Below, in pieces: positions 1 to 55,087 of a stretch of 55,087 bases of DNA. Numbering within the stretch: the first letter of the stretch is position 1; each line of letters starts with the position of its first letter. Below the pieces are notes generated by a model, which saw only the letters and a list, made by a program, of their open reading frames with translations, did no database searches and was not told where the DNA came from. The DNA comes from Bacteroidota bacterium (lineage in GTDB: Bacteria > Bacteroidota > Bacteroidia > Bacteroidales > UBA4417). The stretch lies in the NCBI GenBank assembly GCA_037128115.1, contig JBAXXB010000002.1, positions 1 to 55,087 of the forward strand, given 5' to 3'. Made by a program: the position numbers and the translations under genes.

Positions 1-540
1 GCATCCACCATGTATTATGTTACGATCACCAGCGGAACCTGCACGGCTTCCGATTCGGTGAAGGTAGTCGTCAACCCTGTGCCGGGGAAACCCGTGATAA
101 GTCTTTATGGTGATTCACTGCTTTCGAGCAGTACCGGTGGCAATCAATGGTACAAGAACGGTATACTGATCCCCGGCGCAAACCAGGACTTCTACATCCC
201 GACCCAGGCCGGGAGTTACCAGGTGAGTACTACCAATATAGCGGGATGCACATCTGCTCTTTCGGAACCGTTTCTGTTTACTTCTTTATCCGGGCAAACA
301 TATCCTGAAGTACCAGGCATATTCCCTAACCCGACGAACGGAATTCTTTGCATCAAAGGCTTGTCCGGGATATCAGGCAAAGTAAGCCTGGCCATTTATT
401 CCCCAACCGGTAAACTTTTCACCCTGGTGGAAGCTTCCGGCACTGTAAATATCTCGCTGCTTCCTTCCGGCATATATGTAGCTAAACTCATAAACAACGA
501 TAGAATCATTCTGACACAAAAAATAGCTTTGATCAAATAA
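1..540 (+). CDS. T9SS-sorted secreted protein, C-terminal part (gene begins upstream of the window)
   Basis: The frame is open from base 1, so the ATG at 10 is probably internal. The C-terminus (FPNPTNGILCIKG...GIYVAKL...KIALIK) matches a Por/T9SS C-terminal sorting domain. The preceding module (NPVPGKPVIS..GNQWYKNG..AGCTS) is the same type that precedes the CTD of the 2284-aa protein. Confidence 0.8.
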   Translation, partial: ASTMYYVTITSGTCTASDSVKVVVNPVPGKPVISLYGDSLLSSSTGGNQWYKNGILIPGANQDFYIPTQAGSYQVSTTNIAGCTSALSEPFLFTSLSGQTYPEVPGIFPNPTNGILCIKGLSGISGKVSLAIYSPTGKLFTLVEASGTVNISLLPSGIYVAKLINNDRIILTQKIALIK

Positions 541-642
541 GCTTAGCCTATGTATCGAAGTAAAATTCAGGAGTTCGTAATTTTGTGGCCTAAATGTGGA
601 TAAACATCTGAATTGAAAAACACTACCACTCATACACGTATC

Positions 643-1854
643 ATGAAGAAAAAAGTCTGTTTTTACATAATAAGCCTGGTGCTGCTGGTATCAGGGACGG
701 CAAATTCGCAAAGTTTTACCAATTACACCACAGCAAACGGCTTGCCTGACAACAATGTGAACGGAGTAGTTGTTGACAGTAATAATGTAAAATGGTTCGG
801 AACCCAAAGCGGGGTTGCACGGTTCAACGATGTTACATGGCAGGTTTTCACCACTGCCGACGGGCTGGTGGATAATTATATAAACTGCATCGCTGTCGAT
901 AAGAATAACCACATATGGGTTGGAACCGACATAGGTGCCTGCTTTTACAACGGGTTAAACTGGAAAACCTACACAACGGCTGACGGGCTGATCAACAACA
1001 CTATCAGTTATATAACGGCAGGTGCCGACGGCAATGTATGGATAGGAACCGGATCGGGCATGTCGAAATTTGACGGCACCACCTTTACAAATTATACTAC
1101 TTCCAACGGACTGCCTTCGAACATGGTAAGCTACATAGCCGTGGACGGCAGTAACAATGTCTGGATTGGAACCTGGATTGGCGGATTGGCTAAATTTGAC
1201 GGCACAAGTTTTAGAACCCTTACTACCCTCGATGGTTTGCCCGTCGATAATATCACCTCAATAGCCATCGACAAGGCCGGCAATAAATACGTCGGTACTT
1301 TTTCCGGTGTTGCGGTCCTGGATAGCACAGATACCTTTGTCAGGAATTTCACTTCAGCCAATGGCCTGTTTAACAACTATGTGCAGGACCTCGACCTTGA
1401 CTCACATTCACAGGTATGGGCAGCCATTTACGCCGATTACCTTCAGGAAGGTGGGTTAAGCCGTTATAACCAGGCGACCTGGAGTTCTTTTTCGGTGGGT
1501 GACGGGCTGGTAAATAACCTGGTCAGGCGGCTGACGGTGGATAAAACCGATCATGTTTGGATAGCCACAGGCCAGGGCGTTTCCGACTATTACCCCGGCA
1601 GCTATGGGATCAGCGAAATAGCCATGGAAGCAGAATCCGTTTACCCCAACCCGGCACATGAACAGCTTGTGATCAGGCATAAAAACAACGACTCAGTCCT
1701 GTCCTTATACGATGCTACGGGAAAAGAATCGCTGACTTCAATCCTAACAGGAGAAAACACTTGCATTGATATACAGTCATTGCAACCAGGAATTTATTTG
1801 CTCCGGATCAGGGATGCCAACAAGGTGTACAGTTCTAAAATAATAATACAGTGA
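643..1854 (+). CDS. Two-component-regulator-propeller-like (Reg_prop repeat) secreted protein with T9SS C-terminal domain
   Basis: Signal peptide MKKKVCFYIISLVLLVSGTANSQ at the internal ATG 643 (the listed start at 613 is TTG). About 7 repeats of the pattern T..(D/N)GL..N.(V/I)..I..D..(N/G)..W(I/V)GT. The C-terminus VYPNPAHEQLVIRH...GIYLLRI is a T9SS CTD. Confidence 0.8.
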   Translation: MKKKVCFYIISLVLLVSGTANSQSFTNYTTANGLPDNNVNGVVVDSNNVKWFGTQSGVARFNDVTWQVFTTADGLVDNYINCIAVDKNNHIWVGTDIGACFYNGLNWKTYTTADGLINNTISYITAGADGNVWIGTGSGMSKFDGTTFTNYTTSNGLPSNMVSYIAVDGSNNVWIGTWIGGLAKFDGTSFRTLTTLDGLPVDNITSIAIDKAGNKYVGTFSGVAVLDSTDTFVRNFTSANGLFNNYVQDLDLDSHSQVWAAIYADYLQEGGLSRYNQATWSSFSVGDGLVNNLVRRLTVDKTDHVWIATGQGVSDYYPGSYGISEIAMEAESVYPNPAHEQLVIRHKNNDSVLSLYDATGKESLTSILTGENTCIDIQSLQPGIYLLRIRDANKVYSSKIIIQ

Positions 1855-4121
1855 TCCGTACGCTGATTTTAACTGCCTTCTTCCTCCTGGCATGCGGCAA
1901 TTGTTTGCAGGCTCAGGATACTTTTTACGAAACTGACCAATTACAGGAAATCCGGATCACTTTTAGTGAAGCTAACTGGAGCCATGTGCTTGACAGTCTG
2001 TATCTTAATTTTGGTGACAATGGCCGTTTAGTCGGCGATGTGGTCATCAACGGGCAAGTGATCAAAAAAGCCGGTGTACGGTATAAAGGATTCAGTTCGT
2101 GGAACGAAGGCGTGATTAAAAACCCTTTTAATGTCGAACTGGACTACACCGTTAAAAATCAGAACTACCAGGGGCATACCAAGCTGAAGCTCAGCAATGT
2201 AATCGAAGATCCTTCCTTTGTGCGTGAAGTGCTATCGTATGAAATCGCCCGGAAATACATGCCGGCCTCAAGAGCCAATTTTGCAAAGCTGTATATAAAT
2301 GATAGCCTGATTGGCCTGTATACCAGTGTGGAGGCCGTTGATAAAACTTTCGTTCTGGCTCATTACGGATCTTCGGCCAACAGTTTCTTTAAGGGTGAAC
2401 CCGACACGCTTGTATACCCCTTCGGGCAGAATGCAAACCTCGCATACACACACGGCAGCGACAGTTCCGCGTATAAACCTTTTTACAACATGGAGTCGAA
2501 GGTGGGCTGGAACGACCTGCTGAATTTTATACGGGTGCTGAACAACTCCACCGACAGCATTCCTTATGTCCTGAATACGGATCGGGCTCTTTGGATGCAT
2601 GCCTTCAATTATACCTTGTTGAATCTCGACAGTTATATCGGCTATTCGCAAAACTACTATATCTATAAGGATAACCTCGGTCGTTTTAATCCGATTGTCT
2701 GGGACCTGAATATGTCATTCGGCAGTTTCAGGGAGTCGGACGCTTCATACAACTTCCTGGGGATAGCCATACCAAAGATCAAGGTACTGGATCCAATGGA
2801 ATTGCTCAATTTCTGCATATCTCCACGGCCTCTTATAACCAGGCTGATCGAAAAGGATACCTGGAGGAAGATGTATCTCGCTCACATGAGAACGATACTG
2901 AATGAGAATTTCGCAAATAACGCTTTTTATACCAGGGCCAGGGAATTGCAGAACGAAATCGATGCCAGTGTAAAGGAAGATACGCACAAGTTCTATTCCT
3001 ATTCCGATTTTCTCGCAAATGCGGATACTACGGTTGGAGGAAGCGGGACAATGATCCTGTATCCTGGTCTCAGTGACCTGATGAGGGACAGGACTAATTA
3101 CCTTGCGACCTATCCCGGGTTTAGCGGTGAGCCGACCATTTCGCGTATCAACCACGAGCCGGATGTGCCTGTTATGGGAAGCCCCTTGTGGATCACAGCA
3201 TCAGTAATTTCTGCCAAAAATGTTACACTTGCTTACCGTTTTGGCCCGGATAAGGCTTTCACAAAAATATCCATGCTCGACGACGGAAATTCGCACGACG
3301 GCGCAGGGAACGACGGCATCTATGGAGTTGCTATTGAGGCATCGGACACGCTAATTCAGTATTATATCTATGCCGAAAACGACAGCGCAGGCAGTTTTTC
3401 TCCCGAAAGAGCCGAATATGAATTTTACACGGTGCAACCCCAGGTCAAGGCAGGGGAACTGGTGATCAACGAAATCCTCACTACTGGCGACAACCTGCTT
3501 GCCGGCGAAGATGCTGTAAACAACGACTGGATTGAAGTGCTCAATACCAGCAGCGGAACCATACAACTTACGGGCTTTTCACTGCTGCAGCAGCCCGATA
3601 GTATCTACTGGGAATTCCCGAACATTTCGGTACCGGCCGGCAAATTTGTTATGGTTTGGGCTGATGGATCAGGTGCACCACATGCGGGCTTTACGCTCCC
3701 TCAATCCGGGGGAATGCTTACATTGCGCAATTCGGGTGGAATGGCTATCGATTCGGTGGAATATGGATGGCAGGTGAATGGGAAATCCACGGGAAGGTAT
3801 CCGAATGGAACCGGTTCATTCAAATTTATGGAACCAAGTCCGGGTAAAAATAATACTTTTGGGTCTACTCCTGAATCTGGGTTCCGGTTATACCCCAACC
3901 CGGCCAGGGAACAGATCACTGTTGAGTTCAGCAACCGGGATTTACCTTACGGAATCGAAATGTATAACTCAAAAGGACAATGTGTATACAGTCGTCAATT
4001 CCAGGCCGAATCGTTCACCTCGGTTGCAGTCCCGCTTGATGTGTCAGTATTACCGGGATTGTACCTTGTAAAGCTCAGTACTGATGGCAGTGTATTTACA
4101 AAGAAGCTAATTGTTTATTAA
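1851..4121 (+). CDS. CotH kinase family protein with lamin-tail-like domain and T9SS C-terminal domain
   Basis: GTG start overlaps the previous stop (GTGA). Signal peptide MIRTLILTAFFLLACGNCLQAQ. CotH-like core (KLKLSNVIEDPSFVREVLSYEIARKY..., NYYIYKDNLGRFNPIVWDLNMSFG). LTD-like segment (ELVINEILTTGDN..NDWIEVLNTSSGTIQLTGFSL..GGMLTLRNSGGMAIDSVEYG). CTD FRLYPNPAREQITVEF..GLYLVKL. Confidence 0.8.
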   Translation: MIRTLILTAFFLLACGNCLQAQDTFYETDQLQEIRITFSEANWSHVLDSLYLNFGDNGRLVGDVVINGQVIKKAGVRYKGFSSWNEGVIKNPFNVELDYTVKNQNYQGHTKLKLSNVIEDPSFVREVLSYEIARKYMPASRANFAKLYINDSLIGLYTSVEAVDKTFVLAHYGSSANSFFKGEPDTLVYPFGQNANLAYTHGSDSSAYKPFYNMESKVGWNDLLNFIRVLNNSTDSIPYVLNTDRALWMHAFNYTLLNLDSYIGYSQNYYIYKDNLGRFNPIVWDLNMSFGSFRESDASYNFLGIAIPKIKVLDPMELLNFCISPRPLITRLIEKDTWRKMYLAHMRTILNENFANNAFYTRARELQNEIDASVKEDTHKFYSYSDFLANADTTVGGSGTMILYPGLSDLMRDRTNYLATYPGFSGEPTISRINHEPDVPVMGSPLWITASVISAKNVTLAYRFGPDKAFTKISMLDDGNSHDGAGNDGIYGVAIEASDTLIQYYIYAENDSAGSFSPERAEYEFYTVQPQVKAGELVINEILTTGDNLLAGEDAVNNDWIEVLNTSSGTIQLTGFSLLQQPDSIYWEFPNISVPAGKFVMVWADGSGAPHAGFTLPQSGGMLTLRNSGGMAIDSVEYGWQVNGKSTGRYPNGTGSFKFMEPSPGKNNTFGSTPESGFRLYPNPAREQITVEFSNRDLPYGIEMYNSKGQCVYSRQFQAESFTSVAVPLDVSVLPGLYLVKLSTDGSVFTKKLIVY

Positions 4122-4144
4122 TCCAGAAATACAAAGTGAAATAC

Positions 4145-4558
4145 ATGAACCTTTTAATCAAAAAGTACCTGTTGACCGGAATACCAGCACTATTCCTGGC
4201 AATCACCGTCCTTTCGTGCAGCAAGGAATCCGGAACCGGCGGGAATTCCACTATCTACGGTAAAGTTTACGTGAAAGATTACAATGCTGCCTTCACTGTT
4301 CTTGAAGATGAATATTACGGGCAGGATGAGGAAGTATACCTGATCTATGGCGATGACCGTTCGTACAGTGAACATATTAACACTACCTATAACGGTAGTT
4401 TCGAATTCAAGTACCTGAGGCCGGGCACCTACCACCTCTATTGCTATTCGAAAGATTCCACCTTGTTGACTAAAGCCATGGTACCCATTGTCAGGGATGT
4501 TACCATCGATAAAAAGAAACAGGAAACGGAAGTTCCTGAAATTGTTATTTTTAAATAA
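4145..4558 (+). CDS. Small lipoprotein with carboxypeptidase-regulatory-like beta-sandwich pattern
   Basis: Lipobox-like LAITVLSCSKE. The pattern IYGKVYVKDYN....GSFEFKYLRPGTYHLY is typical of CarboxypepD_reg-like domains. ATG at 4145 is preferred over GTG at 4136. Confidence 0.6.
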   Translation: MNLLIKKYLLTGIPALFLAITVLSCSKESGTGGNSTIYGKVYVKDYNAAFTVLEDEYYGQDEEVYLIYGDDRSYSEHINTTYNGSFEFKYLRPGTYHLYCYSKDSTLLTKAMVPIVRDVTIDKKKQETEVPEIVIFK

Positions 4559-4564
4559 AATGCG

Positions 4565-5131
4565 ATGAAAACCACTCTTGGCACACTTATACTGTTGCTT
4601 TTATGCAACCTGGCTTATTGCCAGTCGAATAAGGAGATTAAACTTAACAAGATCAAATCTATCACTACCTTCCAGAACGATAAGGATGAGAGCCCTTCGT
4701 CGGCATATAAAGATGCATACGAAGCCTACGATAAGAATGGCAATACCACCCTGAAGATCAGGTACAAAAAGGATGGATCGGTTGAGAAAAAGGAAACAGC
4801 CCGCTTTGATAAAAACCAGAATAAGGTCGAGGAATTTGAATACGATGGGAAAAACGAAGTTGTCACGCATAAGGTATTCGTTTACAACGCTTTTCAAAAG
4901 AAAACAGAAGAACGGGAATACTCGCCTGCCGGGGAACTCAGTAAGCAAACCGTATTTACTTATACCCCGGCCGGGGAAAAGAACACGGAAACCGTTTCGG
5001 ATGCCAAAGGAAATATCGTGAAGCTGGTGGAATACAAATACAATCCGCGAAACCTGAAAACGGAGCGTACCAGCACGAACAAGGCGAAACAGGTAGAATC
5101 CATCAAAAAGTGGGCTTACGAATATTATTGA
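4565..5131 (+). CDS. Secreted hypothetical protein with short K/E/N-rich repeats
   Basis: Signal peptide MKTTLGTLILLLLCNLAYCQ. Loose repeats are present (YDKNGN.., FDKNQNKVEEFEYDGKNEV, DAKGNIVKLVEYKYN). No family was recognised. Confidence 0.55.
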   Translation: MKTTLGTLILLLLCNLAYCQSNKEIKLNKIKSITTFQNDKDESPSSAYKDAYEAYDKNGNTTLKIRYKKDGSVEKKETARFDKNQNKVEEFEYDGKNEVVTHKVFVYNAFQKKTEEREYSPAGELSKQTVFTYTPAGEKNTETVSDAKGNIVKLVEYKYNPRNLKTERTSTNKAKQVESIKKWAYEYY

Positions 5132-5138
5132 CAGGAAA

Positions 5139-5903
5139 ATGCCTGATACGACCGGAATTCCCTATACACTGCATACATTTGAGCCTATCAGCCTCAAAGA
5201 AATGGACGCGGTTAGACTACTCGACAGGGTTGATGTCAAGTATATGTTCCACCGCGACCTTTTGCAGGATATATTGCAGCAATCAGCAAGGGATTACAGG
5301 GTGCTGACCATTGCAGGATCGGGTTTCAGCCGTTACGAAACCCGGTATTTCGACACGCCGGACCTGGAAATGTACCTGCAGCATCACAATGGGAAACTCA
5401 ACAGGCATAAGGTGCGTTTCCGCGACTATGTGGATTCGGGCATACGCTTTTTCGAAGTAAAACTGAAAACAAATAAGGGCCGTACTATCAAGGACAGGGT
5501 GAAACAGAATAGCCCGGCCTACAGGATTGAAGGCGATTCAGAACTTCTGCTGAAAGAAAAAACCGGGTATGATCCATCCATGCTTGTTCAGTCGATACAG
5601 GTGAATTACAAGCGTATTACCCTGGTGCGCAAAGATATGACTGAACGACTGACCCTGGATTTTGATCTGAGTTTCCTGTTCAAAAACACCAATAAGCATT
5701 TCCCTAACCTTGTAATAGCCGAAGTTAAACAGGATTTAGCCGCCAGGTCGCCTTTCATTGCTACCATGCAGTCCAGGTATATTCCGGCCCATTCTCTCAG
5801 TAAGTACTGCCTCGGGATTGCGGTAATGAATCCCGGTATCAAAACCAATAATTTTAAATCTAAACTCCTCCATATTCAAAAAATGTGTCATGACAACCTA
5901 TAG
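5139..5903 (+). CDS. VTC domain (polyphosphate polymerase-like, CYTH-like tunnel fold) protein
   Basis: Motifs LLDRVDVKYMF, YETRYFDTPDLEMY, LNRHKVRFRDY and FFEVKLKTNKGRTIKDR fit bacterial VTC-domain proteins. No signal peptide. Confidence 0.75.
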   Translation: MPDTTGIPYTLHTFEPISLKEMDAVRLLDRVDVKYMFHRDLLQDILQQSARDYRVLTIAGSGFSRYETRYFDTPDLEMYLQHHNGKLNRHKVRFRDYVDSGIRFFEVKLKTNKGRTIKDRVKQNSPAYRIEGDSELLLKEKTGYDPSMLVQSIQVNYKRITLVRKDMTERLTLDFDLSFLFKNTNKHFPNLVIAEVKQDLAARSPFIATMQSRYIPAHSLSKYCLGIAVMNPGIKTNNFKSKLLHIQKMCHDNL

Positions 5904-6615
5904 CAAACTCCTTGTTTTCCTGCTTTTTCTCATGCTCGCCACCCCGGTTGCCACTTTTGCCATCCAGATTGCCGATAACGAAATTACAGCCTTTGACGAA
6001 ACGGAAACACCACAGACAAAATCCGAAAAGAAAAAAGAAAAGGATAAAGATATAGTAAGCATCACACCCAGGTTTTTTATTACCCTGGGGATAGATGTTG
6101 CCATGGTTCTACTTATCATTTTCCTGATTTATTATCCCAATTACCGGAAAATGGACACGATCTTTACCTTTATCGTGTTCAATATCATGATTTTCCTGCT
6201 GACTTTTGTACTGAACAAGGTGAAAATATCCATGGGAGCCGCATTCGGCCTTTTTGCGGTTTTTTCGATGCTGAGGTACCGGACCGAGGGAATAGGGATG
6301 AAGGACATGACTTACCTGTTTATCTTCATTGCGATAGGGCTGATAGGTGGCATTCAGCTCGATTATACCGTGCTGGCAGTAATATGCGCTATTGTATTTA
6401 TACTCACGTTTATACTCGATTCTAATTTTATCCTAAAGAGAGAATTATGCCAGAGTATTGAGTTCGAAAAAATCGAGATGATAAAACCTGAATTGAACGA
6501 TCAGCTTCTTGAAGAACTAAGGGCACGAACGGGTCTGAAAATTCATCGTATTGCCATAAAAAAACTTGACTATCTCAGGGACATGGCTTCTATCAGGATT
6601 TATTACTATGAATAA
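5890..6615 (+). CDS. DUF4956 family integral membrane protein
   Basis: Overlaps the VTC gene by 14 nt. Several hydrophobic helices and the characteristic GLFAVFSMLRYRTEGIGMKDMTYLFIFIAIGLIGG block. N-terminal signal-like helix followed by a KSEKKKEKDKD linker. Confidence 0.75.
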   Translation: MTTYSKLLVFLLFLMLATPVATFAIQIADNEITAFDETETPQTKSEKKKEKDKDIVSITPRFFITLGIDVAMVLLIIFLIYYPNYRKMDTIFTFIVFNIMIFLLTFVLNKVKISMGAAFGLFAVFSMLRYRTEGIGMKDMTYLFIFIAIGLIGGIQLDYTVLAVICAIVFILTFILDSNFILKRELCQSIEFEKIEMIKPELNDQLLEELRARTGLKIHRIAIKKLDYLRDMASIRIYYYE

Positions 6616-7282
6616 ACTCGCGAAATTCAGGGTCTGTGTTCTGTTAATACTTCTTTTTATAGGGGTGCGTGGCTTATGCCAGGTGAATGATGCCGGGTCG
6701 TGGCTCTCGGTAAATGTGCAGAAAAAACTCAGCCAGGCTGCATCCCTGACTTTTTCACAGGAAGTCCGTCTCATGGAAAACTTTTCGGAAGCCGCCACCG
6801 TGTTCAGTGATTTCGGAATCGGATACCGCCTGGATAAACATTTTAAACTTGCCGCCAATTACCGGCTGGTGAAGAACCGCAGGCTTGATGACAGCTATGA
6901 GACGAGGAACCGCTTCTATGCTGACCTGAGCTACCGCCGCAAATTTGACCCCATAGAACTAATTGTCAGAGAACGTTTCCAGTCGGAATTTGCCGGGCAT
7001 AACACAGGTATACGGATTAACCCCGAACTGTATTCCAGGACCAAAGCAACACTGAAGTTAGACCTTGACAGGAAGTTAGTGCCTTATGCATATACCGAAG
7101 TATTTCAGCCCCTTAACAATCCTGAAGCCCGGTTTACTGACAAAATACGGTATTGTGCCGGCCTTGAATTCCAGTTTACACCCAGGCACATGATCGATTT
7201 CAATTACATGATTCAAAACAAATTCAATACGCCCTGGGAAAATGACTTCGTGTTTGGGTTCGGGTATTATCTCACACTCTGA
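6608..7282 (+). CDS. Predicted outer-membrane beta-barrel protein (DUF2490-like)
   Basis: The internal ATG at 6608 gives signal peptide MNKLAKFRVCVLLILLFIGVRGLCQ and overlaps the DUF4956 stop (ATGAATAA). Alternating hydrophobic/aromatic strands run to the C-terminus (FVFGFGYYLTL). The family name is from memory of similar Bacteroidota proteins. Confidence 0.55.
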   Translation: MNKLAKFRVCVLLILLFIGVRGLCQVNDAGSWLSVNVQKKLSQAASLTFSQEVRLMENFSEAATVFSDFGIGYRLDKHFKLAANYRLVKNRRLDDSYETRNRFYADLSYRRKFDPIELIVRERFQSEFAGHNTGIRINPELYSRTKATLKLDLDRKLVPYAYTEVFQPLNNPEARFTDKIRYCAGLEFQFTPRHMIDFNYMIQNKFNTPWENDFVFGFGYYLTL

Positions 7283-7508
7283 TCCGGGAGAATAATCAGG
7301 TCAATTTCACTGCTTTAGACCCTGTAAAGTCTGTTAAAAACCAGGAAAGAACTCATTGTCACTAAAATGAGTTTCTGGAGGTGAAATTGCGGGACAGAGA
7401 AGAGTTAATGTATAGTTGTTAGGTACTCTCACATTTCCCTCCTTTAATGCAGGGAGATTTGACTCTGTTAAATCACAAGTGGCCTTCCAAGAGTTGGCCA
7501 ATATATAA

Positions 7509-7940
7509 TTTTATCATCACCACCCTTTTGGTTACGAAGAATTTCTCACTACCACCCTGAAAGCCGGGAAGCTTATAGAGAGGGAAGGATATAGAAATAC
7601 AAGCTTCGAGACCAATGAACACTTCCTGTTTATTAAAAGCGAATATAAAAACAGCAGGATCAATTTTACGGACATTATGTATATAGAAGGTATGAAAGAT
7701 TATGTTAAAATCTTTCTCCGCAATGAATCCAGCCCGGTGCTTTCAATCCATTCGCTGAAATCACCTGAGACCAAACTGCCGGCTTCGCAGTTTAGGCTTG
7801 TATACCGGCCCTATATAGTTAATCTCCAGCGGATTGAAACTATTGAACGGTTCAGAATTGTATTCGGGAATGTATATATCCCGGTAAGTGACCAGTTTAA
7901 AGATGTATTTCAGAAATTCCCGGATGAAAATTTCTTATAG
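7509..7940 (+). pseudogene. LytTR-family response regulator remnant (receiver domain missing)
   Basis: The frame is open from 7509 without a start codon: ..PFGYEEFLTTTLKAGKLIERE..FLFIKSEYKNSRINFTDIMYIEGMKDYVKIFL...FRLVYRPYIVNLQRIETIE. This is the receiver-domain end plus a LytTR DNA-binding domain. Only 226 nt lie between it and the previous gene, too little for a receiver domain. Confidence 0.6.
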
Positions 7941-8109
7941 TGTCAGACACCCTTCGGGTGTTCAGACACTAGCCCTACTTTCAGCATAATTATCCCGGAC
8001 ACCATGGTTTAGCATGCAACCCGTTTTGTCCTGCCTTCGATGCCCTTCCCCTGGCCTGTGAATTACACCCTCATCAGCCGGATGTAGACTGTCCATTACC
8101 CCAATCGCA

Positions 8110-9777
8110 CTACTTGTACCCCTGGTTATGAACCGCTTTCACAGCGCGGCCCGAGGGATCGTTCACATTGCGGAACGAGGCATCCCAGGCCAGGGCTTCG
8201 GGTGTGCTGCAGGCAACCGAAGGCACTGAAGGCACGCATTGTGCGGCAGCATCGGACGGGAAATAATCGCTGAAGATGGAACGATAATAATACTCTTCCT
8301 TCGACATAGGCGGGTTTACCGGGAAGCGGTAACCGGCATTCAGCAACTGCTCATCGCTTACTTTTGCGGAAGTGAGTTCCTTCAAGGTGTCGATCCAGCT
8401 ATAGCCTACACCATCCGAAAATTGTTCTTTCTGTCGCCAGGCAATACTTGCTGGAAGGTAGTCTTCGAAGGCTTTGCGCAAAATCCACTTCTCCATTTTG
8501 CCATCTGCCGCCATTTTATCGGCTGGGTTCAGCCGCATGGCCACATCCAGGAATTCCTTGTCGAGAAAAGGAACCCGTCCTTCCACCCCCCATGCTGCCA
8601 GCGATTTATTGGCCCGGAGACAATCGTAGAGATGCAGTTTTGAAAGTTTTCTTACAGTTTCCTCGTGGAAGGCCTGTGCATCAGGTGCCTTATGAAAATA
8701 AAGGTACCCTCCGAAAACTTCGTCGGCACCCTCACCCGAAAGCACCATTTTGATCCCCATCGATTTGATCACCCTCGCCATCAGGTACATAGGGGTCGAT
8801 GCCCTGATGGTGGTCACATCATAGGTTTCGAGGTGGTACACCACATCGCGTAAAGCATCCAGGGCTTCCTGTATGGTAAATTCTATTTCATGGTGCACCG
8901 AACCTATATGCCCGGCTACGATCCGGGATGCCGCAAGGTCGGGCGAGCCCTTTAATCCTACGGCGAAGGAATGCAGTTGCGGCCACCAGGCTTCCTGCAG
9001 GTCGTGGGATTCCACGCGTCGTGCCGCGTACTTTTTGGCTATGGCCGAAATGATTGACGAATCCAATCCACCCGAAAGCAGGACACCATAAGGAACATCC
9101 GACATCAGCTGCCGGTGAACGGCTTCTTCCAGGGCCATGCGCAGGTCGTGCAGGCTGGTGTGGTTATCTTTCACGCTGGAGAACTCCGTCCAGTCGCGTT
9201 GATACCATTTCCGCATTTCGCCTTCTTTACTGTAGAGGTAATGTCCCGGCAGGAACTCTTCCATGCGGTTGCAGGTTCCTTCGAGTGCTTTCAGTTCCGA
9301 AGCCACATAAAAATTCCCGAATTTATCCCATCCCATGTATAAGGGGATAATCCCCATATGGTCGCGGGCGATCAGGTAACAATCATTTTCGGAATCGTAT
9401 AAGGCAAAAGCAAAAATACCGCTCAGTTCTTCGAGGAAATCAACTCCCTTCTCCCGGTATAGGGCAAGGATCACCTCACAATCCGACTGGGTTAGGAATT
9501 CATACTGCTGAGACAGGTTTTTACGGATATCCAGGTGATTGTATATTTCACCGTTTACTGATAAAATCAGTTTCCCGTCAGCGCTCTTCAGGGGTTGGCC
9601 ACCTGACTGGGGATCGACGATCGAAAGCCGTTCATGGGCCAGTATAGCTTTTTCACCGCAATAAATGCCCGACCAGTCCGGCCCTCGGTGACGTATTTTT
9701 TTTGACATGTCCAGTACCTGCAGCCTTAAATCCTGCGAAGCCGTTTTTAATTCGAAAACACCGACAATTCCACACAT
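8110..9777 (-). CDS. asnB: Asparagine synthase (glutamine-hydrolysing)
   Basis: MCGIVGVF N-terminus (Ntn amidotransferase Cys2), so the start is 9777 rather than 9822. LLSGGLDSS PP-loop motif. Length about 555 aa. Confidence 0.93.
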   Translation of the reverse strand: MCGIVGVFELKTASQDLRLQVLDMSKKIRHRGPDWSGIYCGEKAILAHERLSIVDPQSGGQPLKSADGKLILSVNGEIYNHLDIRKNLSQQYEFLTQSDCEVILALYREKGVDFLEELSGIFAFALYDSENDCYLIARDHMGIIPLYMGWDKFGNFYVASELKALEGTCNRMEEFLPGHYLYSKEGEMRKWYQRDWTEFSSVKDNHTSLHDLRMALEEAVHRQLMSDVPYGVLLSGGLDSSIISAIAKKYAARRVESHDLQEAWWPQLHSFAVGLKGSPDLAASRIVAGHIGSVHHEIEFTIQEALDALRDVVYHLETYDVTTIRASTPMYLMARVIKSMGIKMVLSGEGADEVFGGYLYFHKAPDAQAFHEETVRKLSKLHLYDCLRANKSLAAWGVEGRVPFLDKEFLDVAMRLNPADKMAADGKMEKWILRKAFEDYLPASIAWRQKEQFSDGVGYSWIDTLKELTSAKVSDEQLLNAGYRFPVNPPMSKEEYYYRSIFSDYFPSDAAAQCVPSVPSVACSTPEALAWDASFRNVNDPSGRAVKAVHNQGYK

Positions 9778-9825
9778 AACATTATAATTATAAGTTAAAC
9801 TCCTTTTACAAAAAGCATACACAAC

Positions 9826-9854
9826 AAAAAAGGCCTCCCGATCCGGAAAGCCTT
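9826..9854 (-). terminator. Intrinsic-terminator-like hairpin inside the asnB leader (candidate attenuator)
   Basis: The minus strand reads AAGGCUUUCC-GGAUC-GGGAGGCCUU followed by UUUU. This is a 10-bp stem (two G.U pairs) with a 5-nt loop. It ends about 48 nt upstream of the asnB ATG, and no upstream minus-strand gene exists for it to terminate. Confidence 0.5.
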
Positions 9855-9886
9855 ACATATGATTTTTCAAACACAATACAGCTTTC

Positions 9887-9937
9887 CTAACCCGTGAGCG
9901 GATTATAATTAAAAACGATATTGGTATAAGTTGTCAT
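9887..9937 (-). promoter_or_regulatory. Candidate 16-codon leader peptide MTTYTNIVFNYNPLTG upstream of asnB
   Basis: ATG at 9937 and TAG at 9889-9887 on the minus strand. It carries 3 Asn codons (AAT at codons 6, 10 and 12). The stop codon overlaps GGAAAGC (9887-9881), which is complementary to the 5' arm (GCUUUCC) of the downstream terminator. Confidence 0.35.
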
Positions 9938-9961
9938 TTCGTCGCTGCTCTGTTAATCTTA

Positions 9962-9969
9962 CAAAGATA
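9962..9969 (-). promoter_or_regulatory. Bacteroidota-type -7 box TATCTTTG (TAnnTTTG) oriented toward asnB
   Basis: The reverse complement of CAAAGATA at 9962-9969 matches TAnnTTTG exactly, about 25 nt upstream of the leader ORF ATG. No clear -33 TTTG was seen. Confidence 0.35.
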
Positions 9970-10081
9970 GCATAAAGTATGTCCGGTTCTGCATATGAAG
10001 TAAAAATTAACCGTTTTACTAAAAACCTGCCTGTGGTGTCGTGCATAACTTGCTATCTTCGCAGTTCAAAACCAGGAAACC

Positions 10082-11470
10082 ATGAAACATTTACTCCGCA
10101 TCAGCGCCATCGTTTTCACTTTTATTCTGATCACCCTGGCCAGCCGGGCACAGGGCCTAGAAACCGCTGTTGCGATAAGAGATAACACCAGCGCGGTAAA
10201 TAAAAAAGAAATGGCCGACAAGGTAAGAGCCGAATTCCAGCATGCCTGGAAAGGGTATAAAACATACGCCTGGGGATATGACGCCCTGCAGCCGCTGACT
10301 AAAAAACCGCACAACTGGTATACCAAATCGCTGCTGATGACACCTGTGGATGCTTTCGACACCATGATACTGATGGGCCTTACCGATGAGGCAAAGGAGG
10401 CTAAAGAACTAATATTTAAAGATCTCGACTTTAATGTGGACATGGAGGTGCAGAATTTCGAAGTCTCCATACGCGTATTGGGTGGATTGCTTTCGGCCTA
10501 TGAACTCGATGGTGACCGGCGTTTCCTTTCGCTCGCCCAGGACCTGGCTGACCGGCTGATAAAGGCATTTAACTCGCCAACCGGTATGCCTTACCGCTTT
10601 GTCAACCTGAAGACCGGTGCCACCTCCGGACCGGTTTCCAACCCTGCCGAAATCGGGACATACCTGGTCGAATACGGAACGCTGAGCAAACATACGGGTA
10701 ATCCTATCTATTATAATACAGCCATGAAAGCCATGACGGCTCTATACGCTCTCCGCTCTCCGCTGAATCTTACTGCCGAAGAAGTGAACGTTGAAACCGG
10801 CAAGATCACCAGCCCGGAAAGTCATATTTCGGGTTGCATCGATTCGTACCTGGAATATATGCTCAAAGGTTCCATTCTTTTTAACGATAAGCAGCTGTCC
10901 GAAATGTGGACTCCCACCATCGAAGCCGTGAATAAATACCTGGCCGACCCGGGAGCGGATGGTTTATGGTACGGGCATGCTGATATGTATACCGGCAAGC
11001 GTACGGCCACCAACTATGGTTCCCTCGATGCTTTTTTCGCCGGCACCCTGGCCATGAACAACGACCTTGAAAGGGCCGCAGCGCTCCAAAACTCCAATTA
11101 CCGCATGTGGATGCTGCATGGCATTGAACCTGAAGAAATGAATTACAGCACCATGAAGGTTACTAACGGGTCCTATATATTACGCCCCGAAAATTTCGAA
11201 AGCGCATATTACCTTTACCAGTATACCAGCGATGAACTTTACCTCGAAATGGGCAAGACCATGTTCGAAAACCTGGTAAAATACTGCCGTACCGACGATG
11301 CTTATGCCGCCCTGAAAGATGTCACCACCATGGAAAAGCGCGATTATATGGAAAGTTTCTTCTTCGCCGAAACGCTGAAGTATGCATACTTACTGTTCGA
11401 TGAATCGGGGAAACTTAATTTTCACCAGGTGATTTTCAATACGGAGGCGCACCCGTATAAGAGGGGTTAG
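10082..11470 (+). CDS. Glycoside hydrolase family 47 (class I alpha-1,2-mannosidase-like), secreted
   Basis: Signal peptide MKHLLRISAIVFTFILITLASRAQG. GH47 blocks FQHAWKGYKTYAWGYDALQPL, SIRVLGGLLSAYEL, LRPENFESAYYLY and FFFAETLKYAYLLF. Confidence 0.85.
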   Translation: MKHLLRISAIVFTFILITLASRAQGLETAVAIRDNTSAVNKKEMADKVRAEFQHAWKGYKTYAWGYDALQPLTKKPHNWYTKSLLMTPVDAFDTMILMGLTDEAKEAKELIFKDLDFNVDMEVQNFEVSIRVLGGLLSAYELDGDRRFLSLAQDLADRLIKAFNSPTGMPYRFVNLKTGATSGPVSNPAEIGTYLVEYGTLSKHTGNPIYYNTAMKAMTALYALRSPLNLTAEEVNVETGKITSPESHISGCIDSYLEYMLKGSILFNDKQLSEMWTPTIEAVNKYLADPGADGLWYGHADMYTGKRTATNYGSLDAFFAGTLAMNNDLERAAALQNSNYRMWMLHGIEPEEMNYSTMKVTNGSYILRPENFESAYYLYQYTSDELYLEMGKTMFENLVKYCRTDDAYAALKDVTTMEKRDYMESFFFAETLKYAYLLFDESGKLNFHQVIFNTEAHPYKRG

Positions 11471-11494
11471 GGGTTGGGGATTAGGGATTGAGGG
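11463..11494 (+). repeat. TTAGGG/TTGGGG-like G-tract element (five G3-4 runs)
   Basis: GGGGTTAGGGGTTGGGGATTAGGGATTGAGGG. It overlaps the GH47 stop codon (TAG at 11468-11470). Confidence 0.8.
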
Positions 11495-11693
11495 TAAGTT
11501 TCCTACTTCAGGATGTTGAGCCTTCAGGTATAATAATTCAAAATGATGGTTCTTAGCAGTTTGTCCCTTGTTCTGCCGGATAGTTTGGTGTAAATTAATC
11601 AGAGCAAACATTGAACGTAAAAAGCTCCATATAGCCAAGCCTGCAATTTTCCTTCGCGCTCCCGCGGCATACCATCCCCGGCCGGGACACTGG

Positions 11694-12001
11694 GCTATAA
11701 CTTTGCATGGACGCAGTTCACCCCTTAATTCCCTGCCGCGGGTTTTCAGCTGATCAGTTTACCTCCGGGAACCCTGCCGCGGGTATGCAGCTGATTGGAA
11801 TGGACCGGGACACCCAGCCGCGGGTTTGCAGCTGAACAGTCTACCCACCGGAAACCCTGCCGCAGGTTTGCAGCTGATCAGTTTACTTCCGCGAACCCTG
11901 CCGCGGGTATGCAGCTGATTGGAATGGACCGGGACACCCTGCCGCAGGTTTGCGACTGAAAATTATACCCCCTGGAAACCTTGCCGCAGCTTTACGACTG
12001 A
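11694..12001. repeat. Non-coding phased tandem array: 7 copies of a 23-bp core every 41-42 bp (124-bp super-unit x2 plus decayed flanks)
   Basis: The core CCCTGCCGCGGGT(A/T)TGCAGCTGA starts at 11731, 11772, 11813, 11855, 11896, 11937 and 11979, with spacings of 41, 41, 42, 41, 41, 42. The inter-core segments also repeat (TCAGTTTAC.TCCG.GAA / TTGGAATGGACCGGGACA). A decayed copy sits around 11694-11720. Confidence 0.9.
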
Positions 12002-12331
12002 AAAGTATACGCCTTTATTTTCTGCCAACAACAGAAATCTTCTTCCCTTTAATGTTGCTATATCCCTTTTTCTTGTCTGCCTTTGGTACCTTATTAATAC
12101 GGGAAAAGGAAAGCTGACTTTCCTGGTTTCCGGAAAAATGTATCCCCCTGGCGGACGCAATATGCCAGGTATACCCTCAATATCATTTATCTTTTACCTG
12201 GTGAGGGTGATTTTAAAACAGTTCCTCAACTATTTATTAAAAAAATAATGCACCTTTAACACTCAAATGCTGAATTCATTTGTACATTAGCTGCTGAATT
12301 CCAGAACCGCAAATTCCAAATCTTTAACTAT

Positions 12332-15300
12332 ATGAAAAAATCTACTTTCCTGGCCGTATTCGTTATGGCTTTCATTTTTTTCGGCTTTCAGCAGCTTGGG
12401 AGGACTCAGACCCTTCTGCTGAATGAGAATTTCGATTATACGGCAGCCACGCTGTTGACTGCAAATGGTTGGGCAGCCCACAGCGGCGCGGGTACCAATG
12501 CTATAACAGTAACAGCCCCATTACCCGTTACCTATTCCGGGTACTTATCTTCCGGTGTAGGGAACGAAGTAACAGTGGTTGCAAGTGGAGAAGATGATAA
12601 TAAAACATTCACTTCCCAAACCACAGGGAGTGTCTATGCATCATGTCTGGTTAATATCACGACAGCTTCCTTGACTGGTGATTATTTTTTTCACTTTGGC
12701 CAAACTATAATTGGTTCAACATTCAGAGGGCGTGTATTCGTTAAAAAAGATGCATCCAACAACCTGGCATTTGGAATTGCCCAATCCACAACAGTGCCTA
12801 ATTACACAGCGTTTACTTACGCTTTGAATACTACTTATCTCTTAGTACTGAAACTTGATATTGTCAGTGGAACGGCTAATGATGTTGCTTCCATCTACAT
12901 AAATCCAACGCTTAATGCCGTCGAACCATCATCCGGATGGATAGCAAATACCGATGCCGCAGGTACCGATTTGACCGATGTTGGGTCTATAGCTCTCCGT
13001 CAAGGTACAGCAGGTAATACAACAACACTCAGACTCGATGGAATAAGGGTAGCCACAACCTGGGCTGATATTGTAGGATCGGCCTCATCAGCTCCAACCT
13101 GGACGGCAGGCTGGCCAAAAGCAGAAAACGCAGTTCCAGCTGGTTTTACCGCCAAAGTAAATATCAGCGTACCCGGTACATCCTATTTTGTAGTGCTTCC
13201 TTCGGGCGCCACGGCTCCTACTTCGGCACAGGTTAAAGCCGGGCAGAATGCCGCAGGCACTTCCCTTGCAGCCAACCTAAAAGGCACTATTGCCTGTGCA
13301 GCAGGCAGTACGGAATATACATCAGCCGTTACCGGGCTCAGCGGTGCAACTACCTATAATGTATACTTTGTTGCCCAGGATGTTAGTGCCAACCTACAAG
13401 CTGCACCGGTTATGGTTTCCGTTACCACAACCGCAAGCGGCATAGCCCCTGTAATTACAACACCCACTGCAACAAGTATCACTAATACCACAGCCCTGCT
13501 GGGTGGCAATATAACCTCCGACGGAGGAAGCGCACTCTCCGAGAGAGGCACCGTATGGAAATTATCGGCAGGCGTGGCTATAACGGATAACAAACTGGCC
13601 GAAGGCGGAACCGCAACCGGTATATTTACCCAGAGCCGCACGGGTTTACCGGTCAAAACAAAGATCTATTACGCAGCCTATGCCACCAACACGATTGGCA
13701 CTACCCTTTCGACCGAAGCTAACTTCTATACCCTGGCTAACGAACCCACTACCCATGTTACGGGTTTTGCTGCCGCACCGGTGAGCACCACAGCCATTAA
13801 CCTTAGCTGGACAGCAGCTTCCACAGGAGCCGATGGTTACCTTATCTTACAGAAGACGGGTGCCGTTGCACCGACCGGAACCCCGGCCGACGCCACGGGA
13901 TATATTGTTGGAGCTGTGGTTGGCGATGCCACCGTTGCTGCCGTTGTTACCTCGGGAGCTACGCTGCTGCAGGCCATCACAGGTCTTACAGGCGCAACCC
14001 AGTATTCATTCACCATAGTACCTTATGCATGGGACGGAACCAATGCCACTACCTATAACTACAGGACCACGGCAACCATCCCATCGGCCTCGGCTACCAC
14101 CAACACCCCTCCTACCAGCCTCTATACCTGGCAGGGTATCGATGGCGCCGCCTGGAATGTAGCTTCCAACTGGAACCCTACGCGTACCACCCCTTCGACT
14201 ATAGATGTACTGCAGTTTAACGACGGTACCACCAAAACGGTAACGGCGGTTCCTACCGAAACCATAGGACAGCTTATTTTTGCAAACAATACCATTGTTA
14301 ACCTCCAGAGTGCCGCAGCGGTAACTCTGACTATTGGTGGTTTCAGCGGCACCGACCTGGTAATTCCTGCCGGATGCGCACTGAACCTTAACGCCATCAA
14401 CGTAATCGCCATTAACCTGGCTACCGGGGCAACGGGAAGCATCAGTGGCAATGTGGCCTTCTCGTCTACCGCTGCAACGGCACACCGTCTCACGGCAGCG
14501 GATGCTGGTGGAATCACCTTCAACAGCGGTGCAACCTTTACTGCAGGGACCTTTTTCTCGGGTAATGCATTCGGTGCTACCAATGCCAACTCTGTGGTTT
14601 TTGCTGCAGGTTCAACGTATATCTGCCAGGCAGGTAGCAATCCTTTTGGCCTGGGGCAACCTGCCAGCGTGGTTGTTTTCCAGACAGGCAGTCTCTTTAA
14701 AATCATTGCTAACCTGACTCCTTCCTTATCCGGAAGAACCTATGCCAATATGGAAGTCGATTTCGTGGGCGCATCCCTTACCGCAACCGGCGGGGCTGCC
14801 ACTTCAGTCGACAACCTCACCATTACTAACGGGACCATGAACTTCAACATGACCGCCACACCGGGTCATGCCATAAAGGGAAATATAACTGTTGCTGCAG
14901 GCGGAATACTTAATTTTAACCCGCTTACTGCCGGTACCATTAACCTGGGCGGCACCTCCGCTCAAACCATCAGCAATGCGGGAACACTGACATTCAGCGC
15001 CCTGAGTACCATCAACGTAAACAATGCCGCAGGCATAGTGCTTAGCAGCCCGGTAACGATGACGAACCTTTCCCTGACCACCGGAAATATCACAACAGGA
15101 GCCAACACCCTTACCGTAAACACTTCCTTAACGGGCGGTTCGGCCACATCCTTTGTGAACGGTAAACTGGCACGCTTATACAGTGTAGCCGGCACCGCTG
15201 CCTTCCCTATTGGAAAAGGCGGAAACTATCGCCCGCTTACATTAAACTATAGTGCCATCGATGCTCCAAGCACGGTTACTGCCGAGCAGACCGAATCAGC

Positions 15301-18300
15301 ACTTACCGGGACACTGCCTGCCAACACCACGCTCTTCACCGACCGTTTCTGGACACTCAGCCAAACAGGGGCAACCGCATTCACTTACGATATCACCCTC
15401 GACGGCACCGGCTTTACTCCTACAGCCACACCTGTATTACTGAAAAAGGATGTGGCTACCATTACATCCTATAGCACTACTGGCGTTGCACCGGCATATA
15501 CCACCACCGGCCTGACCAACTTCAGCGATTTCGCTTTAGGAAATTACACACCTCCTCCAGTGATCACTTCCGCTCCTGCCACACTCACAGGATTTACTTA
15601 CATCCTGGGAGCAGGTCCTTCGGCGGAACAGACTTTCACCGTTTCGGCCGTGAACCTCACCGGCAACCTCGTTATCACGGGTACTGCCAATTACCAGATC
15701 TCGACCACCTCGGGAGCAGGTTTTACATCGCCAATCACCCTCAGCCCGACTTTAGGCACTGTAGCGAATACTACCATTTATGTAAGGTTAAAAGCTGGCC
15801 TAGCTGCAGGCGCTTACAACGGGGAAGTGATAAATATTACTTCGACCGGGGCAACTACCAAAACGGTTACCTGCAGCGGTAACGTTCTCAATCCTGTTTT
15901 GACTCTCGGCTCCCTTTCCGGTTTCGGCAATGTATGTATCAATACCACTTCAGGACCTTTAACTTTTACAATCAGCGGTTCCGACCTTACCACTGCCAAC
16001 GTAACAGTAGCTGCTCTTGCAGGATTTACTTACTCAACCACAGCGGGCGGAACCTATACCGCTTCACTGAGCCTGCCTCAGCCCGGCGGTGTGTATTCGG
16101 CAACCATCTACGTTAAGTTTTCCCCTACCCTGGTACAATCGTATAACGGCAATATCGCTGTAGGTGGCGGCGGAGCTCCTTCGGTGAACTGCGCAGCCAC
16201 AGGAAGCGGCATCAATACACCTCCTGCGGTTACAACAACCAGCCCTGCCACTTTAGTTACCGGCACCACAGCGAGCTGTAGCGGAAATGTAACCGATGGC
16301 GGCTGTGCAACCATTACTGCACGCGGTATCTGTTACGGAACCACGGTGAACCCTGATATTGCAGGCAGCAAGACTACCGAACCCGGCACTACCGGGGTGT
16401 TCACAAGCGCACTTACCGGACTCATTCCTGTCACCACCTATCATTACAGGGCATATGCAACCAGTAGCATCGCTACCACGTATGGTGCCGACTTTACATT
16501 CACAACACTGGCTGTAGCGCCAACGGTAATTACAAATGCCGCCACTTTAATCAGTGGAAACGGTGCTACTTTAAACGGCTCGGTGAATGCCAATAATTCA
16601 AGCACTGCCGTTACTTTCGAATATGGTACCACCATTGCTTACGGAACCATAGTAACCGCTACACCTAGCCCCGTGACCGGAACTTCAGCTACGGGTGTCT
16701 CCTATATACTCACCGGGTTAATCCCGAATACTACCTATCATTTCAGGGCAGTAGGCGTTAACGTGGCAGGCACAACCAATGGCCTCGACCTTAGCTTTAC
16801 CACTTCGGCCATTTTGCCGACCGTTGTAACCACTGCCGCAACCGGGATTACTTCGGTAGCAGCTAACCTGAACGGAACCGTAAATGCTAACAATGCCAGC
16901 ACAGTAGCTACATTCGAATATGGTACTACGGTAGCCTACGGTTCAGTTGCAACCGCAGTGCCGAGCCCTGTAACCGGAACATCCGCTACTTCTGTATCTT
17001 ATGCATTGAGCGGGTTAATTCCAAATACCACCTATCATTTCAGGGTTAAAGGTGTAAATATAGCTGGTACTGCCAATGGCAACGACCTCACTTTTACCAC
17101 AACAGCCCTCGCCCCTACAGCCGTGACCATCGCAGCAACAGCCGTAGGCCCTACAGCCGCTACACTGAACGGATCGGTAAATGCCAATAACCAAACCGCA
17201 ACCGTTACTTTCCAATATGGCCCGACTGTTGCCTATGGCACCACTGTAAATGCAGTGCCTAACACGGTTTCAGGAATGACAACCACCCCGGTTTCAGCAG
17301 CCATTACCGGCCTGGTGATCAATACCACCTATCACTTTAGGGTAGTTGCCGTAAACGGAACCGGGACCACCAACGGTAACGACCTTACTTTTGTTACCAA
17401 CTGCAACCCGGCTGACCCGGCAGGCGCAATCACAGGCCCTGTTAATGCATGCCAGTCCAGTAACGGTATTGTATACAGTGTCGGCCTTATCAACCAGGCA
17501 ACCAGCTATGTATGGACTGTTCCTGCAGGCGCTACCATAGTGAGCGGGAGCGGGACCAATTCTATAGTGGTTAATTTCGGACCAACGGCTGCTTCGGGTA
17601 ATGTTACCGTGTACGGTGCAAGTTCCTGCGGCAACGGGGCTCCATCCTCACTGGCTATTACGGTTTATCCTATTCCTGTCCCGGTAATCACCGGATCAGC
17701 AACAGCATGTATCACTGCAACTACCAATTTTTATTCCACACTTGCCGGCATGGTCGGTTATACCTGGACGGTTTCGGCAGGAGGTACCATTACAGCAGGC
17801 GCAGGAACCAATGCTATCACTGTTACCTGGACTACTTTAGGTGCAAAAACCGTAACCCTGAATTACTCTAATGCAGGTGGCTGCACAGCAGTGGCGCCAG
17901 CATCCTTCAACGTAACTGTGAATGCCATTCCTTCGCCGACGCTCAGCGGCCCTGCTGAACTTTGTGCAGGCGCATCCGGAGTAGTTTATACCACCGATGC
18001 CGGGTTTGCAAATTATGTATGGACTATTTCATACGGGGGAACCATTACTTCCGGTCTGAATACCAACGTAATAACCGTGAACTGGGCTACAGCCGGTTCC
18101 AGGACCATATCAGTAAACTACGCCAATGCATTGGGATGCAGCGCCACAACGCCTACCTCTCATGCCGTTACCGTACTTTCGGTTCCTGTTCCTATGATCA
18201 CTGGCGACAATGAAGTGTGCGAAGGCGCCACAGGTGTTACGTACAGTACACAAGCCAATAACGAAAATTACGTATGGGTGATTTCTGCAGGTGGTACCGT

Positions 18301-19186
18301 TACCGCCGGGGCCGGAACACGCGAAATCACGGTTAGCTGGACCGGTAGCGGCAACCAGACGGTTAGTGCTAACTATACCAATTCACTGGGTTGTGCCTCC
18401 ATTGCACCTACAGTTTTTAACGTTCTGGTTGATCCTAAACCTGCTGCTGCAGGCATAATTACAGGAACCACGCCGGTATGTGCAGGAACTTCGGGAGTTG
18501 CCTACTCGGTGAGCCCTGTTGCCAATGCAACCGCTTATGTATGGACACTTCCTGCCGGGGCAAGTATAGCCGCCGGAACCGGGACCAACGCCATCACTGT
18601 TAATTTTGCAAATACAGCAGCCTCCGGCATCATCAAGGTAAATGCTACCAACGATTGCGGAAGCGGGGCTTCTTCACCTAACTATACCCTGGTGGTAAAT
18701 CCAATCCCTGCCACACCGGTAATCACCCAGCATCTTGACACGCTTACCAGCAGTGCCAATACAGGAAACCAGTGGTATCTAAACGGAACCGCCATCGCAG
18801 GCGCAACCGGCAAGAAACATATCGCTGTTTATACCGGTCATTATACGGTTGTTGTGACAGTGAACGGTTGCAGCTCAGCAGTATCGAATTCCATCCTGGT
18901 GCTGCCGGTTTCTGTTACCGACCTTAGCATCAGCAGGACGCTCGATATTTACCCGAACCCAAGCAACGGCCAGTTCACGGTTAAGGTTAATACGCTGAAG
19001 ACAGAGGAATATTCCATTGAAGTATACAACAACCTGGGAGCCATTATCTGGAAACAGGAAAATGTAAGCATCAACGGAACCTATACCGCCCATGTCGACC
19101 TGAATGGTTCGCCATCGGGTGTTTATATGGTTGCCTTACGGAACAAAGCCAACAGTATTGTGAAGAAGGTTGTGATTATGAACTAA
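12332..19186 (+). CDS. Giant (2284 aa) multi-domain T9SS-sorted surface protein / putative adhesin
   Basis: Signal peptide MKKSTFLAVFVMAFIFFGFQQLGRTQ. Thr/Ala/Gly-rich Ig/FN3-like modules, including three tandem units of about 98 aa ending ..NTTYHFR.. and six Cys-containing units of about 80 aa. Terminal NQWYLNG module and CTD LDIYPNPSNGQFTVKV...GVYMVAL..KKVVIMN. Confidence 0.9.
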   Translation: MKKSTFLAVFVMAFIFFGFQQLGRTQTLLLNENFDYTAATLLTANGWAAHSGAGTNAITVTAPLPVTYSGYLSSGVGNEVTVVASGEDDNKTFTSQTTGSVYASCLVNITTASLTGDYFFHFGQTIIGSTFRGRVFVKKDASNNLAFGIAQSTTVPNYTAFTYALNTTYLLVLKLDIVSGTANDVASIYINPTLNAVEPSSGWIANTDAAGTDLTDVGSIALRQGTAGNTTTLRLDGIRVATTWADIVGSASSAPTWTAGWPKAENAVPAGFTAKVNISVPGTSYFVVLPSGATAPTSAQVKAGQNAAGTSLAANLKGTIACAAGSTEYTSAVTGLSGATTYNVYFVAQDVSANLQAAPVMVSVTTTASGIAPVITTPTATSITNTTALLGGNITSDGGSALSERGTVWKLSAGVAITDNKLAEGGTATGIFTQSRTGLPVKTKIYYAAYATNTIGTTLSTEANFYTLANEPTTHVTGFAAAPVSTTAINLSWTAASTGADGYLILQKTGAVAPTGTPADATGYIVGAVVGDATVAAVVTSGATLLQAITGLTGATQYSFTIVPYAWDGTNATTYNYRTTATIPSASATTNTPPTSLYTWQGIDGAAWNVASNWNPTRTTPSTIDVLQFNDGTTKTVTAVPTETIGQLIFANNTIVNLQSAAAVTLTIGGFSGTDLVIPAGCALNLNAINVIAINLATGATGSISGNVAFSSTAATAHRLTAADAGGITFNSGATFTAGTFFSGNAFGATNANSVVFAAGSTYICQAGSNPFGLGQPASVVVFQTGSLFKIIANLTPSLSGRTYANMEVDFVGASLTATGGAATSVDNLTITNGTMNFNMTATPGHAIKGNITVAAGGILNFNPLTAGTINLGGTSAQTISNAGTLTFSALSTINVNNAAGIVLSSPVTMTNLSLTTGNITTGANTLTVNTSLTGGSATSFVNGKLARLYSVAGTAAFPIGKGGNYRPLTLNYSAIDAPSTVTAEQTESALTGTLPANTTLFTDRFWTLSQTGATAFTYDITLDGTGFTPTATPVLLKKDVATITSYSTTGVAPAYTTTGLTNFSDFALGNYTPPPVITSAPATLTGFTYILGAGPSAEQTFTVSAVNLTGNLVITGTANYQISTTSGAGFTSPITLSPTLGTVANTTIYVRLKAGLAAGAYNGEVINITSTGATTKTVTCSGNVLNPVLTLGSLSGFGNVCINTTSGPLTFTISGSDLTTANVTVAALAGFTYSTTAGGTYTASLSLPQPGGVYSATIYVKFSPTLVQSYNGNIAVGGGGAPSVNCAATGSGINTPPAVTTTSPATLVTGTTASCSGNVTDGGCATITARGICYGTTVNPDIAGSKTTEPGTTGVFTSALTGLIPVTTYHYRAYATSSIATTYGADFTFTTLAVAPTVITNAATLISGNGATLNGSVNANNSSTAVTFEYGTTIAYGTIVTATPSPVTGTSATGVSYILTGLIPNTTYHFRAVGVNVAGTTNGLDLSFTTSAILPTVVTTAATGITSVAANLNGTVNANNASTVATFEYGTTVAYGSVATAVPSPVTGTSATSVSYALSGLIPNTTYHFRVKGVNIAGTANGNDLTFTTTALAPTAVTIAATAVGPTAATLNGSVNANNQTATVTFQYGPTVAYGTTVNAVPNTVSGMTTTPVSAAITGLVINTTYHFRVVAVNGTGTTNGNDLTFVTNCNPADPAGAITGPVNACQSSNGIVYSVGLINQATSYVWTVPAGATIVSGSGTNSIVVNFGPTAASGNVTVYGASSCGNGAPSSLAITVYPIPVPVITGSATACITATTNFYSTLAGMVGYTWTVSAGGTITAGAGTNAITVTWTTLGAKTVTLNYSNAGGCTAVAPASFNVTVNAIPSPTLSGPAELCAGASGVVYTTDAGFANYVWTISYGGTITSGLNTNVITVNWATAGSRTISVNYANALGCSATTPTSHAVTVLSVPVPMITGDNEVCEGATGVTYSTQANNENYVWVISAGGTVTAGAGTREITVSWTGSGNQTVSANYTNSLGCASIAPTVFNVLVDPKPAAAGIITGTTPVCAGTSGVAYSVSPVANATAYVWTLPAGASIAAGTGTNAITVNFANTAASGIIKVNATNDCGSGASSPNYTLVVNPIPATPVITQHLDTLTSSANTGNQWYLNGTAIAGATGKKHIAVYTGHYTVVVTVNGCSSAVSNSILVLPVSVTDLSISRTLDIYPNPSNGQFTVKVNTLKTEEYSIEVYNNLGAIIWKQENVSINGTYTAHVDLNGSPSGVYMVALRNKANSIVKKVVIMN

Positions 19187-19206
19187 TAGGGATTCAGACC
19201 TTTACG

Positions 19207-19236
19207 AAAAAAGCCGGGTAGTTCCGGCTTTTTTCG
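19207..19236 (+). terminator. Rho-independent terminator after the giant adhesin gene
   Basis: AAAAGCCGG-GTAGTT-CCGGCTTTT followed by a T run, 20 nt after the stop codon. Confidence 0.8.
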
Positions 19237-19491
19237 TTCCCGTTTTCACCCTGTTTACTGGTTACTGAAATTTAGCACCCGGGCAATTCGTACCCTGCGA
19301 TAAAATCTTACTCAGCACCCGTACTTTTTCATACTTTTACCTTGTTAAGTATAGGTACTTACCGGCTATTACCCGGTCGTACCCCGCAAGAAAACAATTT
19401 GGACCGAACCTATGTTCTAGCTCGCCCTCAAAAGGGATTTTTTTTGAGCCGGCGGAACAAAATACATAGTAATCCACCACACCACTTTGAA

Positions 19492-20535
19492 ATGAAACTG
19501 AGAACCTTATTTTTATCCCTGGTCCTGCTTTCTGTATTTGCCAAAGCGCAAATCCCAACAGGATATTACAATGCAGCAAGCGGGCTTTCAGGGGCTCCGC
19601 TTAAAACAGCTTTGTATAATATTATTAAAGGGCATACATCAATCAGTTACGATGCGCTATGGACTGCCTTTCAGTACACTGATAAGAAAGCCGATGGAAA
19701 AGTATGGGATATGTACTCTAACTGCAGTTTTACGTTTGTTACCAATCAGTGCGGTAACTACAGTGCCGAGTGCGATTGCTATAACCGCGAACATTCGTGG
19801 CCAAAAAGCTGGTTCAACGATGCAACTCCCATGTATACTGATCTTTTCCACCTTGTCCCTGCTGATGGGAAGGTAAACGGGATGAGAGGCAACTATCCTT
19901 TTGGTCAGGTTACCAGCCCAACCTATACTTCGGGCAACGGCACCAAGGTAGGTCCATGCAGCTACCCGGGTTATACCGGTGATGTATTTGAACCGGTTGA
20001 CGAATACAAAGGAGATTTTGCAAGAAATTACTTCTATATGGCTACCCGTTACGAAAACGTAATCTCGACCTGGTATGCAAATGATGTGAATGCGGATGCT
20101 ATTTTACAGCCTAATTCCTACCCGGTTTTTGAAACCTGGTTCCTGAATATGCTGGGAGAATGGAGCGTAGCCGACCCGGTAAGCCAAAAAGAAATTGACC
20201 GTAATAATGTAATTTACACAAGTTACCAGCATAATCGCAATCCCTATATTGACCACCCGGAGTATGTATATGCGGTATGGGGTGTGGGAGCTACCAGCCT
20301 GCTGGCTGCAACGCCGGCCACACTTTCCGGTTTTACCTATGCGTTGGGCTTCGGTCCCTCATCCTCCCAGAGTTATAGCCTTAGTGGATCTTCTCTTATA
20401 CCTTCCAGCGGGAATATCACCGTTACAGGGAGCACCAACTTTCTAGTTTCATCCGACAATACAAGTTTCAGCAGTTCATTTGCTATTCCATACACCGGCT
20501 CGGCCCTGGCGGCAACCCCGGTTTATGTACATTAA
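19492..20535 (+). CDS. Endonuclease I family secreted nuclease (reading frame ends prematurely; see continuation at 20532-20978)
   Basis: The internal ATG at 19492 gives signal peptide MKLRTLFLSLVLLSVFAKAQ. Endonuclease I motifs CYNREHSWPKSWF and DLFHLVPADGKVNGMRGNYPFG. The frame stops at ..ATPVYVH* in the middle of an Ig-like module. Confidence 0.8.
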   Translation: MKLRTLFLSLVLLSVFAKAQIPTGYYNAASGLSGAPLKTALYNIIKGHTSISYDALWTAFQYTDKKADGKVWDMYSNCSFTFVTNQCGNYSAECDCYNREHSWPKSWFNDATPMYTDLFHLVPADGKVNGMRGNYPFGQVTSPTYTSGNGTKVGPCSYPGYTGDVFEPVDEYKGDFARNYFYMATRYENVISTWYANDVNADAILQPNSYPVFETWFLNMLGEWSVADPVSQKEIDRNNVIYTSYQHNRNPYIDHPEYVYAVWGVGATSLLAATPATLSGFTYALGFGPSSSQSYSLSGSSLIPSSGNITVTGSTNFLVSSDNTSFSSSFAIPYTGSALAATPVYVH

Positions 20536-20978
20536 AATCCGGGCTGGCCGCGGGAAATTACACCTCCGAAGTCGTGGCCAATGCAGGTGGCGGGGCTACT
20601 ACGGTAAATGTTAGCTGTAGCGGAAATGTAACTACCACTTTATCGCCGGAACCCACCAACTATACTACCAGCTTCTCAGCACACAATATTCACCTTCAAT
20701 GGGTCGATGCCCCGGGACCCGTGGTACCCGACGCTTACCTTATCCGTATGAGCAGCGTAGGTTTTTCATCCATTACTACACCTACTGATCATGTTGCCTA
20801 TGCGAACAGTGCGACCGATCAGAATGTAGCCTTTGGCATACAAAGTGCCTGGTTTAAAAACCTGAGTGCCAACACAACCTATTATTTCAAAATGTTCAGT
20901 TATTCAGGCAGCGGCACCGGCATCGATTATAAGACCGATGGTTCCGTTCCCCAACTGCAACAGGTAACAGGACAGTAA
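20532..20978 (+). pseudogene. Out-of-frame continuation of the endonuclease I gene (rest of Ig-like module plus FN3-like domain)
   Basis: The adjacent frame reads LKSGLAAGNYTSEVVANAGGGATTVNVSCSGNVT. This continues the interrupted module exactly as in the neighbouring adhesin (YVRLKAGLAAGAYNGEVINITSTGATTKTVTCSGNV). Restoring one nucleotide near 20530 joins the frames. Confidence 0.65.
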
Positions 20979-21079
20979 TTCCAGTTTCCGGGAACAAAGA
21001 GGTGATAGTTATTTAAGCGTGGCTTCTCCAGGCGCTTTCATAGCCTTGTTTTGTAATGGCGTTGTCCACAGCCCCGATC

Positions 21080-21778
21080 CTACTCCCTTGCAAATCCAAT
21101 GCAGGCCACGCTCAGTTTCACGCCTTCTATATCCAGCAGTATATGAGCGGCTGATTCAAGTGTAGCTCCGGTAGTTATTACATCATCAACCAGCAGTATA
21201 TGCCGGTTAGCAAGCTGCCCGGGTTCAGTTACCTTAAAAATTTCTTTCACGTTTTCCCATCGGGCGAAGCGTGACTTGCGGGTCTGGGTTTCGGTGTCCA
21301 CCGTTCGTATAAACGAAGTGGCATCCATTTCTATATTCATTGCTTTGGCCAGTCCTATGGCAAACTGTTCGCTCTGGTTGTAACCCCTTCGGCGTTGCTT
21401 GCCGGGATGCAGGGGAACAGGAATTACTTTCGCCACATCACTGAAGTTTCCAGCCTTTACAAGGTCGTCACCCAGCAGTTTCCCCAGGTAAACACCCACG
21501 TCCATGCGGTCCTTGTATTTCAACTGGTGTATCAGGTGCTGAACCTTGCTCTTTTTTTGAAAATTATACAGCGCTGCCGTATGTGCCAGGCGGGCCCTGC
21601 CCCAGAACACCTTATCAAGCGGGCTATCCTCCATCAGGTGGTAATTGGTTTTGGGGAGATGGTACAGGCAATAGGTACAGATGACTTCCTCGTGTTTAAA
21701 CAAGGAATTTCCACATGAGGCACAAACTCTCGGGTATAATAACGATATAAAATCTGCTATGAATCCTGGAATTTTCAT
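21080..21778 (-). CDS. ComF family protein (phosphoribosyltransferase domain)
   Basis: Start at the internal MKIPGFIADFISLLYPRVCASCGN...C..C zinc-ribbon-like N-terminus. PRTase motif HILLVDDVITTGATL. Confidence 0.8.
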   Translation of the reverse strand: MKIPGFIADFISLLYPRVCASCGNSLFKHEEVICTYCLYHLPKTNYHLMEDSPLDKVFWGRARLAHTAALYNFQKKSKVQHLIHQLKYKDRMDVGVYLGKLLGDDLVKAGNFSDVAKVIPVPLHPGKQRRRGYNQSEQFAIGLAKAMNIEMDATSFIRTVDTETQTRKSRFARWENVKEIFKVTEPGQLANRHILLVDDVITTGATLESAAHILLDIEGVKLSVACIGFARE

Positions 21779-21932
21779 AACCGGGTTGTGATACCCAAAG
21801 ATAGTGAAAAACGGCCTAAAACAGGCATCCCTCCGGCTTAAATGTACGCAGTAGTCACGGAAAGACACACCCTAAGCAAAGTACGTTTCAGCCCGCTATG
21901 CCGCTATAAACTAAAGTGGCCGCCCTGAAACT

Positions 21933-21968
21933 AAAAAGCCTGCCCGGGAAGAATTCCAGGCAGGCTTT
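21933..21968 (-). terminator. Rho-independent terminator downstream of the FKBP gene
   Basis: AGCCTGCC / GGCAGGCT 8-bp stem (21937-21944 / 21959-21966). The minus-strand transcript is followed by UUUUU (complement of the A run at 21933-21937). Confidence 0.65.
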
Positions 21969-22004
21969 ATTCATAAATTTTGCAATAGCTGAACTTACAA
22001 TGAA

Positions 22005-22589
22005 CTAGAGAATCTCCAGCAACTCTACGTCAAAGATCAGCGTCGCATTTGGCCCTATCATTTTGCCTGCACCCTGTGCACCATAGGCCAGGTTCGAAGG
22101 AATATAGAATTTATATTTTGCACCTTTCGACATGAGTTGCAGACCTTCGACCCAACCGGATATTACCTGGGTTACGCCGAATACTGCCGGCTCGCCGCGG
22201 CTTACCGAACTGTCGAAAACGGTTCCGTCGATCAGGGTGCCGGTATAATGCACCTTCACCTGGTTTTTGGCGGTAGCTTTCAACCCGGTTCCCTCGGCAA
22301 TCACTGAATACTGCAGCCCGCTTGGCAAAGTGATCACACCTGGCTGATTTTTGTTTTCCGCCAGGAAAACCATCCCACTTTCAGCGTTATCGCCTTCGGC
22401 ATTTTTCTGAAGTCCTTCGAAGTATTCATTCAGTATTTTGTTCACCTCGTCGGGTGTCATGGTTATTTCCTCATCATTTAATATAGCATTTACTCCTTTG
22501 GTAAAGTACTCTATTTCAAGTGCCTCAACACCAGAATTTCTTAAATTACTTGCAATACTCAGGCCTAAAGCGTAGCTGATGTCTTTCAT
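22005..22589 (-). CDS. FKBP-type peptidyl-prolyl cis-trans isomerase (FklB/Mip-like with N-terminal dimerisation domain)
   Basis: VKVHYTGTLIDGTVFDSSVSRGEPAVF...GWVEGLQLM..G.KYKFYIPS.LAYG...IGPNATLIFDVELLEI. Confidence 0.88.
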   Translation of the reverse strand: MKDISYALGLSIASNLRNSGVEALEIEYFTKGVNAILNDEEITMTPDEVNKILNEYFEGLQKNAEGDNAESGMVFLAENKNQPGVITLPSGLQYSVIAEGTGLKATAKNQVKVHYTGTLIDGTVFDSSVSRGEPAVFGVTQVISGWVEGLQLMSKGAKYKFYIPSNLAYGAQGAGKMIGPNATLIFDVELLEIL

Positions 22590-22663
22590 ATATTTTTCTT
22601 TTTTTGATTTTTTTGGGCTGCGAAGGTAAAACTTTTTATGCTTACTGAGAGGGTTGATTAACA

Positions 22664-22694
22664 GGATTTAGGATTTAGGGGTTGGGGTTAAGGG
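22664..22694 (+). repeat. TTAGGG/TTGGGG-like G-tract element
   Basis: GGATTTAGGATTTAGGGGTTGGGGTTAAGGG, about 75-105 nt upstream of the minus-strand FKBP start. It has the same flavour as 11463-11494 and 45847-45877. Confidence 0.7.
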
Positions 22695-22966
22695 AAAAAC
22701 CGTCTTGCATTTACCGATCAATACCTGGTTTCATTTGGGTCCTGATCATGCAGAAGGCATATTATGCACTGTAAATATTTGTCCAGGGAAAAGGACTGAA
22801 TAAAAGCGTACTTTTGGCTGATGCTGTTGGCTTATCACCAGCGCAGGTTCCGGGAATAATGCCGGATCCGTTAAGACCGCAATGTTTTATCTGACTGATT
22901 GTGATAGTATTAATAGCATTGAACAGATTCCAAATGCTGAATTCAACCGGCAATTAAACCTACAGT

Positions 22967-23935
22967 ATGAAAATTTCAATAAGAATGATGGCCTGTTTTG
23001 TGTCGGTTGCTTTAGCGGCAACACTGTTTAACGGATGTAAAAAAGAAGATAATGCCGGAAAACTAGTACCTGTCATCACCTGGGAAAACCCGGCTGATAT
23101 CAGTTTTGGCGTATTGCTGGGAGCCACACAACTGAATGCCACGGCCGACGTTGCAGGAACATTTGTTTACACCCCTGTTTTGGGAACCAAACTCTATACA
23201 GGTGACAACCAGGTTCTGAAAGTCCATTTCACCCCAACGGATGCATCCACCTATGATACCATAAGCAAATCCGTCTATATCAATGTCTTATCCGGTGTAA
23301 GCAGCGCCAGGTTTAATACAAACCTGACTTACGGAACCCTGACCGACATAGATGGGAATGTGTATAAAACCATTACTATAGGCACTTTGACCTGGATGGC
23401 CGAAAACCTTCGAACCACACGCTACCGCAACGGCGATACCATACACCTCGTGACCGGCAATACAGCCTGGAAAAACATGGTGAAAGAAGCCTACTGTAAT
23501 TACAAAAACAGTACCAACGCCGATACTGTTGCCACCCTGGGCCGCCTGTACAACTGGTTCGCGGTAACCGACAGCCGCAACCTGGCACCACTGGGCTGGC
23601 ATGTGGCCACTGACGCCGATTGGACGAGTTTAACGTCTTACCTGGGCAACGAGAGTGTAGCCGGCGGTAAACTTAAAGAAACGAATACCACGCATTGGGT
23701 AAGCCCGAATACAGGAGCAACCAACGAGAGTGGATTTACGGCCCTCCCCTCAGGGCGCCGTGAGTATACCGATGGCACATACATCAACCTGGGATACGAT
23801 GGGTTCTGGTGGACCAGTTCGGCATACAATCCTGATTATTCCTGGTATCGTTACCTCCACTACAATGTGGCGGATGCCTATCGCGCCAATTTTCACAAAC
23901 AATACGGGTTTTCGGTCAGGTGCGTAAAAGATTAG
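22967..23935 (+). CDS. FISUMP (Fibrobacter succinogenes major paralogous) domain lipoprotein
   Basis: Lipobox LFNGCKKE. FISUMP hallmarks TIGTLTWMAENLRTTRYRNGD, GRLYNWFAV, GWHVATDADWTSL, GGKLKE, ESGFTALPSGRR, GFWWTSS and YGFSVRCVKD. Confidence 0.85.
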   Translation: MKISIRMMACFVSVALAATLFNGCKKEDNAGKLVPVITWENPADISFGVLLGATQLNATADVAGTFVYTPVLGTKLYTGDNQVLKVHFTPTDASTYDTISKSVYINVLSGVSSARFNTNLTYGTLTDIDGNVYKTITIGTLTWMAENLRTTRYRNGDTIHLVTGNTAWKNMVKEAYCNYKNSTNADTVATLGRLYNWFAVTDSRNLAPLGWHVATDADWTSLTSYLGNESVAGGKLKETNTTHWVSPNTGATNESGFTALPSGRREYTDGTYINLGYDGFWWTSSAYNPDYSWYRYLHYNVADAYRANFHKQYGFSVRCVKD

Positions 23936-24080
23936 GAAATCAGTTCCTTTTACATACAACTATTTAATATATATCTTCCCCTTTACTCATTACCTGCCGG
24001 TTTTCAAAACCTGGTGCTTCAGTAAAAAGACCTGAGCAAACAGCTTAGATACCGGTCAGGACAGTAAAAAATCAAAAAAT

Positions 24081-24593
24081 ATGAAAAAACATTTATTCTC
24101 TGTGCTGTTCACCCTGGCGTGTATAAGCACAGGGATTTTACTTTCGGCCTCCGATCCAGTGGTTTATGGTGAATACACACCTGTTTATATGCTTCGTTCC
24201 GAAATGGAAAAGGCAGTGAAGATTGAAGCCGCACAACCCCTTCATACTACCGGGAAAATATACCTGTATGGAAACTATATACTTGTAAACGAACAGTATA
24301 AGGGAATTCATGTAATTGATAACAGCAACCCGGCTGCGCCTCAGAATATGGCTTTCCTTCATATTGACGGCTGTATTGACATAGCGATGAAAAACAACGT
24401 GCTGTACGCTGACAATGCCATTGACCTGATCGCATTGAAAACAAGCGACAACTTTTCCACGGTACAGCTCACCGAAAGAATAAAAGGCATTTTCCCCGAA
24501 CCCGAAGCACCCGACGGCTATTGGTCGAGGTATTCGGTTGACCGGTTCAGGCCGCAGGATGGAATTTTAGTTGCCTGGAAAAAGAAAAGCTAA
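24081..24593 (+). CDS. Secreted hypothetical protein, LVIVD-repeat-like
   Basis: Signal peptide MKKHLFSVLFTLACISTGILLSA. Segments GNYILVNEQYKGIHVIDNSNPAAPQNMAF and NNVLYADNAIDLIALK resemble LVIVD beta-propeller repeats. The CDS call is more secure than the family call. Confidence 0.55.
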   Translation: MKKHLFSVLFTLACISTGILLSASDPVVYGEYTPVYMLRSEMEKAVKIEAAQPLHTTGKIYLYGNYILVNEQYKGIHVIDNSNPAAPQNMAFLHIDGCIDIAMKNNVLYADNAIDLIALKTSDNFSTVQLTERIKGIFPEPEAPDGYWSRYSVDRFRPQDGILVAWKKKS

Positions 24594-24605
24594 ACAGGGG
24601 AACCT

Positions 24606-25352
24606 ATGAAAAAGAACTATCTATATATACTGCTTTCAGTCATTTCCCTTGTAATGACAAGCTGCGCTATGAGTGAAAAAACCGATACAGGAGGTAATGT
24701 TTCGGGCCAGGGCGGATCCACGGCCCGGTTTACCATTTCGGGTGATTATTTATACACTGTCGATCAATCCTCACTTCATTCCATCAGCCTGGTTGATGCC
24801 GAACACCCCATAGAAGTGGCAAATAAACCCCTGGGCATTTATACCGAAACCATTTTCCCCTACCAGAATTCGCTTTTGCTGGGCACCGAGACGGGTATGT
24901 TTGTGTTCGACTTAAGTGACCCGGCCAGTCCGCAACAAACCGCTTACTTCCAGCATATTCGTGCCTGCGACCCGGTAGTGGCAGAAAACGGCTATGCCTA
25001 TATCACGCTGAATATGGCAAACCAGCGCTGTACAACCGGGAAAAATGAGTTGCAAATTCTGAATATCAGCAATCCTAGCACCCCGTTTTGGGTTACCTCT
25101 GTTGTACTGTCGAGTCCCCTGGGGCTGGATATCCATAACGACACCTTGTATGTTTGCGACCAGGGTCTCAGGGTTTTTGATGTGAGTAACAAACTCATCC
25201 CGGTCGAAATCAGTTACCTTGGTGATATTCAGGCTAAAGACGTGATTTACCTGCAGGGCCGGCTTATTGTGATCGCCGCTGATGGCCTGTATCAATATCA
25301 GCAAACAGTCGGGGGGCTGCAGGAAATCAGCTCAATACCTATACAACCATGA
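24606..25352 (+). CDS. Lipoprotein, LVIVD-repeat-like beta-propeller
   Basis: Lipobox LVMTSCAM. Repeats GDYLYTVDQSSLHSISLVDAEHPIEV, GMFVFDLSDPASPQQ, LQILNISNPSTPF and NDTLYVCDQGLRVFDVSNKLIPV. Confidence 0.6.
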   Translation: MKKNYLYILLSVISLVMTSCAMSEKTDTGGNVSGQGGSTARFTISGDYLYTVDQSSLHSISLVDAEHPIEVANKPLGIYTETIFPYQNSLLLGTETGMFVFDLSDPASPQQTAYFQHIRACDPVVAENGYAYITLNMANQRCTTGKNELQILNISNPSTPFWVTSVVLSSPLGLDIHNDTLYVCDQGLRVFDVSNKLIPVEISYLGDIQAKDVIYLQGRLIVIAADGLYQYQQTVGGLQEISSIPIQP

Positions 25353-25999
25353 GCAGGAAGACACTTTTATTTACAATTTCCTTATTCACGTTGCTTATGA
25401 CAGCAGCTTATGCGCAGGAGCCGGAAACATTCGCTGCGCGGACTGGAATTGGTTTTGTGCCGCAATATAGCATCTCGGGTGGGTTGCGCTTTGACATCGA
25501 CCGCAGTCTTTCAAAAAAAACGAATCAGTGGATTATCCTTTCGCCCCAGGTATTTGCAGTTTCCGGGAGCCGGTATGGACACGACCTCAAAAAACTCTGG
25601 GGAGTCGGGCTGGATGTAAAACACAAAATTTACCTGAAACCGGAGAGCCTGAAACCGCGCGGTTACTATGTTCAGTATGGCCTAATGTTCCAGTACTTTT
25701 CGATCACGGATAGCCATACCCACCTCGAGCCATATATCGAAGACGGGGTGGAATATTATGGCATTTCAGAGAGAGAAATTACCACAACACTATACAAGTT
25801 CGGGGGAAATTTCCACCTGGGTTACCAATGGCTTATTAACGACAAAGTGTATTTTGATATTTATACCGGGGCCGGTATACGGATAAGCCACAACAGCCGC
25901 AACAAGGGTTTTGATACCTGGTACAACGATTACTGGGTCGATTACGGGTACTCCGGCACCCTGCTGGATGGAGGGCTCAGGATCGGCTTTTATTTCTGA
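25349..25999 (+). CDS. Predicted outer-membrane beta-barrel protein
   Basis: ATGA overlap with the previous gene. Signal peptide MSRKTLLFTISLFTLLMTAAYAQ. Alternating strands and a C-terminal GLRIGFYF (terminal aromatic residue typical of OMP barrels). Confidence 0.6.
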   Translation: MSRKTLLFTISLFTLLMTAAYAQEPETFAARTGIGFVPQYSISGGLRFDIDRSLSKKTNQWIILSPQVFAVSGSRYGHDLKKLWGVGLDVKHKIYLKPESLKPRGYYVQYGLMFQYFSITDSHTHLEPYIEDGVEYYGISEREITTTLYKFGGNFHLGYQWLINDKVYFDIYTGAGIRISHNSRNKGFDTWYNDYWVDYGYSGTLLDGGLRIGFYF

Positions 26000-26579
26000 A
26001 ACTACAAATCCCGATTTTCTTCTAGTACGGATGCTCTACCTGCATAATAGGAAACAGAGTGCGTTTCTATGTTTATGCCTGGTTTTCATGTATTGAATAT
26101 ATTATATGTTGAATCAACATTTAGCCGGCTCATTTTGGATTAGATCCTAACCTTGGCAAACCTGAGTCCTTGCTATAAATTAAAGGGAGCGGCACTCTCA
26201 TTCCCCGAAAACCGGGAAGAAGGCTCTTTCAAATCTTCACAGAGCAGAATCTATAAATGATCAAAGGTTGATACATTCCAAGAGCTTTTAACCCATTCAT
26301 GCCTGCTGACAGGTGAGTGCCGGCACCGGTAATCCGAGAGTACATCAACCGGAAAACAGTCGTTCCTCCAGTGCTGAATAGTATCGGCAAACAGGCTTAT
26401 ATGTGTTAATCAATGACCAAAATCAATGTAATTTACTCGATATCAACATTAAGCGGGTTCATAAGTTGGCCCGGAAGTTTATTTTATCGAAATTGCCAAT
26501 TCATCTGCAGAAACCCGTCAAACTTCTTATTTTTACATTCGTAATTAATAAATCAATCCTTAACATAACCCGTTTTACT

Positions 26580-28181
26580 ATGCTTAAGAACTTTAAAGTC
26601 CCCAATAATATCGTGATTGTTTTTTCGATCATTATCCTGGCTGCCGTGCTCACATGGATAGTTCCCGGCGGGAAATATGACAGGCAGACTATTAAAGTGA
26701 ATGGCGTTGAACGAACGGTTATTGTTAATGATACTTACAAGCAGGTAGACAGTCAGCCCCAGACATGGCAGATATTTTCGGCTTTCTACAAGGGATTTAT
26801 CAATATGTCGCATATCGTTGTCTTCATTTTAATGATTGGCGGAGCTTTCTGGATCATGAATGAAACAAAATCCATTGATATAGGCATACTCTCGTTCCTC
26901 ACTTTAACAAAACGGTTTGAAAAGTGGAAATTTATCCGTTGGCTGGGTGTCGACAATATCATCATGGTTTTCATTATGGTTATTTTCAGTTCTTTCGGGG
27001 CGATATTCGGCATGGCCGAGGAAACCCTGGCTTTTACATTGATATTTGTGCAACTGGCGATACGTATGGGATATGATTCTTTGGTCGGGATAGGGATTTG
27101 TTATTTTGCGGCTCATGTTGGATTTGCCGGGGCCATTCTAAACCCCTTTACCATAGGAATTGCCCAGGGGCTGGCAAGTGTTCCGATGTTCACCGGCATC
27201 GAATACCGGGTGGTTTGCTGGTTCATTTTCACTTTCCTGGCCATAGCCTTTGTGCTATGGTATGCCCACCGTATCAAGAAGAATCCGAAAAAATCGATCA
27301 TGTACGGTGAAGATGATTTCTGGAGAAAAAGAACCGAATCGGATGTTGAAAAAATTGAATACTACACTCCCAGGTCGGCATGGATAGTTGGCGGAGTATT
27401 GCTGGTCATAATGCTGGTATATTCCTTCTATTTTCCTTCAACCAATTTGAGAGTCGGGCTGAATATAGTCAAAGGTCCGTTTATTCCCATACTTACGGCA
27501 ATATACGCCGTAACAAGTTATTTTGCCCTTCGCAAGTCGTTGCATTTCTATATACTCAACATACTGGCATTCACTATTTTCTATCTCATACTCGGCGTTT
27601 TGGGCTACGATTGGTATATAATGGAGATTGCAGCCTTGTTCCTGGCCATGGGTATATTTACAGGATTTGCAGCCGGCAAAAAGAATTCGGAGATAACCAA
27701 GCTATTCCAGGAAGGCGTGAAGGATATAGTATCGGCAGCCCTGGTGGTTGGATTTGCCGGTGGGATCATTGCCATACTCAACGATGGGCAGATCATCGAT
27801 ACAGTGCTCTATTCCCTGTCGAATTCCCTGAAAGGAACCGGACAGATAACTGCAATTACCATCATGTATGGTTTTATGTCGGTGCTTAACCTCATCATTA
27901 CCTCAGGATCGGCCAAGGCTGCACTAACGATTCCTATTATGGCACAGTTTTCTGACATTATAGGGCTGTCACGACAGGCAACAATCATGTCATTTCAATT
28001 CGGATCCGGCATTACCGACATGATTGCCCCAACATCGGGTGTCTTGATCGGCGTTTTAGGGATTTCAAAGATACCCTATGGCAAATGGGTTAAGTTCATT
28101 ATCCCTTTTGTACTCTTCCTGGCTTTTGTTGCCTGGCTTTTACTGATACCAACGGTAACCATGAAATTAAGCGGGTTTTAG
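26580..28181 (+). CDS. YfcC family (DcuC-like anaerobic C4-dicarboxylate carrier fold) membrane transporter
   Basis: The internal ATG at 26580 gives MLKNFKVPNNIVIVFSIIILAAVLTWIVPGGKYDRQ, typical of YfcC N-termini. Polytopic throughout. The listed upstream GTG extension is hydrophilic and atypical. Confidence 0.8.
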   Translation: MLKNFKVPNNIVIVFSIIILAAVLTWIVPGGKYDRQTIKVNGVERTVIVNDTYKQVDSQPQTWQIFSAFYKGFINMSHIVVFILMIGGAFWIMNETKSIDIGILSFLTLTKRFEKWKFIRWLGVDNIIMVFIMVIFSSFGAIFGMAEETLAFTLIFVQLAIRMGYDSLVGIGICYFAAHVGFAGAILNPFTIGIAQGLASVPMFTGIEYRVVCWFIFTFLAIAFVLWYAHRIKKNPKKSIMYGEDDFWRKRTESDVEKIEYYTPRSAWIVGGVLLVIMLVYSFYFPSTNLRVGLNIVKGPFIPILTAIYAVTSYFALRKSLHFYILNILAFTIFYLILGVLGYDWYIMEIAALFLAMGIFTGFAAGKKNSEITKLFQEGVKDIVSAALVVGFAGGIIAILNDGQIIDTVLYSLSNSLKGTGQITAITIMYGFMSVLNLIITSGSAKAALTIPIMAQFSDIIGLSRQATIMSFQFGSGITDMIAPTSGVLIGVLGISKIPYGKWVKFIIPFVLFLAFVAWLLLIPTVTMKLSGF

Positions 28182-28222
28182 ACAGAAGACTGGCTGTTTT
28201 CGAAAAACATCTGCTGGTTTCA

Positions 28223-31195
28223 TTAAGCGAACATGGACAGTATTTCGTCCCGCGTCATTCCGGCTACAGTTGAATCGGAGGTGACAAACAGGTCGGCCAG
28301 GTCCTTTTTCTTTTGCTGCAGCTGGACTATTTTCTCTTCCACGGTTTCTTTCGAGATAAAGCGGTACACGAACACTTTTTTATCCTGCCCTATGCGGTGG
28401 GCACGGTTTAAGGCCTGCATTTCGGCAGCAGGGTTCCACCAGGGATCGAGTATGAAAACGTAGTCGGCTTCGGTAAGGTTAAGCCCTACACCTCCCGCCT
28501 TGAGCGAAATCAGGAAAAGCTGTATATCGTTTTTCTTTTTAAAAGTGTTGATCACTTTTTCGCGATTAGTCGTTGAACCCGTCAGTAAAGCATATTTATG
28601 GCCTTTTTCGCGGCAATATTCTTCCATAAGGTTAAGATGCCTTACAAAAGAGCTAAATATGAGCACCTTATGGTTTTCGGCCAAAATGGTATCCAGGCTT
28701 TCGGTCACCTCCTTGAATTTCCCGCTTGCGGCACAGGAAGCTTTTTCCACCATGCGCGGGTGATTGGCCAACTGCCTGAGCACCATAAGTGCACGCAGCA
28801 CCATGACCGAAGATTTTGCAATTCCGACCGATTCAAACTTTTCGATAATCGCATTCCTCACTTTCGACTTTTCAGCTTCATACAGGCTTTGCTGTTTTTC
28901 CAACATCGAACAGAAAACGACAGTTTCGGTAAGAGCAGGCAGTTCGGGTGCTACTTCTTCCTTGGTGCGCCTCAGTATAAATGGCTTTACCAGGTTCCTG
29001 AGCTTCTCTCCTACCGGGTCGTCCTGGTTTTTTGAAAGGGGCGTGGCATAGTATTTTAAAAAATGATGATGGCTTCCCAGCATTCCCGGGTTCAGGAAAT
29101 TAAGTTGCGACCATATGTCGGACAGGGAATTCTGTATTGGCGTCCCTGTAAGTACCATTCGGTGCTGTGCCTGAAGTTCGAAGACGGCTTTCGTTGTCTT
29201 GGATTCCGGGTTTTTTATAGTCTGGCTTTCGTCGAGTATGATATATCCGAACTGCAGGGACCTGAACAGCTCAAAATCGTTCCGCATGGTGCCGTAGGTG
29301 GTAAGTATGATATCGTACCTGCCGAAATGAGCGGTGCCGGAACTGCGGTTGATCCCGGCATGTATGCAGATGCGCAGCCAGGGTGCAAACCGGGTAAATT
29401 CATTCAGCCAGTTGTGTATCAATGAAGCAGGGAGTATGATCAGGCTGCAGGGTGGGCGTTCACTTACATCGGTTTTCGTCCTGCCTGGATCTAAGGCAGT
29501 TGACGGTTCAGGTTGGGCAAATAAGTCAAGTTGTATTCCGTTAGTGCCGGAATGTAAAAAAGGGCTGTCTTTCCCAGGTTGAGGTCCCGCCTCGTTACTT
29601 GAGTAGTATGATGCAAGCAGGGCAATGGCTTGCAGTGTTTTGCCCAGACCCATGTCGTCGGCCAGTATACCTCCCAACCCATTCTGCCGCAGAGAATGCA
29701 TCCAGTAAAAACCTGATTCCTGGTATGGCCGAAGCTTCACATGGGTAAGGGCAGGAAGTGTGACCGCCTCAGGAATCGACAGGGAATCATCGAGCTGGCG
29801 GGCAAGCCCGGGAACAGGAAAGGCTGTCAGAAGCCTGAAATGGTGCTTGTTGATCCGGATTGCCTGGTTATGAGTTTTTGCATATTGCATCAGGTCCTGG
29901 TAACGGGTAAACCATTCATCGGGTATGATGAAAGTCTCCCCGGAAGGCAGTTCGTATTCTTTTAAGTTATGAATTATGTGATTCCTGAATTTGATGAAAG
30001 GGATCTCAAATTCCCTGATGACAACGGTACCAAATACGTCGAACCAATCCTGTGAAGTGGAAAGGGATATATTCAGAACCGGGATCTCCATGAGGTACTT
30101 TTTGTTTTCAGGCTGCCTGACAATGAATGAATGATCAGTAAGCGTGGTATGGTTCTCCGAAAGCCATTCAACCAGCCGGTAAGCCGGGTATAAAGAGGAT
30201 TCGGAATCGATGAGTGAAAATGTGGCTTCCGCCTGCCTGAGGTTAAGCGATTTCAGGAAGGAAACCTGTTCAACTTCCCAGGCCAGGCTCCTCTTGAAGC
30301 GGTTAAAGACGAAACCACTTTCGTCGGCGAGTAGGGTTGTAAATGAAATCTGGGGATTATTGACCAGAACCTGTTTATCCCCATATTGAAACGATAGGAT
30401 CAACACCAGCCTTCCCTGCCAGTTCAATTCAAGCAATAGTATGGCCTCAGGTTCAGGTTGAAGGTCGTTTACCTGGAAGCCCTCGGCTTCAATATCGCAG
30501 CGGTTTGCAATTTTACGGATAAATGTGCTGAAATAAGTAAATTCCAGCTTTTTGGGAATATGGATAAAATCCCTGGTTATAAATGGCGTAAGAAGTTTTC
30601 CACTAATGTTTTCACTGAACCGGTACAATTTGTTACCAGAGAGGTAATAACAGGGCTCATTTACCAGGATAATGTTCCCGGGCTGGTTCAGTATGATCTC
30701 CTCATCCTGATGAAAGGCACTGAGTTTATATTGAGTGCCTTCCCCTGAACGGGTAAATTTTAACGAAGCCCGCGGGCTTTCTTTCTGAATGGAAATCCTG
30801 TCTTCCGGGTACAGGTTCGAACTATCCCTGAGGTGGTAAAAAGGCACATCATTCTCCAGCAGGGTTTCGATGATTTTTGATAGTTTACGCCCTATATAGG
30901 GCCTGATCATGTCGTCGGTGAATTTCTTGTCGAGGCTCGCGAAAAAATCCTTCGGGGTCTGGTTTTTCTTCGAAAACTGCATGATGATTGCCTGGTTTGA
31001 AAAGCTTTCGGAGAGTTTAAAAAAATCTGATTCCGCCTCGCTCAACCCGGGATATTGATTGATATTAAGGGCGGTAAGCCTTTCCTTAAGGGAGATAAAA
31101 ATTTCATTTTCACTACTGCATGAATAGGGCAGAATCACATAACCTATTGGTTTTGTAAAGGATAATAATGCCGCTATAAATGTTTGCTTCTCCAT
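28223..31195 (-). CDS. SNF2-family helicase/ATPase (RapA/HepA-like) with a roughly 470-aa N-terminal region of unknown function
   Basis: ILADDMGLGKTLQAIA (motif I), ILDESQTIKN (II), LTGTPIQNSLSD (III), LISLKAGGVGLNLTEADYVFILDPWWNPAAEMQALNRAHRIGQ (V-VI). Confidence 0.88.
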   Translation of the reverse strand: MEKQTFIAALLSFTKPIGYVILPYSCSSENEIFISLKERLTALNINQYPGLSEAESDFFKLSESFSNQAIIMQFSKKNQTPKDFFASLDKKFTDDMIRPYIGRKLSKIIETLLENDVPFYHLRDSSNLYPEDRISIQKESPRASLKFTRSGEGTQYKLSAFHQDEEIILNQPGNIILVNEPCYYLSGNKLYRFSENISGKLLTPFITRDFIHIPKKLEFTYFSTFIRKIANRCDIEAEGFQVNDLQPEPEAILLLELNWQGRLVLILSFQYGDKQVLVNNPQISFTTLLADESGFVFNRFKRSLAWEVEQVSFLKSLNLRQAEATFSLIDSESSLYPAYRLVEWLSENHTTLTDHSFIVRQPENKKYLMEIPVLNISLSTSQDWFDVFGTVVIREFEIPFIKFRNHIIHNLKEYELPSGETFIIPDEWFTRYQDLMQYAKTHNQAIRINKHHFRLLTAFPVPGLARQLDDSLSIPEAVTLPALTHVKLRPYQESGFYWMHSLRQNGLGGILADDMGLGKTLQAIALLASYYSSNEAGPQPGKDSPFLHSGTNGIQLDLFAQPEPSTALDPGRTKTDVSERPPCSLIILPASLIHNWLNEFTRFAPWLRICIHAGINRSSGTAHFGRYDIILTTYGTMRNDFELFRSLQFGYIILDESQTIKNPESKTTKAVFELQAQHRMVLTGTPIQNSLSDIWSQLNFLNPGMLGSHHHFLKYYATPLSKNQDDPVGEKLRNLVKPFILRRTKEEVAPELPALTETVVFCSMLEKQQSLYEAEKSKVRNAIIEKFESVGIAKSSVMVLRALMVLRQLANHPRMVEKASCAASGKFKEVTESLDTILAENHKVLIFSSFVRHLNLMEEYCREKGHKYALLTGSTTNREKVINTFKKKNDIQLFLISLKAGGVGLNLTEADYVFILDPWWNPAAEMQALNRAHRIGQDKKVFVYRFISKETVEEKIVQLQQKKKDLADLFVTSDSTVAGMTRDEILSMFA

Positions 31196-31493
31196 TTCCT
31201 GATCCTGTTGAACCGGGCCAATCCCTATATTGATACTGGTTCTTCAGGCATGCAAAGGTAAGGCTATAAAACCCGGAATTTCATGCCTTGAAATGAAAAA
31301 TGGAAACAGTCCGCCTTTGCCAGATGAGGTCATCTGCCGATCCGGGTATAATTCAATTGACCTGGTTTATTGTTAATTCATTTTTCAGATTGCAGATAAT
31401 CAGTTATTTGAATTTGAATTTCTGATTAATTGAATGGGAACAAAAAAAGTAGTTTAAGATCGAAATTCCCTTTACAACCCTACATCATGATCT

Positions 31494-31538
31494 AAAAAAA
31501 AGAGACTGCCCCGGTATACCGAGGCAATCTCTTTTTTC
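31494..31538 (-). terminator. Rho-independent (bidirectional-looking) terminator downstream of the T9SS gene at 31593-32684
   Basis: AGAGACTGCC ... GGCAATCTCT 10-bp stem (one C/A mismatch on plus, which becomes G.U on the minus transcript) with an inner CGG/CCG extension. It is flanked by an A7 run and a T6 run. Confidence 0.75.
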
Positions 31539-31592
31539 TGTTTAATAAAGGGGGGCAGGCATAAAGGCCTGATTCTTTATGAGAACGATCTG

Positions 31593-32684
31593 TTATTTGA
31601 CCAGTAACATTTTATTTGATATCACCTGGCCGTTAAACATTAGCCTGTAGCTATAGACACCGCTGCTTAAATCCTGGGCATTGAAATCGATGGTATGTGA
31701 GCCACTTATTTGTTTTGCATTTACCAGGGTAGCCTTTTCGATTCCGAGAGCATCATATACTCTCAGGCTTACAAATCCGTTTCCATGCAATTGATAACTA
31801 ATTGTTGTCGATGAATTAAAAGGATTGGGGTAATTCCTGATATCTTTGGCAGCAAGTGGGTTTTCATCAACGGAGGTGGTGAGTATCTGGTATTTTTGGG
31901 TAGCTGCTGTCATGTTGGATAACATGGCTTGCTCGTCAGCACCGATCGCTAAAGCATAAAATGCAGTAAAGGTTGCCCCGGGAGCAATGGCGACCGAACT
32001 CTGCGACGTAATTGTTACAGGACCGTCAGCCGTAGTCGAGTAATAATTTGGTTGTAAGGAACCTTTATTCATCCAGCTCCAGAAACTTGAATCTACCTGG
32101 TATGCATCATACCATTCGAACGAGTAAAGGGATGATAATGAGGCCGAGAGGAGTTTTATCCCCATATTTTCCTGGCTGCCTCTGTGAAAACGAATCACAT
32201 TTTGTGCACTGAGGTACGAAACAGTATCAAACCCATATGTCGCATTCAGATAAGGAAGAATTTCCAGGCCTATTGAAGCATTTATTGAGCTGGCTTCATT
32301 GTTCTTTACAATATATTTAGCTATGGTGAAAGCCTGGTTATTCCATCCGTAGACATTCTCTTTCACCATTACGGCAGGAGGGGCATTTGAATAGGAGTTG
32401 TCGTATGCACCATAAATTTCGTAATCACTGGATGCAGGAGCGGCAACCGCTACGGTAGCATCCACAACTTCCGCATCATTTTCGTGGTCAAATACAGCTG
32501 TTGAGGAAGTCCCGACCAGGATAGTAGCACGGTGCAGTTGTTCGGTGCCATCCGGTGCATATAGCAGGATTTTACCATATGTACCGACTGTTACATTCAT
32601 AGCACCAGTACTGTATGATGCCTGGGAATAACCTTGTGCCGCGGTGAGCAGCATAACCGCAAGAATAAGTAAAGTTTTTTTCAT
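31593..32684 (-). CDS. T9SS-sorted secreted protein of unknown function
   Basis: Signal peptide MKKTLLILAVMLLTAAQGYSQ. CTD IRNYPNPFNSSTTISYQL....GVYSYRL...NKMLLVK. Confidence 0.8.
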   Translation of the reverse strand: MKKTLLILAVMLLTAAQGYSQASYSTGAMNVTVGTYGKILLYAPDGTEQLHRATILVGTSSTAVFDHENDAEVVDATVAVAAPASSDYEIYGAYDNSYSNAPPAVMVKENVYGWNNQAFTIAKYIVKNNEASSINASIGLEILPYLNATYGFDTVSYLSAQNVIRFHRGSQENMGIKLLSASLSSLYSFEWYDAYQVDSSFWSWMNKGSLQPNYYSTTADGPVTITSQSSVAIAPGATFTAFYALAIGADEQAMLSNMTAATQKYQILTTSVDENPLAAKDIRNYPNPFNSSTTISYQLHGNGFVSLRVYDALGIEKATLVNAKQISGSHTIDFNAQDLSSGVYSYRLMFNGQVISNKMLLVK

Positions 32685-32797
32685 GAAGTAAAGTTTTAGT
32701 TGTTTTCTAACATGCGAATATAATCAATTTTCTCAAAATAATTCTCGATTTCAGGTAAAATGAATTTTTTTTCTCTTGTTGTCGGGTAAGATATTAA

Positions 32798-32833
32798 GTG
32801 AGAGTCTATCCCAAAATTGGGATAGACTCTCAC
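32798..32833 (-). terminator. Perfect 15-bp stem-loop directly after the PKD/propeller gene (terminator or RNA-processing/stability element)
   Basis: GTGAGAGTCTATCCC-AAAATT-GGGATAGACTCTCAC, starting 7 nt after the TAG at 32842-32840. On the minus transcript it is followed by UUAAUAUCUU, which is only moderately U-rich. Confidence 0.5.
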
Positions 32834-32839
32834 TTTGGC

Positions 32840-34033
32840 CTAGAGTTTAATCCAGGCAGCCTGCATGGCATTTGGATTAACCCCGGTAATCCAATCTTCC
32901 TGCCCTGAACCGTCGAGGTTTGCCCGGATTATTTTACCATCCGCAGCTGAATTCGAGTTTTTAAAACTCCAGAACAGCTTGCCTCTTTTGTTGTCGATGG
33001 CTATGCCCCATGTGGCTTTTGCACCGTAGTCACCTATTTTCGATAATTGTGTCCCATCGAGATTGCACATATAAATGCCATTTTCAGGCATGGTTGGCCC
33101 GGCGTCGCCATAGCCTGCTATATATACCTTGCCGGTTTCGGTATTCACTTCAATGGCCGTTCCGTCAATATCAGCAAGCGGTTGCGTTAAACCCGTTCCA
33201 TCAAAGTTAAGTGTGAAATAACCACCTGTATGTTCTGGTAGTGAATATTCGTTAATCAGATATACCATATTGGTAGTTGGATCGTACTGCATGTCGATCG
33301 GGAACTGCAAGTTCGAATTATAGACCTCCGGGCTTGTTCCATCGAGGTTTGAGCGAAAAATACCTCCCGGGCTGCCCCAGTAAAGCTTATCCCCTACCAC
33401 CATAAGGCCCTCGGGCGACTGGCAGATTTCTTGCCCGGCTACAGCACCGTCCAGTATAGTAACCGGGTTGGTGCCATCGGCATCGAAACGATAAATGGTA
33501 TTGATCGAATAATCAGCTACATATACCTTACTATGTGCCGTATCCACGGTAATACCATAAGGCCTGGGTAATACCACCGAGGCAAAATCCGAAACATTAT
33601 GCGCCGGGTCATCCAGGAGAACAAAATGAACCCCTCCGTTTGTCCCCCTCGTAGTGAAATACAGAACCTGGGTCAGCCCTGCATTAGGATCTTTGACATT
33701 GATAACCTGGGTTTTGATAAGTTGGTTATAATACACATCATTCACGGGAGTGCATGTTAGTTTTACAGTATACAGCCCCGGAGTGCTGTATGCAGCAACT
33801 GGGTTAGCTTCGGTTGAGGTTTGCCCGTTTCCGAAATCCCATAAATAGCCGGCAGCGTTTAGTGATTTGTCCGTAAAAGTAACTTCGCAGGGTGCTTTAC
33901 CGCTATTGCTTGCTGTATAGGTGAAATCGGCAACGGTGCTCGCCAAAGGGCTGCCGACTTCATATTTCTGGCATCCTGACGCCATAAAAAGTGCCGGGAG
34001 CAACAGGAGAAAGTATATCAGATGTTTTTTCAT
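32840..34033 (-). CDS. Surface lipoprotein with PKD domain plus YWTD/LDL-receptor-class-B-like six-bladed beta-propeller (SGBP-position protein of the Sus-like locus)
   Basis: Lipobox LFMASGCQ. PKD-like FTDKSLNAAGYLWDFGNGQTS...PGLYTVKL. Propeller repeats KVYVADYSINTIYRFDADGTN, KLYWGSPGGIFRSNLDGTS, MVYLINE and KLFWSFKNSN..GKIIRANLDGSG. Confidence 0.7.
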   Translation of the reverse strand: MKKHLIYFLLLLPALFMASGCQKYEVGSPLASTVADFTYTASNSGKAPCEVTFTDKSLNAAGYLWDFGNGQTSTEANPVAAYSTPGLYTVKLTCTPVNDVYYNQLIKTQVINVKDPNAGLTQVLYFTTRGTNGGVHFVLLDDPAHNVSDFASVVLPRPYGITVDTAHSKVYVADYSINTIYRFDADGTNPVTILDGAVAGQEICQSPEGLMVVGDKLYWGSPGGIFRSNLDGTSPEVYNSNLQFPIDMQYDPTTNMVYLINEYSLPEHTGGYFTLNFDGTGLTQPLADIDGTAIEVNTETGKVYIAGYGDAGPTMPENGIYMCNLDGTQLSKIGDYGAKATWGIAIDNKRGKLFWSFKNSNSAADGKIIRANLDGSGQEDWITGVNPNAMQAAWIKL

Positions 34034-34055
34034 ATTCTTAGTTTTAAGCAGTTTG

Positions 34056-35402
34056 TTAGTAACCGGGATTTTGTTCCATTAATTTATTGGTCTGCATTTC
34101 GCTCAGTGGTATAGGGAAAAGTGTAAATTTTTCATCAATACCCAGTATGGCTGAAGCCCTTTTGGTCCTGACCAGGTCGGGCCAGCGATGGCCTTCGAAT
34201 GCAAATTCGTGGCGGCATTCATTCTCAATAGCGAGCTTCAGGTCGGGAATAGTGGCAGCCGTTGTGTTTCCTAGTCCGGCACGATTGCGGACGGCATTAA
34301 TGTCAGCCTGGATATTCGCAACTGCCCCATTGGAATATGCCAATGCTTCGGCCCTGATGAGGTACATTTCAGCCAGTCGTAGCACATACACATGGTCCGT
34401 TCCTCCTGAAACATCACTGTATTTATACCCGTAAGGCTGGTTTTTTGTGGTGTCGTAAGCAACAGTTGCATCAAACCGGAGGGTGTCGGCCAATTCATAA
34501 CTCTCCAGCAATCCTGTTGAAGGAGCAACTTCATATCTACCGGACAGACTACGCGAAAAGAAATACTGAGCCAGGCGGTTGTAATTCTGAACATCAAAAA
34601 GCACCTCGAAAATGGATTCCGGGGAAGTAGTGAGCTTAGGATCGAATAAATTTTTATAATCGTCAAACGTATAGCCTCCATTACTAATTATATTTTCTGC
34701 TTCAGCTATAGCCAGGGCAGCTGATGGCTGGTCGTTCGAAAGTTGGAATTTTGACAGATAAGCTTTTGCCAACAAGGCTGAAGCGCTGTATGTATTTGCA
34801 TGGCCGGCGATTTTGGTTGCAGACATTTTTGCTTTGGCAATGGTGAGATCGGCAATTACCTGGTCAAAAACCTGTGACTGCGAACTGCGTTCTATATCTA
34901 TATTGCTGAGATCGAGAGTCGGCTGGGTTTGTATGGGTACACCGCCAAAATAGGTAGCCAGGTAATAATGAAGCAACGCTCTAATAAACAGCGACTCTCC
35001 CTCATATTGATCAGCTTCAGCCTGTGTAAGCCCCGAAATGCCCGGGAGCTGGATCAGGATATTGTTGACACAGTTAATGCCACTGTAAGCAGCATACCAC
35101 ATACCATCCACGATTGAATTTTCGGCAGGTATGGGCTTGTTCTGTACTTGTCCGTACTCCTGCATGGTGCCGGTCCATACCAGGTTATCAGAAGCAATAT
35201 CACCTACAATAACGGCATTACGGCTGTACAGCCCTACAGCCTGGAGCGAGTTATAGGATCCGTTAATGGCATGCTCCACACCGGCTTTATTTTTTATGGC
35301 ATCTTCGGCAGCAACGCTGTCAGTGGGTTTTACGTCCAGAACTTTGTTGCACGACCATGTGGTTAATGCCAATGCAAACAGGATAAATATAATTTTTTTC
35401 AT
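34056..35402 (-). CDS. RagB/SusD family nutrient-uptake outer-membrane lipoprotein
   Basis: Lipobox LTTWSCNK. SusD-like TPR-like helical core (..LRLAEMYLIRAEA.., NAVRNRAGL, ERRHEFAFEGHRWPDL-like ECRHEFAFEGHRWPDLVR). It lies 19 nt downstream of SusC. Confidence 0.9.
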   Translation of the reverse strand: MKKIIFILFALALTTWSCNKVLDVKPTDSVAAEDAIKNKAGVEHAINGSYNSLQAVGLYSRNAVIVGDIASDNLVWTGTMQEYGQVQNKPIPAENSIVDGMWYAAYSGINCVNNILIQLPGISGLTQAEADQYEGESLFIRALLHYYLATYFGGVPIQTQPTLDLSNIDIERSSQSQVFDQVIADLTIAKAKMSATKIAGHANTYSASALLAKAYLSKFQLSNDQPSAALAIAEAENIISNGGYTFDDYKNLFDPKLTTSPESIFEVLFDVQNYNRLAQYFFSRSLSGRYEVAPSTGLLESYELADTLRFDATVAYDTTKNQPYGYKYSDVSGGTDHVYVLRLAEMYLIRAEALAYSNGAVANIQADINAVRNRAGLGNTTAATIPDLKLAIENECRHEFAFEGHRWPDLVRTKRASAILGIDEKFTLFPIPLSEMQTNKLMEQNPGY

Positions 35403-35421
35403 ACGTTTTCAGTTTTATGTT

Positions 35422-38328
35422 TTAGAAACCAATGTTTAAACCCACCAGTATGGTACGCGATTGGGGATACGTAAAGAAGTCGGTGCCCATGACAACATTA
35501 TCGGTGCTGGCATAATTAACTTCAGGGTCCATGCCGGAATAAGACGTGAATGTGTATATGTTTTGGCCCGAAACATAAATCCTGGCTGATTTCAACCAAA
35601 GCGTTTTTAACAATTCTTTTGGGAGAGTATACCCCAAAGTAGCGTTCTTGATACGCAGGAAAGAGCCATTCTCAATAAATCTTGAGGATTTCAACCCATC
35701 ACCTATATTCGGAATGTCGGTTACATCACCAGGTTTGAGCCAGCGGCGTAAGCTGTTTGTTGTCTGCTGGTCCAGATCTGTTGGTCCCTCAATATATATG
35801 CGTGTGCCGTTAAATACATCGTTCCCATAAATGGAATGCAGGAAAAACGAAAAATCAAATCCTTTGAATCCGAACGTATTGGTTAACCCGAGTGTAAAAT
35901 CAGGATTTGGATTGCCAATAATAGTCCTGTCGGCAGTTGTAATTGACCCGCTGTGGTCTAAATCTTCATAAACCTCTTTCCCGGTAGTAGGGTCAACGCC
36001 TAGGAATTTGTACCCTACAAATACGCCTATGGGTTCGCCTTCCATTACCCAGTTATTTCCACGTCCCTGGTCTGTGATGGGCTGACCATTATACATCTTT
36101 GTCACTTTATTTCGGTTAGCCGAAAAATTGAAGGATGTGGTCCAGGTGAATTCGCCTTTGATATTTTCAGTGTTCAGAACAAATTCTACACCCTTATTTT
36201 CCATATCCCCAATATTGGCAGTTATGGTGCTGAATCCGGAAGATTCCGGAATGGGTCTGTCAAGGAGAAGATCACTGGTAGTATTAAAATAAACATCGGC
36301 TACCAGGCTTATGCGGTCCTTAAGCAATCCGAGATCAAAACCAAGGCCGATCTGACGTGTGCTTTCCCATTTCAGGTTTGGGTTAGGCAGTTGAGTAGGG
36401 GCAATACCCGATTGCTGGTTATAGTTGTACCCACCTTTATAAAGTCCCAGGGATGCAAAATCTCCTATACCGTCGTTACCGGTCAAACCTATGCTAGTCC
36501 TTAGTTTAAGATCACTGATAGCCGTCAGGTTCTTCATGAAGGGCTCTTCGGTAAGCCTCCAGGCAACGGAAGCTGCGGGGAAATAGCCAAAGCGGTTGTT
36601 GACACCGAATTTTGACGATCCATCAGCGCGTGCCGTTAGCGTGAAGATATATTTATACATATAATTGTACTTGAACTGACCGAAATATGAGGTCATTCCC
36701 CTGTCGAGTGCGCTTGCACTTGCTGCCCTGATTGTGCCGGCCGACGTGATATATTGAAAATCCTCGTTTGGAAAATCGGTTGCTTCAATGTACGTAGTTC
36801 TCCTGGCGTATTTTTCGAAGCTGATTCCTGCCAGGGCTTCGAAATTGTGAACTTTGTTTACTGTTTTGATATACTGAAGCACATTACTTCCAATCAGGTT
36901 ACTCACATAACTGGTGCCTTCAATTCCCAATCCGTTGTATTTTTTTCCCTGGGCTGTCGTAATGGGATCATTTTCATGTTCGCGGAGGTTATAAATATCA
37001 GCACTCCATTTGCTGTTGAATGTAAACCCATCCAGGAATTTGTAATCGAGATAGATATTCCCGTTGTTGCGATTGGTATACGCTACATTTTTAGTTTCGT
37101 TAATTATCGCAACCGGGTTAGCATAAGGACCATCTTCGTTGTAGGATCCGTCAGCATTGTAAACGGGGTAGATAGCCGGTATCGACAGTGCGTTAGGAAG
37201 CGGGCCGTAAAGGGTCTGGTCGCCCTCAACCCGGTAGTTAACAGAGTATGTCATCGAAACACCTGCGCCTATGGTCAGGTCGGTCAACAGCTTATGATCC
37301 ACGTTGATGCGACCGCTATAACGGTTGAATGATGTGGATTTTACGGTGCCATCCTGGCTGTACAGGTTACCCGAGATAAACAGGCGTGTCTTATCATTTC
37401 CACTGCTCATCGAAAGTTCGGTATTTGTAGTAGGAGCCACCTGCAGGATTTCCTTCATCCAGTCGGTATCAGCACCCTGTATGTCAGTTCCTTTAAACTG
37501 GTTATATTCAGCGGCATTCATCAGTTTTGGCAGTCGTTCTTTCGGCATGGTCTGCCAGCCATAGGATGTACTGAGGTTAACACTGGTCTTTTGTGCGTTA
37601 CCTTTTTTGGTAGTGATGAGTATAACGCCGTTCGATGCGCGGGCACCGTATATTGCTGTTGCCGAAGCATCTTTAAGAATAGTAAATGATTCAATATCAT
37701 TAGGATTCAGGTCCGACATGGCATCAATCGTCTGCCCGCTGTACCCTATTTGCCCAAAGCTACCTGTGATGGTTGGAACCCCGTCGATGACAATCAGCGG
37801 TGAATTGCTGGCTTTAATGGAGCTGCCTCCTCTCATTTTAATAGAGTTCTGCCCCCCGGGCGTACCCGAATTCTGGACGATGGATACACCGGCAGCCTTC
37901 CCCTGAAGCACGCCTTCAATGGTCCGCATAGGGATGTTTTTTAATTCACTCTCGTTCACCGTTCCTACCGATCCTGAGATTAGCTTCTTACTGGAGGTGC
38001 TGTAGCCCATGACTACAACTTCACCCAGATCGACACGTTGCTCATCCATCTGGATGTCAATCTGCCTGCGTCCATTTACAGGAATTTCCTGCGATTTCAT
38101 TCCAATATAAGTGAACAACAAGTTTGCATTGGCAGATGCCTCGAGTTTAAACATACCATTCATATCGGTAATTGAACCTTTTTGAGAGCCTTTCACCTGG
38201 ACCGTGACCCCGGGAATAGGCGTTTTATCAGTTGCTGAAGTAACCGTTCCGCTAACCGGAATGGTTTGTGCCCACAGCGAACTGACAAAAAAGGTAAACA
38301 GCAGTAATAAAAAGTAAGTTTTTCGCAT
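35422..38328 (-). CDS. SusC/RagA family TonB-dependent outer-membrane transporter
   Basis: Signal peptide, CarboxypepD_reg-like N-domain (VSGTVTSATDKTPIPGVTVQVKGS), plug (SIKMRGGSSI, PLIVIDGVP), long barrel and a terminal LVGLNIGF. Confidence 0.93.
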   Translation of the reverse strand: MRKTYFLLLLFTFFVSSLWAQTIPVSGTVTSATDKTPIPGVTVQVKGSQKGSITDMNGMFKLEASANANLLFTYIGMKSQEIPVNGRRQIDIQMDEQRVDLGEVVVMGYSTSSKKLISGSVGTVNESELKNIPMRTIEGVLQGKAAGVSIVQNSGTPGGQNSIKMRGGSSIKASNSPLIVIDGVPTITGSFGQIGYSGQTIDAMSDLNPNDIESFTILKDASATAIYGARASNGVILITTKKGNAQKTSVNLSTSYGWQTMPKERLPKLMNAAEYNQFKGTDIQGADTDWMKEILQVAPTTNTELSMSSGNDKTRLFISGNLYSQDGTVKSTSFNRYSGRINVDHKLLTDLTIGAGVSMTYSVNYRVEGDQTLYGPLPNALSIPAIYPVYNADGSYNEDGPYANPVAIINETKNVAYTNRNNGNIYLDYKFLDGFTFNSKWSADIYNLREHENDPITTAQGKKYNGLGIEGTSYVSNLIGSNVLQYIKTVNKVHNFEALAGISFEKYARRTTYIEATDFPNEDFQYITSAGTIRAASASALDRGMTSYFGQFKYNYMYKYIFTLTARADGSSKFGVNNRFGYFPAASVAWRLTEEPFMKNLTAISDLKLRTSIGLTGNDGIGDFASLGLYKGGYNYNQQSGIAPTQLPNPNLKWESTRQIGLGFDLGLLKDRISLVADVYFNTTSDLLLDRPIPESSGFSTITANIGDMENKGVEFVLNTENIKGEFTWTTSFNFSANRNKVTKMYNGQPITDQGRGNNWVMEGEPIGVFVGYKFLGVDPTTGKEVYEDLDHSGSITTADRTIIGNPNPDFTLGLTNTFGFKGFDFSFFLHSIYGNDVFNGTRIYIEGPTDLDQQTTNSLRRWLKPGDVTDIPNIGDGLKSSRFIENGSFLRIKNATLGYTLPKELLKTLWLKSARIYVSGQNIYTFTSYSGMDPEVNYASTDNVVMGTDFFTYPQSRTILVGLNIGF

Positions 38329-38361
38329 AAGAATAGGTGTTTGGTTAATTGAAACTGGTGT

Positions 38362-39636
38362 TTATTTGAGTGGTGTCATTTCTATTTTAACTGGAAGAAT
38401 GTCCATCCTGATGCCAGTAACGGTATACCTGTCGTTCCCTCCGGGTTTGTCGGTATAAAATCCTGTGCTTAACGGTGTTTTGCTCAAGGTAACAAGGAAG
38501 CCTGTATTTTCATTAGTAAAGTTAAGATTCGTAACCTTTTCGACGGCTTTGTTATCCATTAAGTTTACCGTTACCAGGCGAAGAAAGTTGCTGGCGGAAC
38601 CTGAAAACATCCCGGCCTGCCCTGGATTGGCAACGTTGTAATACTCGTGACCTTTTGTGTTCTTCTTTCCTTCGGCGGGAATAATTTTCCCGGTGCCTAT
38701 CTCATACACGTCGCCATCTTCCAGGTAGCTGATCATTACATTATCTATTTTAGGATACTTTTGCAAATAAGAAATTGCAGCACCCGAAGTGTTTACAATG
38801 GTCACCCCTGCTGCTCCGGCAACTTTCAATAGTTTTTGTTTGCCAACATAAATAAGCGCCGTATTTTCGTCAACCCCAAACCCATTGCCCGGGCTTTTCC
38901 TGTCATGCATCATAGCGACAACCAGCCTGGCTAACCTGGCGCGTGTATTGAAGTGCTGATCAACCATTCCAACCGGGAAAAATCCCAGGCCATGGGTGAG
39001 AAGTACCCCATCCCCGTCGGGGAAGTCATCGCCCTTATAATCGGTAATCGCCCCGTTTTTTAAAGCACCCATGCTGTTGCCGGCTCCGATCATGGGTTCA
39101 CTCATGATGGCTGCCCCTGCACTTGTTCCACCTACCACTCCACCCGACCTGAAAACTTCCCAAACGGCTTCGAGCACCGGGGTTTTACTTCCATCAGCTT
39201 TCACAAGGGCTTTCATGGTGCGCAACTGGTCGCCTCCACTGAACCAGACACACGAACTTTTCCTTACCGTTTCTGCCAACTTGAGGTCGTTCCCGTTATT
39301 GCTCCAGGTTGATTCATCTAAGTCAATAGTACTGTCATCATCGGCCATGGCGATGGGGATGAGGTGAATATTTTCGGGTTTTACGCCATAGGAAATCAAT
39401 TCCTTTCTGAAATATATATATGCCTGAGTTGCTACACCACTGGCTGAGGGGATTACTGAAAATATTGCTTTTTCAGGGCCCCCTGATAATTCAATCAATT
39501 GATTGAAAACACTTTTGTTATCCGATTCAAGGCCACCACCGACAATCACAAGGCTACCCTGTGGGAGGTCCTGGCTGAATGCAGCCCGTGAGAAAAATAC
39601 CAGGCAAAGAATAATTGTTGTTTTTAATCTGTTCAT
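38362..39636 (-). CDS. Cyanophycinase-like peptidase S51, periplasmic/secreted (no T9SS CTD)
   Basis: Signal peptide MNRLKTTIILCLVFFSRAAFSQ (ATG at 39636). LVIVGGG, nucleophile elbow VVGGTSAGAAIMSE and MVDQHFNTRARLARL closely follow the cyanophycinase CphB/CphE pattern. Confidence 0.8.
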   Translation of the reverse strand: MNRLKTTIILCLVFFSRAAFSQDLPQGSLVIVGGGLESDNKSVFNQLIELSGGPEKAIFSVIPSASGVATQAYIYFRKELISYGVKPENIHLIPIAMADDDSTIDLDESTWSNNGNDLKLAETVRKSSCVWFSGGDQLRTMKALVKADGSKTPVLEAVWEVFRSGGVVGGTSAGAAIMSEPMIGAGNSMGALKNGAITDYKGDDFPDGDGVLLTHGLGFFPVGMVDQHFNTRARLARLVVAMMHDRKSPGNGFGVDENTALIYVGKQKLLKVAGAAGVTIVNTSGAAISYLQKYPKIDNVMISYLEDGDVYEIGTGKIIPAEGKKNTKGHEYYNVANPGQAGMFSGSASNFLRLVTVNLMDNKAVEKVTNLNFTNENTGFLVTLSKTPLSTGFYTDKPGGNDRYTVTGIRMDILPVKIEMTPLK

Positions 39637-39658
39637 AGGTTTTAACGCTAGTGATGAG

Positions 39659-39940
39659 TTATTCTTTAACAAACTTAGTGAAATAATGACGATTTGATTC
39701 AGTGCCAGTAGTTTTAAGCAGGTAAAACCCTGGTTTTATGTGTGAAATATCAAGTTGCGTTAATTCATTGTGAGAATAACCGTTAAGAAGGCTGCGCCCG
39801 CTCATTTCACAGATTTCCCATTTGTATGAAGAGGTTTTCATTTTAATATTCAGCCTGTCTTTAGCCGGAATGGGTGAAATTTCCGTCCTTAAGCCTTTCG
39901 CTTCAACCGCCAGACCGGCTGTAGAAACTATGCCCATCAC
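39659..39940 (-). pseudogene. T9SS C-terminal sorting domain, severed from the upstream S51 peptidase ORF by one in-frame TAA
   Basis: Same frame as 39941-41623. The reading is ..IDYTTP-TAA-VMGIVSTAGLAVEAKGLRTEISPIPAKDRLNIKM....LDISHIKPGFYLLK...TKFVKE, a complete CTD with no independent signal peptide. Confidence 0.7.
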
Positions 39941-41623
39941 TTAGGGAGTGGTGTAGTCGATCAGCGATAGCTGTAAATAATCAAAACCAGCAATCATACG
40001 TGGTTTTATGCCGGTGCTCCCGGTACCTGTCTGAGTTGAGAATCCTGACCATGTTCCTTCATTGCTGATCACCATTACCGGGGCTGCTCCAAACCCGGTA
40101 AGGATCGCTTTGCCATCAACAGGTGTAAATTTCATAAAATTATGGTTGGTTAGCCATATGCCGTATTTAAGCGTATCGCGGGCCATGGCATAAGGCAAAG
40201 CCGTAGCTGTATTTTCATACATAACGCTGTTATAGAACGTGTTTGGCATAATTGCACTTTGCGATAGAAGTGACAATCCTTTAGAGAAAACAAGCTCACC
40301 ATACCAGGATGTGTACTCTTGGTAGTAATTATCCACCACGGTTTTACCCGCAAAGCGTGAATCGTCGCCCACAAAAGCCGAAATCATTCCACTGTTATGC
40401 AGCCTGTTACGAAGCAACGCCCCGTTAAAGGTGTCTATAAAAAGGTTAAAGACAGCCACGCTGCCGGATACAAACATGATTTTACGGAAGGAAGTGATTT
40501 TAGATGAAAGTTCAGCATTGGCTCCTGTTTCGGAACTCATAGAAAAAACACTTACTCCGGGCGTCCCCAGCAGCAGAAGTTTGTCCCTGAAGGTAGCGGC
40601 GGTTGTTTCATTCCCGGTAAGTATAAGAATGGAGTCGGAAACCAGGCCGGTACCGCTAACCAGTTCATGAAGCATATCCTGGTTCTCACTGAGCAGGTTG
40701 CTTCCACTGGCCAGGACAGTGTAATTTCCGGTTTCTTCCAATCCGAAAGTATTTAGCGACCTGTCGAGCGTATTGTAAGTGGTTTGTTTCGTGTTTAGGT
40801 CATAGGTACATCCCTGCAACAATTGTTCAATATCAACATGGTGTGCCAGCAATTTGGTTCCGTTGAGCGAATAGGTGCTCCCGGATTTATAAATGTTGGC
40901 ACATCCGGTTCCCCTTACAGTTCCAAGACCATTTTCATCCACTGTCATACAGGTCATATCATCCAAGCCAATACCTGTAATATCAAGACTCTTATTCAAG
41001 CTATAATATGCCAGGAAACCCACTAGCCGCCCAAATCGACCGCGTTCGGCAAAATGCGGATCAAACACATAGCCCGGGGCTAGATTCATAAAATCGTCGG
41101 CCAGTGTAACATAAATATTGTTAGGATTTTCGATTGACTCATATGGATATACAGTTCCGTTTTCGGCTGTATAAACAATTGATGACAGGATGTTCATCCC
41201 GGCGGAGGTACCGCAGATGGTTCCCCCATGGTTATACAGGTAGTTTACTGCATCCTGGAGTTTTGTGTTCCGGTACAAGTTATAATATTCATACTGATCA
41301 CCCCCTCTGAAAAAAATGACCTGGTAAGTTAACAGTGTATCGTATGTAGCCTGGCTATCAGCGCTGTCGTGGCTGGCTATGGCAAACTCTTTTGCAAATG
41401 CGGCGCCGCACTGTTGCTTGAAATATGGAGCAAGGCTGCCGGTAGAAGTTCCGATGATTGCAACCCTTTTCCCTTCACCAGCCCAACGGTAGGCCGGTGT
41501 ACTCCAGCTTGAAATTCCATTTTTCTCAGCACCACCCCCGACCAGTAATAACCGCCCCGGTTGTGAATACGAATTTAGTGCATAAGAAATGAACAGCAGT
41601 AATAATATTTTTATTGGGTTCAT
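39941..41623 (-). CDS. Cyanophycinase-like peptidase S51 with a second, degenerate S51-like domain
   Basis: Signal peptide MNPIKILLLLFISYALNSYSQ. RLLLVGGGAEKNG, GGTICGTSAGMNILSS and VFDPHFAERGRFGRLVGFL. The C-terminal half repeats the same order of blocks with altered catalytic positions. Confidence 0.8.
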   Translation of the reverse strand: MNPIKILLLLFISYALNSYSQPGRLLLVGGGAEKNGISSWSTPAYRWAGEGKRVAIIGTSTGSLAPYFKQQCGAAFAKEFAIASHDSADSQATYDTLLTYQVIFFRGGDQYEYYNLYRNTKLQDAVNYLYNHGGTICGTSAGMNILSSIVYTAENGTVYPYESIENPNNIYVTLADDFMNLAPGYVFDPHFAERGRFGRLVGFLAYYSLNKSLDITGIGLDDMTCMTVDENGLGTVRGTGCANIYKSGSTYSLNGTKLLAHHVDIEQLLQGCTYDLNTKQTTYNTLDRSLNTFGLEETGNYTVLASGSNLLSENQDMLHELVSGTGLVSDSILILTGNETTAATFRDKLLLLGTPGVSVFSMSSETGANAELSSKITSFRKIMFVSGSVAVFNLFIDTFNGALLRNRLHNSGMISAFVGDDSRFAGKTVVDNYYQEYTSWYGELVFSKGLSLLSQSAIMPNTFYNSVMYENTATALPYAMARDTLKYGIWLTNHNFMKFTPVDGKAILTGFGAAPVMVISNEGTWSGFSTQTGTGSTGIKPRMIAGFDYLQLSLIDYTTP

Positions 41624-41680
41624 ATGCCCCTGAATAAAATATGGGAAAAGCGAAATTAATAAAAACAGTGAATAAAAAAA

Positions 41681-41703
41681 TGAATAATTTTAGCGATTAT
41701 TCA
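41681..41703. promoter_or_regulatory. Perfect inverted repeat TGAATAAT-N7-ATTATTCA in the divergent promoter region of the cyanophycinase operon and iadA
   Basis: Arms at 41681-41688 and 41696-41703, ending 16 nt upstream of the iadA ATG. Further TGAATAA-like half sites lie at about 41630 and 41668. Confidence 0.45.
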
Positions 41704-41718
41704 AATAAATTTAGTGTT

Positions 41719-42846
41719 ATGCTAACTCTGTTCAAAAATGCCAATACATATGCTCCGCTCTATATCGGCAAAAAAGATATTTTGGTAGGTGGCAAGTCTA
41801 TTCTGGCTGTGGCCGATCACATTGGTCCTCCTCAAGGTGTTGAAGTTACAATAGTTGACTGTACGGGCCTAAGCCTGGTTCCCGGACTTATCGACGCCCA
41901 CGTTCATATTACCGGTGGCGGCGGCGAAGGTGGCCCAGTCAGCCGAATGCCCGAACTCCAGATCAGCATGATGACCGATGCAGGTGTAACGACTGTAATC
42001 GGATGCCTGGGCACCGATGGCATAACACGCAGCGTGGAAAGCGTGCTCATGAAAGTGAAATCCATACGCGCCCTTGGGATGTCGGCATGGATGTATACCG
42101 GGGCATACCAGGTTCCAACTCCAACTATTACGGGTGATATAATGAGAGATATAACACTTATCGAAGAAGTAATAGGGGTGGGTGAAATTGCTATTTCCGA
42201 CCATCGTTCGTCGGTGCCCACTATAGCCGAGTTGGCCAAATTGACAGGCCATGCGCGGGTAGCAGGAATGATAGGAGGCAAAGCCGGCATTATTAATATG
42301 CATATGGGCGATGCCCACGATCCTTTCAGGCCCTTGCACGATATAGTTGCAAACAGCGAACTGGGTTACAGGCAGTTTATACCGACCCATTGCAACAGAA
42401 ATGATTATATTTTTGAAGATGCAAAGGAATACGGTAAAAAGGGGTATGTTGATATCACCACCAGTTCCTACCCCTATTATGCTGATGAAGAGATTAAACC
42501 ATCGAAGGCTTTGAAACAGCTTCTTGAGAGCGGGGTTCCACTTAAGCATATTACATTTACCTCCGATGCATGCGGTTCCCTCCCGGGATTTGACCCGGAA
42601 ACAGGCAAGTTGATTAAGATGGAAATGGGACTTCCGGACTCGATACTAAGAGAGATAAAGGAAGCTGTTACCGAGGATGGAATTCCACTCGAACAGGCCT
42701 TGCAGGTAGCAACATCCAACCCGGCAGATATATTGAAGCTGACAGGGAAGGGCTATATCAAGGAAGGCTTTGATGCCGATATCCTGATCCTGGACGACGC
42801 TTTTACTATTGTGCACCTGATGGCCAATGGAAAGATGGTGAAATAA
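41719..42846 (+). CDS. iadA: Isoaspartyl (beta-aspartyl) dipeptidase
   Basis: PGLIDAHVHITGGGGEGGPVSRMPE is near-identical in pattern to the E. coli IadA metal-binding N-terminus. Amidohydrolase fold length about 375 aa. No signal peptide when started at ATG 41719 (MLTLFKNANTYAP). Confidence 0.85.
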   Translation: MLTLFKNANTYAPLYIGKKDILVGGKSILAVADHIGPPQGVEVTIVDCTGLSLVPGLIDAHVHITGGGGEGGPVSRMPELQISMMTDAGVTTVIGCLGTDGITRSVESVLMKVKSIRALGMSAWMYTGAYQVPTPTITGDIMRDITLIEEVIGVGEIAISDHRSSVPTIAELAKLTGHARVAGMIGGKAGIINMHMGDAHDPFRPLHDIVANSELGYRQFIPTHCNRNDYIFEDAKEYGKKGYVDITTSSYPYYADEEIKPSKALKQLLESGVPLKHITFTSDACGSLPGFDPETGKLIKMEMGLPDSILREIKEAVTEDGIPLEQALQVATSNPADILKLTGKGYIKEGFDADILILDDAFTIVHLMANGKMVK

Positions 42847-42908
42847 GGTTCGCTACAAATAACTATTTGAAACCATCCACTAATATATTCACTTTATTTA
42901 CTCTTCGA

Positions 42909-44516
42909 ATGAACAAGCGAAATTTCATCTTGATAGCCTTTGCTTTCATTGTACTCCAGGCAACCCTATTGGCTCAATCAAATTCAAAAGCTGTAGCTCC
43001 GCCAGAAGTCAACTCTTTCGCACCTATATTGGGTTTTCTTTCTTCCAATTGGATGGAGGGCCGCGAAGCTGGAACAAAAGGTGGATTTATGGCGGCTGAT
43101 TATGTATCGTCGATGATGCAGGTTTTCGGGCTGTCACCATTCGGGGACAAAAAAACCAAAAAAGCTGGTTACTTCCAGGACTTTGAAATAGTTCAATATA
43201 AAACCTTGGAATCAAGCCTGGCATTTATTGAACGGGATGCCAATTCGCAATCGGTTTTCCAGCTTAATCAGGGAGTCGATTACAAAGTCAGCGCCGGGGT
43301 TAACGGCTCAGATGCTGAAGCTGCGGTTGTATTTGCCGGGTATGGTGTTGTGGCAGCTGACAAAGGATATGACGATTATAAAGGTATGGATGTAAAAGGT
43401 AAAATAGTAGTGGTGCTGGACGGCTTTCCCGGACATGGCGATACGACGTCGGCTGGTTGGAAAACATTTTGGAAATCCGGTTCTGAAGCCCCAGCTTCTA
43501 TTGAAACAAAACTCCAAAATGCCAGGATTCATGGAGCCCTTGCACTCATTTTGCTGGATGCAGAAGGTAAATTTGAACCTTTTAAACAGGCACAAAGCAA
43601 CCGGTTATTACTCCAATCCACTATGAATTCAGTCAAAAACACGGAAGAGGAATACGAAGAATTCTATCACACCTTGCCAAACGATACTGCCAGCCAGGTT
43701 ATTCCATGTTTCAGGCTTGGTTCTTCGGCTGCTAAGCACCTGATTTCGGGAACGGGCATTAACTTTATCGGCTTCGAATCAAAAACGGCCAAAACTGTTT
43801 TACCTGCTTCCCAGTTAATGAAAGATAAAACTATGCGTTTTTCGGTCATGGTGAAATCGGAACCTATACTTGTGCGAAACGTGCTGGGAATTATTCCCGG
43901 TAAGGATAAAACAAAATACATTGTTCTGGGAGGACATTACGATCACCTGGGAACGCATAACGGTCATATCTTTAATGGTTCCGACGACAATGCTTCAGGT
44001 GCTTCGGGTATGCTGGCACTTGCCAAAACCTGGGCAGAAAGCGGCGTTCAGCCTGCCTGCAACCTTATTTTCGCTTCATGGTCAGGTGAGGAAGAAGGCT
44101 TACTCGGAAGCCAGTATTTTGTAGAGCAAATGAACATCAAACCCAAAGACATCCTGCTGTACATCAATATGGATATGATTTCGCGAAGTGTGATTGAAGA
44201 TACTACCCGCCGCCAACTCAGCATAGGAACCCGCACTTCGGATAAATACATACGGGAAATGGCCAAAAAGAACAATTCAACGCTCAGTCATCCCTTCATT
44301 CTGGATTTATGGGATGTAACCGGCCATTCAGGCAGCGACTATGCATCGTTTACAGCTAAAAATATTCCCATAATGACCTACAACACAGGCCTTCACAACG
44401 ACTACCATACGCCGCGCGATATTTCGGCAAATGCCGACTTAGTTAAGATGGGTGATGTGCTAAAGATGGTGAACAGTAGCCTGATGGAGGTTCTTAATAA
44501 TATTCCCGGAAAATAA
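42909..44516 (+). CDS. M28 family secreted aminopeptidase with PA domain
   Basis: Signal peptide MNKRNFILIAFAFIVLQATLLAQ (ATG at 42909). GGHYDHLG, NGSDDNASGASGMLALA, SGEEEGLLGSQYF and HTPRD. Confidence 0.85.
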   Translation: MNKRNFILIAFAFIVLQATLLAQSNSKAVAPPEVNSFAPILGFLSSNWMEGREAGTKGGFMAADYVSSMMQVFGLSPFGDKKTKKAGYFQDFEIVQYKTLESSLAFIERDANSQSVFQLNQGVDYKVSAGVNGSDAEAAVVFAGYGVVAADKGYDDYKGMDVKGKIVVVLDGFPGHGDTTSAGWKTFWKSGSEAPASIETKLQNARIHGALALILLDAEGKFEPFKQAQSNRLLLQSTMNSVKNTEEEYEEFYHTLPNDTASQVIPCFRLGSSAAKHLISGTGINFIGFESKTAKTVLPASQLMKDKTMRFSVMVKSEPILVRNVLGIIPGKDKTKYIVLGGHYDHLGTHNGHIFNGSDDNASGASGMLALAKTWAESGVQPACNLIFASWSGEEEGLLGSQYFVEQMNIKPKDILLYINMDMISRSVIEDTTRRQLSIGTRTSDKYIREMAKKNNSTLSHPFILDLWDVTGHSGSDYASFTAKNIPIMTYNTGLHNDYHTPRDISANADLVKMGDVLKMVNSSLMEVLNNIPGK

Positions 44517-44734
44517 TTTCAATGTTTTAAATTTCCTGTCACCCTTCAACTTCGTCACACATCAGCGTGCCAAAAAAGGTGTAAAAAGATCATTTCTCCA
44601 CTCTCTGACCCTTTTCCCAGGAAAGCCTGAAAGTTGGCATCCTTCTGAAATGTCAGACTTTAAATTAGTAAAACAGCTCCACACACTTGTCGTGCTGAGT
44701 GGGGTCGAAGCGTCTGGAATTAACCTGTCGTCCA

Positions 44735-45844
44735 TTACCCCTTCTGCTCACATTTTCGAACCGTATATTTTTCCAGCGCTTTCTGATTTACTTCCACACC
44801 GATTCCAGGACCCGTTGGAACGGTTATGGTACCATCCGGATTAAGCTCAAACAGGGTCTCTACAATATCTTCCCTATAATATTTCCTGTTTGGTGAAAGA
44901 TCGCTTGGCAATGTAAAGTTAGGCAGCGAAGCAAGTGCCACATTCCCTGCGCGACCAATACCTGACTCTAACATGCCTCCATGCCAAACCGGGATATTCA
45001 TGCTTGCACAATAATCGTGGATCTTAATGGATTCGGTATACCCTCCTACGCGCCCGGGTTTGATATTAATAATACGGCAACTTTTCATTTCGATGGCGGC
45101 CCGGGTATCACCCAGGGAGTGAATGCTTTCGTCGAGGCAGAGGTCAGTTTTAATTTCGCGTTGAAGTTTGGCATGGTCGAATATATCGTCATACCCAAGA
45201 GGCTGCTCAATAAGCGACAGGTTGTACTTATCCATTTCTTTGAAAATGGGAAGGTGGTCGAGCGTATAGGCCGAATTGGCATCTACCTGCAGCAACATGC
45301 CAGGATATTCGCGGCGAAGCGCGTCTATAAACTGCAGGTCGCGGCCAGGGGCAATTTTAATTTTAATGCGCTGATAGCCTTCCTTCATGTACTTCGCCAT
45401 CACATGAAGCAAATCAGGAACCGTGTCGCTGATACCGAGGCTAACACCTACATTAATTTTCTCCTGTGTTCCTCCCAGCATTTTCGACAAGGAGACGCCT
45501 TTTGATTTTGCGAAAGCATCATACAAGGCAGCCTCCAGACCGGCCTTGGCCATCATGTGTCCGCGAACCTTGGCGTAGCTGGCAATGACTTCTTCAACAC
45601 TGGAAATATCTCTTCCGATAATAGCCGGAATCAGGAAATCATTGAGAATATGCCAGGCAGTAGGCACGGTTTCATAGGAATAAAATGGGGTTTCTTCGGC
45701 TACGCATTCACCCCAGCCGGTAACACCCTCGGCATCAACACGCACCATGATGTGCTGTTCATCGTATTCGGTACCCATCGAGGTTACAAACGGGGTCACC
45801 AGCACCATTTTGGTGTGGCGGAGTTCAATGCGGTCTATTCTCAT
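44735..45844 (-). CDS. Enolase-superfamily enzyme of the o-succinylbenzoate synthase / N-acyl(succinyl)amino acid racemase family
   Basis: The N-terminus MRIDRIELRHTKMVLVTPFVTSMGTEYDE..GWGECV parallels NAAAR/OSBS. KxK (QRIKIKI), metal ligands LQVDANSAY / LIEQPL / LCLDES, and second base INIKPGRVGG. Confidence 0.8.
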   Translation of the reverse strand: MRIDRIELRHTKMVLVTPFVTSMGTEYDEQHIMVRVDAEGVTGWGECVAEETPFYSYETVPTAWHILNDFLIPAIIGRDISSVEEVIASYAKVRGHMMAKAGLEAALYDAFAKSKGVSLSKMLGGTQEKINVGVSLGISDTVPDLLHVMAKYMKEGYQRIKIKIAPGRDLQFIDALRREYPGMLLQVDANSAYTLDHLPIFKEMDKYNLSLIEQPLGYDDIFDHAKLQREIKTDLCLDESIHSLGDTRAAIEMKSCRIINIKPGRVGGYTESIKIHDYCASMNIPVWHGGMLESGIGRAGNVALASLPNFTLPSDLSPNRKYYREDIVETLFELNPDGTITVPTGPGIGVEVNQKALEKYTVRKCEQKG

Positions 45845-45846
45845 AA

Positions 45847-45970
45847 GGAGTTAGGGTTTGGGAGTTAGGATTTGGGGTTCAAAAGCAGGAAAAGTTAAAA
45901 GGTTCTCGTTCAGTGGCTTGAAGCGTTCAAAGATTTCAGGGTTAGAAACGTTCAAAGGTTCCAAGAGTCT
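45847..45970 (+). repeat. G-tract element (GGAGTTAGGGTTTGGGAGTTAGGATTTGGGGTT) followed by degenerate GTTCAAAGG-type units
   Basis: It lies directly upstream of the minus-strand enolase-family start. The units GTTCAAAAG, GTTAAAAGGTTC, GTTCAAAGA, GGGTTAGAAAC and GTTCAAAGGTTCCAAGAG are the reverse-complement flavour of the 52.7-kb minisatellite. Confidence 0.65.
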
Positions 45971-46021
45971 AAGATCCGGCTTCGCAAATTGCACGATGTA
46001 GATCCGACATCATTCACAATA

Positions 46022-47518
46022 TTATTTTTTCTCTACCCTAAGTACCGGAAATGGATCTCCAACTTTCAGCAGATGTGCATATTTCTTATAGGTTACCAGG
46101 CTAAGTTCCGATTTGGGCTCGAGTGCCAAAACTATCAAATTGCCTTTTAACTGGGCTGTCGGGATGTATATGTAGTCGGAAGTAGTAATTTCGCCTTTAA
46201 ACTCCGTAGCTTCGACCATAGGGTTGATAATTATATCGCGCTCAAAATCCATTGAATCAATGCTTTTAACAAAATACTGTTCTATCTTCTGCCCTTTCTG
46301 TTTCCTGAATTCAGTCGTGGTTAACGCATGGTTACCTGCCCATTCAAGCAGTTCTTTTGAGTTTTTCGGAACCAGGTAACCAGCCGGTTTTTGAACATCG
46401 GTCAGGGTTTTCACAAGTGGGCGGTAATCATTCACAATTACCACAGTGTCCTTTTTTGTGGAATACGAAAATAAGGGCATGGTTAGTTTCTGCCCGTTGC
46501 TAAAGTGATCCGACTGTATTGATACAATTGGATTTGCTTTGCCGGAAGCCAGGGCTTTGCGGTCGGAAGCCAACGTCTTTTTTATTTCAGCTTTATTCAG
46601 GTAAACATATTCAAGCATTCCGCGCATACCCGTCATTTGTCCTTCGGCCCGGCGCCTGATGTTATTGCTAAGTTCATCTTCTCCATTCTTCCCCTCCTGT
46701 ATAAACGAAAGCGTATTCTGTATCCCGAAACTCTGCCTTCCGTCGTTGATATCGAAAGTACTCTGCCTGATGTAATCAGTTTCCGGTGGGCCTCCGGGGG
46801 CATAGACAAATGAACTGAAATTATTGAGGCTCAGGTATTTCGCCCAATAAGGAAAGACCTTAGTTTTCGATAATTCCCTGATGTTTTCCGAAATATTCGG
46901 ATTGGTGGTCGTGCCAAGCGTTTCCTCGACATTTCTGCGATAGCCGTATTTTTCCCAGTCGCCACCGTAAGGGTAATACTCGTGAATATCCATGGTGACT
47001 TCGAACAGGTATTTATCAAAAAAAAGATGCAGGGCCTTTGTCTCGGGCTCAGAAAGAATCAGGTGGTTGCGGTTCAGGTCCATGTCGTGCCCGTTTCGCC
47101 TTTCGTTAACTTCCGAGCCATCGGGGTTCATTTGCGGAACGATGGCAAAATCAATCCTGTCGAGCAAATACCTGTTTTCGGGTTTTAATAAGGTTCTGGC
47201 AAGAAGCAGCGCCCCTTCTTTGCCCGACTGCTCATTGCCATGCTGCTGGGCCAGGAACAGCACTTTAATTTTGGACTTATCTTTCCCGAATTCTGAAGAA
47301 GAAAATTTAAGGGCATATAGGTTTCTCCCCTGCACAGACTGGCCTATAGTTTCAACTTTCAGCACATCGGAAGACTCGTCCAGTTGTTTCACGAATGCTG
47401 ATAATTCGCTGTATGAGGTTACTTTCAGGTAATCGCCTTTCTCGAGAGGTGTTGTGTTCTGAGCAAACAACTGTGTTATTAACGCGAGGCAGAGTATAAC
47501 AAAAAATGGCGTTCTCAT
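46022..47518 (-). CDS. M14 family zinc carboxypeptidase, secreted
   Basis: Signal peptide MRTPFFVILCLALITQLFAQ. Zinc motif QQHGNEQSGKEGAL (HxxE), DLNRNH and TMDIHEY. Confidence 0.85.
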   Translation of the reverse strand: MRTPFFVILCLALITQLFAQNTTPLEKGDYLKVTSYSELSAFVKQLDESSDVLKVETIGQSVQGRNLYALKFSSSEFGKDKSKIKVLFLAQQHGNEQSGKEGALLLARTLLKPENRYLLDRIDFAIVPQMNPDGSEVNERRNGHDMDLNRNHLILSEPETKALHLFFDKYLFEVTMDIHEYYPYGGDWEKYGYRRNVEETLGTTTNPNISENIRELSKTKVFPYWAKYLSLNNFSSFVYAPGGPPETDYIRQSTFDINDGRQSFGIQNTLSFIQEGKNGEDELSNNIRRRAEGQMTGMRGMLEYVYLNKAEIKKTLASDRKALASGKANPIVSIQSDHFSNGQKLTMPLFSYSTKKDTVVIVNDYRPLVKTLTDVQKPAGYLVPKNSKELLEWAGNHALTTTEFRKQKGQKIEQYFVKSIDSMDFERDIIINPMVEATEFKGEITTSDYIYIPTAQLKGNLIVLALEPKSELSLVTYKKYAHLLKVGDPFPVLRVEKK

Positions 47519-47755
47519 CAGGCAATAAGGGTTTAGGCAATAAAAAATCCTGTTTAACTACAGCTGTTTAATACCGGTGAATTTCGATAGCTAATTTAAA
47601 AAGAAAACAAAGCCGTGTGGGATTAAAAGAAAAATAGCCTGGATGTGAATCCCGGTCCCGTCTTTTCACCTGAAATAAAACATCTTTTAGATCCTGCATC
47701 CAACTTATTTGAGCCAACAGGAACATAAATGCCCTGAAATGCATAAATTTCTATC

Positions 47756-47771
47756 CTGCAAACGTTTGCAG
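47756..47771. promoter_or_regulatory. Perfect 16-bp palindrome CTGCAAACGTTTGCAG, a LacI-family/cre-type operator consensus
   Basis: The central TGCAAACGTTTGCA fits TGnAAnCGnTTnCA exactly. It ends 65 nt upstream of the GH13 ATG at 47836. Confidence 0.6.
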
Positions 47772-47806
47772 TAAAACAAGCATGACTAATATGCTTTTTT
47801 TTCTTA

Positions 47807-47814
47807 TATCTTTG
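47807..47814 (+). promoter_or_regulatory. Bacteroidota-type -7 box TATCTTTG upstream of the GH13-GH31 pair
   Basis: Exact TAnnTTTG match, ending 22 nt before the ATG at 47836. Confidence 0.4.
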
Positions 47815-47835
47815 CGGAGATTAATAACAAAATCC

Positions 47836-49677
47836 ATGAAGAGAATTTCGCTTTTAGTTATATGTCTTTTACTTGTCGTTTCCGGCTTCCCCCAGGTAAC
47901 GATCGACCACGTGGAGCCTCCCAACTGGTGGGCCGGGATGAAAGGCAATTCCCTGCAGCTAATGATACACGGGAAAGATATTGGTAAAACCAGGGCTTCG
48001 CTCGAATACAGCGGGGCGAAAATAAAATCTTCGACCGCTGCAGGCTCCGATTACCTGTTTGTCGACCTTTCGGTTTCTAACCTTGCAAAGCCCGGGATCA
48101 TGAATATTGCATTCAGGGAAAAGGAAAGCGTTTCGATAAGCATCAAATATGAGCTGAAAGCCAGGGCTAAAGGTTCCGCCTCCCGGAATGGGTTCAATAC
48201 CTCGGATATGATGTACCTCATTATGCCCGATCGTTTTGCCAATGGCGATCCCAATAACGACGATATGCCAGGTATGCTCGAAAAAGCGGACCGGTCGAAC
48301 CCGAACGGGCGTCACGGCGGCGATATCAAAGGCATAAGCGACCACCTCGATTACCTTCAAAAACTGGGTGTCACAACCATCTGGTGCACACCACTGCTCG
48401 AAAACAATATGCAGGCATATTCCTACCATGGGTATGCCGTCACCGATTTATATAAAATTGACCCGCGTTTTGGCACCAACGAAAGCTATTGCGAAATGGT
48501 GAATTCAGCCCATAAAAAAGGCTTAAAAGTAGTTATGGATATGGTTTTTAATCACTTCGGAACCAATTCGTACTGGATGAAGGACCTGCCTCAAAAGGAC
48601 TGGGTAAACCAATGGCCCAGTTATACGCGGTCCAATTACCGGGGAGGTGTACTTTCCGATCCCTATCGTTCGCAATTCGATGAAAAGAAAATGTCGACGG
48701 GCTGGTTTGATACGACTATGGCTGATTTCAACCAGAAAAACCCTTTTGTTGCTACTTACCTGATACAGAATAGCATATGGTGGGTTGAATATGCCGGTCT
48801 CGATGGCATCCGCCAGGATACCTATCCCTATTCGGATAAAGAATTTATGGCTGAGTGGATGAAGACGCTCCGCAACGAATATCCGAATCTCAATACTGTG
48901 GGAGAGGTGTGGATAAATTATCCCCCACAGGTTGCGTATTGGCTTGATAACAAGAGTAATAAAGATGGGTTTCGCTCCCATTTGTCCAATGTGTTTGATT
49001 TCCCTTTGATGGGTGCTATCCAGAAAGCATTCAGTGAAAATGAAGGTTGGGATACCGGCCTGGCCCGCCTATATGAATTGCTTTCGCAGGATTTCCTGTA
49101 CAGCGATCCTTCGAAGCTGATCACTTTTGCTGATAACCACGATACCGAACGTTTGTTTGCGGTACAAAAAAGCCTCGAAAATGTGAAGATGACCCTGGCT
49201 TTCCTGGCTACAACACGCGGCTTGCCCATGCTTTATTATGGCACCGAGGCGCTCAGTGAGCGGGGTTCCCTGGAAGGCGATCCCGGCAAACGCAAGGACT
49301 TCCCCGGCGGCTGGCAGGGTGACGCAAGTAATATGTTTACCCGCGAAAACCTGAGTGCCGATCAGAAAGACCTGCTTGACTATACCTCCGCTCTTTTTAC
49401 CTGGCGTAAAGGCAATAAGGTGGTGCAGGAAGGGAAACTAACGCATTACATCCCTGAAGATGGTATTTATGTGTACTTCCGCACCCTTGGAAATGATGCA
49501 GTGATGGTGATCATGAACAATGGCAAAAATCCGAAAATCATTGACAACAAGAGATTTGAAGAAAATACCAGGGAATTCAAACAGGGCAAAGATGTGCTTT
49601 CAGGAAGCCTGTTACCAAATCTGAGTCACATAGAAGTTCCAGGGAAAACAGTTAAAATTATTGAATTAAGCAGATGA
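47836..49677 (+). CDS. GH13 cyclomaltodextrinase/neopullulanase-like alpha-amylase family enzyme (SusA-like)
   Basis: Signal peptide MKRISLLVICLLLVVSGFPQ. Cyc-maltodext_N hallmark VEPPNWWAGM. GH13 regions VVMDMVFNHFG, GLDGIRQDT, VGEVW and FADNHD. Confidence 0.88.
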   Translation: MKRISLLVICLLLVVSGFPQVTIDHVEPPNWWAGMKGNSLQLMIHGKDIGKTRASLEYSGAKIKSSTAAGSDYLFVDLSVSNLAKPGIMNIAFREKESVSISIKYELKARAKGSASRNGFNTSDMMYLIMPDRFANGDPNNDDMPGMLEKADRSNPNGRHGGDIKGISDHLDYLQKLGVTTIWCTPLLENNMQAYSYHGYAVTDLYKIDPRFGTNESYCEMVNSAHKKGLKVVMDMVFNHFGTNSYWMKDLPQKDWVNQWPSYTRSNYRGGVLSDPYRSQFDEKKMSTGWFDTTMADFNQKNPFVATYLIQNSIWWVEYAGLDGIRQDTYPYSDKEFMAEWMKTLRNEYPNLNTVGEVWINYPPQVAYWLDNKSNKDGFRSHLSNVFDFPLMGAIQKAFSENEGWDTGLARLYELLSQDFLYSDPSKLITFADNHDTERLFAVQKSLENVKMTLAFLATTRGLPMLYYGTEALSERGSLEGDPGKRKDFPGGWQGDASNMFTRENLSADQKDLLDYTSALFTWRKGNKVVQEGKLTHYIPEDGIYVYFRTLGNDAVMVIMNNGKNPKIIDNKRFEENTREFKQGKDVLSGSLLPNLSHIEVPGKTVKIIELSR

Positions 49678-52505
49678 AAAAGCACCTCCGCCTGTTCGCT
49701 ACAGCCTTATTTCTTGTCATTTATCACCTTCCTTTTGCCCAGTTGGTATGGCTGAAACCCGAAAACCCTTTACCCGGTGATTCGGTGACCCTGTATTTTA
49801 ATGCGGCCGAAGGGAATAAAGTTTTAAAAGACCTTCCCGGTGAAGTATACCTGCACACTGGTATGATTACCAACCACAGCACTGACAGTCACGACTGGAA
49901 ATACGCAGTAGGTAACTGGGGAAAAGCCGACAAAGCAGTGCTGATGAAGCGTGAGGGGGCTAACCTGTTTTCGTTTCGTTTCGTCATCAATTCCTTTTAT
50001 AAACTACATTCCGACGATATTGCCCTTCAGCTGGCTTTTGTTTTCCGCAATGCCGATGGAACCCTGGTCGGCAAGACCGGGAAAAACGAAGATATACTTG
50101 TCCCGGTTAACGGCTATAAGCCTAAAGTGGAAGAACCCAACTCAGGAAATAAAGAAATACACCATCTTGTCCGGGTGGAACAGGCGGTTTCAAGCTGGAA
50201 TATTTATATCGAGAAAGGACTTATCTCTGTCCGGCCGTATTCAGAGGGCCTGGTCGAAGTAACGTATTCCCCCGAAAGCAACCCACAGCCCGATCCTTCC
50301 CATTCGGTGATCATGCTACCAGGAAAGGTTTCACTCACTTCGCAGCAGCTTCCTTCCGGGTATTTACTCCGCAACGGGCAAATGACCATTGCCGTCAATG
50401 CCGATCCTTTTTACCTCACGTATATTTATAAGGGAGATACCTTGCTGAGCGAAGAATGCGGGTTTTTCAGCAATCCGGGAAACACTGGTGTACGCCTGGC
50501 ATTAAAACCAGGCGAAAGGGTTTACGGGGCCGGCGAAAGAGCACTGCCTATGGATCGCCGCGGGAAAAAGCTTGTATTGTATAACAGGCCTTCTTACGGT
50601 TACGAATACGGGGCTTCCAACCTGAATTACTCGGTTCCCATGACCATTTCGTCGCGTAAGTATGCCATTCTTTTCGATAACCCCCAGAAGGGATATGTGG
50701 ATATAGGCAGCACGCAAGCCTCTGTGACCGAATGGGGTTCTATAGGCGGCACCGCACGCTATTACCTGATTGCAGGCAGTTCTTATCCCGAAATCATGAG
50801 TTCGTATACCCAACTCACGGGCCGGCAGCCCCTGCCTCCGCGCTGGGCATTGGGAAACCTCCAGAGCCGCATGGCCTACCGCAACCAGCGGGAAACCGAC
50901 AGCATAGTGACACTAATGAAGAAAAAAGACTTCCCTATTGATGCCATCATCCTCGATTTCTACTGGTTTGGTGACAGCATACAGGGCCACCTGGGCAACC
51001 TCGACTGGTATAAAAAAGCCTGGCCCGATCCCGCAGGGATGATAGCGAAATTCAGGAATCAGGGCATTAAAACCATCCTTATCACAGAACCCTACGTTAT
51101 CGATACCGTTGCCAATTATAAAGATGCAGCCGCTAAAGGCGTGTTTGTCACCGATAGCCTGGGCCGGCCTTATGTCGACAAGCAGTTTTATTTCGGCTTC
51201 GGCAGCCTGATCGATATTTTTAAACCCGAAGCCCGCGATTGGTTCTGGCTGAAGTACAAAAAACAAATTGACATGGGAATCGCTGCCTGGTGGGGCGACC
51301 TTGGTGAGCCGGAAAGCCATCCCGCCGATATACGCCACGTTAACGGCAAAGCCGATCAGGTACACAATATTTATGGTCATTACTGGGATAAGATGTTATT
51401 TGAGAAATATGCCGAAAACTACCCTGGCACCCGTTTGTTCCACCTTCAGCGCTCAGGTTTTGCAGGTTCGCAACGGTATGCAGCCTATCCATGGACCGGG
51501 GATGTTTCGCGCAGCTGGGGCGGGTTGCAGGCGCAGCTTCCTTTATTGCTGACCATGGGTATGAATGGACTTGGATATATACATTCCGATGCAGGTGGTT
51601 TTGCCATGGGTGTGCGCGATGATGAGTTGTATACCCGCTGGCTGCAGTTTGCAGTTTTTACACCCATACTCAGGCCTCACGGTTCCGGCATCCCGAGCGA
51701 AGCGGTTTACTTCAGCGAAAAAACACAGGATATTGTCCGAAACTATATGAAGCTGCGTTATGCCATGCTGCCGTATAATTATACGCTGGCATACGAAAAT
51801 GCCACAACCGGATCGCCCCTGATGCGCCCGCTGTTTTACGGGTATCCTAATGATACGGCGGCTTGCCGGGTTGAAGATGAATACCTTTGGGGCGATAACC
51901 TGCTTGTTGCGCCTGTACTTCAAAAGGAAAAGACATCCCGCAGCATTTACCTTCCCGAAGGCCGCTGGTACGAATTTCATTCCGGCATTGAGTACGCCGG
52001 GAATACGCGTTTCGAATTGCCGCTGACGATTGAAAATATTCCTGTTTTTGCCAAAGCTGGTAGTTTTATTCCTATGGCAAAACCTGTAGTTTCTACCGAT
52101 TATTACAAAGCCGGTGAATATAATGTGCGATATTACCCGGGAGAGCCCTCCACATTTGTACAATATGAAGATAACGGCCTCGACAGTAAATCCCTGCTTG
52201 GAGGCAAATATGAACTGATCACATACAAAGGATCGAGAGAATCATTAAAGACCAAGGTTTCAATATCAAAAACCGGCTCTTGGCCTGGTATGCCGGCAAG
52301 CCGTATCATGGTGCTGGAAATCAGGATGAATACGCAGCCTTCGCTTGTAACAGTAAATGGAAAAGCCGTGAAGGTCACCCTCGAAAACGGGAAACCGGCA
52401 GTAACTAAGACTTCCTGTACTTTCGATGACAAATGGCTCCGCCTCCGTTTTACCTGGGATGGAAAACCAATGAATATTGAAATCGTGGATAGCAAAAGGA
52501 TGTAA
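49674..52505 (+). CDS. GH31 alpha-glucosidase-like enzyme with N-terminal Ig/CBM-like extension
   Basis: ATGA overlap with the upstream GH13 gene. Signal peptide. GH31 blocks ILDFYWFGD, AAWWGDLGEPE, HNIYGHYW and YPWTGDVSRSW. Confidence 0.88.
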   Translation: MKKHLRLFATALFLVIYHLPFAQLVWLKPENPLPGDSVTLYFNAAEGNKVLKDLPGEVYLHTGMITNHSTDSHDWKYAVGNWGKADKAVLMKREGANLFSFRFVINSFYKLHSDDIALQLAFVFRNADGTLVGKTGKNEDILVPVNGYKPKVEEPNSGNKEIHHLVRVEQAVSSWNIYIEKGLISVRPYSEGLVEVTYSPESNPQPDPSHSVIMLPGKVSLTSQQLPSGYLLRNGQMTIAVNADPFYLTYIYKGDTLLSEECGFFSNPGNTGVRLALKPGERVYGAGERALPMDRRGKKLVLYNRPSYGYEYGASNLNYSVPMTISSRKYAILFDNPQKGYVDIGSTQASVTEWGSIGGTARYYLIAGSSYPEIMSSYTQLTGRQPLPPRWALGNLQSRMAYRNQRETDSIVTLMKKKDFPIDAIILDFYWFGDSIQGHLGNLDWYKKAWPDPAGMIAKFRNQGIKTILITEPYVIDTVANYKDAAAKGVFVTDSLGRPYVDKQFYFGFGSLIDIFKPEARDWFWLKYKKQIDMGIAAWWGDLGEPESHPADIRHVNGKADQVHNIYGHYWDKMLFEKYAENYPGTRLFHLQRSGFAGSQRYAAYPWTGDVSRSWGGLQAQLPLLLTMGMNGLGYIHSDAGGFAMGVRDDELYTRWLQFAVFTPILRPHGSGIPSEAVYFSEKTQDIVRNYMKLRYAMLPYNYTLAYENATTGSPLMRPLFYGYPNDTAACRVEDEYLWGDNLLVAPVLQKEKTSRSIYLPEGRWYEFHSGIEYAGNTRFELPLTIENIPVFAKAGSFIPMAKPVVSTDYYKAGEYNVRYYPGEPSTFVQYEDNGLDSKSLLGGKYELITYKGSRESLKTKVSISKTGSWPGMPASRIMVLEIRMNTQPSLVTVNGKAVKVTLENGKPAVTKTSCTFDDKWLRLRFTWDGKPMNIEIVDSKRM

Positions 52506-52559
52506 TGTTTGAGTCAGAATGTGTGTTGTAATATCTGAATGTCATTTAACCCATGAACG

Positions 52560-52980
52560 CGAAGCATTGAACTCTTTTAACTTTTGAACTCTTCGAACCT
52601 TTAAACTTTTATACACTAAAACCACTAAGGCACTAAGAACACCAAGAGACACTAAGACAACAGACGGGCAAACAAGACTTACTGAAACCCTTGAAACACT
52701 GTAACACTGTAACTCTTTGAACCTTTGAACTCTTTGAACCCTTTGAACCTTTGAACTCTTCGAACCTTTGAACTCTTCGAACCTTTGAACCCTTGAACCC
52801 TTGAACCCTTTGAACCTTTGAACTCTTCGAACCTTTGAACTCTTTGAACCCTTTGAACCTTTGAACCTTTGAACTCTTTGAACCTTTGAACCTTTGAACT
52901 CTTCGAACCTTTGAACTCTTCGAACCCTTCTAACCCTTCGAACCCTTTGAACCCTTCCAACCCCTAAAACCCTTCAAACA
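52560..52980. repeat. Composite simple-repeat region: about 28 contiguous 8/9-bp units GAAC(C/T)(C)TT(T/C) (52720-52957) plus degenerate flanks with CACTAAG x3 and AACACTGT x2
   Basis: Read directly from the sequence: GAACCTTT, GAACTCTT(C/T), GAACCCTT(T) in irregular order. It fills almost the whole 484-bp gap between GH31 and the next GH13 gene. Confidence 0.9.
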
Positions 52981-52989
52981 ATTACATAT

Positions 52990-54372
52990 ATGAAAACATT
53001 AACCAAATCCTTCCTTATGCTTTGCTGCATATCCTTTCTTTTTGCCGGCTGCAAGACCAAAACTACTTTATCAGATGTTAAAGCCAATTACCCCGACTGG
53101 GTCAAAAACGCGGTAATATACGAGGTAAATGTCAGGCAGTATACTCCCGAAGGCACTTTCAAGGCTTTTGAAGCCAGCCTGCCCCGACTTAAAGAACTGG
53201 GTGTCGATATTCTGTGGATCATGCCTATCAATCCCATTGGCGTTAAGGACCGTAAAGTTCCTGAAGGATTTACGACAAGCCTTGGAAGTTACTATTCGGT
53301 AAAAGACTATAAGGCCATCAACCCGGAATTCGGAACGGAAGCCGATTTCAAAGAGCTGGTTACCAAGGCTCACGAAATGGGGTTTAAGGTTATCATCGAC
53401 TGGGTTGCCAACCACTCTTCGCGCGACAATGCCTGGATAACCGAGCATCCTGACTGGTATATGAAGGACAGCACCGGGAAAATCCTGGCGCCTTTCGACT
53501 GGACCGACGTGGCTAAACTGGACTATGCCAATAAGGATCTGCGCGTTGCGATGATTGATGCCATGAAATATTGGGTTGAAAAGTGCGATATTGACGGTTT
53601 CCGCTGTGACGTAGCCGGTGAAGTTCCTGTTGATTTCTGGGAAACGGCCCGCGTGGAACTCGAAAAGACCAAACCCATGTTTATGCTGGCCGAGAACGAG
53701 GACAAGCCGGAACTCTGCAAAAAAGCATTCGACGCCAACTACGCATGGAATATGTGCAATGGCACCCTGGCGAATGTTGCCAAGGGTAAAGATTCCATTT
53801 CACAGATAATCCGCCAGGTCATGAAAGTGGATTCCCTGATGCCTAAAAATACCATGCAGATGAATTTTGTCACCAACCACGACGAAAATTCATGGAACGG
53901 AACCGTAACCGAAAAGTTCGGCGACGGGGCCAAGGCATTCGCAATCCTAACCTACACACTGCCAGGTATGCCTTTGATTTACAGCGGGCAGGAAGCCGGG
54001 CTCAACAAACGCCTGAAATTCTTCACCAAGGACACCATCAACTGGGATAATAAGGAACTGGTTCCTTTCTACCAGACCCTGAACAAGTTACGGCACAGCA
54101 ACGAAGCCCTGCAGAGCCCTCCTTTTGGCGGCATATTTGAGAAAATAAATAACAGCGAACCTAAGAAAGTACTGAGTTTCGTTCGCGCCAAAGGCAGCAC
54201 AAAGGTGCTTGTATTGCTGAACCTTTCAGATACTCCGGTTACATTTTCACTGAAAGGCGACGTTGTTAAGGACAGCTACACCGATGTTTTCGGAACAGCT
54301 GACAGCACCCCTAAAATCAGTGTGCCGGTTAGCCTCGAAGCCTGGGGCTTTAGAGTACTGGAAACAAAATAA
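52990..54372 (+). CDS. GH13 alpha-amylase family lipoprotein
   Basis: Lipobox LFAGCKT. GH13 regions VIIDWVANHSS, DIDGFRCDVA, MLAENE and FVTNHDEN. Confidence 0.88.
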   Translation: MKTLTKSFLMLCCISFLFAGCKTKTTLSDVKANYPDWVKNAVIYEVNVRQYTPEGTFKAFEASLPRLKELGVDILWIMPINPIGVKDRKVPEGFTTSLGSYYSVKDYKAINPEFGTEADFKELVTKAHEMGFKVIIDWVANHSSRDNAWITEHPDWYMKDSTGKILAPFDWTDVAKLDYANKDLRVAMIDAMKYWVEKCDIDGFRCDVAGEVPVDFWETARVELEKTKPMFMLAENEDKPELCKKAFDANYAWNMCNGTLANVAKGKDSISQIIRQVMKVDSLMPKNTMQMNFVTNHDENSWNGTVTEKFGDGAKAFAILTYTLPGMPLIYSGQEAGLNKRLKFFTKDTINWDNKELVPFYQTLNKLRHSNEALQSPPFGGIFEKINNSEPKKVLSFVRAKGSTKVLVLLNLSDTPVTFSLKGDVVKDSYTDVFGTADSTPKISVPVSLEAWGFRVLETK

Positions 54373-54392
54373 TTCTTTGACTTAACAGCTCT

Positions 54393-54430
54393 ACCACCCT
54401 TCCTGTTACCAGGATAGGGTGGTTTTTTTT
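54393..54430 (+). terminator. Rho-independent terminator after the GH13 lipoprotein gene
   Basis: ACCACCCT-(15 nt)-AGGGTGGT followed by T8, about 20 nt after the stop. Confidence 0.85.
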
Positions 54431-54478
54431 AATGAAAATTGAAAATCCGAACCTGACAACGGGCAATTCAAGTGAAAT

Positions 54479-55087
54479 CTATTTATTTGCAGTGGAAAAC
54501 GTCAGGAGGTTATGCGGCTCGAACAGGAAGTATGCCTTGTTGTTGAACACAAACTGGTACGCAATATCCTGGTAGAATTGAGTGTTGTACGAGGTTCCCA
54601 TGAAATTGGAAAACTCCGGCCTGTATATCAGTTGTTTATTCGGCATGTCCAACTCGTAAACCTTACACTCGTTAGTACAGTAAAAACGGTTATTCAGCAT
54701 AAAGAAACAGGCACTCATATCACTTAAACCAGGTATGTCAACTACAGAAAAGGTTTCGGTAAGCAGGTCGAACTTATAGAGGATACTGTTCGTAGCGGAT
54801 TTGTAAAAGTAATAATCGCCCATGTAATTGAACACCGAAGTAGTTGCCGAAAAAGAAGGAACCACGCAGTCGGACATGGTCCAGGAATCTGTAGAGGGGT
54901 TGTAAATTCCTTTTTTGTTGCTCCCGCCCAGGAAGGCGTATATTTTGCCCGAATTCACAAAGGTGGTGATGCAGCCGTTAAAATTCGTAACAGGCAGTTG
55001 CGCCCGCGACACCCAGTTGTTATTCAGCCGGCTGTACCTGAAGAAATTAGTATTCTGTCCCCCGTTGGTTGCAAAACCCGAATACAA
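54479..55087 (-). CDS. Hypothetical protein, C-terminal part (5' end outside window), Kelch/beta-propeller-like repeats
   Basis: The frame is open to the window edge. Loose repeats GKIYAFLGGSNKKGIYNPSTDSWT, GDYYFYKSATNSILYKFD and NNRFYCTNECKVYELD. No family was recognised with confidence. Confidence 0.5.
   Translation of the reverse strand: MYSGFATNGGQNTNFFRYSRLNNNWVSRAQLPVTNFNGCITTFVNSGKIYAFLGGSNKKGIYNPSTDSWTMSDCVVPSFSATTSVFNYMGDYYFYKSATNSILYKFDLLTETFSVVDIPGLSDMSACFFMLNNRFYCTNECKVYELDMPNKQLIYRPEFSNFMGTSYNTQFYQDIAYQFVFNNKAYFLFEPHNLLTFSTANK

Follow-up and report, generated by a model that had tools for sequence, protein, structure and literature searches.

A CotH-associated VTC-DUF4956 gene cluster in a Bacteroidales genome and its possible role in polyphosphate handling at the cell envelope

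Gene content and order of the cluster

We analysed a 55,087 nucleotide stretch of a Bacteroidota genome (contig JBAXXB010000002.1), hereafter called the window. Near its left end lie six ORFs, all on the + strand, for which family assignments and three overlapping junctions were verified. They encode a CotH-family protein (1851-4121, 756 aa), a small lipoprotein that we call p140 (4136-4558, 140 aa), a small exported protein that we call p188 (4565-5131, 188 aa), a VTC protein (5139-5903, 254 aa), a DUF4956 protein (5890-6615, 241 aa) and a DUF2490 protein (6566/6608-7282, 224 aa from the ATG at 6608). Read from the DNA, the cotH start overlaps the stop of the preceding gene by GTGA (1851-1854), the VTC and DUF4956 genes share 14 nt (5890-5903) and the DUF4956 and DUF2490 genes share the 8 nt ATGAATAA (6608-6615). 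The other three junctions are gaps of 14, 6 and 7 nt. The original prediction of a same-strand run of six genes with three overlaps is thus borne out, and its CotH, lamin-tail, T9SS, VTC, DUF4956 and DUF2490 calls were all correct (Pfam E 1.3e-48 to 5.6e-11).

The first proposal placed the start of the unit at 1851, which is too far downstream. The gene overlapping cotH (613-1854, + strand, true start likely the ATG at 643) encodes a protein with two-component regulator propeller (Reg_prop) repeats that also carries a signal peptide and a sorting domain for type IX secretion (T9SS) (Pfam Reg_prop 1.3e-23, Por_Secre_tail 4e-14). It is syntenic in the related locus L001, where the protein at the same position (L001:5421-6626) is 52% identical, and a Reg_prop gene is found immediately 5' of CotH in L001, L007, L019, L029, L069, L072, L077 and L082. 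Further upstream, at 1-540 on the + strand, is the C-terminal part of an arylsulfotransferase (ASST)-like beta-propeller protein that bears a T9SS sorting domain (Por_Secre_tail E 2.5e-9), the rest of the gene being cut off by the window edge. This part is 42% identical to the C-terminal end of L001:3501-5405, a protein with the Pfam domain Arylsulfotrans. Of 136 same-strand neighbour ORFs that were surveyed, 12 belong to the ASST-like family and lie upstream of the cluster. Because these ASST-like and Reg_prop genes are syntenic, the cluster is bigger than first described and begins at or beyond the left edge of the window. T9SS cargo genes are plentiful across the whole window.

Downstream, on the + strand, lies a truncated remnant of a LytTR response regulator (7512-7940, Pfam LytTR 1.8e-9). 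By tblastn it is 46% identical to the response regulator of L001 over residues 97-235 of the latter. It has neither a receiver domain nor a kinase partner, and there is an in-frame stop codon upstream. L001, L092 and about seven other loci have a His_kinase plus Response_reg/LytTR gene pair beside the cluster, and the remnant is probably a relic of such a two-component system. The whole gene order was found again in other, independent Bacteroidota genomes, so the arrangement is more than chance.

Properties of the encoded proteins

The VTC-type triphosphate-tunnel (TTM) protein (Pfam E 2.1e-23) has no signal peptide on inspection, as first described, and is predicted to be cytoplasmic. Its AF2 model is of high confidence (pLDDT 91.5), with the Vtc4 structures 3G3R/3G3Q as best structural matches (E 4e-12). 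K34, R93, R95, K108 and Y157 align with K200, R264, R266, K281 and Y359 of yeast Vtc4, and R159, E195, S221 and K222 align with R361, E426, S457 and K458. According to published mutagenesis, all nine Vtc4 residues are needed for polyphosphate (polyP) synthesis in yeast. Among 26 homologues eight of the nine are invariant; at the position of Y157, 23 homologues have Tyr and three have Phe. Every triphosphate and Mn ligand of Vtc4 is kept in the window protein. K458 marks the active yeast subunit Vtc4, whereas the inactive Vtc2/3 have Ile/Leu at this position; the window protein has Lys (K222). A check of the tunnel residues thus finds all of them retained, the K458 equivalent included, and from residues and fold we infer that the protein is a putative polyphosphate polymerase.

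The DUF4956 protein (Pfam E 1.3e-48) is a polytopic inner-membrane protein, in agreement with the original prediction. It has an N-terminal signal/anchor helix, a disordered Lys/Glu-rich linker, five TM helices and a C-terminal beta-alpha-beta-beta domain. In the AF2 model, of merely moderate confidence (pLDDT 73), the helices span residues 60-85, 88-111, 115-133, 137-154 and 159-177, and the strands lie within 185-240. Conservation peaks in the TM3-loop-TM4 block with the invariant R129 and R131, and we infer that this loop is cytoplasmic. DUF4956 had also been proposed to form, with VTC, a split analogue of the yeast VTC complex. No Foldseek match to the Vtc1/Vtc4 membrane channel was found at E<=1e-3, and the DUF4956 HMM did not match the yeast VTC membrane domain among PDB sequences. 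As neither its sequence nor its structure shows a detectable resemblance to that domain, DUF4956 would be at most a functional analogue. The first interpretation is partly supported: its family calls and gene adjacency stand, and its split analogue can be one of function alone.

The DUF2490 protein (Pfam E 1.2e-26) is a putative outer-membrane beta-barrel (TCDB 1.B.81) with a signal peptide, a C-terminal GxGYxxx[FL] motif, a pI of 9.4 and a sub-threshold OMP_b-brl match. R54, R121, R144, R181 and E164 are invariant. DUF2490 is included in a list of putative porin families (PMC4827864).

The two small proteins had been described as secreted proteins or lipoproteins, and inspection agrees. The acidic p140, a predicted beta-sandwich, carries the lipobox VLSC after a hydrophobic N-terminus; Pfam gave nothing above threshold, with sub-threshold matches to fn3_3 and Y_Y_Y alone. 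The Lys-rich p188 is built of YD/RHS-like beta-hairpin repeats, with weak RHS_repeat matches in 17 of 28 family members and MORN_2 matches in 11. After its signal peptide come an invariant Q20 and the basic N-terminus 'QSKKEVKK.KIKS'. The pI of mature p188 is 9.1 (orthologue median 9.06).

The CotH-family protein has a kinase fold and is predicted to be secreted, with a signal peptide followed by CotH (Pfam E 1.8e-44, residues 76-385), a lamin tail domain (LTD, E 3e-12, residues 533-639) and the C-terminal T9SS sorting domain (Por_Secre_tail E 5.6e-11, residues 680-755, also matched by TIGR04183). Compared directly with B. cereus CotH (5JD9), the protein matches weakly. The kinase catalytic residues are retained: in the alignment D260 falls on the catalytic Asp (B. 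subtilis D228), N268 on the Asn and D285 on the metal-binding Asp (B. subtilis D251). They are kept in most, not all, aligned homologues from the related loci; divergent members, e.g. L063:14783-17122 and that of L042, lack at least one of them.

Linkage of the cluster genes across phyla

In 80 of 81 close loci the gene immediately 3' of VTC is DUF4956, and the two reading frames often overlap, so they are near-obligate neighbours as predicted. Two distant DUF4956 genes lack an adjoining VTC gene. Outside Bacteroidota the pair is found in archaea (Methanoperedens), Deinococcus and Alphaproteobacteria. The core of the cluster is VTC followed by DUF4956, with DUF2490, p188 and p140 as Bacteroidota additions.

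Of 58 Bacteroidota loci, 49 have DUF2490, and in 44 of those it lies directly 3' of DUF4956; in L091 a YaiO-type barrel takes its place. In B. thetaiotaomicron, BT3498-99 are annotated as DUF4956 and DUF2490. Methanoperedens, as archaea, have no outer membrane. A profile search found no DUF2490 homologue in the two Methanoperedens loci (L004, L025), none was called in L004, and none is annotated near VTC-DUF4956 in the Deinococcus or alphaproteobacterial plasmid loci. The proposed outer-membrane barrel is thus conserved in diderm Bacteroidota loci and was not found in the archaeal ones. A p140 homologue is found in 38 of 56 Bacteroidota loci, and p188 immediately precedes VTC in 56 of 79 loci, so both small proteins are conserved core parts of the Bacteroidota cluster. 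In five rearranged loci p140 is directly 5' of DUF2490 rather than of p188, which suggests that p140 is probably a partner of the barrel, whereas p188 keeps its place beside VTC.

Among 39 loci with full flanks, 17 (about 44%) have a CotH gene no more than 10 kb away and the other 22 have none. It is enriched together with p188 (16/27 p188-containing loci vs 1/12 others, Fisher p = 0.004). Loci without CotH carry other clients such as Cthe_2159 and beta-propellers. With this occupancy CotH is a client rather than a core part, a frequent but optional partner, and the window holds the CotH variant of the cluster. Apparent DUF4956::DUF2490 fusions and one apparent DUF4956::CotH fusion retain an internal signal peptide or lipobox, so the DUF2490 and CotH partners sit outside the inner membrane.

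The CotH-VTC-DUF4956 triad was found again in Deinococcus, Firmicutes and Bifidobacteria, and has already been described in the literature beside Gram-positive pel operons, whereas no pel genes were found at the window cluster. In S. intermedius, deletion of the DUF4956 or CotH gene reduces Pel, a cell-surface polysaccharide, and Pel-dependent aggregation. The original prediction missed this earlier description, as it did the upstream extension and the place of the small proteins in the conserved core.

A possible envelope-spanning polyphosphate system

We tentatively read the cluster as an envelope-spanning polyphosphate system in which synthesis is coupled to passage through the envelope and surface enzymes are clients, a reading to which we give somewhat less than an even chance. 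The soluble tunnel enzyme would convert ATP to polyP at the cytoplasmic face of the inner membrane. DUF4956, from its near-obligate adjacency, would anchor it and probably conduct the growing chain over this membrane. Going by conservation, export signals and charge, in Bacteroidota the Lys-rich p188 may handle the polymer in the periplasm, and p140 and the Arg-rich DUF2490 barrel may deliver it to the outer membrane or carry it across. Variable secreted clients (CotH, arylsulfotransferase-like and other beta-propellers, the Cthe_2159 beta-helix) would act on or with the surface polyanion. CotH might take phosphoryl groups from polyP, modify a polyP-bound substrate or merely be co-regulated.

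A possible, though rather doubtful, alternative is that the genes form a phosphate-storage module. PolyP would then stay in the cytoplasm, as the S. intermedius authors proposed because other VTC subunits are absent, DUF4956 would be an MgtC-like and ACT-like anchor or sensor tuning VTC to phosphate or energy status, DUF2490 would be an uptake porin for anions or phosphate, and the secreted neighbours would scavenge or be co-regulated. Phosphate-acquisition genes (PiT, phytase-like esterase; HAD acid phosphatase, phnDCEE) adjoin the pair in Deinococcus and Alphaproteobacteria, a setting that fits acquisition and storage no less than export, and an Arg-lined barrel suits uptake as much as export. 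Earlier authors assigned the DUF4956 C-terminus to the ACT-type regulatory domains and likened the whole protein to MgtC, i.e. a regulator rather than a channel, and we see a weak resemblance of this C-terminal domain to ACT or ferredoxin-like regulatory modules. However, MgtC was not matched at E<=0.01 in the Pfam search of the window proteins, and storage leaves unexplained the near-obligate, translationally coupled polytopic partner of a soluble polymerase, the exported p188 fixed directly 5' of VTC and the linkage to secreted CotH in four phyla. We consider it improbable that the tunnel enzyme instead hydrolyses tripolyphosphate, polyP or a nucleotide triphosphate, or makes a small signalling molecule, beside an unrelated membrane effector. 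The TTM superfamily is catalytically diverse, many bacterial CYTH/TTM proteins act in such ways, and ygiF, CYTH 'adenylate cyclases' and thiamine triphosphatase are among the structural matches; yet Vtc4/VTC complexes outscore every CYTH enzyme (E 4e-12 vs 5e-8), and the Vtc4-specific residues, including K458, Y359 and S457, are conserved.

The place of CotH can be read in two further ways. Its export signals and retained catalytic Asp/Asn/Asp, the linkage to VTC-DUF4956 in at least four phyla (Bacteroidota, Deinococcota, Firmicutes, Actinobacteria), the DUF4956::CotH fusion and the three to four tandem CotH paralogues beside a single VTC-DUF4956 pair in L040, L060 and L091 are consistent with the last step of the original prediction, in which surface kinases, lacking an extracellular ATP pool, receive their phosphoryl groups from exported polyP. 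This is speculation drawn solely from linkage, which by itself cannot separate donor, substrate and scaffold roles. The characterised CotH proteins of B. subtilis and B. cereus use ATP as donor, we know of no CotH that uses polyP, and more than half of the related loci have other clients instead, so we regard a donor role as unlikely. Conversely, CotH and the upstream T9SS genes might adjoin the VTC cluster by local Bacteroidales synteny alone, as the 22 loci without CotH and the many T9SS cargo genes of the window would allow. This is very improbable: the linkage recurs in distant phyla with varied gene orders and CotH architectures, GTGA and short-gap junctions run along the whole gene string, and the S. 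intermedius deletions argue against separate roles of CotH and DUF4956. CotH genes being rare per genome, its occupancy of the 20-kb neighbourhood also appears far above expectation.

Returning to the envelope-spanning system, a cluster that combines an intact yeast-type enzyme with envelope partners suggests, but does not prove, that polyP is made and passed into or through the envelope.

Layout and extent of the cluster

The original prediction described a closely packed run of six genes starting at position 1851, and every element of it was confirmed by the ORF listing and by Pfam and NCBIfam scans. The genes lie on the + strand and encode a CotH protein (1851-4121), two small exported proteins of 140 and 188 amino acids (p140, 4136-4558; p188, 4565-5131), a VTC-domain protein (5139-5903), a DUF4956 protein (5890-6615) and a DUF2490 protein (6608-7282). 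The three overlaps it named can be read from the DNA, with GTGA at 1851, 14 nt at 5890-5903 and ATGAATAA at 6608-6615, and the remaining three junctions are gaps of 6 to 14 nt. The gene content of the unit stands; its start at 1851 does not, as the string extends upstream through two further genes. The gene at 613-1854, which encodes a Reg_prop propeller with a type IX secretion system (T9SS) domain, has its 3' end inside the cotH start codon, and its product is 52% identical to that of the gene at the same position in a related locus of a Bacteroidales MAG (L001). Positions 1-540 hold the C-terminal end of an arylsulfotransferase-like (ASST-like) T9SS protein, for which synteny is kept too. 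Because both upstream genes are syntenic, the window carries the 3' part of an eight-gene string on the + strand, in the order ASST-like, Reg_prop, CotH, p140, p188, VTC, DUF4956 and DUF2490. Scans for sigma-70 promoters and intrinsic terminators gave no enrichment over shuffled sequences, with a tool that does not cover Bacteroidota promoters.

Downstream of the DUF2490 gene, a truncated LytTR response regulator is found at 7512-7940 (+), with 46% identity to residues 97-235 of the regulator of the L001 cluster. This remnant has a stop codon upstream and is found without a receiver domain and without a histidine kinase. Since intact His_kinase and Response_reg/LytTR pairs flank related clusters, the copy in the window may have lost its dedicated regulator.

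Further along the window there is a gene for a 2284-aa T9SS protein (12332-19186, +) with PKD_6 repeats and weak PhoD_N and purple-acid-phosphatase N-terminal matches, followed downstream by a secreted Endonuclease I (19342-20535, +). The same neighbourhood is present at L001:16037-20774, with two Endonuclease_1 genes and a PKD_6 T9SS giant. The pairing could reflect phosphate scavenging from extracellular DNA, or shared synteny only. At 34056-44516, a SusC/SusD pair adjoins two S51 (cyanophycinase/dipeptidase E-like) peptidases, an amidohydrolase and an M28 peptidase, which suggests a locus for the use of peptides or cyanophycin and not of glycans. A starch/maltodextrin set at 47782-54372 (+), consisting of a cyclomaltodextrinase-type GH13, a GH31 and a second GH13, is unrelated to the VTC cluster.

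The VTC protein and its membrane partner

The VTC protein has 254 amino acids and no signal peptide. Its domain assignment (Pfam: PF09359) is supported with an E-value of 2.1e-23 and 83.6 bits against a cut-off of 23, over profile positions 2-234 of 235. VTC is the sole Pfam match in the protein; the SPX N-terminal regulatory domain is absent and no transmembrane (TM) segment was found. An AlphaFold2 model (pLDDT 91.5) shows an eight-stranded beta-tunnel fold which, in a Foldseek search, is closest to Vtc4 (3G3R, 3G3Q, 8I6V and 7YTJ at the top; E about 4e-12, TM about 0.65). Bacterial and plant CYTH triphosphatases rank below Vtc4 and the VTC complexes in the same structural comparison. Profile and single-sequence searches of the VTC family against solved structures gave nothing even at E<=10, and hhalign confined the alignment of the family with Vtc4 to the first 50 residues.

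For the comparison of tunnel residues, the sequence of Vtc4 189-481 was verified against the PDB and then added to the family alignment with MAFFT. The tunnel residues, on which the original prediction depended, are all found in the window protein: K200, R264, R266, K281, Y359, R361, E426, S457 and K458 of Vtc4 correspond to K34, R93, R95, K108, Y157, R159, E195, S221 and K222. Across 26 homologues these nine positions are invariant, except for Y157, which is Tyr or Phe. Cryo-EM has shown that these Vtc4 residues hold triphosphate and Mn2+, mutation of the eight triphosphate ligands lowers the polyphosphate (polyP) content, and K458 is the only one of these positions at which the inactive Vtc2 and Vtc3 deviate, having Ile or Leu there (10.1101/2023.01.27.525886). 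Because all ligands including the K458 equivalent are retained, the window protein is, as judged from its residues, of the 'active' subunit type and a putative polymerase.

The yeast VTC complex (Vtc4/Vtc3/Vtc1; 3G3Q/3G3R, 7YTJ, 8I6V) and the window genes have the catalytic domain family (Pfam VTC) in common, with all triphosphate and Mn ligands kept here and a predicted tunnel fold nearest to Vtc4. In both cases the enzyme has a polytopic membrane protein as its partner, which is what synthesis-coupled translocation would lead one to expect. In contrast to yeast, the tunnel domain is here a free-standing protein without SPX and unfused to a membrane domain, and its setting is a prokaryotic envelope, where it has periplasmic and outer-membrane (OM) partners. 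The known prokaryotic polyphosphate kinases are PPK1 and PPK2, whose net reaction leads from ATP to polyP and whose product is cytoplasmic. VTC would carry out the same net reaction with an unrelated fold. In a 2025 review, VTC still counts as the eukaryotic type of enzyme and PPK as the prokaryotic one, and in the literature we found no study in which a VTC-domain protein from a prokaryote had been assayed.

The DUF4956 assignment and the polytopic character of the protein were likewise confirmed (Pfam E 1.3e-48). The model (pLDDT 73) begins with a signal or anchor helix, after which come a disordered linker rich in Lys and Glu, five TM helices and, at the C-terminus, a beta-alpha-beta-beta domain. 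Conservation is highest in TM3-loop-TM4 (…FSMLRYRTEGI.MKDMTY…), where R129 and R131 are invariant; judged by the topology we assume, this stretch would lie on the cytoplasmic side. It had been proposed that VTC and DUF4956 form a split version of the yeast complex. A Foldseek search with the DUF4956 model gave no match at E<=1e-3 and neither 7YTJ nor 8I6V among the 50 matches listed, and a search of the DUF4956 HMM against PDB sequences found nothing. On these results we rejected homology between DUF4956 and the membrane domain of yeast VTC. There is no detectable similarity to the three-helix Vtc1-type channel domain, from which DUF4956 differs by its five TM helices and small alpha/beta domain; the 'split VTC' is thus at most a functional analogy. 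The C-terminal domain has weak ACT/KH-like similarity in Foldseek. Others have assigned DUF4956 to MgtC plus ACT, with the MgtC assignment made via CDD; our Pfam scan at E<=0.01 gave DUF4956 alone, and there was no PDB match for DUF4956.

Exported proteins and conservation of the linkage

The 756-aa CotH protein carries a CotH domain (Pfam E 1.8e-44, residues 76-385), a lamin-tail domain and a T9SS C-terminal sorting domain, in agreement with the original prediction. The sorting domain is of type A and lies at residues 680-755 (TIGR04183, 4.5e-12; PF18962, 5.6e-11); it matches the solved C-terminal domain 8GLK_D. By inspection, the N-terminus has the signal peptide MIRTLILTAFFLLACGNCLQA|QD. 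In a MAFFT alignment the motifs NLD(260), QN(268)Y and WD(285) pair with NFD, HNY and WDYD of the B. cereus 5JD9 fragment, and the equivalents of the B. subtilis catalytic D228, the Asn and the metal-binding D251 are kept; the transfer of residue numbers from B. cereus to B. subtilis is suggested by the 23-residue spacing. Compared with the spore-coat CotH of Bacillus (B. subtilis; B. cereus 5JD9/5JDA), the domain and catalytic residues are common to both. The window protein is predicted T9SS surface cargo, whereas the Bacillus kinase acts in the mother-cell cytoplasm. Furthermore, the lamin-tail domain is an addition here, CotB/CotG-type substrates are not found nearby and the host is not a spore former.

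The two small exported proteins between CotH and VTC gave sub-threshold matches only in Pfam and PDB searches. p140 is a small acidic lipoprotein. p188 has an invariant Gln after the signal peptide, then a Lys-rich segment, and a variable number of YD/RHS-like hairpin repeats; the orthologues have pI values of about 9. In all 28 of the 28 p188 homologues (alignment A3) the Gln stands right after the predicted signal-peptide cleavage site, and a Gln at this position is also found in CotH (LQA|QD) and DUF2490. N-terminal pyroglutamate on exported proteins is a habit of Bacteroidota, which the Gln pattern of p188 fits.

The DUF2490 protein (Pfam E 1.2e-26) has the signal peptide and the barrel-like pattern ascribed to it. 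Across 29 homologues there is a C-terminal GxGYxxx[FL] and an alternating strand pattern, in line with the putative OM porin family TCDB 1.B.81, under which TCDB lists DUF2490. Sequence matches to OmpG and KdgM are sub-significant. The protein has a pI of 9.4 and its invariant residues are four Arg and one Glu. The charged strand residues of the putative barrel probably face the lumen, which would suit anionic cargo.

Synthase-dependent exopolymer systems combine inner-membrane polymerisation with periplasmic handling proteins, an OM lipoprotein and, for anionic polymers, a basic-lined beta-barrel. Alginate Alg8/44-AlgK-AlgE, PNAG PgaCD-PgaA, cellulose Bcs and Pel follow the same logic as that proposed for the window cluster, by analogy only: no component is homologous, the barrel here is small (about 200 residues), and the polymer would be inorganic polyP and not a polysaccharide. 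No description of the DUF2490/p140/p188 extension was found in the literature.

Scanning the VTC alignment against one genome per GTDB species gave 80 loci, nearly all from Bacteroidota, and their ORFs were searched with profiles made from the window proteins. The linkage is conserved in these other genomes. DUF4956 directly follows VTC in 80 of 81 loci, DUF2490 is present in 49 of 58 and directly after DUF4956 in 44 loci, a p188 homologue lies directly upstream of VTC in 56 of 79, and a p140 homologue is present in 38 of 56. CotH is found within 10 kb in 17 of 39 full-flank loci, counted with two profiles, one trimmed of the T9SS sorting domain and one for a second architecture. The cluster is thus real and conserved, and since p140 and p188 are conserved across the loci, they are core parts of it and not filler. 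In five loci with a changed gene order, p140 has shifted together with DUF2490 and p188 remains at VTC, which suggests an outer-membrane pair (p140 lipoprotein and DUF2490 barrel) and an inner-membrane group (p188, VTC and DUF4956).

The CotH proteins of these loci have two architectures, the second of which, LTD–CHB_HEX_C–Fn3_assoc–CotH, was revealed by Pfam. CotH is enriched in loci with p188 (16/27, versus 1/12 without p188; p = 0.004), and some loci have three or four tandem CotH paralogues. Paludibacter-type loci have a Cthe_2159 beta-helix protein instead and are without p140, p188 and CotH. In one Bacteroidota subclade, a T9SS repeat protein of ~550 aa with no Pfam family is located directly upstream of p188. 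It has about eight 'GGAI..W.D.R.G..DIYAQR' repeats (L039:7852-9504, L041:7842-9494, L079:7847-9505 and nine more loci), is probably a beta-propeller, and CotH is usually missing from that position in the subclade. We rejected it as a divergent CotH or Cthe_2159, the hhalign match being the shared sorting domain only.

Distribution of the VTC–DUF4956 pair and its possible role

At 50% identity, the DUF4956 family falls into about 1,800 clusters. Five distant members were sampled, of which three have VTC adjacent and two do not. At L094:2123-6449, a distant DUF4956 gene stands without a VTC neighbour, and the genes after it encode a phytase-like/'SdiA-regulated' propeller and a TonB-dependent receptor. 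Other partners are therefore possible for DUF4956 as well.

Four unusually long DUF4956 proteins were detected, three of them apparent DUF4956::DUF2490 fusions and one an apparent DUF4956::CotH fusion; none is a VTC fusion. In every one of them a signal peptide or lipobox is still present internally, at the join of the two halves. The apparent DUF4956::DUF2490 proteins (L092:3708-9322 and the long DUF4956 proteins P0266 and P0319; 422-512 aa) have the barrel signal peptide internally and could be real tethered or cleaved proteins, or read-through gene calls. The same protein was found in one ENA and one Logan assembly, from samples that are possibly not independent. The apparent DUF4956::CotH fusion (671 aa, internal lipobox) is part of L091:4036-11919 on a metagenome scaffold of 714 kb, in the order YaiO-type barrel with TPR, VTC, DUF4956::CotH and three tandem CotH genes. 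The YaiO-type barrel, another OM barrel family, takes the place of DUF2490 there. As they may be read-through gene calls, the fusions were set aside as proof of physical interaction; they show tight adjacency and export of the partner.

CotH, a polyP polymerase and DUF4956, in some cases with DUF4832, have been described as accessory genes of Gram-positive pel operons (Whitfield et al., bioRxiv 768473). NELoc-2 of C. perfringens carries genes for VTC, a 'tubulin-like' membrane protein and CotH (PMC2879425). The triad of S. intermedius is SIR_1592-1594; deletion of its DUF4956 or CotH gene leads to less Pel, a cell-surface polysaccharide, and to less Pel-dependent aggregation, and the authors state that the triad does not occur outside pel loci (PMC12345266). 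The scan of the 55-kb window, which covered ORFs of at least 150 aa, found no pel genes, and Pel families are likewise absent from the Pfam-annotated neighbourhoods of four related loci (L001, L002, L091 and L092). Because the window has the triad without pel genes, it contradicts the published restriction to pel loci, as do the related Bacteroidota loci and Deinococcus. The window and the Gram-positive group share the same three adjoining families and a secreted CotH with its catalytic residues kept. Here, by contrast, the host is diderm, CotH has T9SS sorting and lamin-tail domains, and p140, p188, DUF2490 and the upstream ASST-like and Reg_prop genes are added. The cluster is thus a new diderm, T9SS-linked form of a gene group that was noticed earlier but never explained. 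In B. thetaiotaomicron, BT3498-99 (DUF4956, DUF2490) appear as one joint entry in an iron-limitation RNA-seq table, with a fold change of -7.6 that is not significant (reported P 0.175).

Outside Bacteroidota, Candidatus Methanoperedens has the bare VTC–DUF4956 pair. In Deinococcus one instance of the pair has CotH with it and another has an acid phosphatase and phnDCEE as neighbours, and in Alphaproteobacteria it lies beside a phytase-like esterase, in one case with a PiT phosphate transporter too. The best-supported reading of the pair, which we hold tentatively, is polyP synthesis by VTC, coupled via DUF4956 to delivery into the envelope. VTC would make polyP at the inner membrane and DUF4956 would couple the synthesis to delivery; in Bacteroidota, p188, p140 and DUF2490 would carry the route on to the cell surface, and there a varying set of secreted proteins would act on the product or together with it. 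In other phyla, the phosphate-acquisition genes next to the pair fit the main rival as well as they fit export. According to this rival, which we consider somewhat unlikely, the genes form a module for storing phosphate in the cytoplasm, with DUF4956 as regulator or anchor of the enzyme and DUF2490 as importer of phosphate.

The analysis shows the family memberships, the conservation of catalytic residues, the linkage of the genes and the export signals. Synthesis coupled to delivery is plausible as a whole mechanism, within which we infer the polymerase activity, the translocation, the direction of transport and any CotH–polyP chemistry. The suggestion that polyP serves as the phosphoryl donor of CotH appears improbable to us. 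Less probable still is the reading in its full form, with VTC and DUF4956 as a third, hitherto unrecognised prokaryotic polyP route, a polymerase–translocase of bacteria and archaea that places polyP outside the cytoplasmic membrane, extended to a trans-envelope exporter (p188, p140, DUF2490) in Bacteroidota, with a T9SS-exported CotH drawing phosphoryl groups from surface polyP in an ATP-free compartment.

Extracellular or periplasmic polyP has been observed and, to our knowledge, never explained. If the product leaves the cytoplasm, the cluster would provide a genetic handle on this polyP and a hint of how secreted kinase-fold enzymes could work without ATP. It would also account for the triad of CotH, polyP polymerase and DUF4956 at pel loci, with an anionic polymer there as a possible partner of Pel, a cationic polysaccharide. 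Testable organisms are B. thetaiotaomicron, with its DUF4956–DUF2490 genes BT3498-99, and S. intermedius, with its existing mutants. A widespread prokaryotic VTC-type enzyme with its catalytic residues intact and a membrane protein as fixed partner would, if true, alter the way in which the capacity to form polyP is deduced from genomes and metagenomes, affecting gut Bacteroides and wastewater communities.
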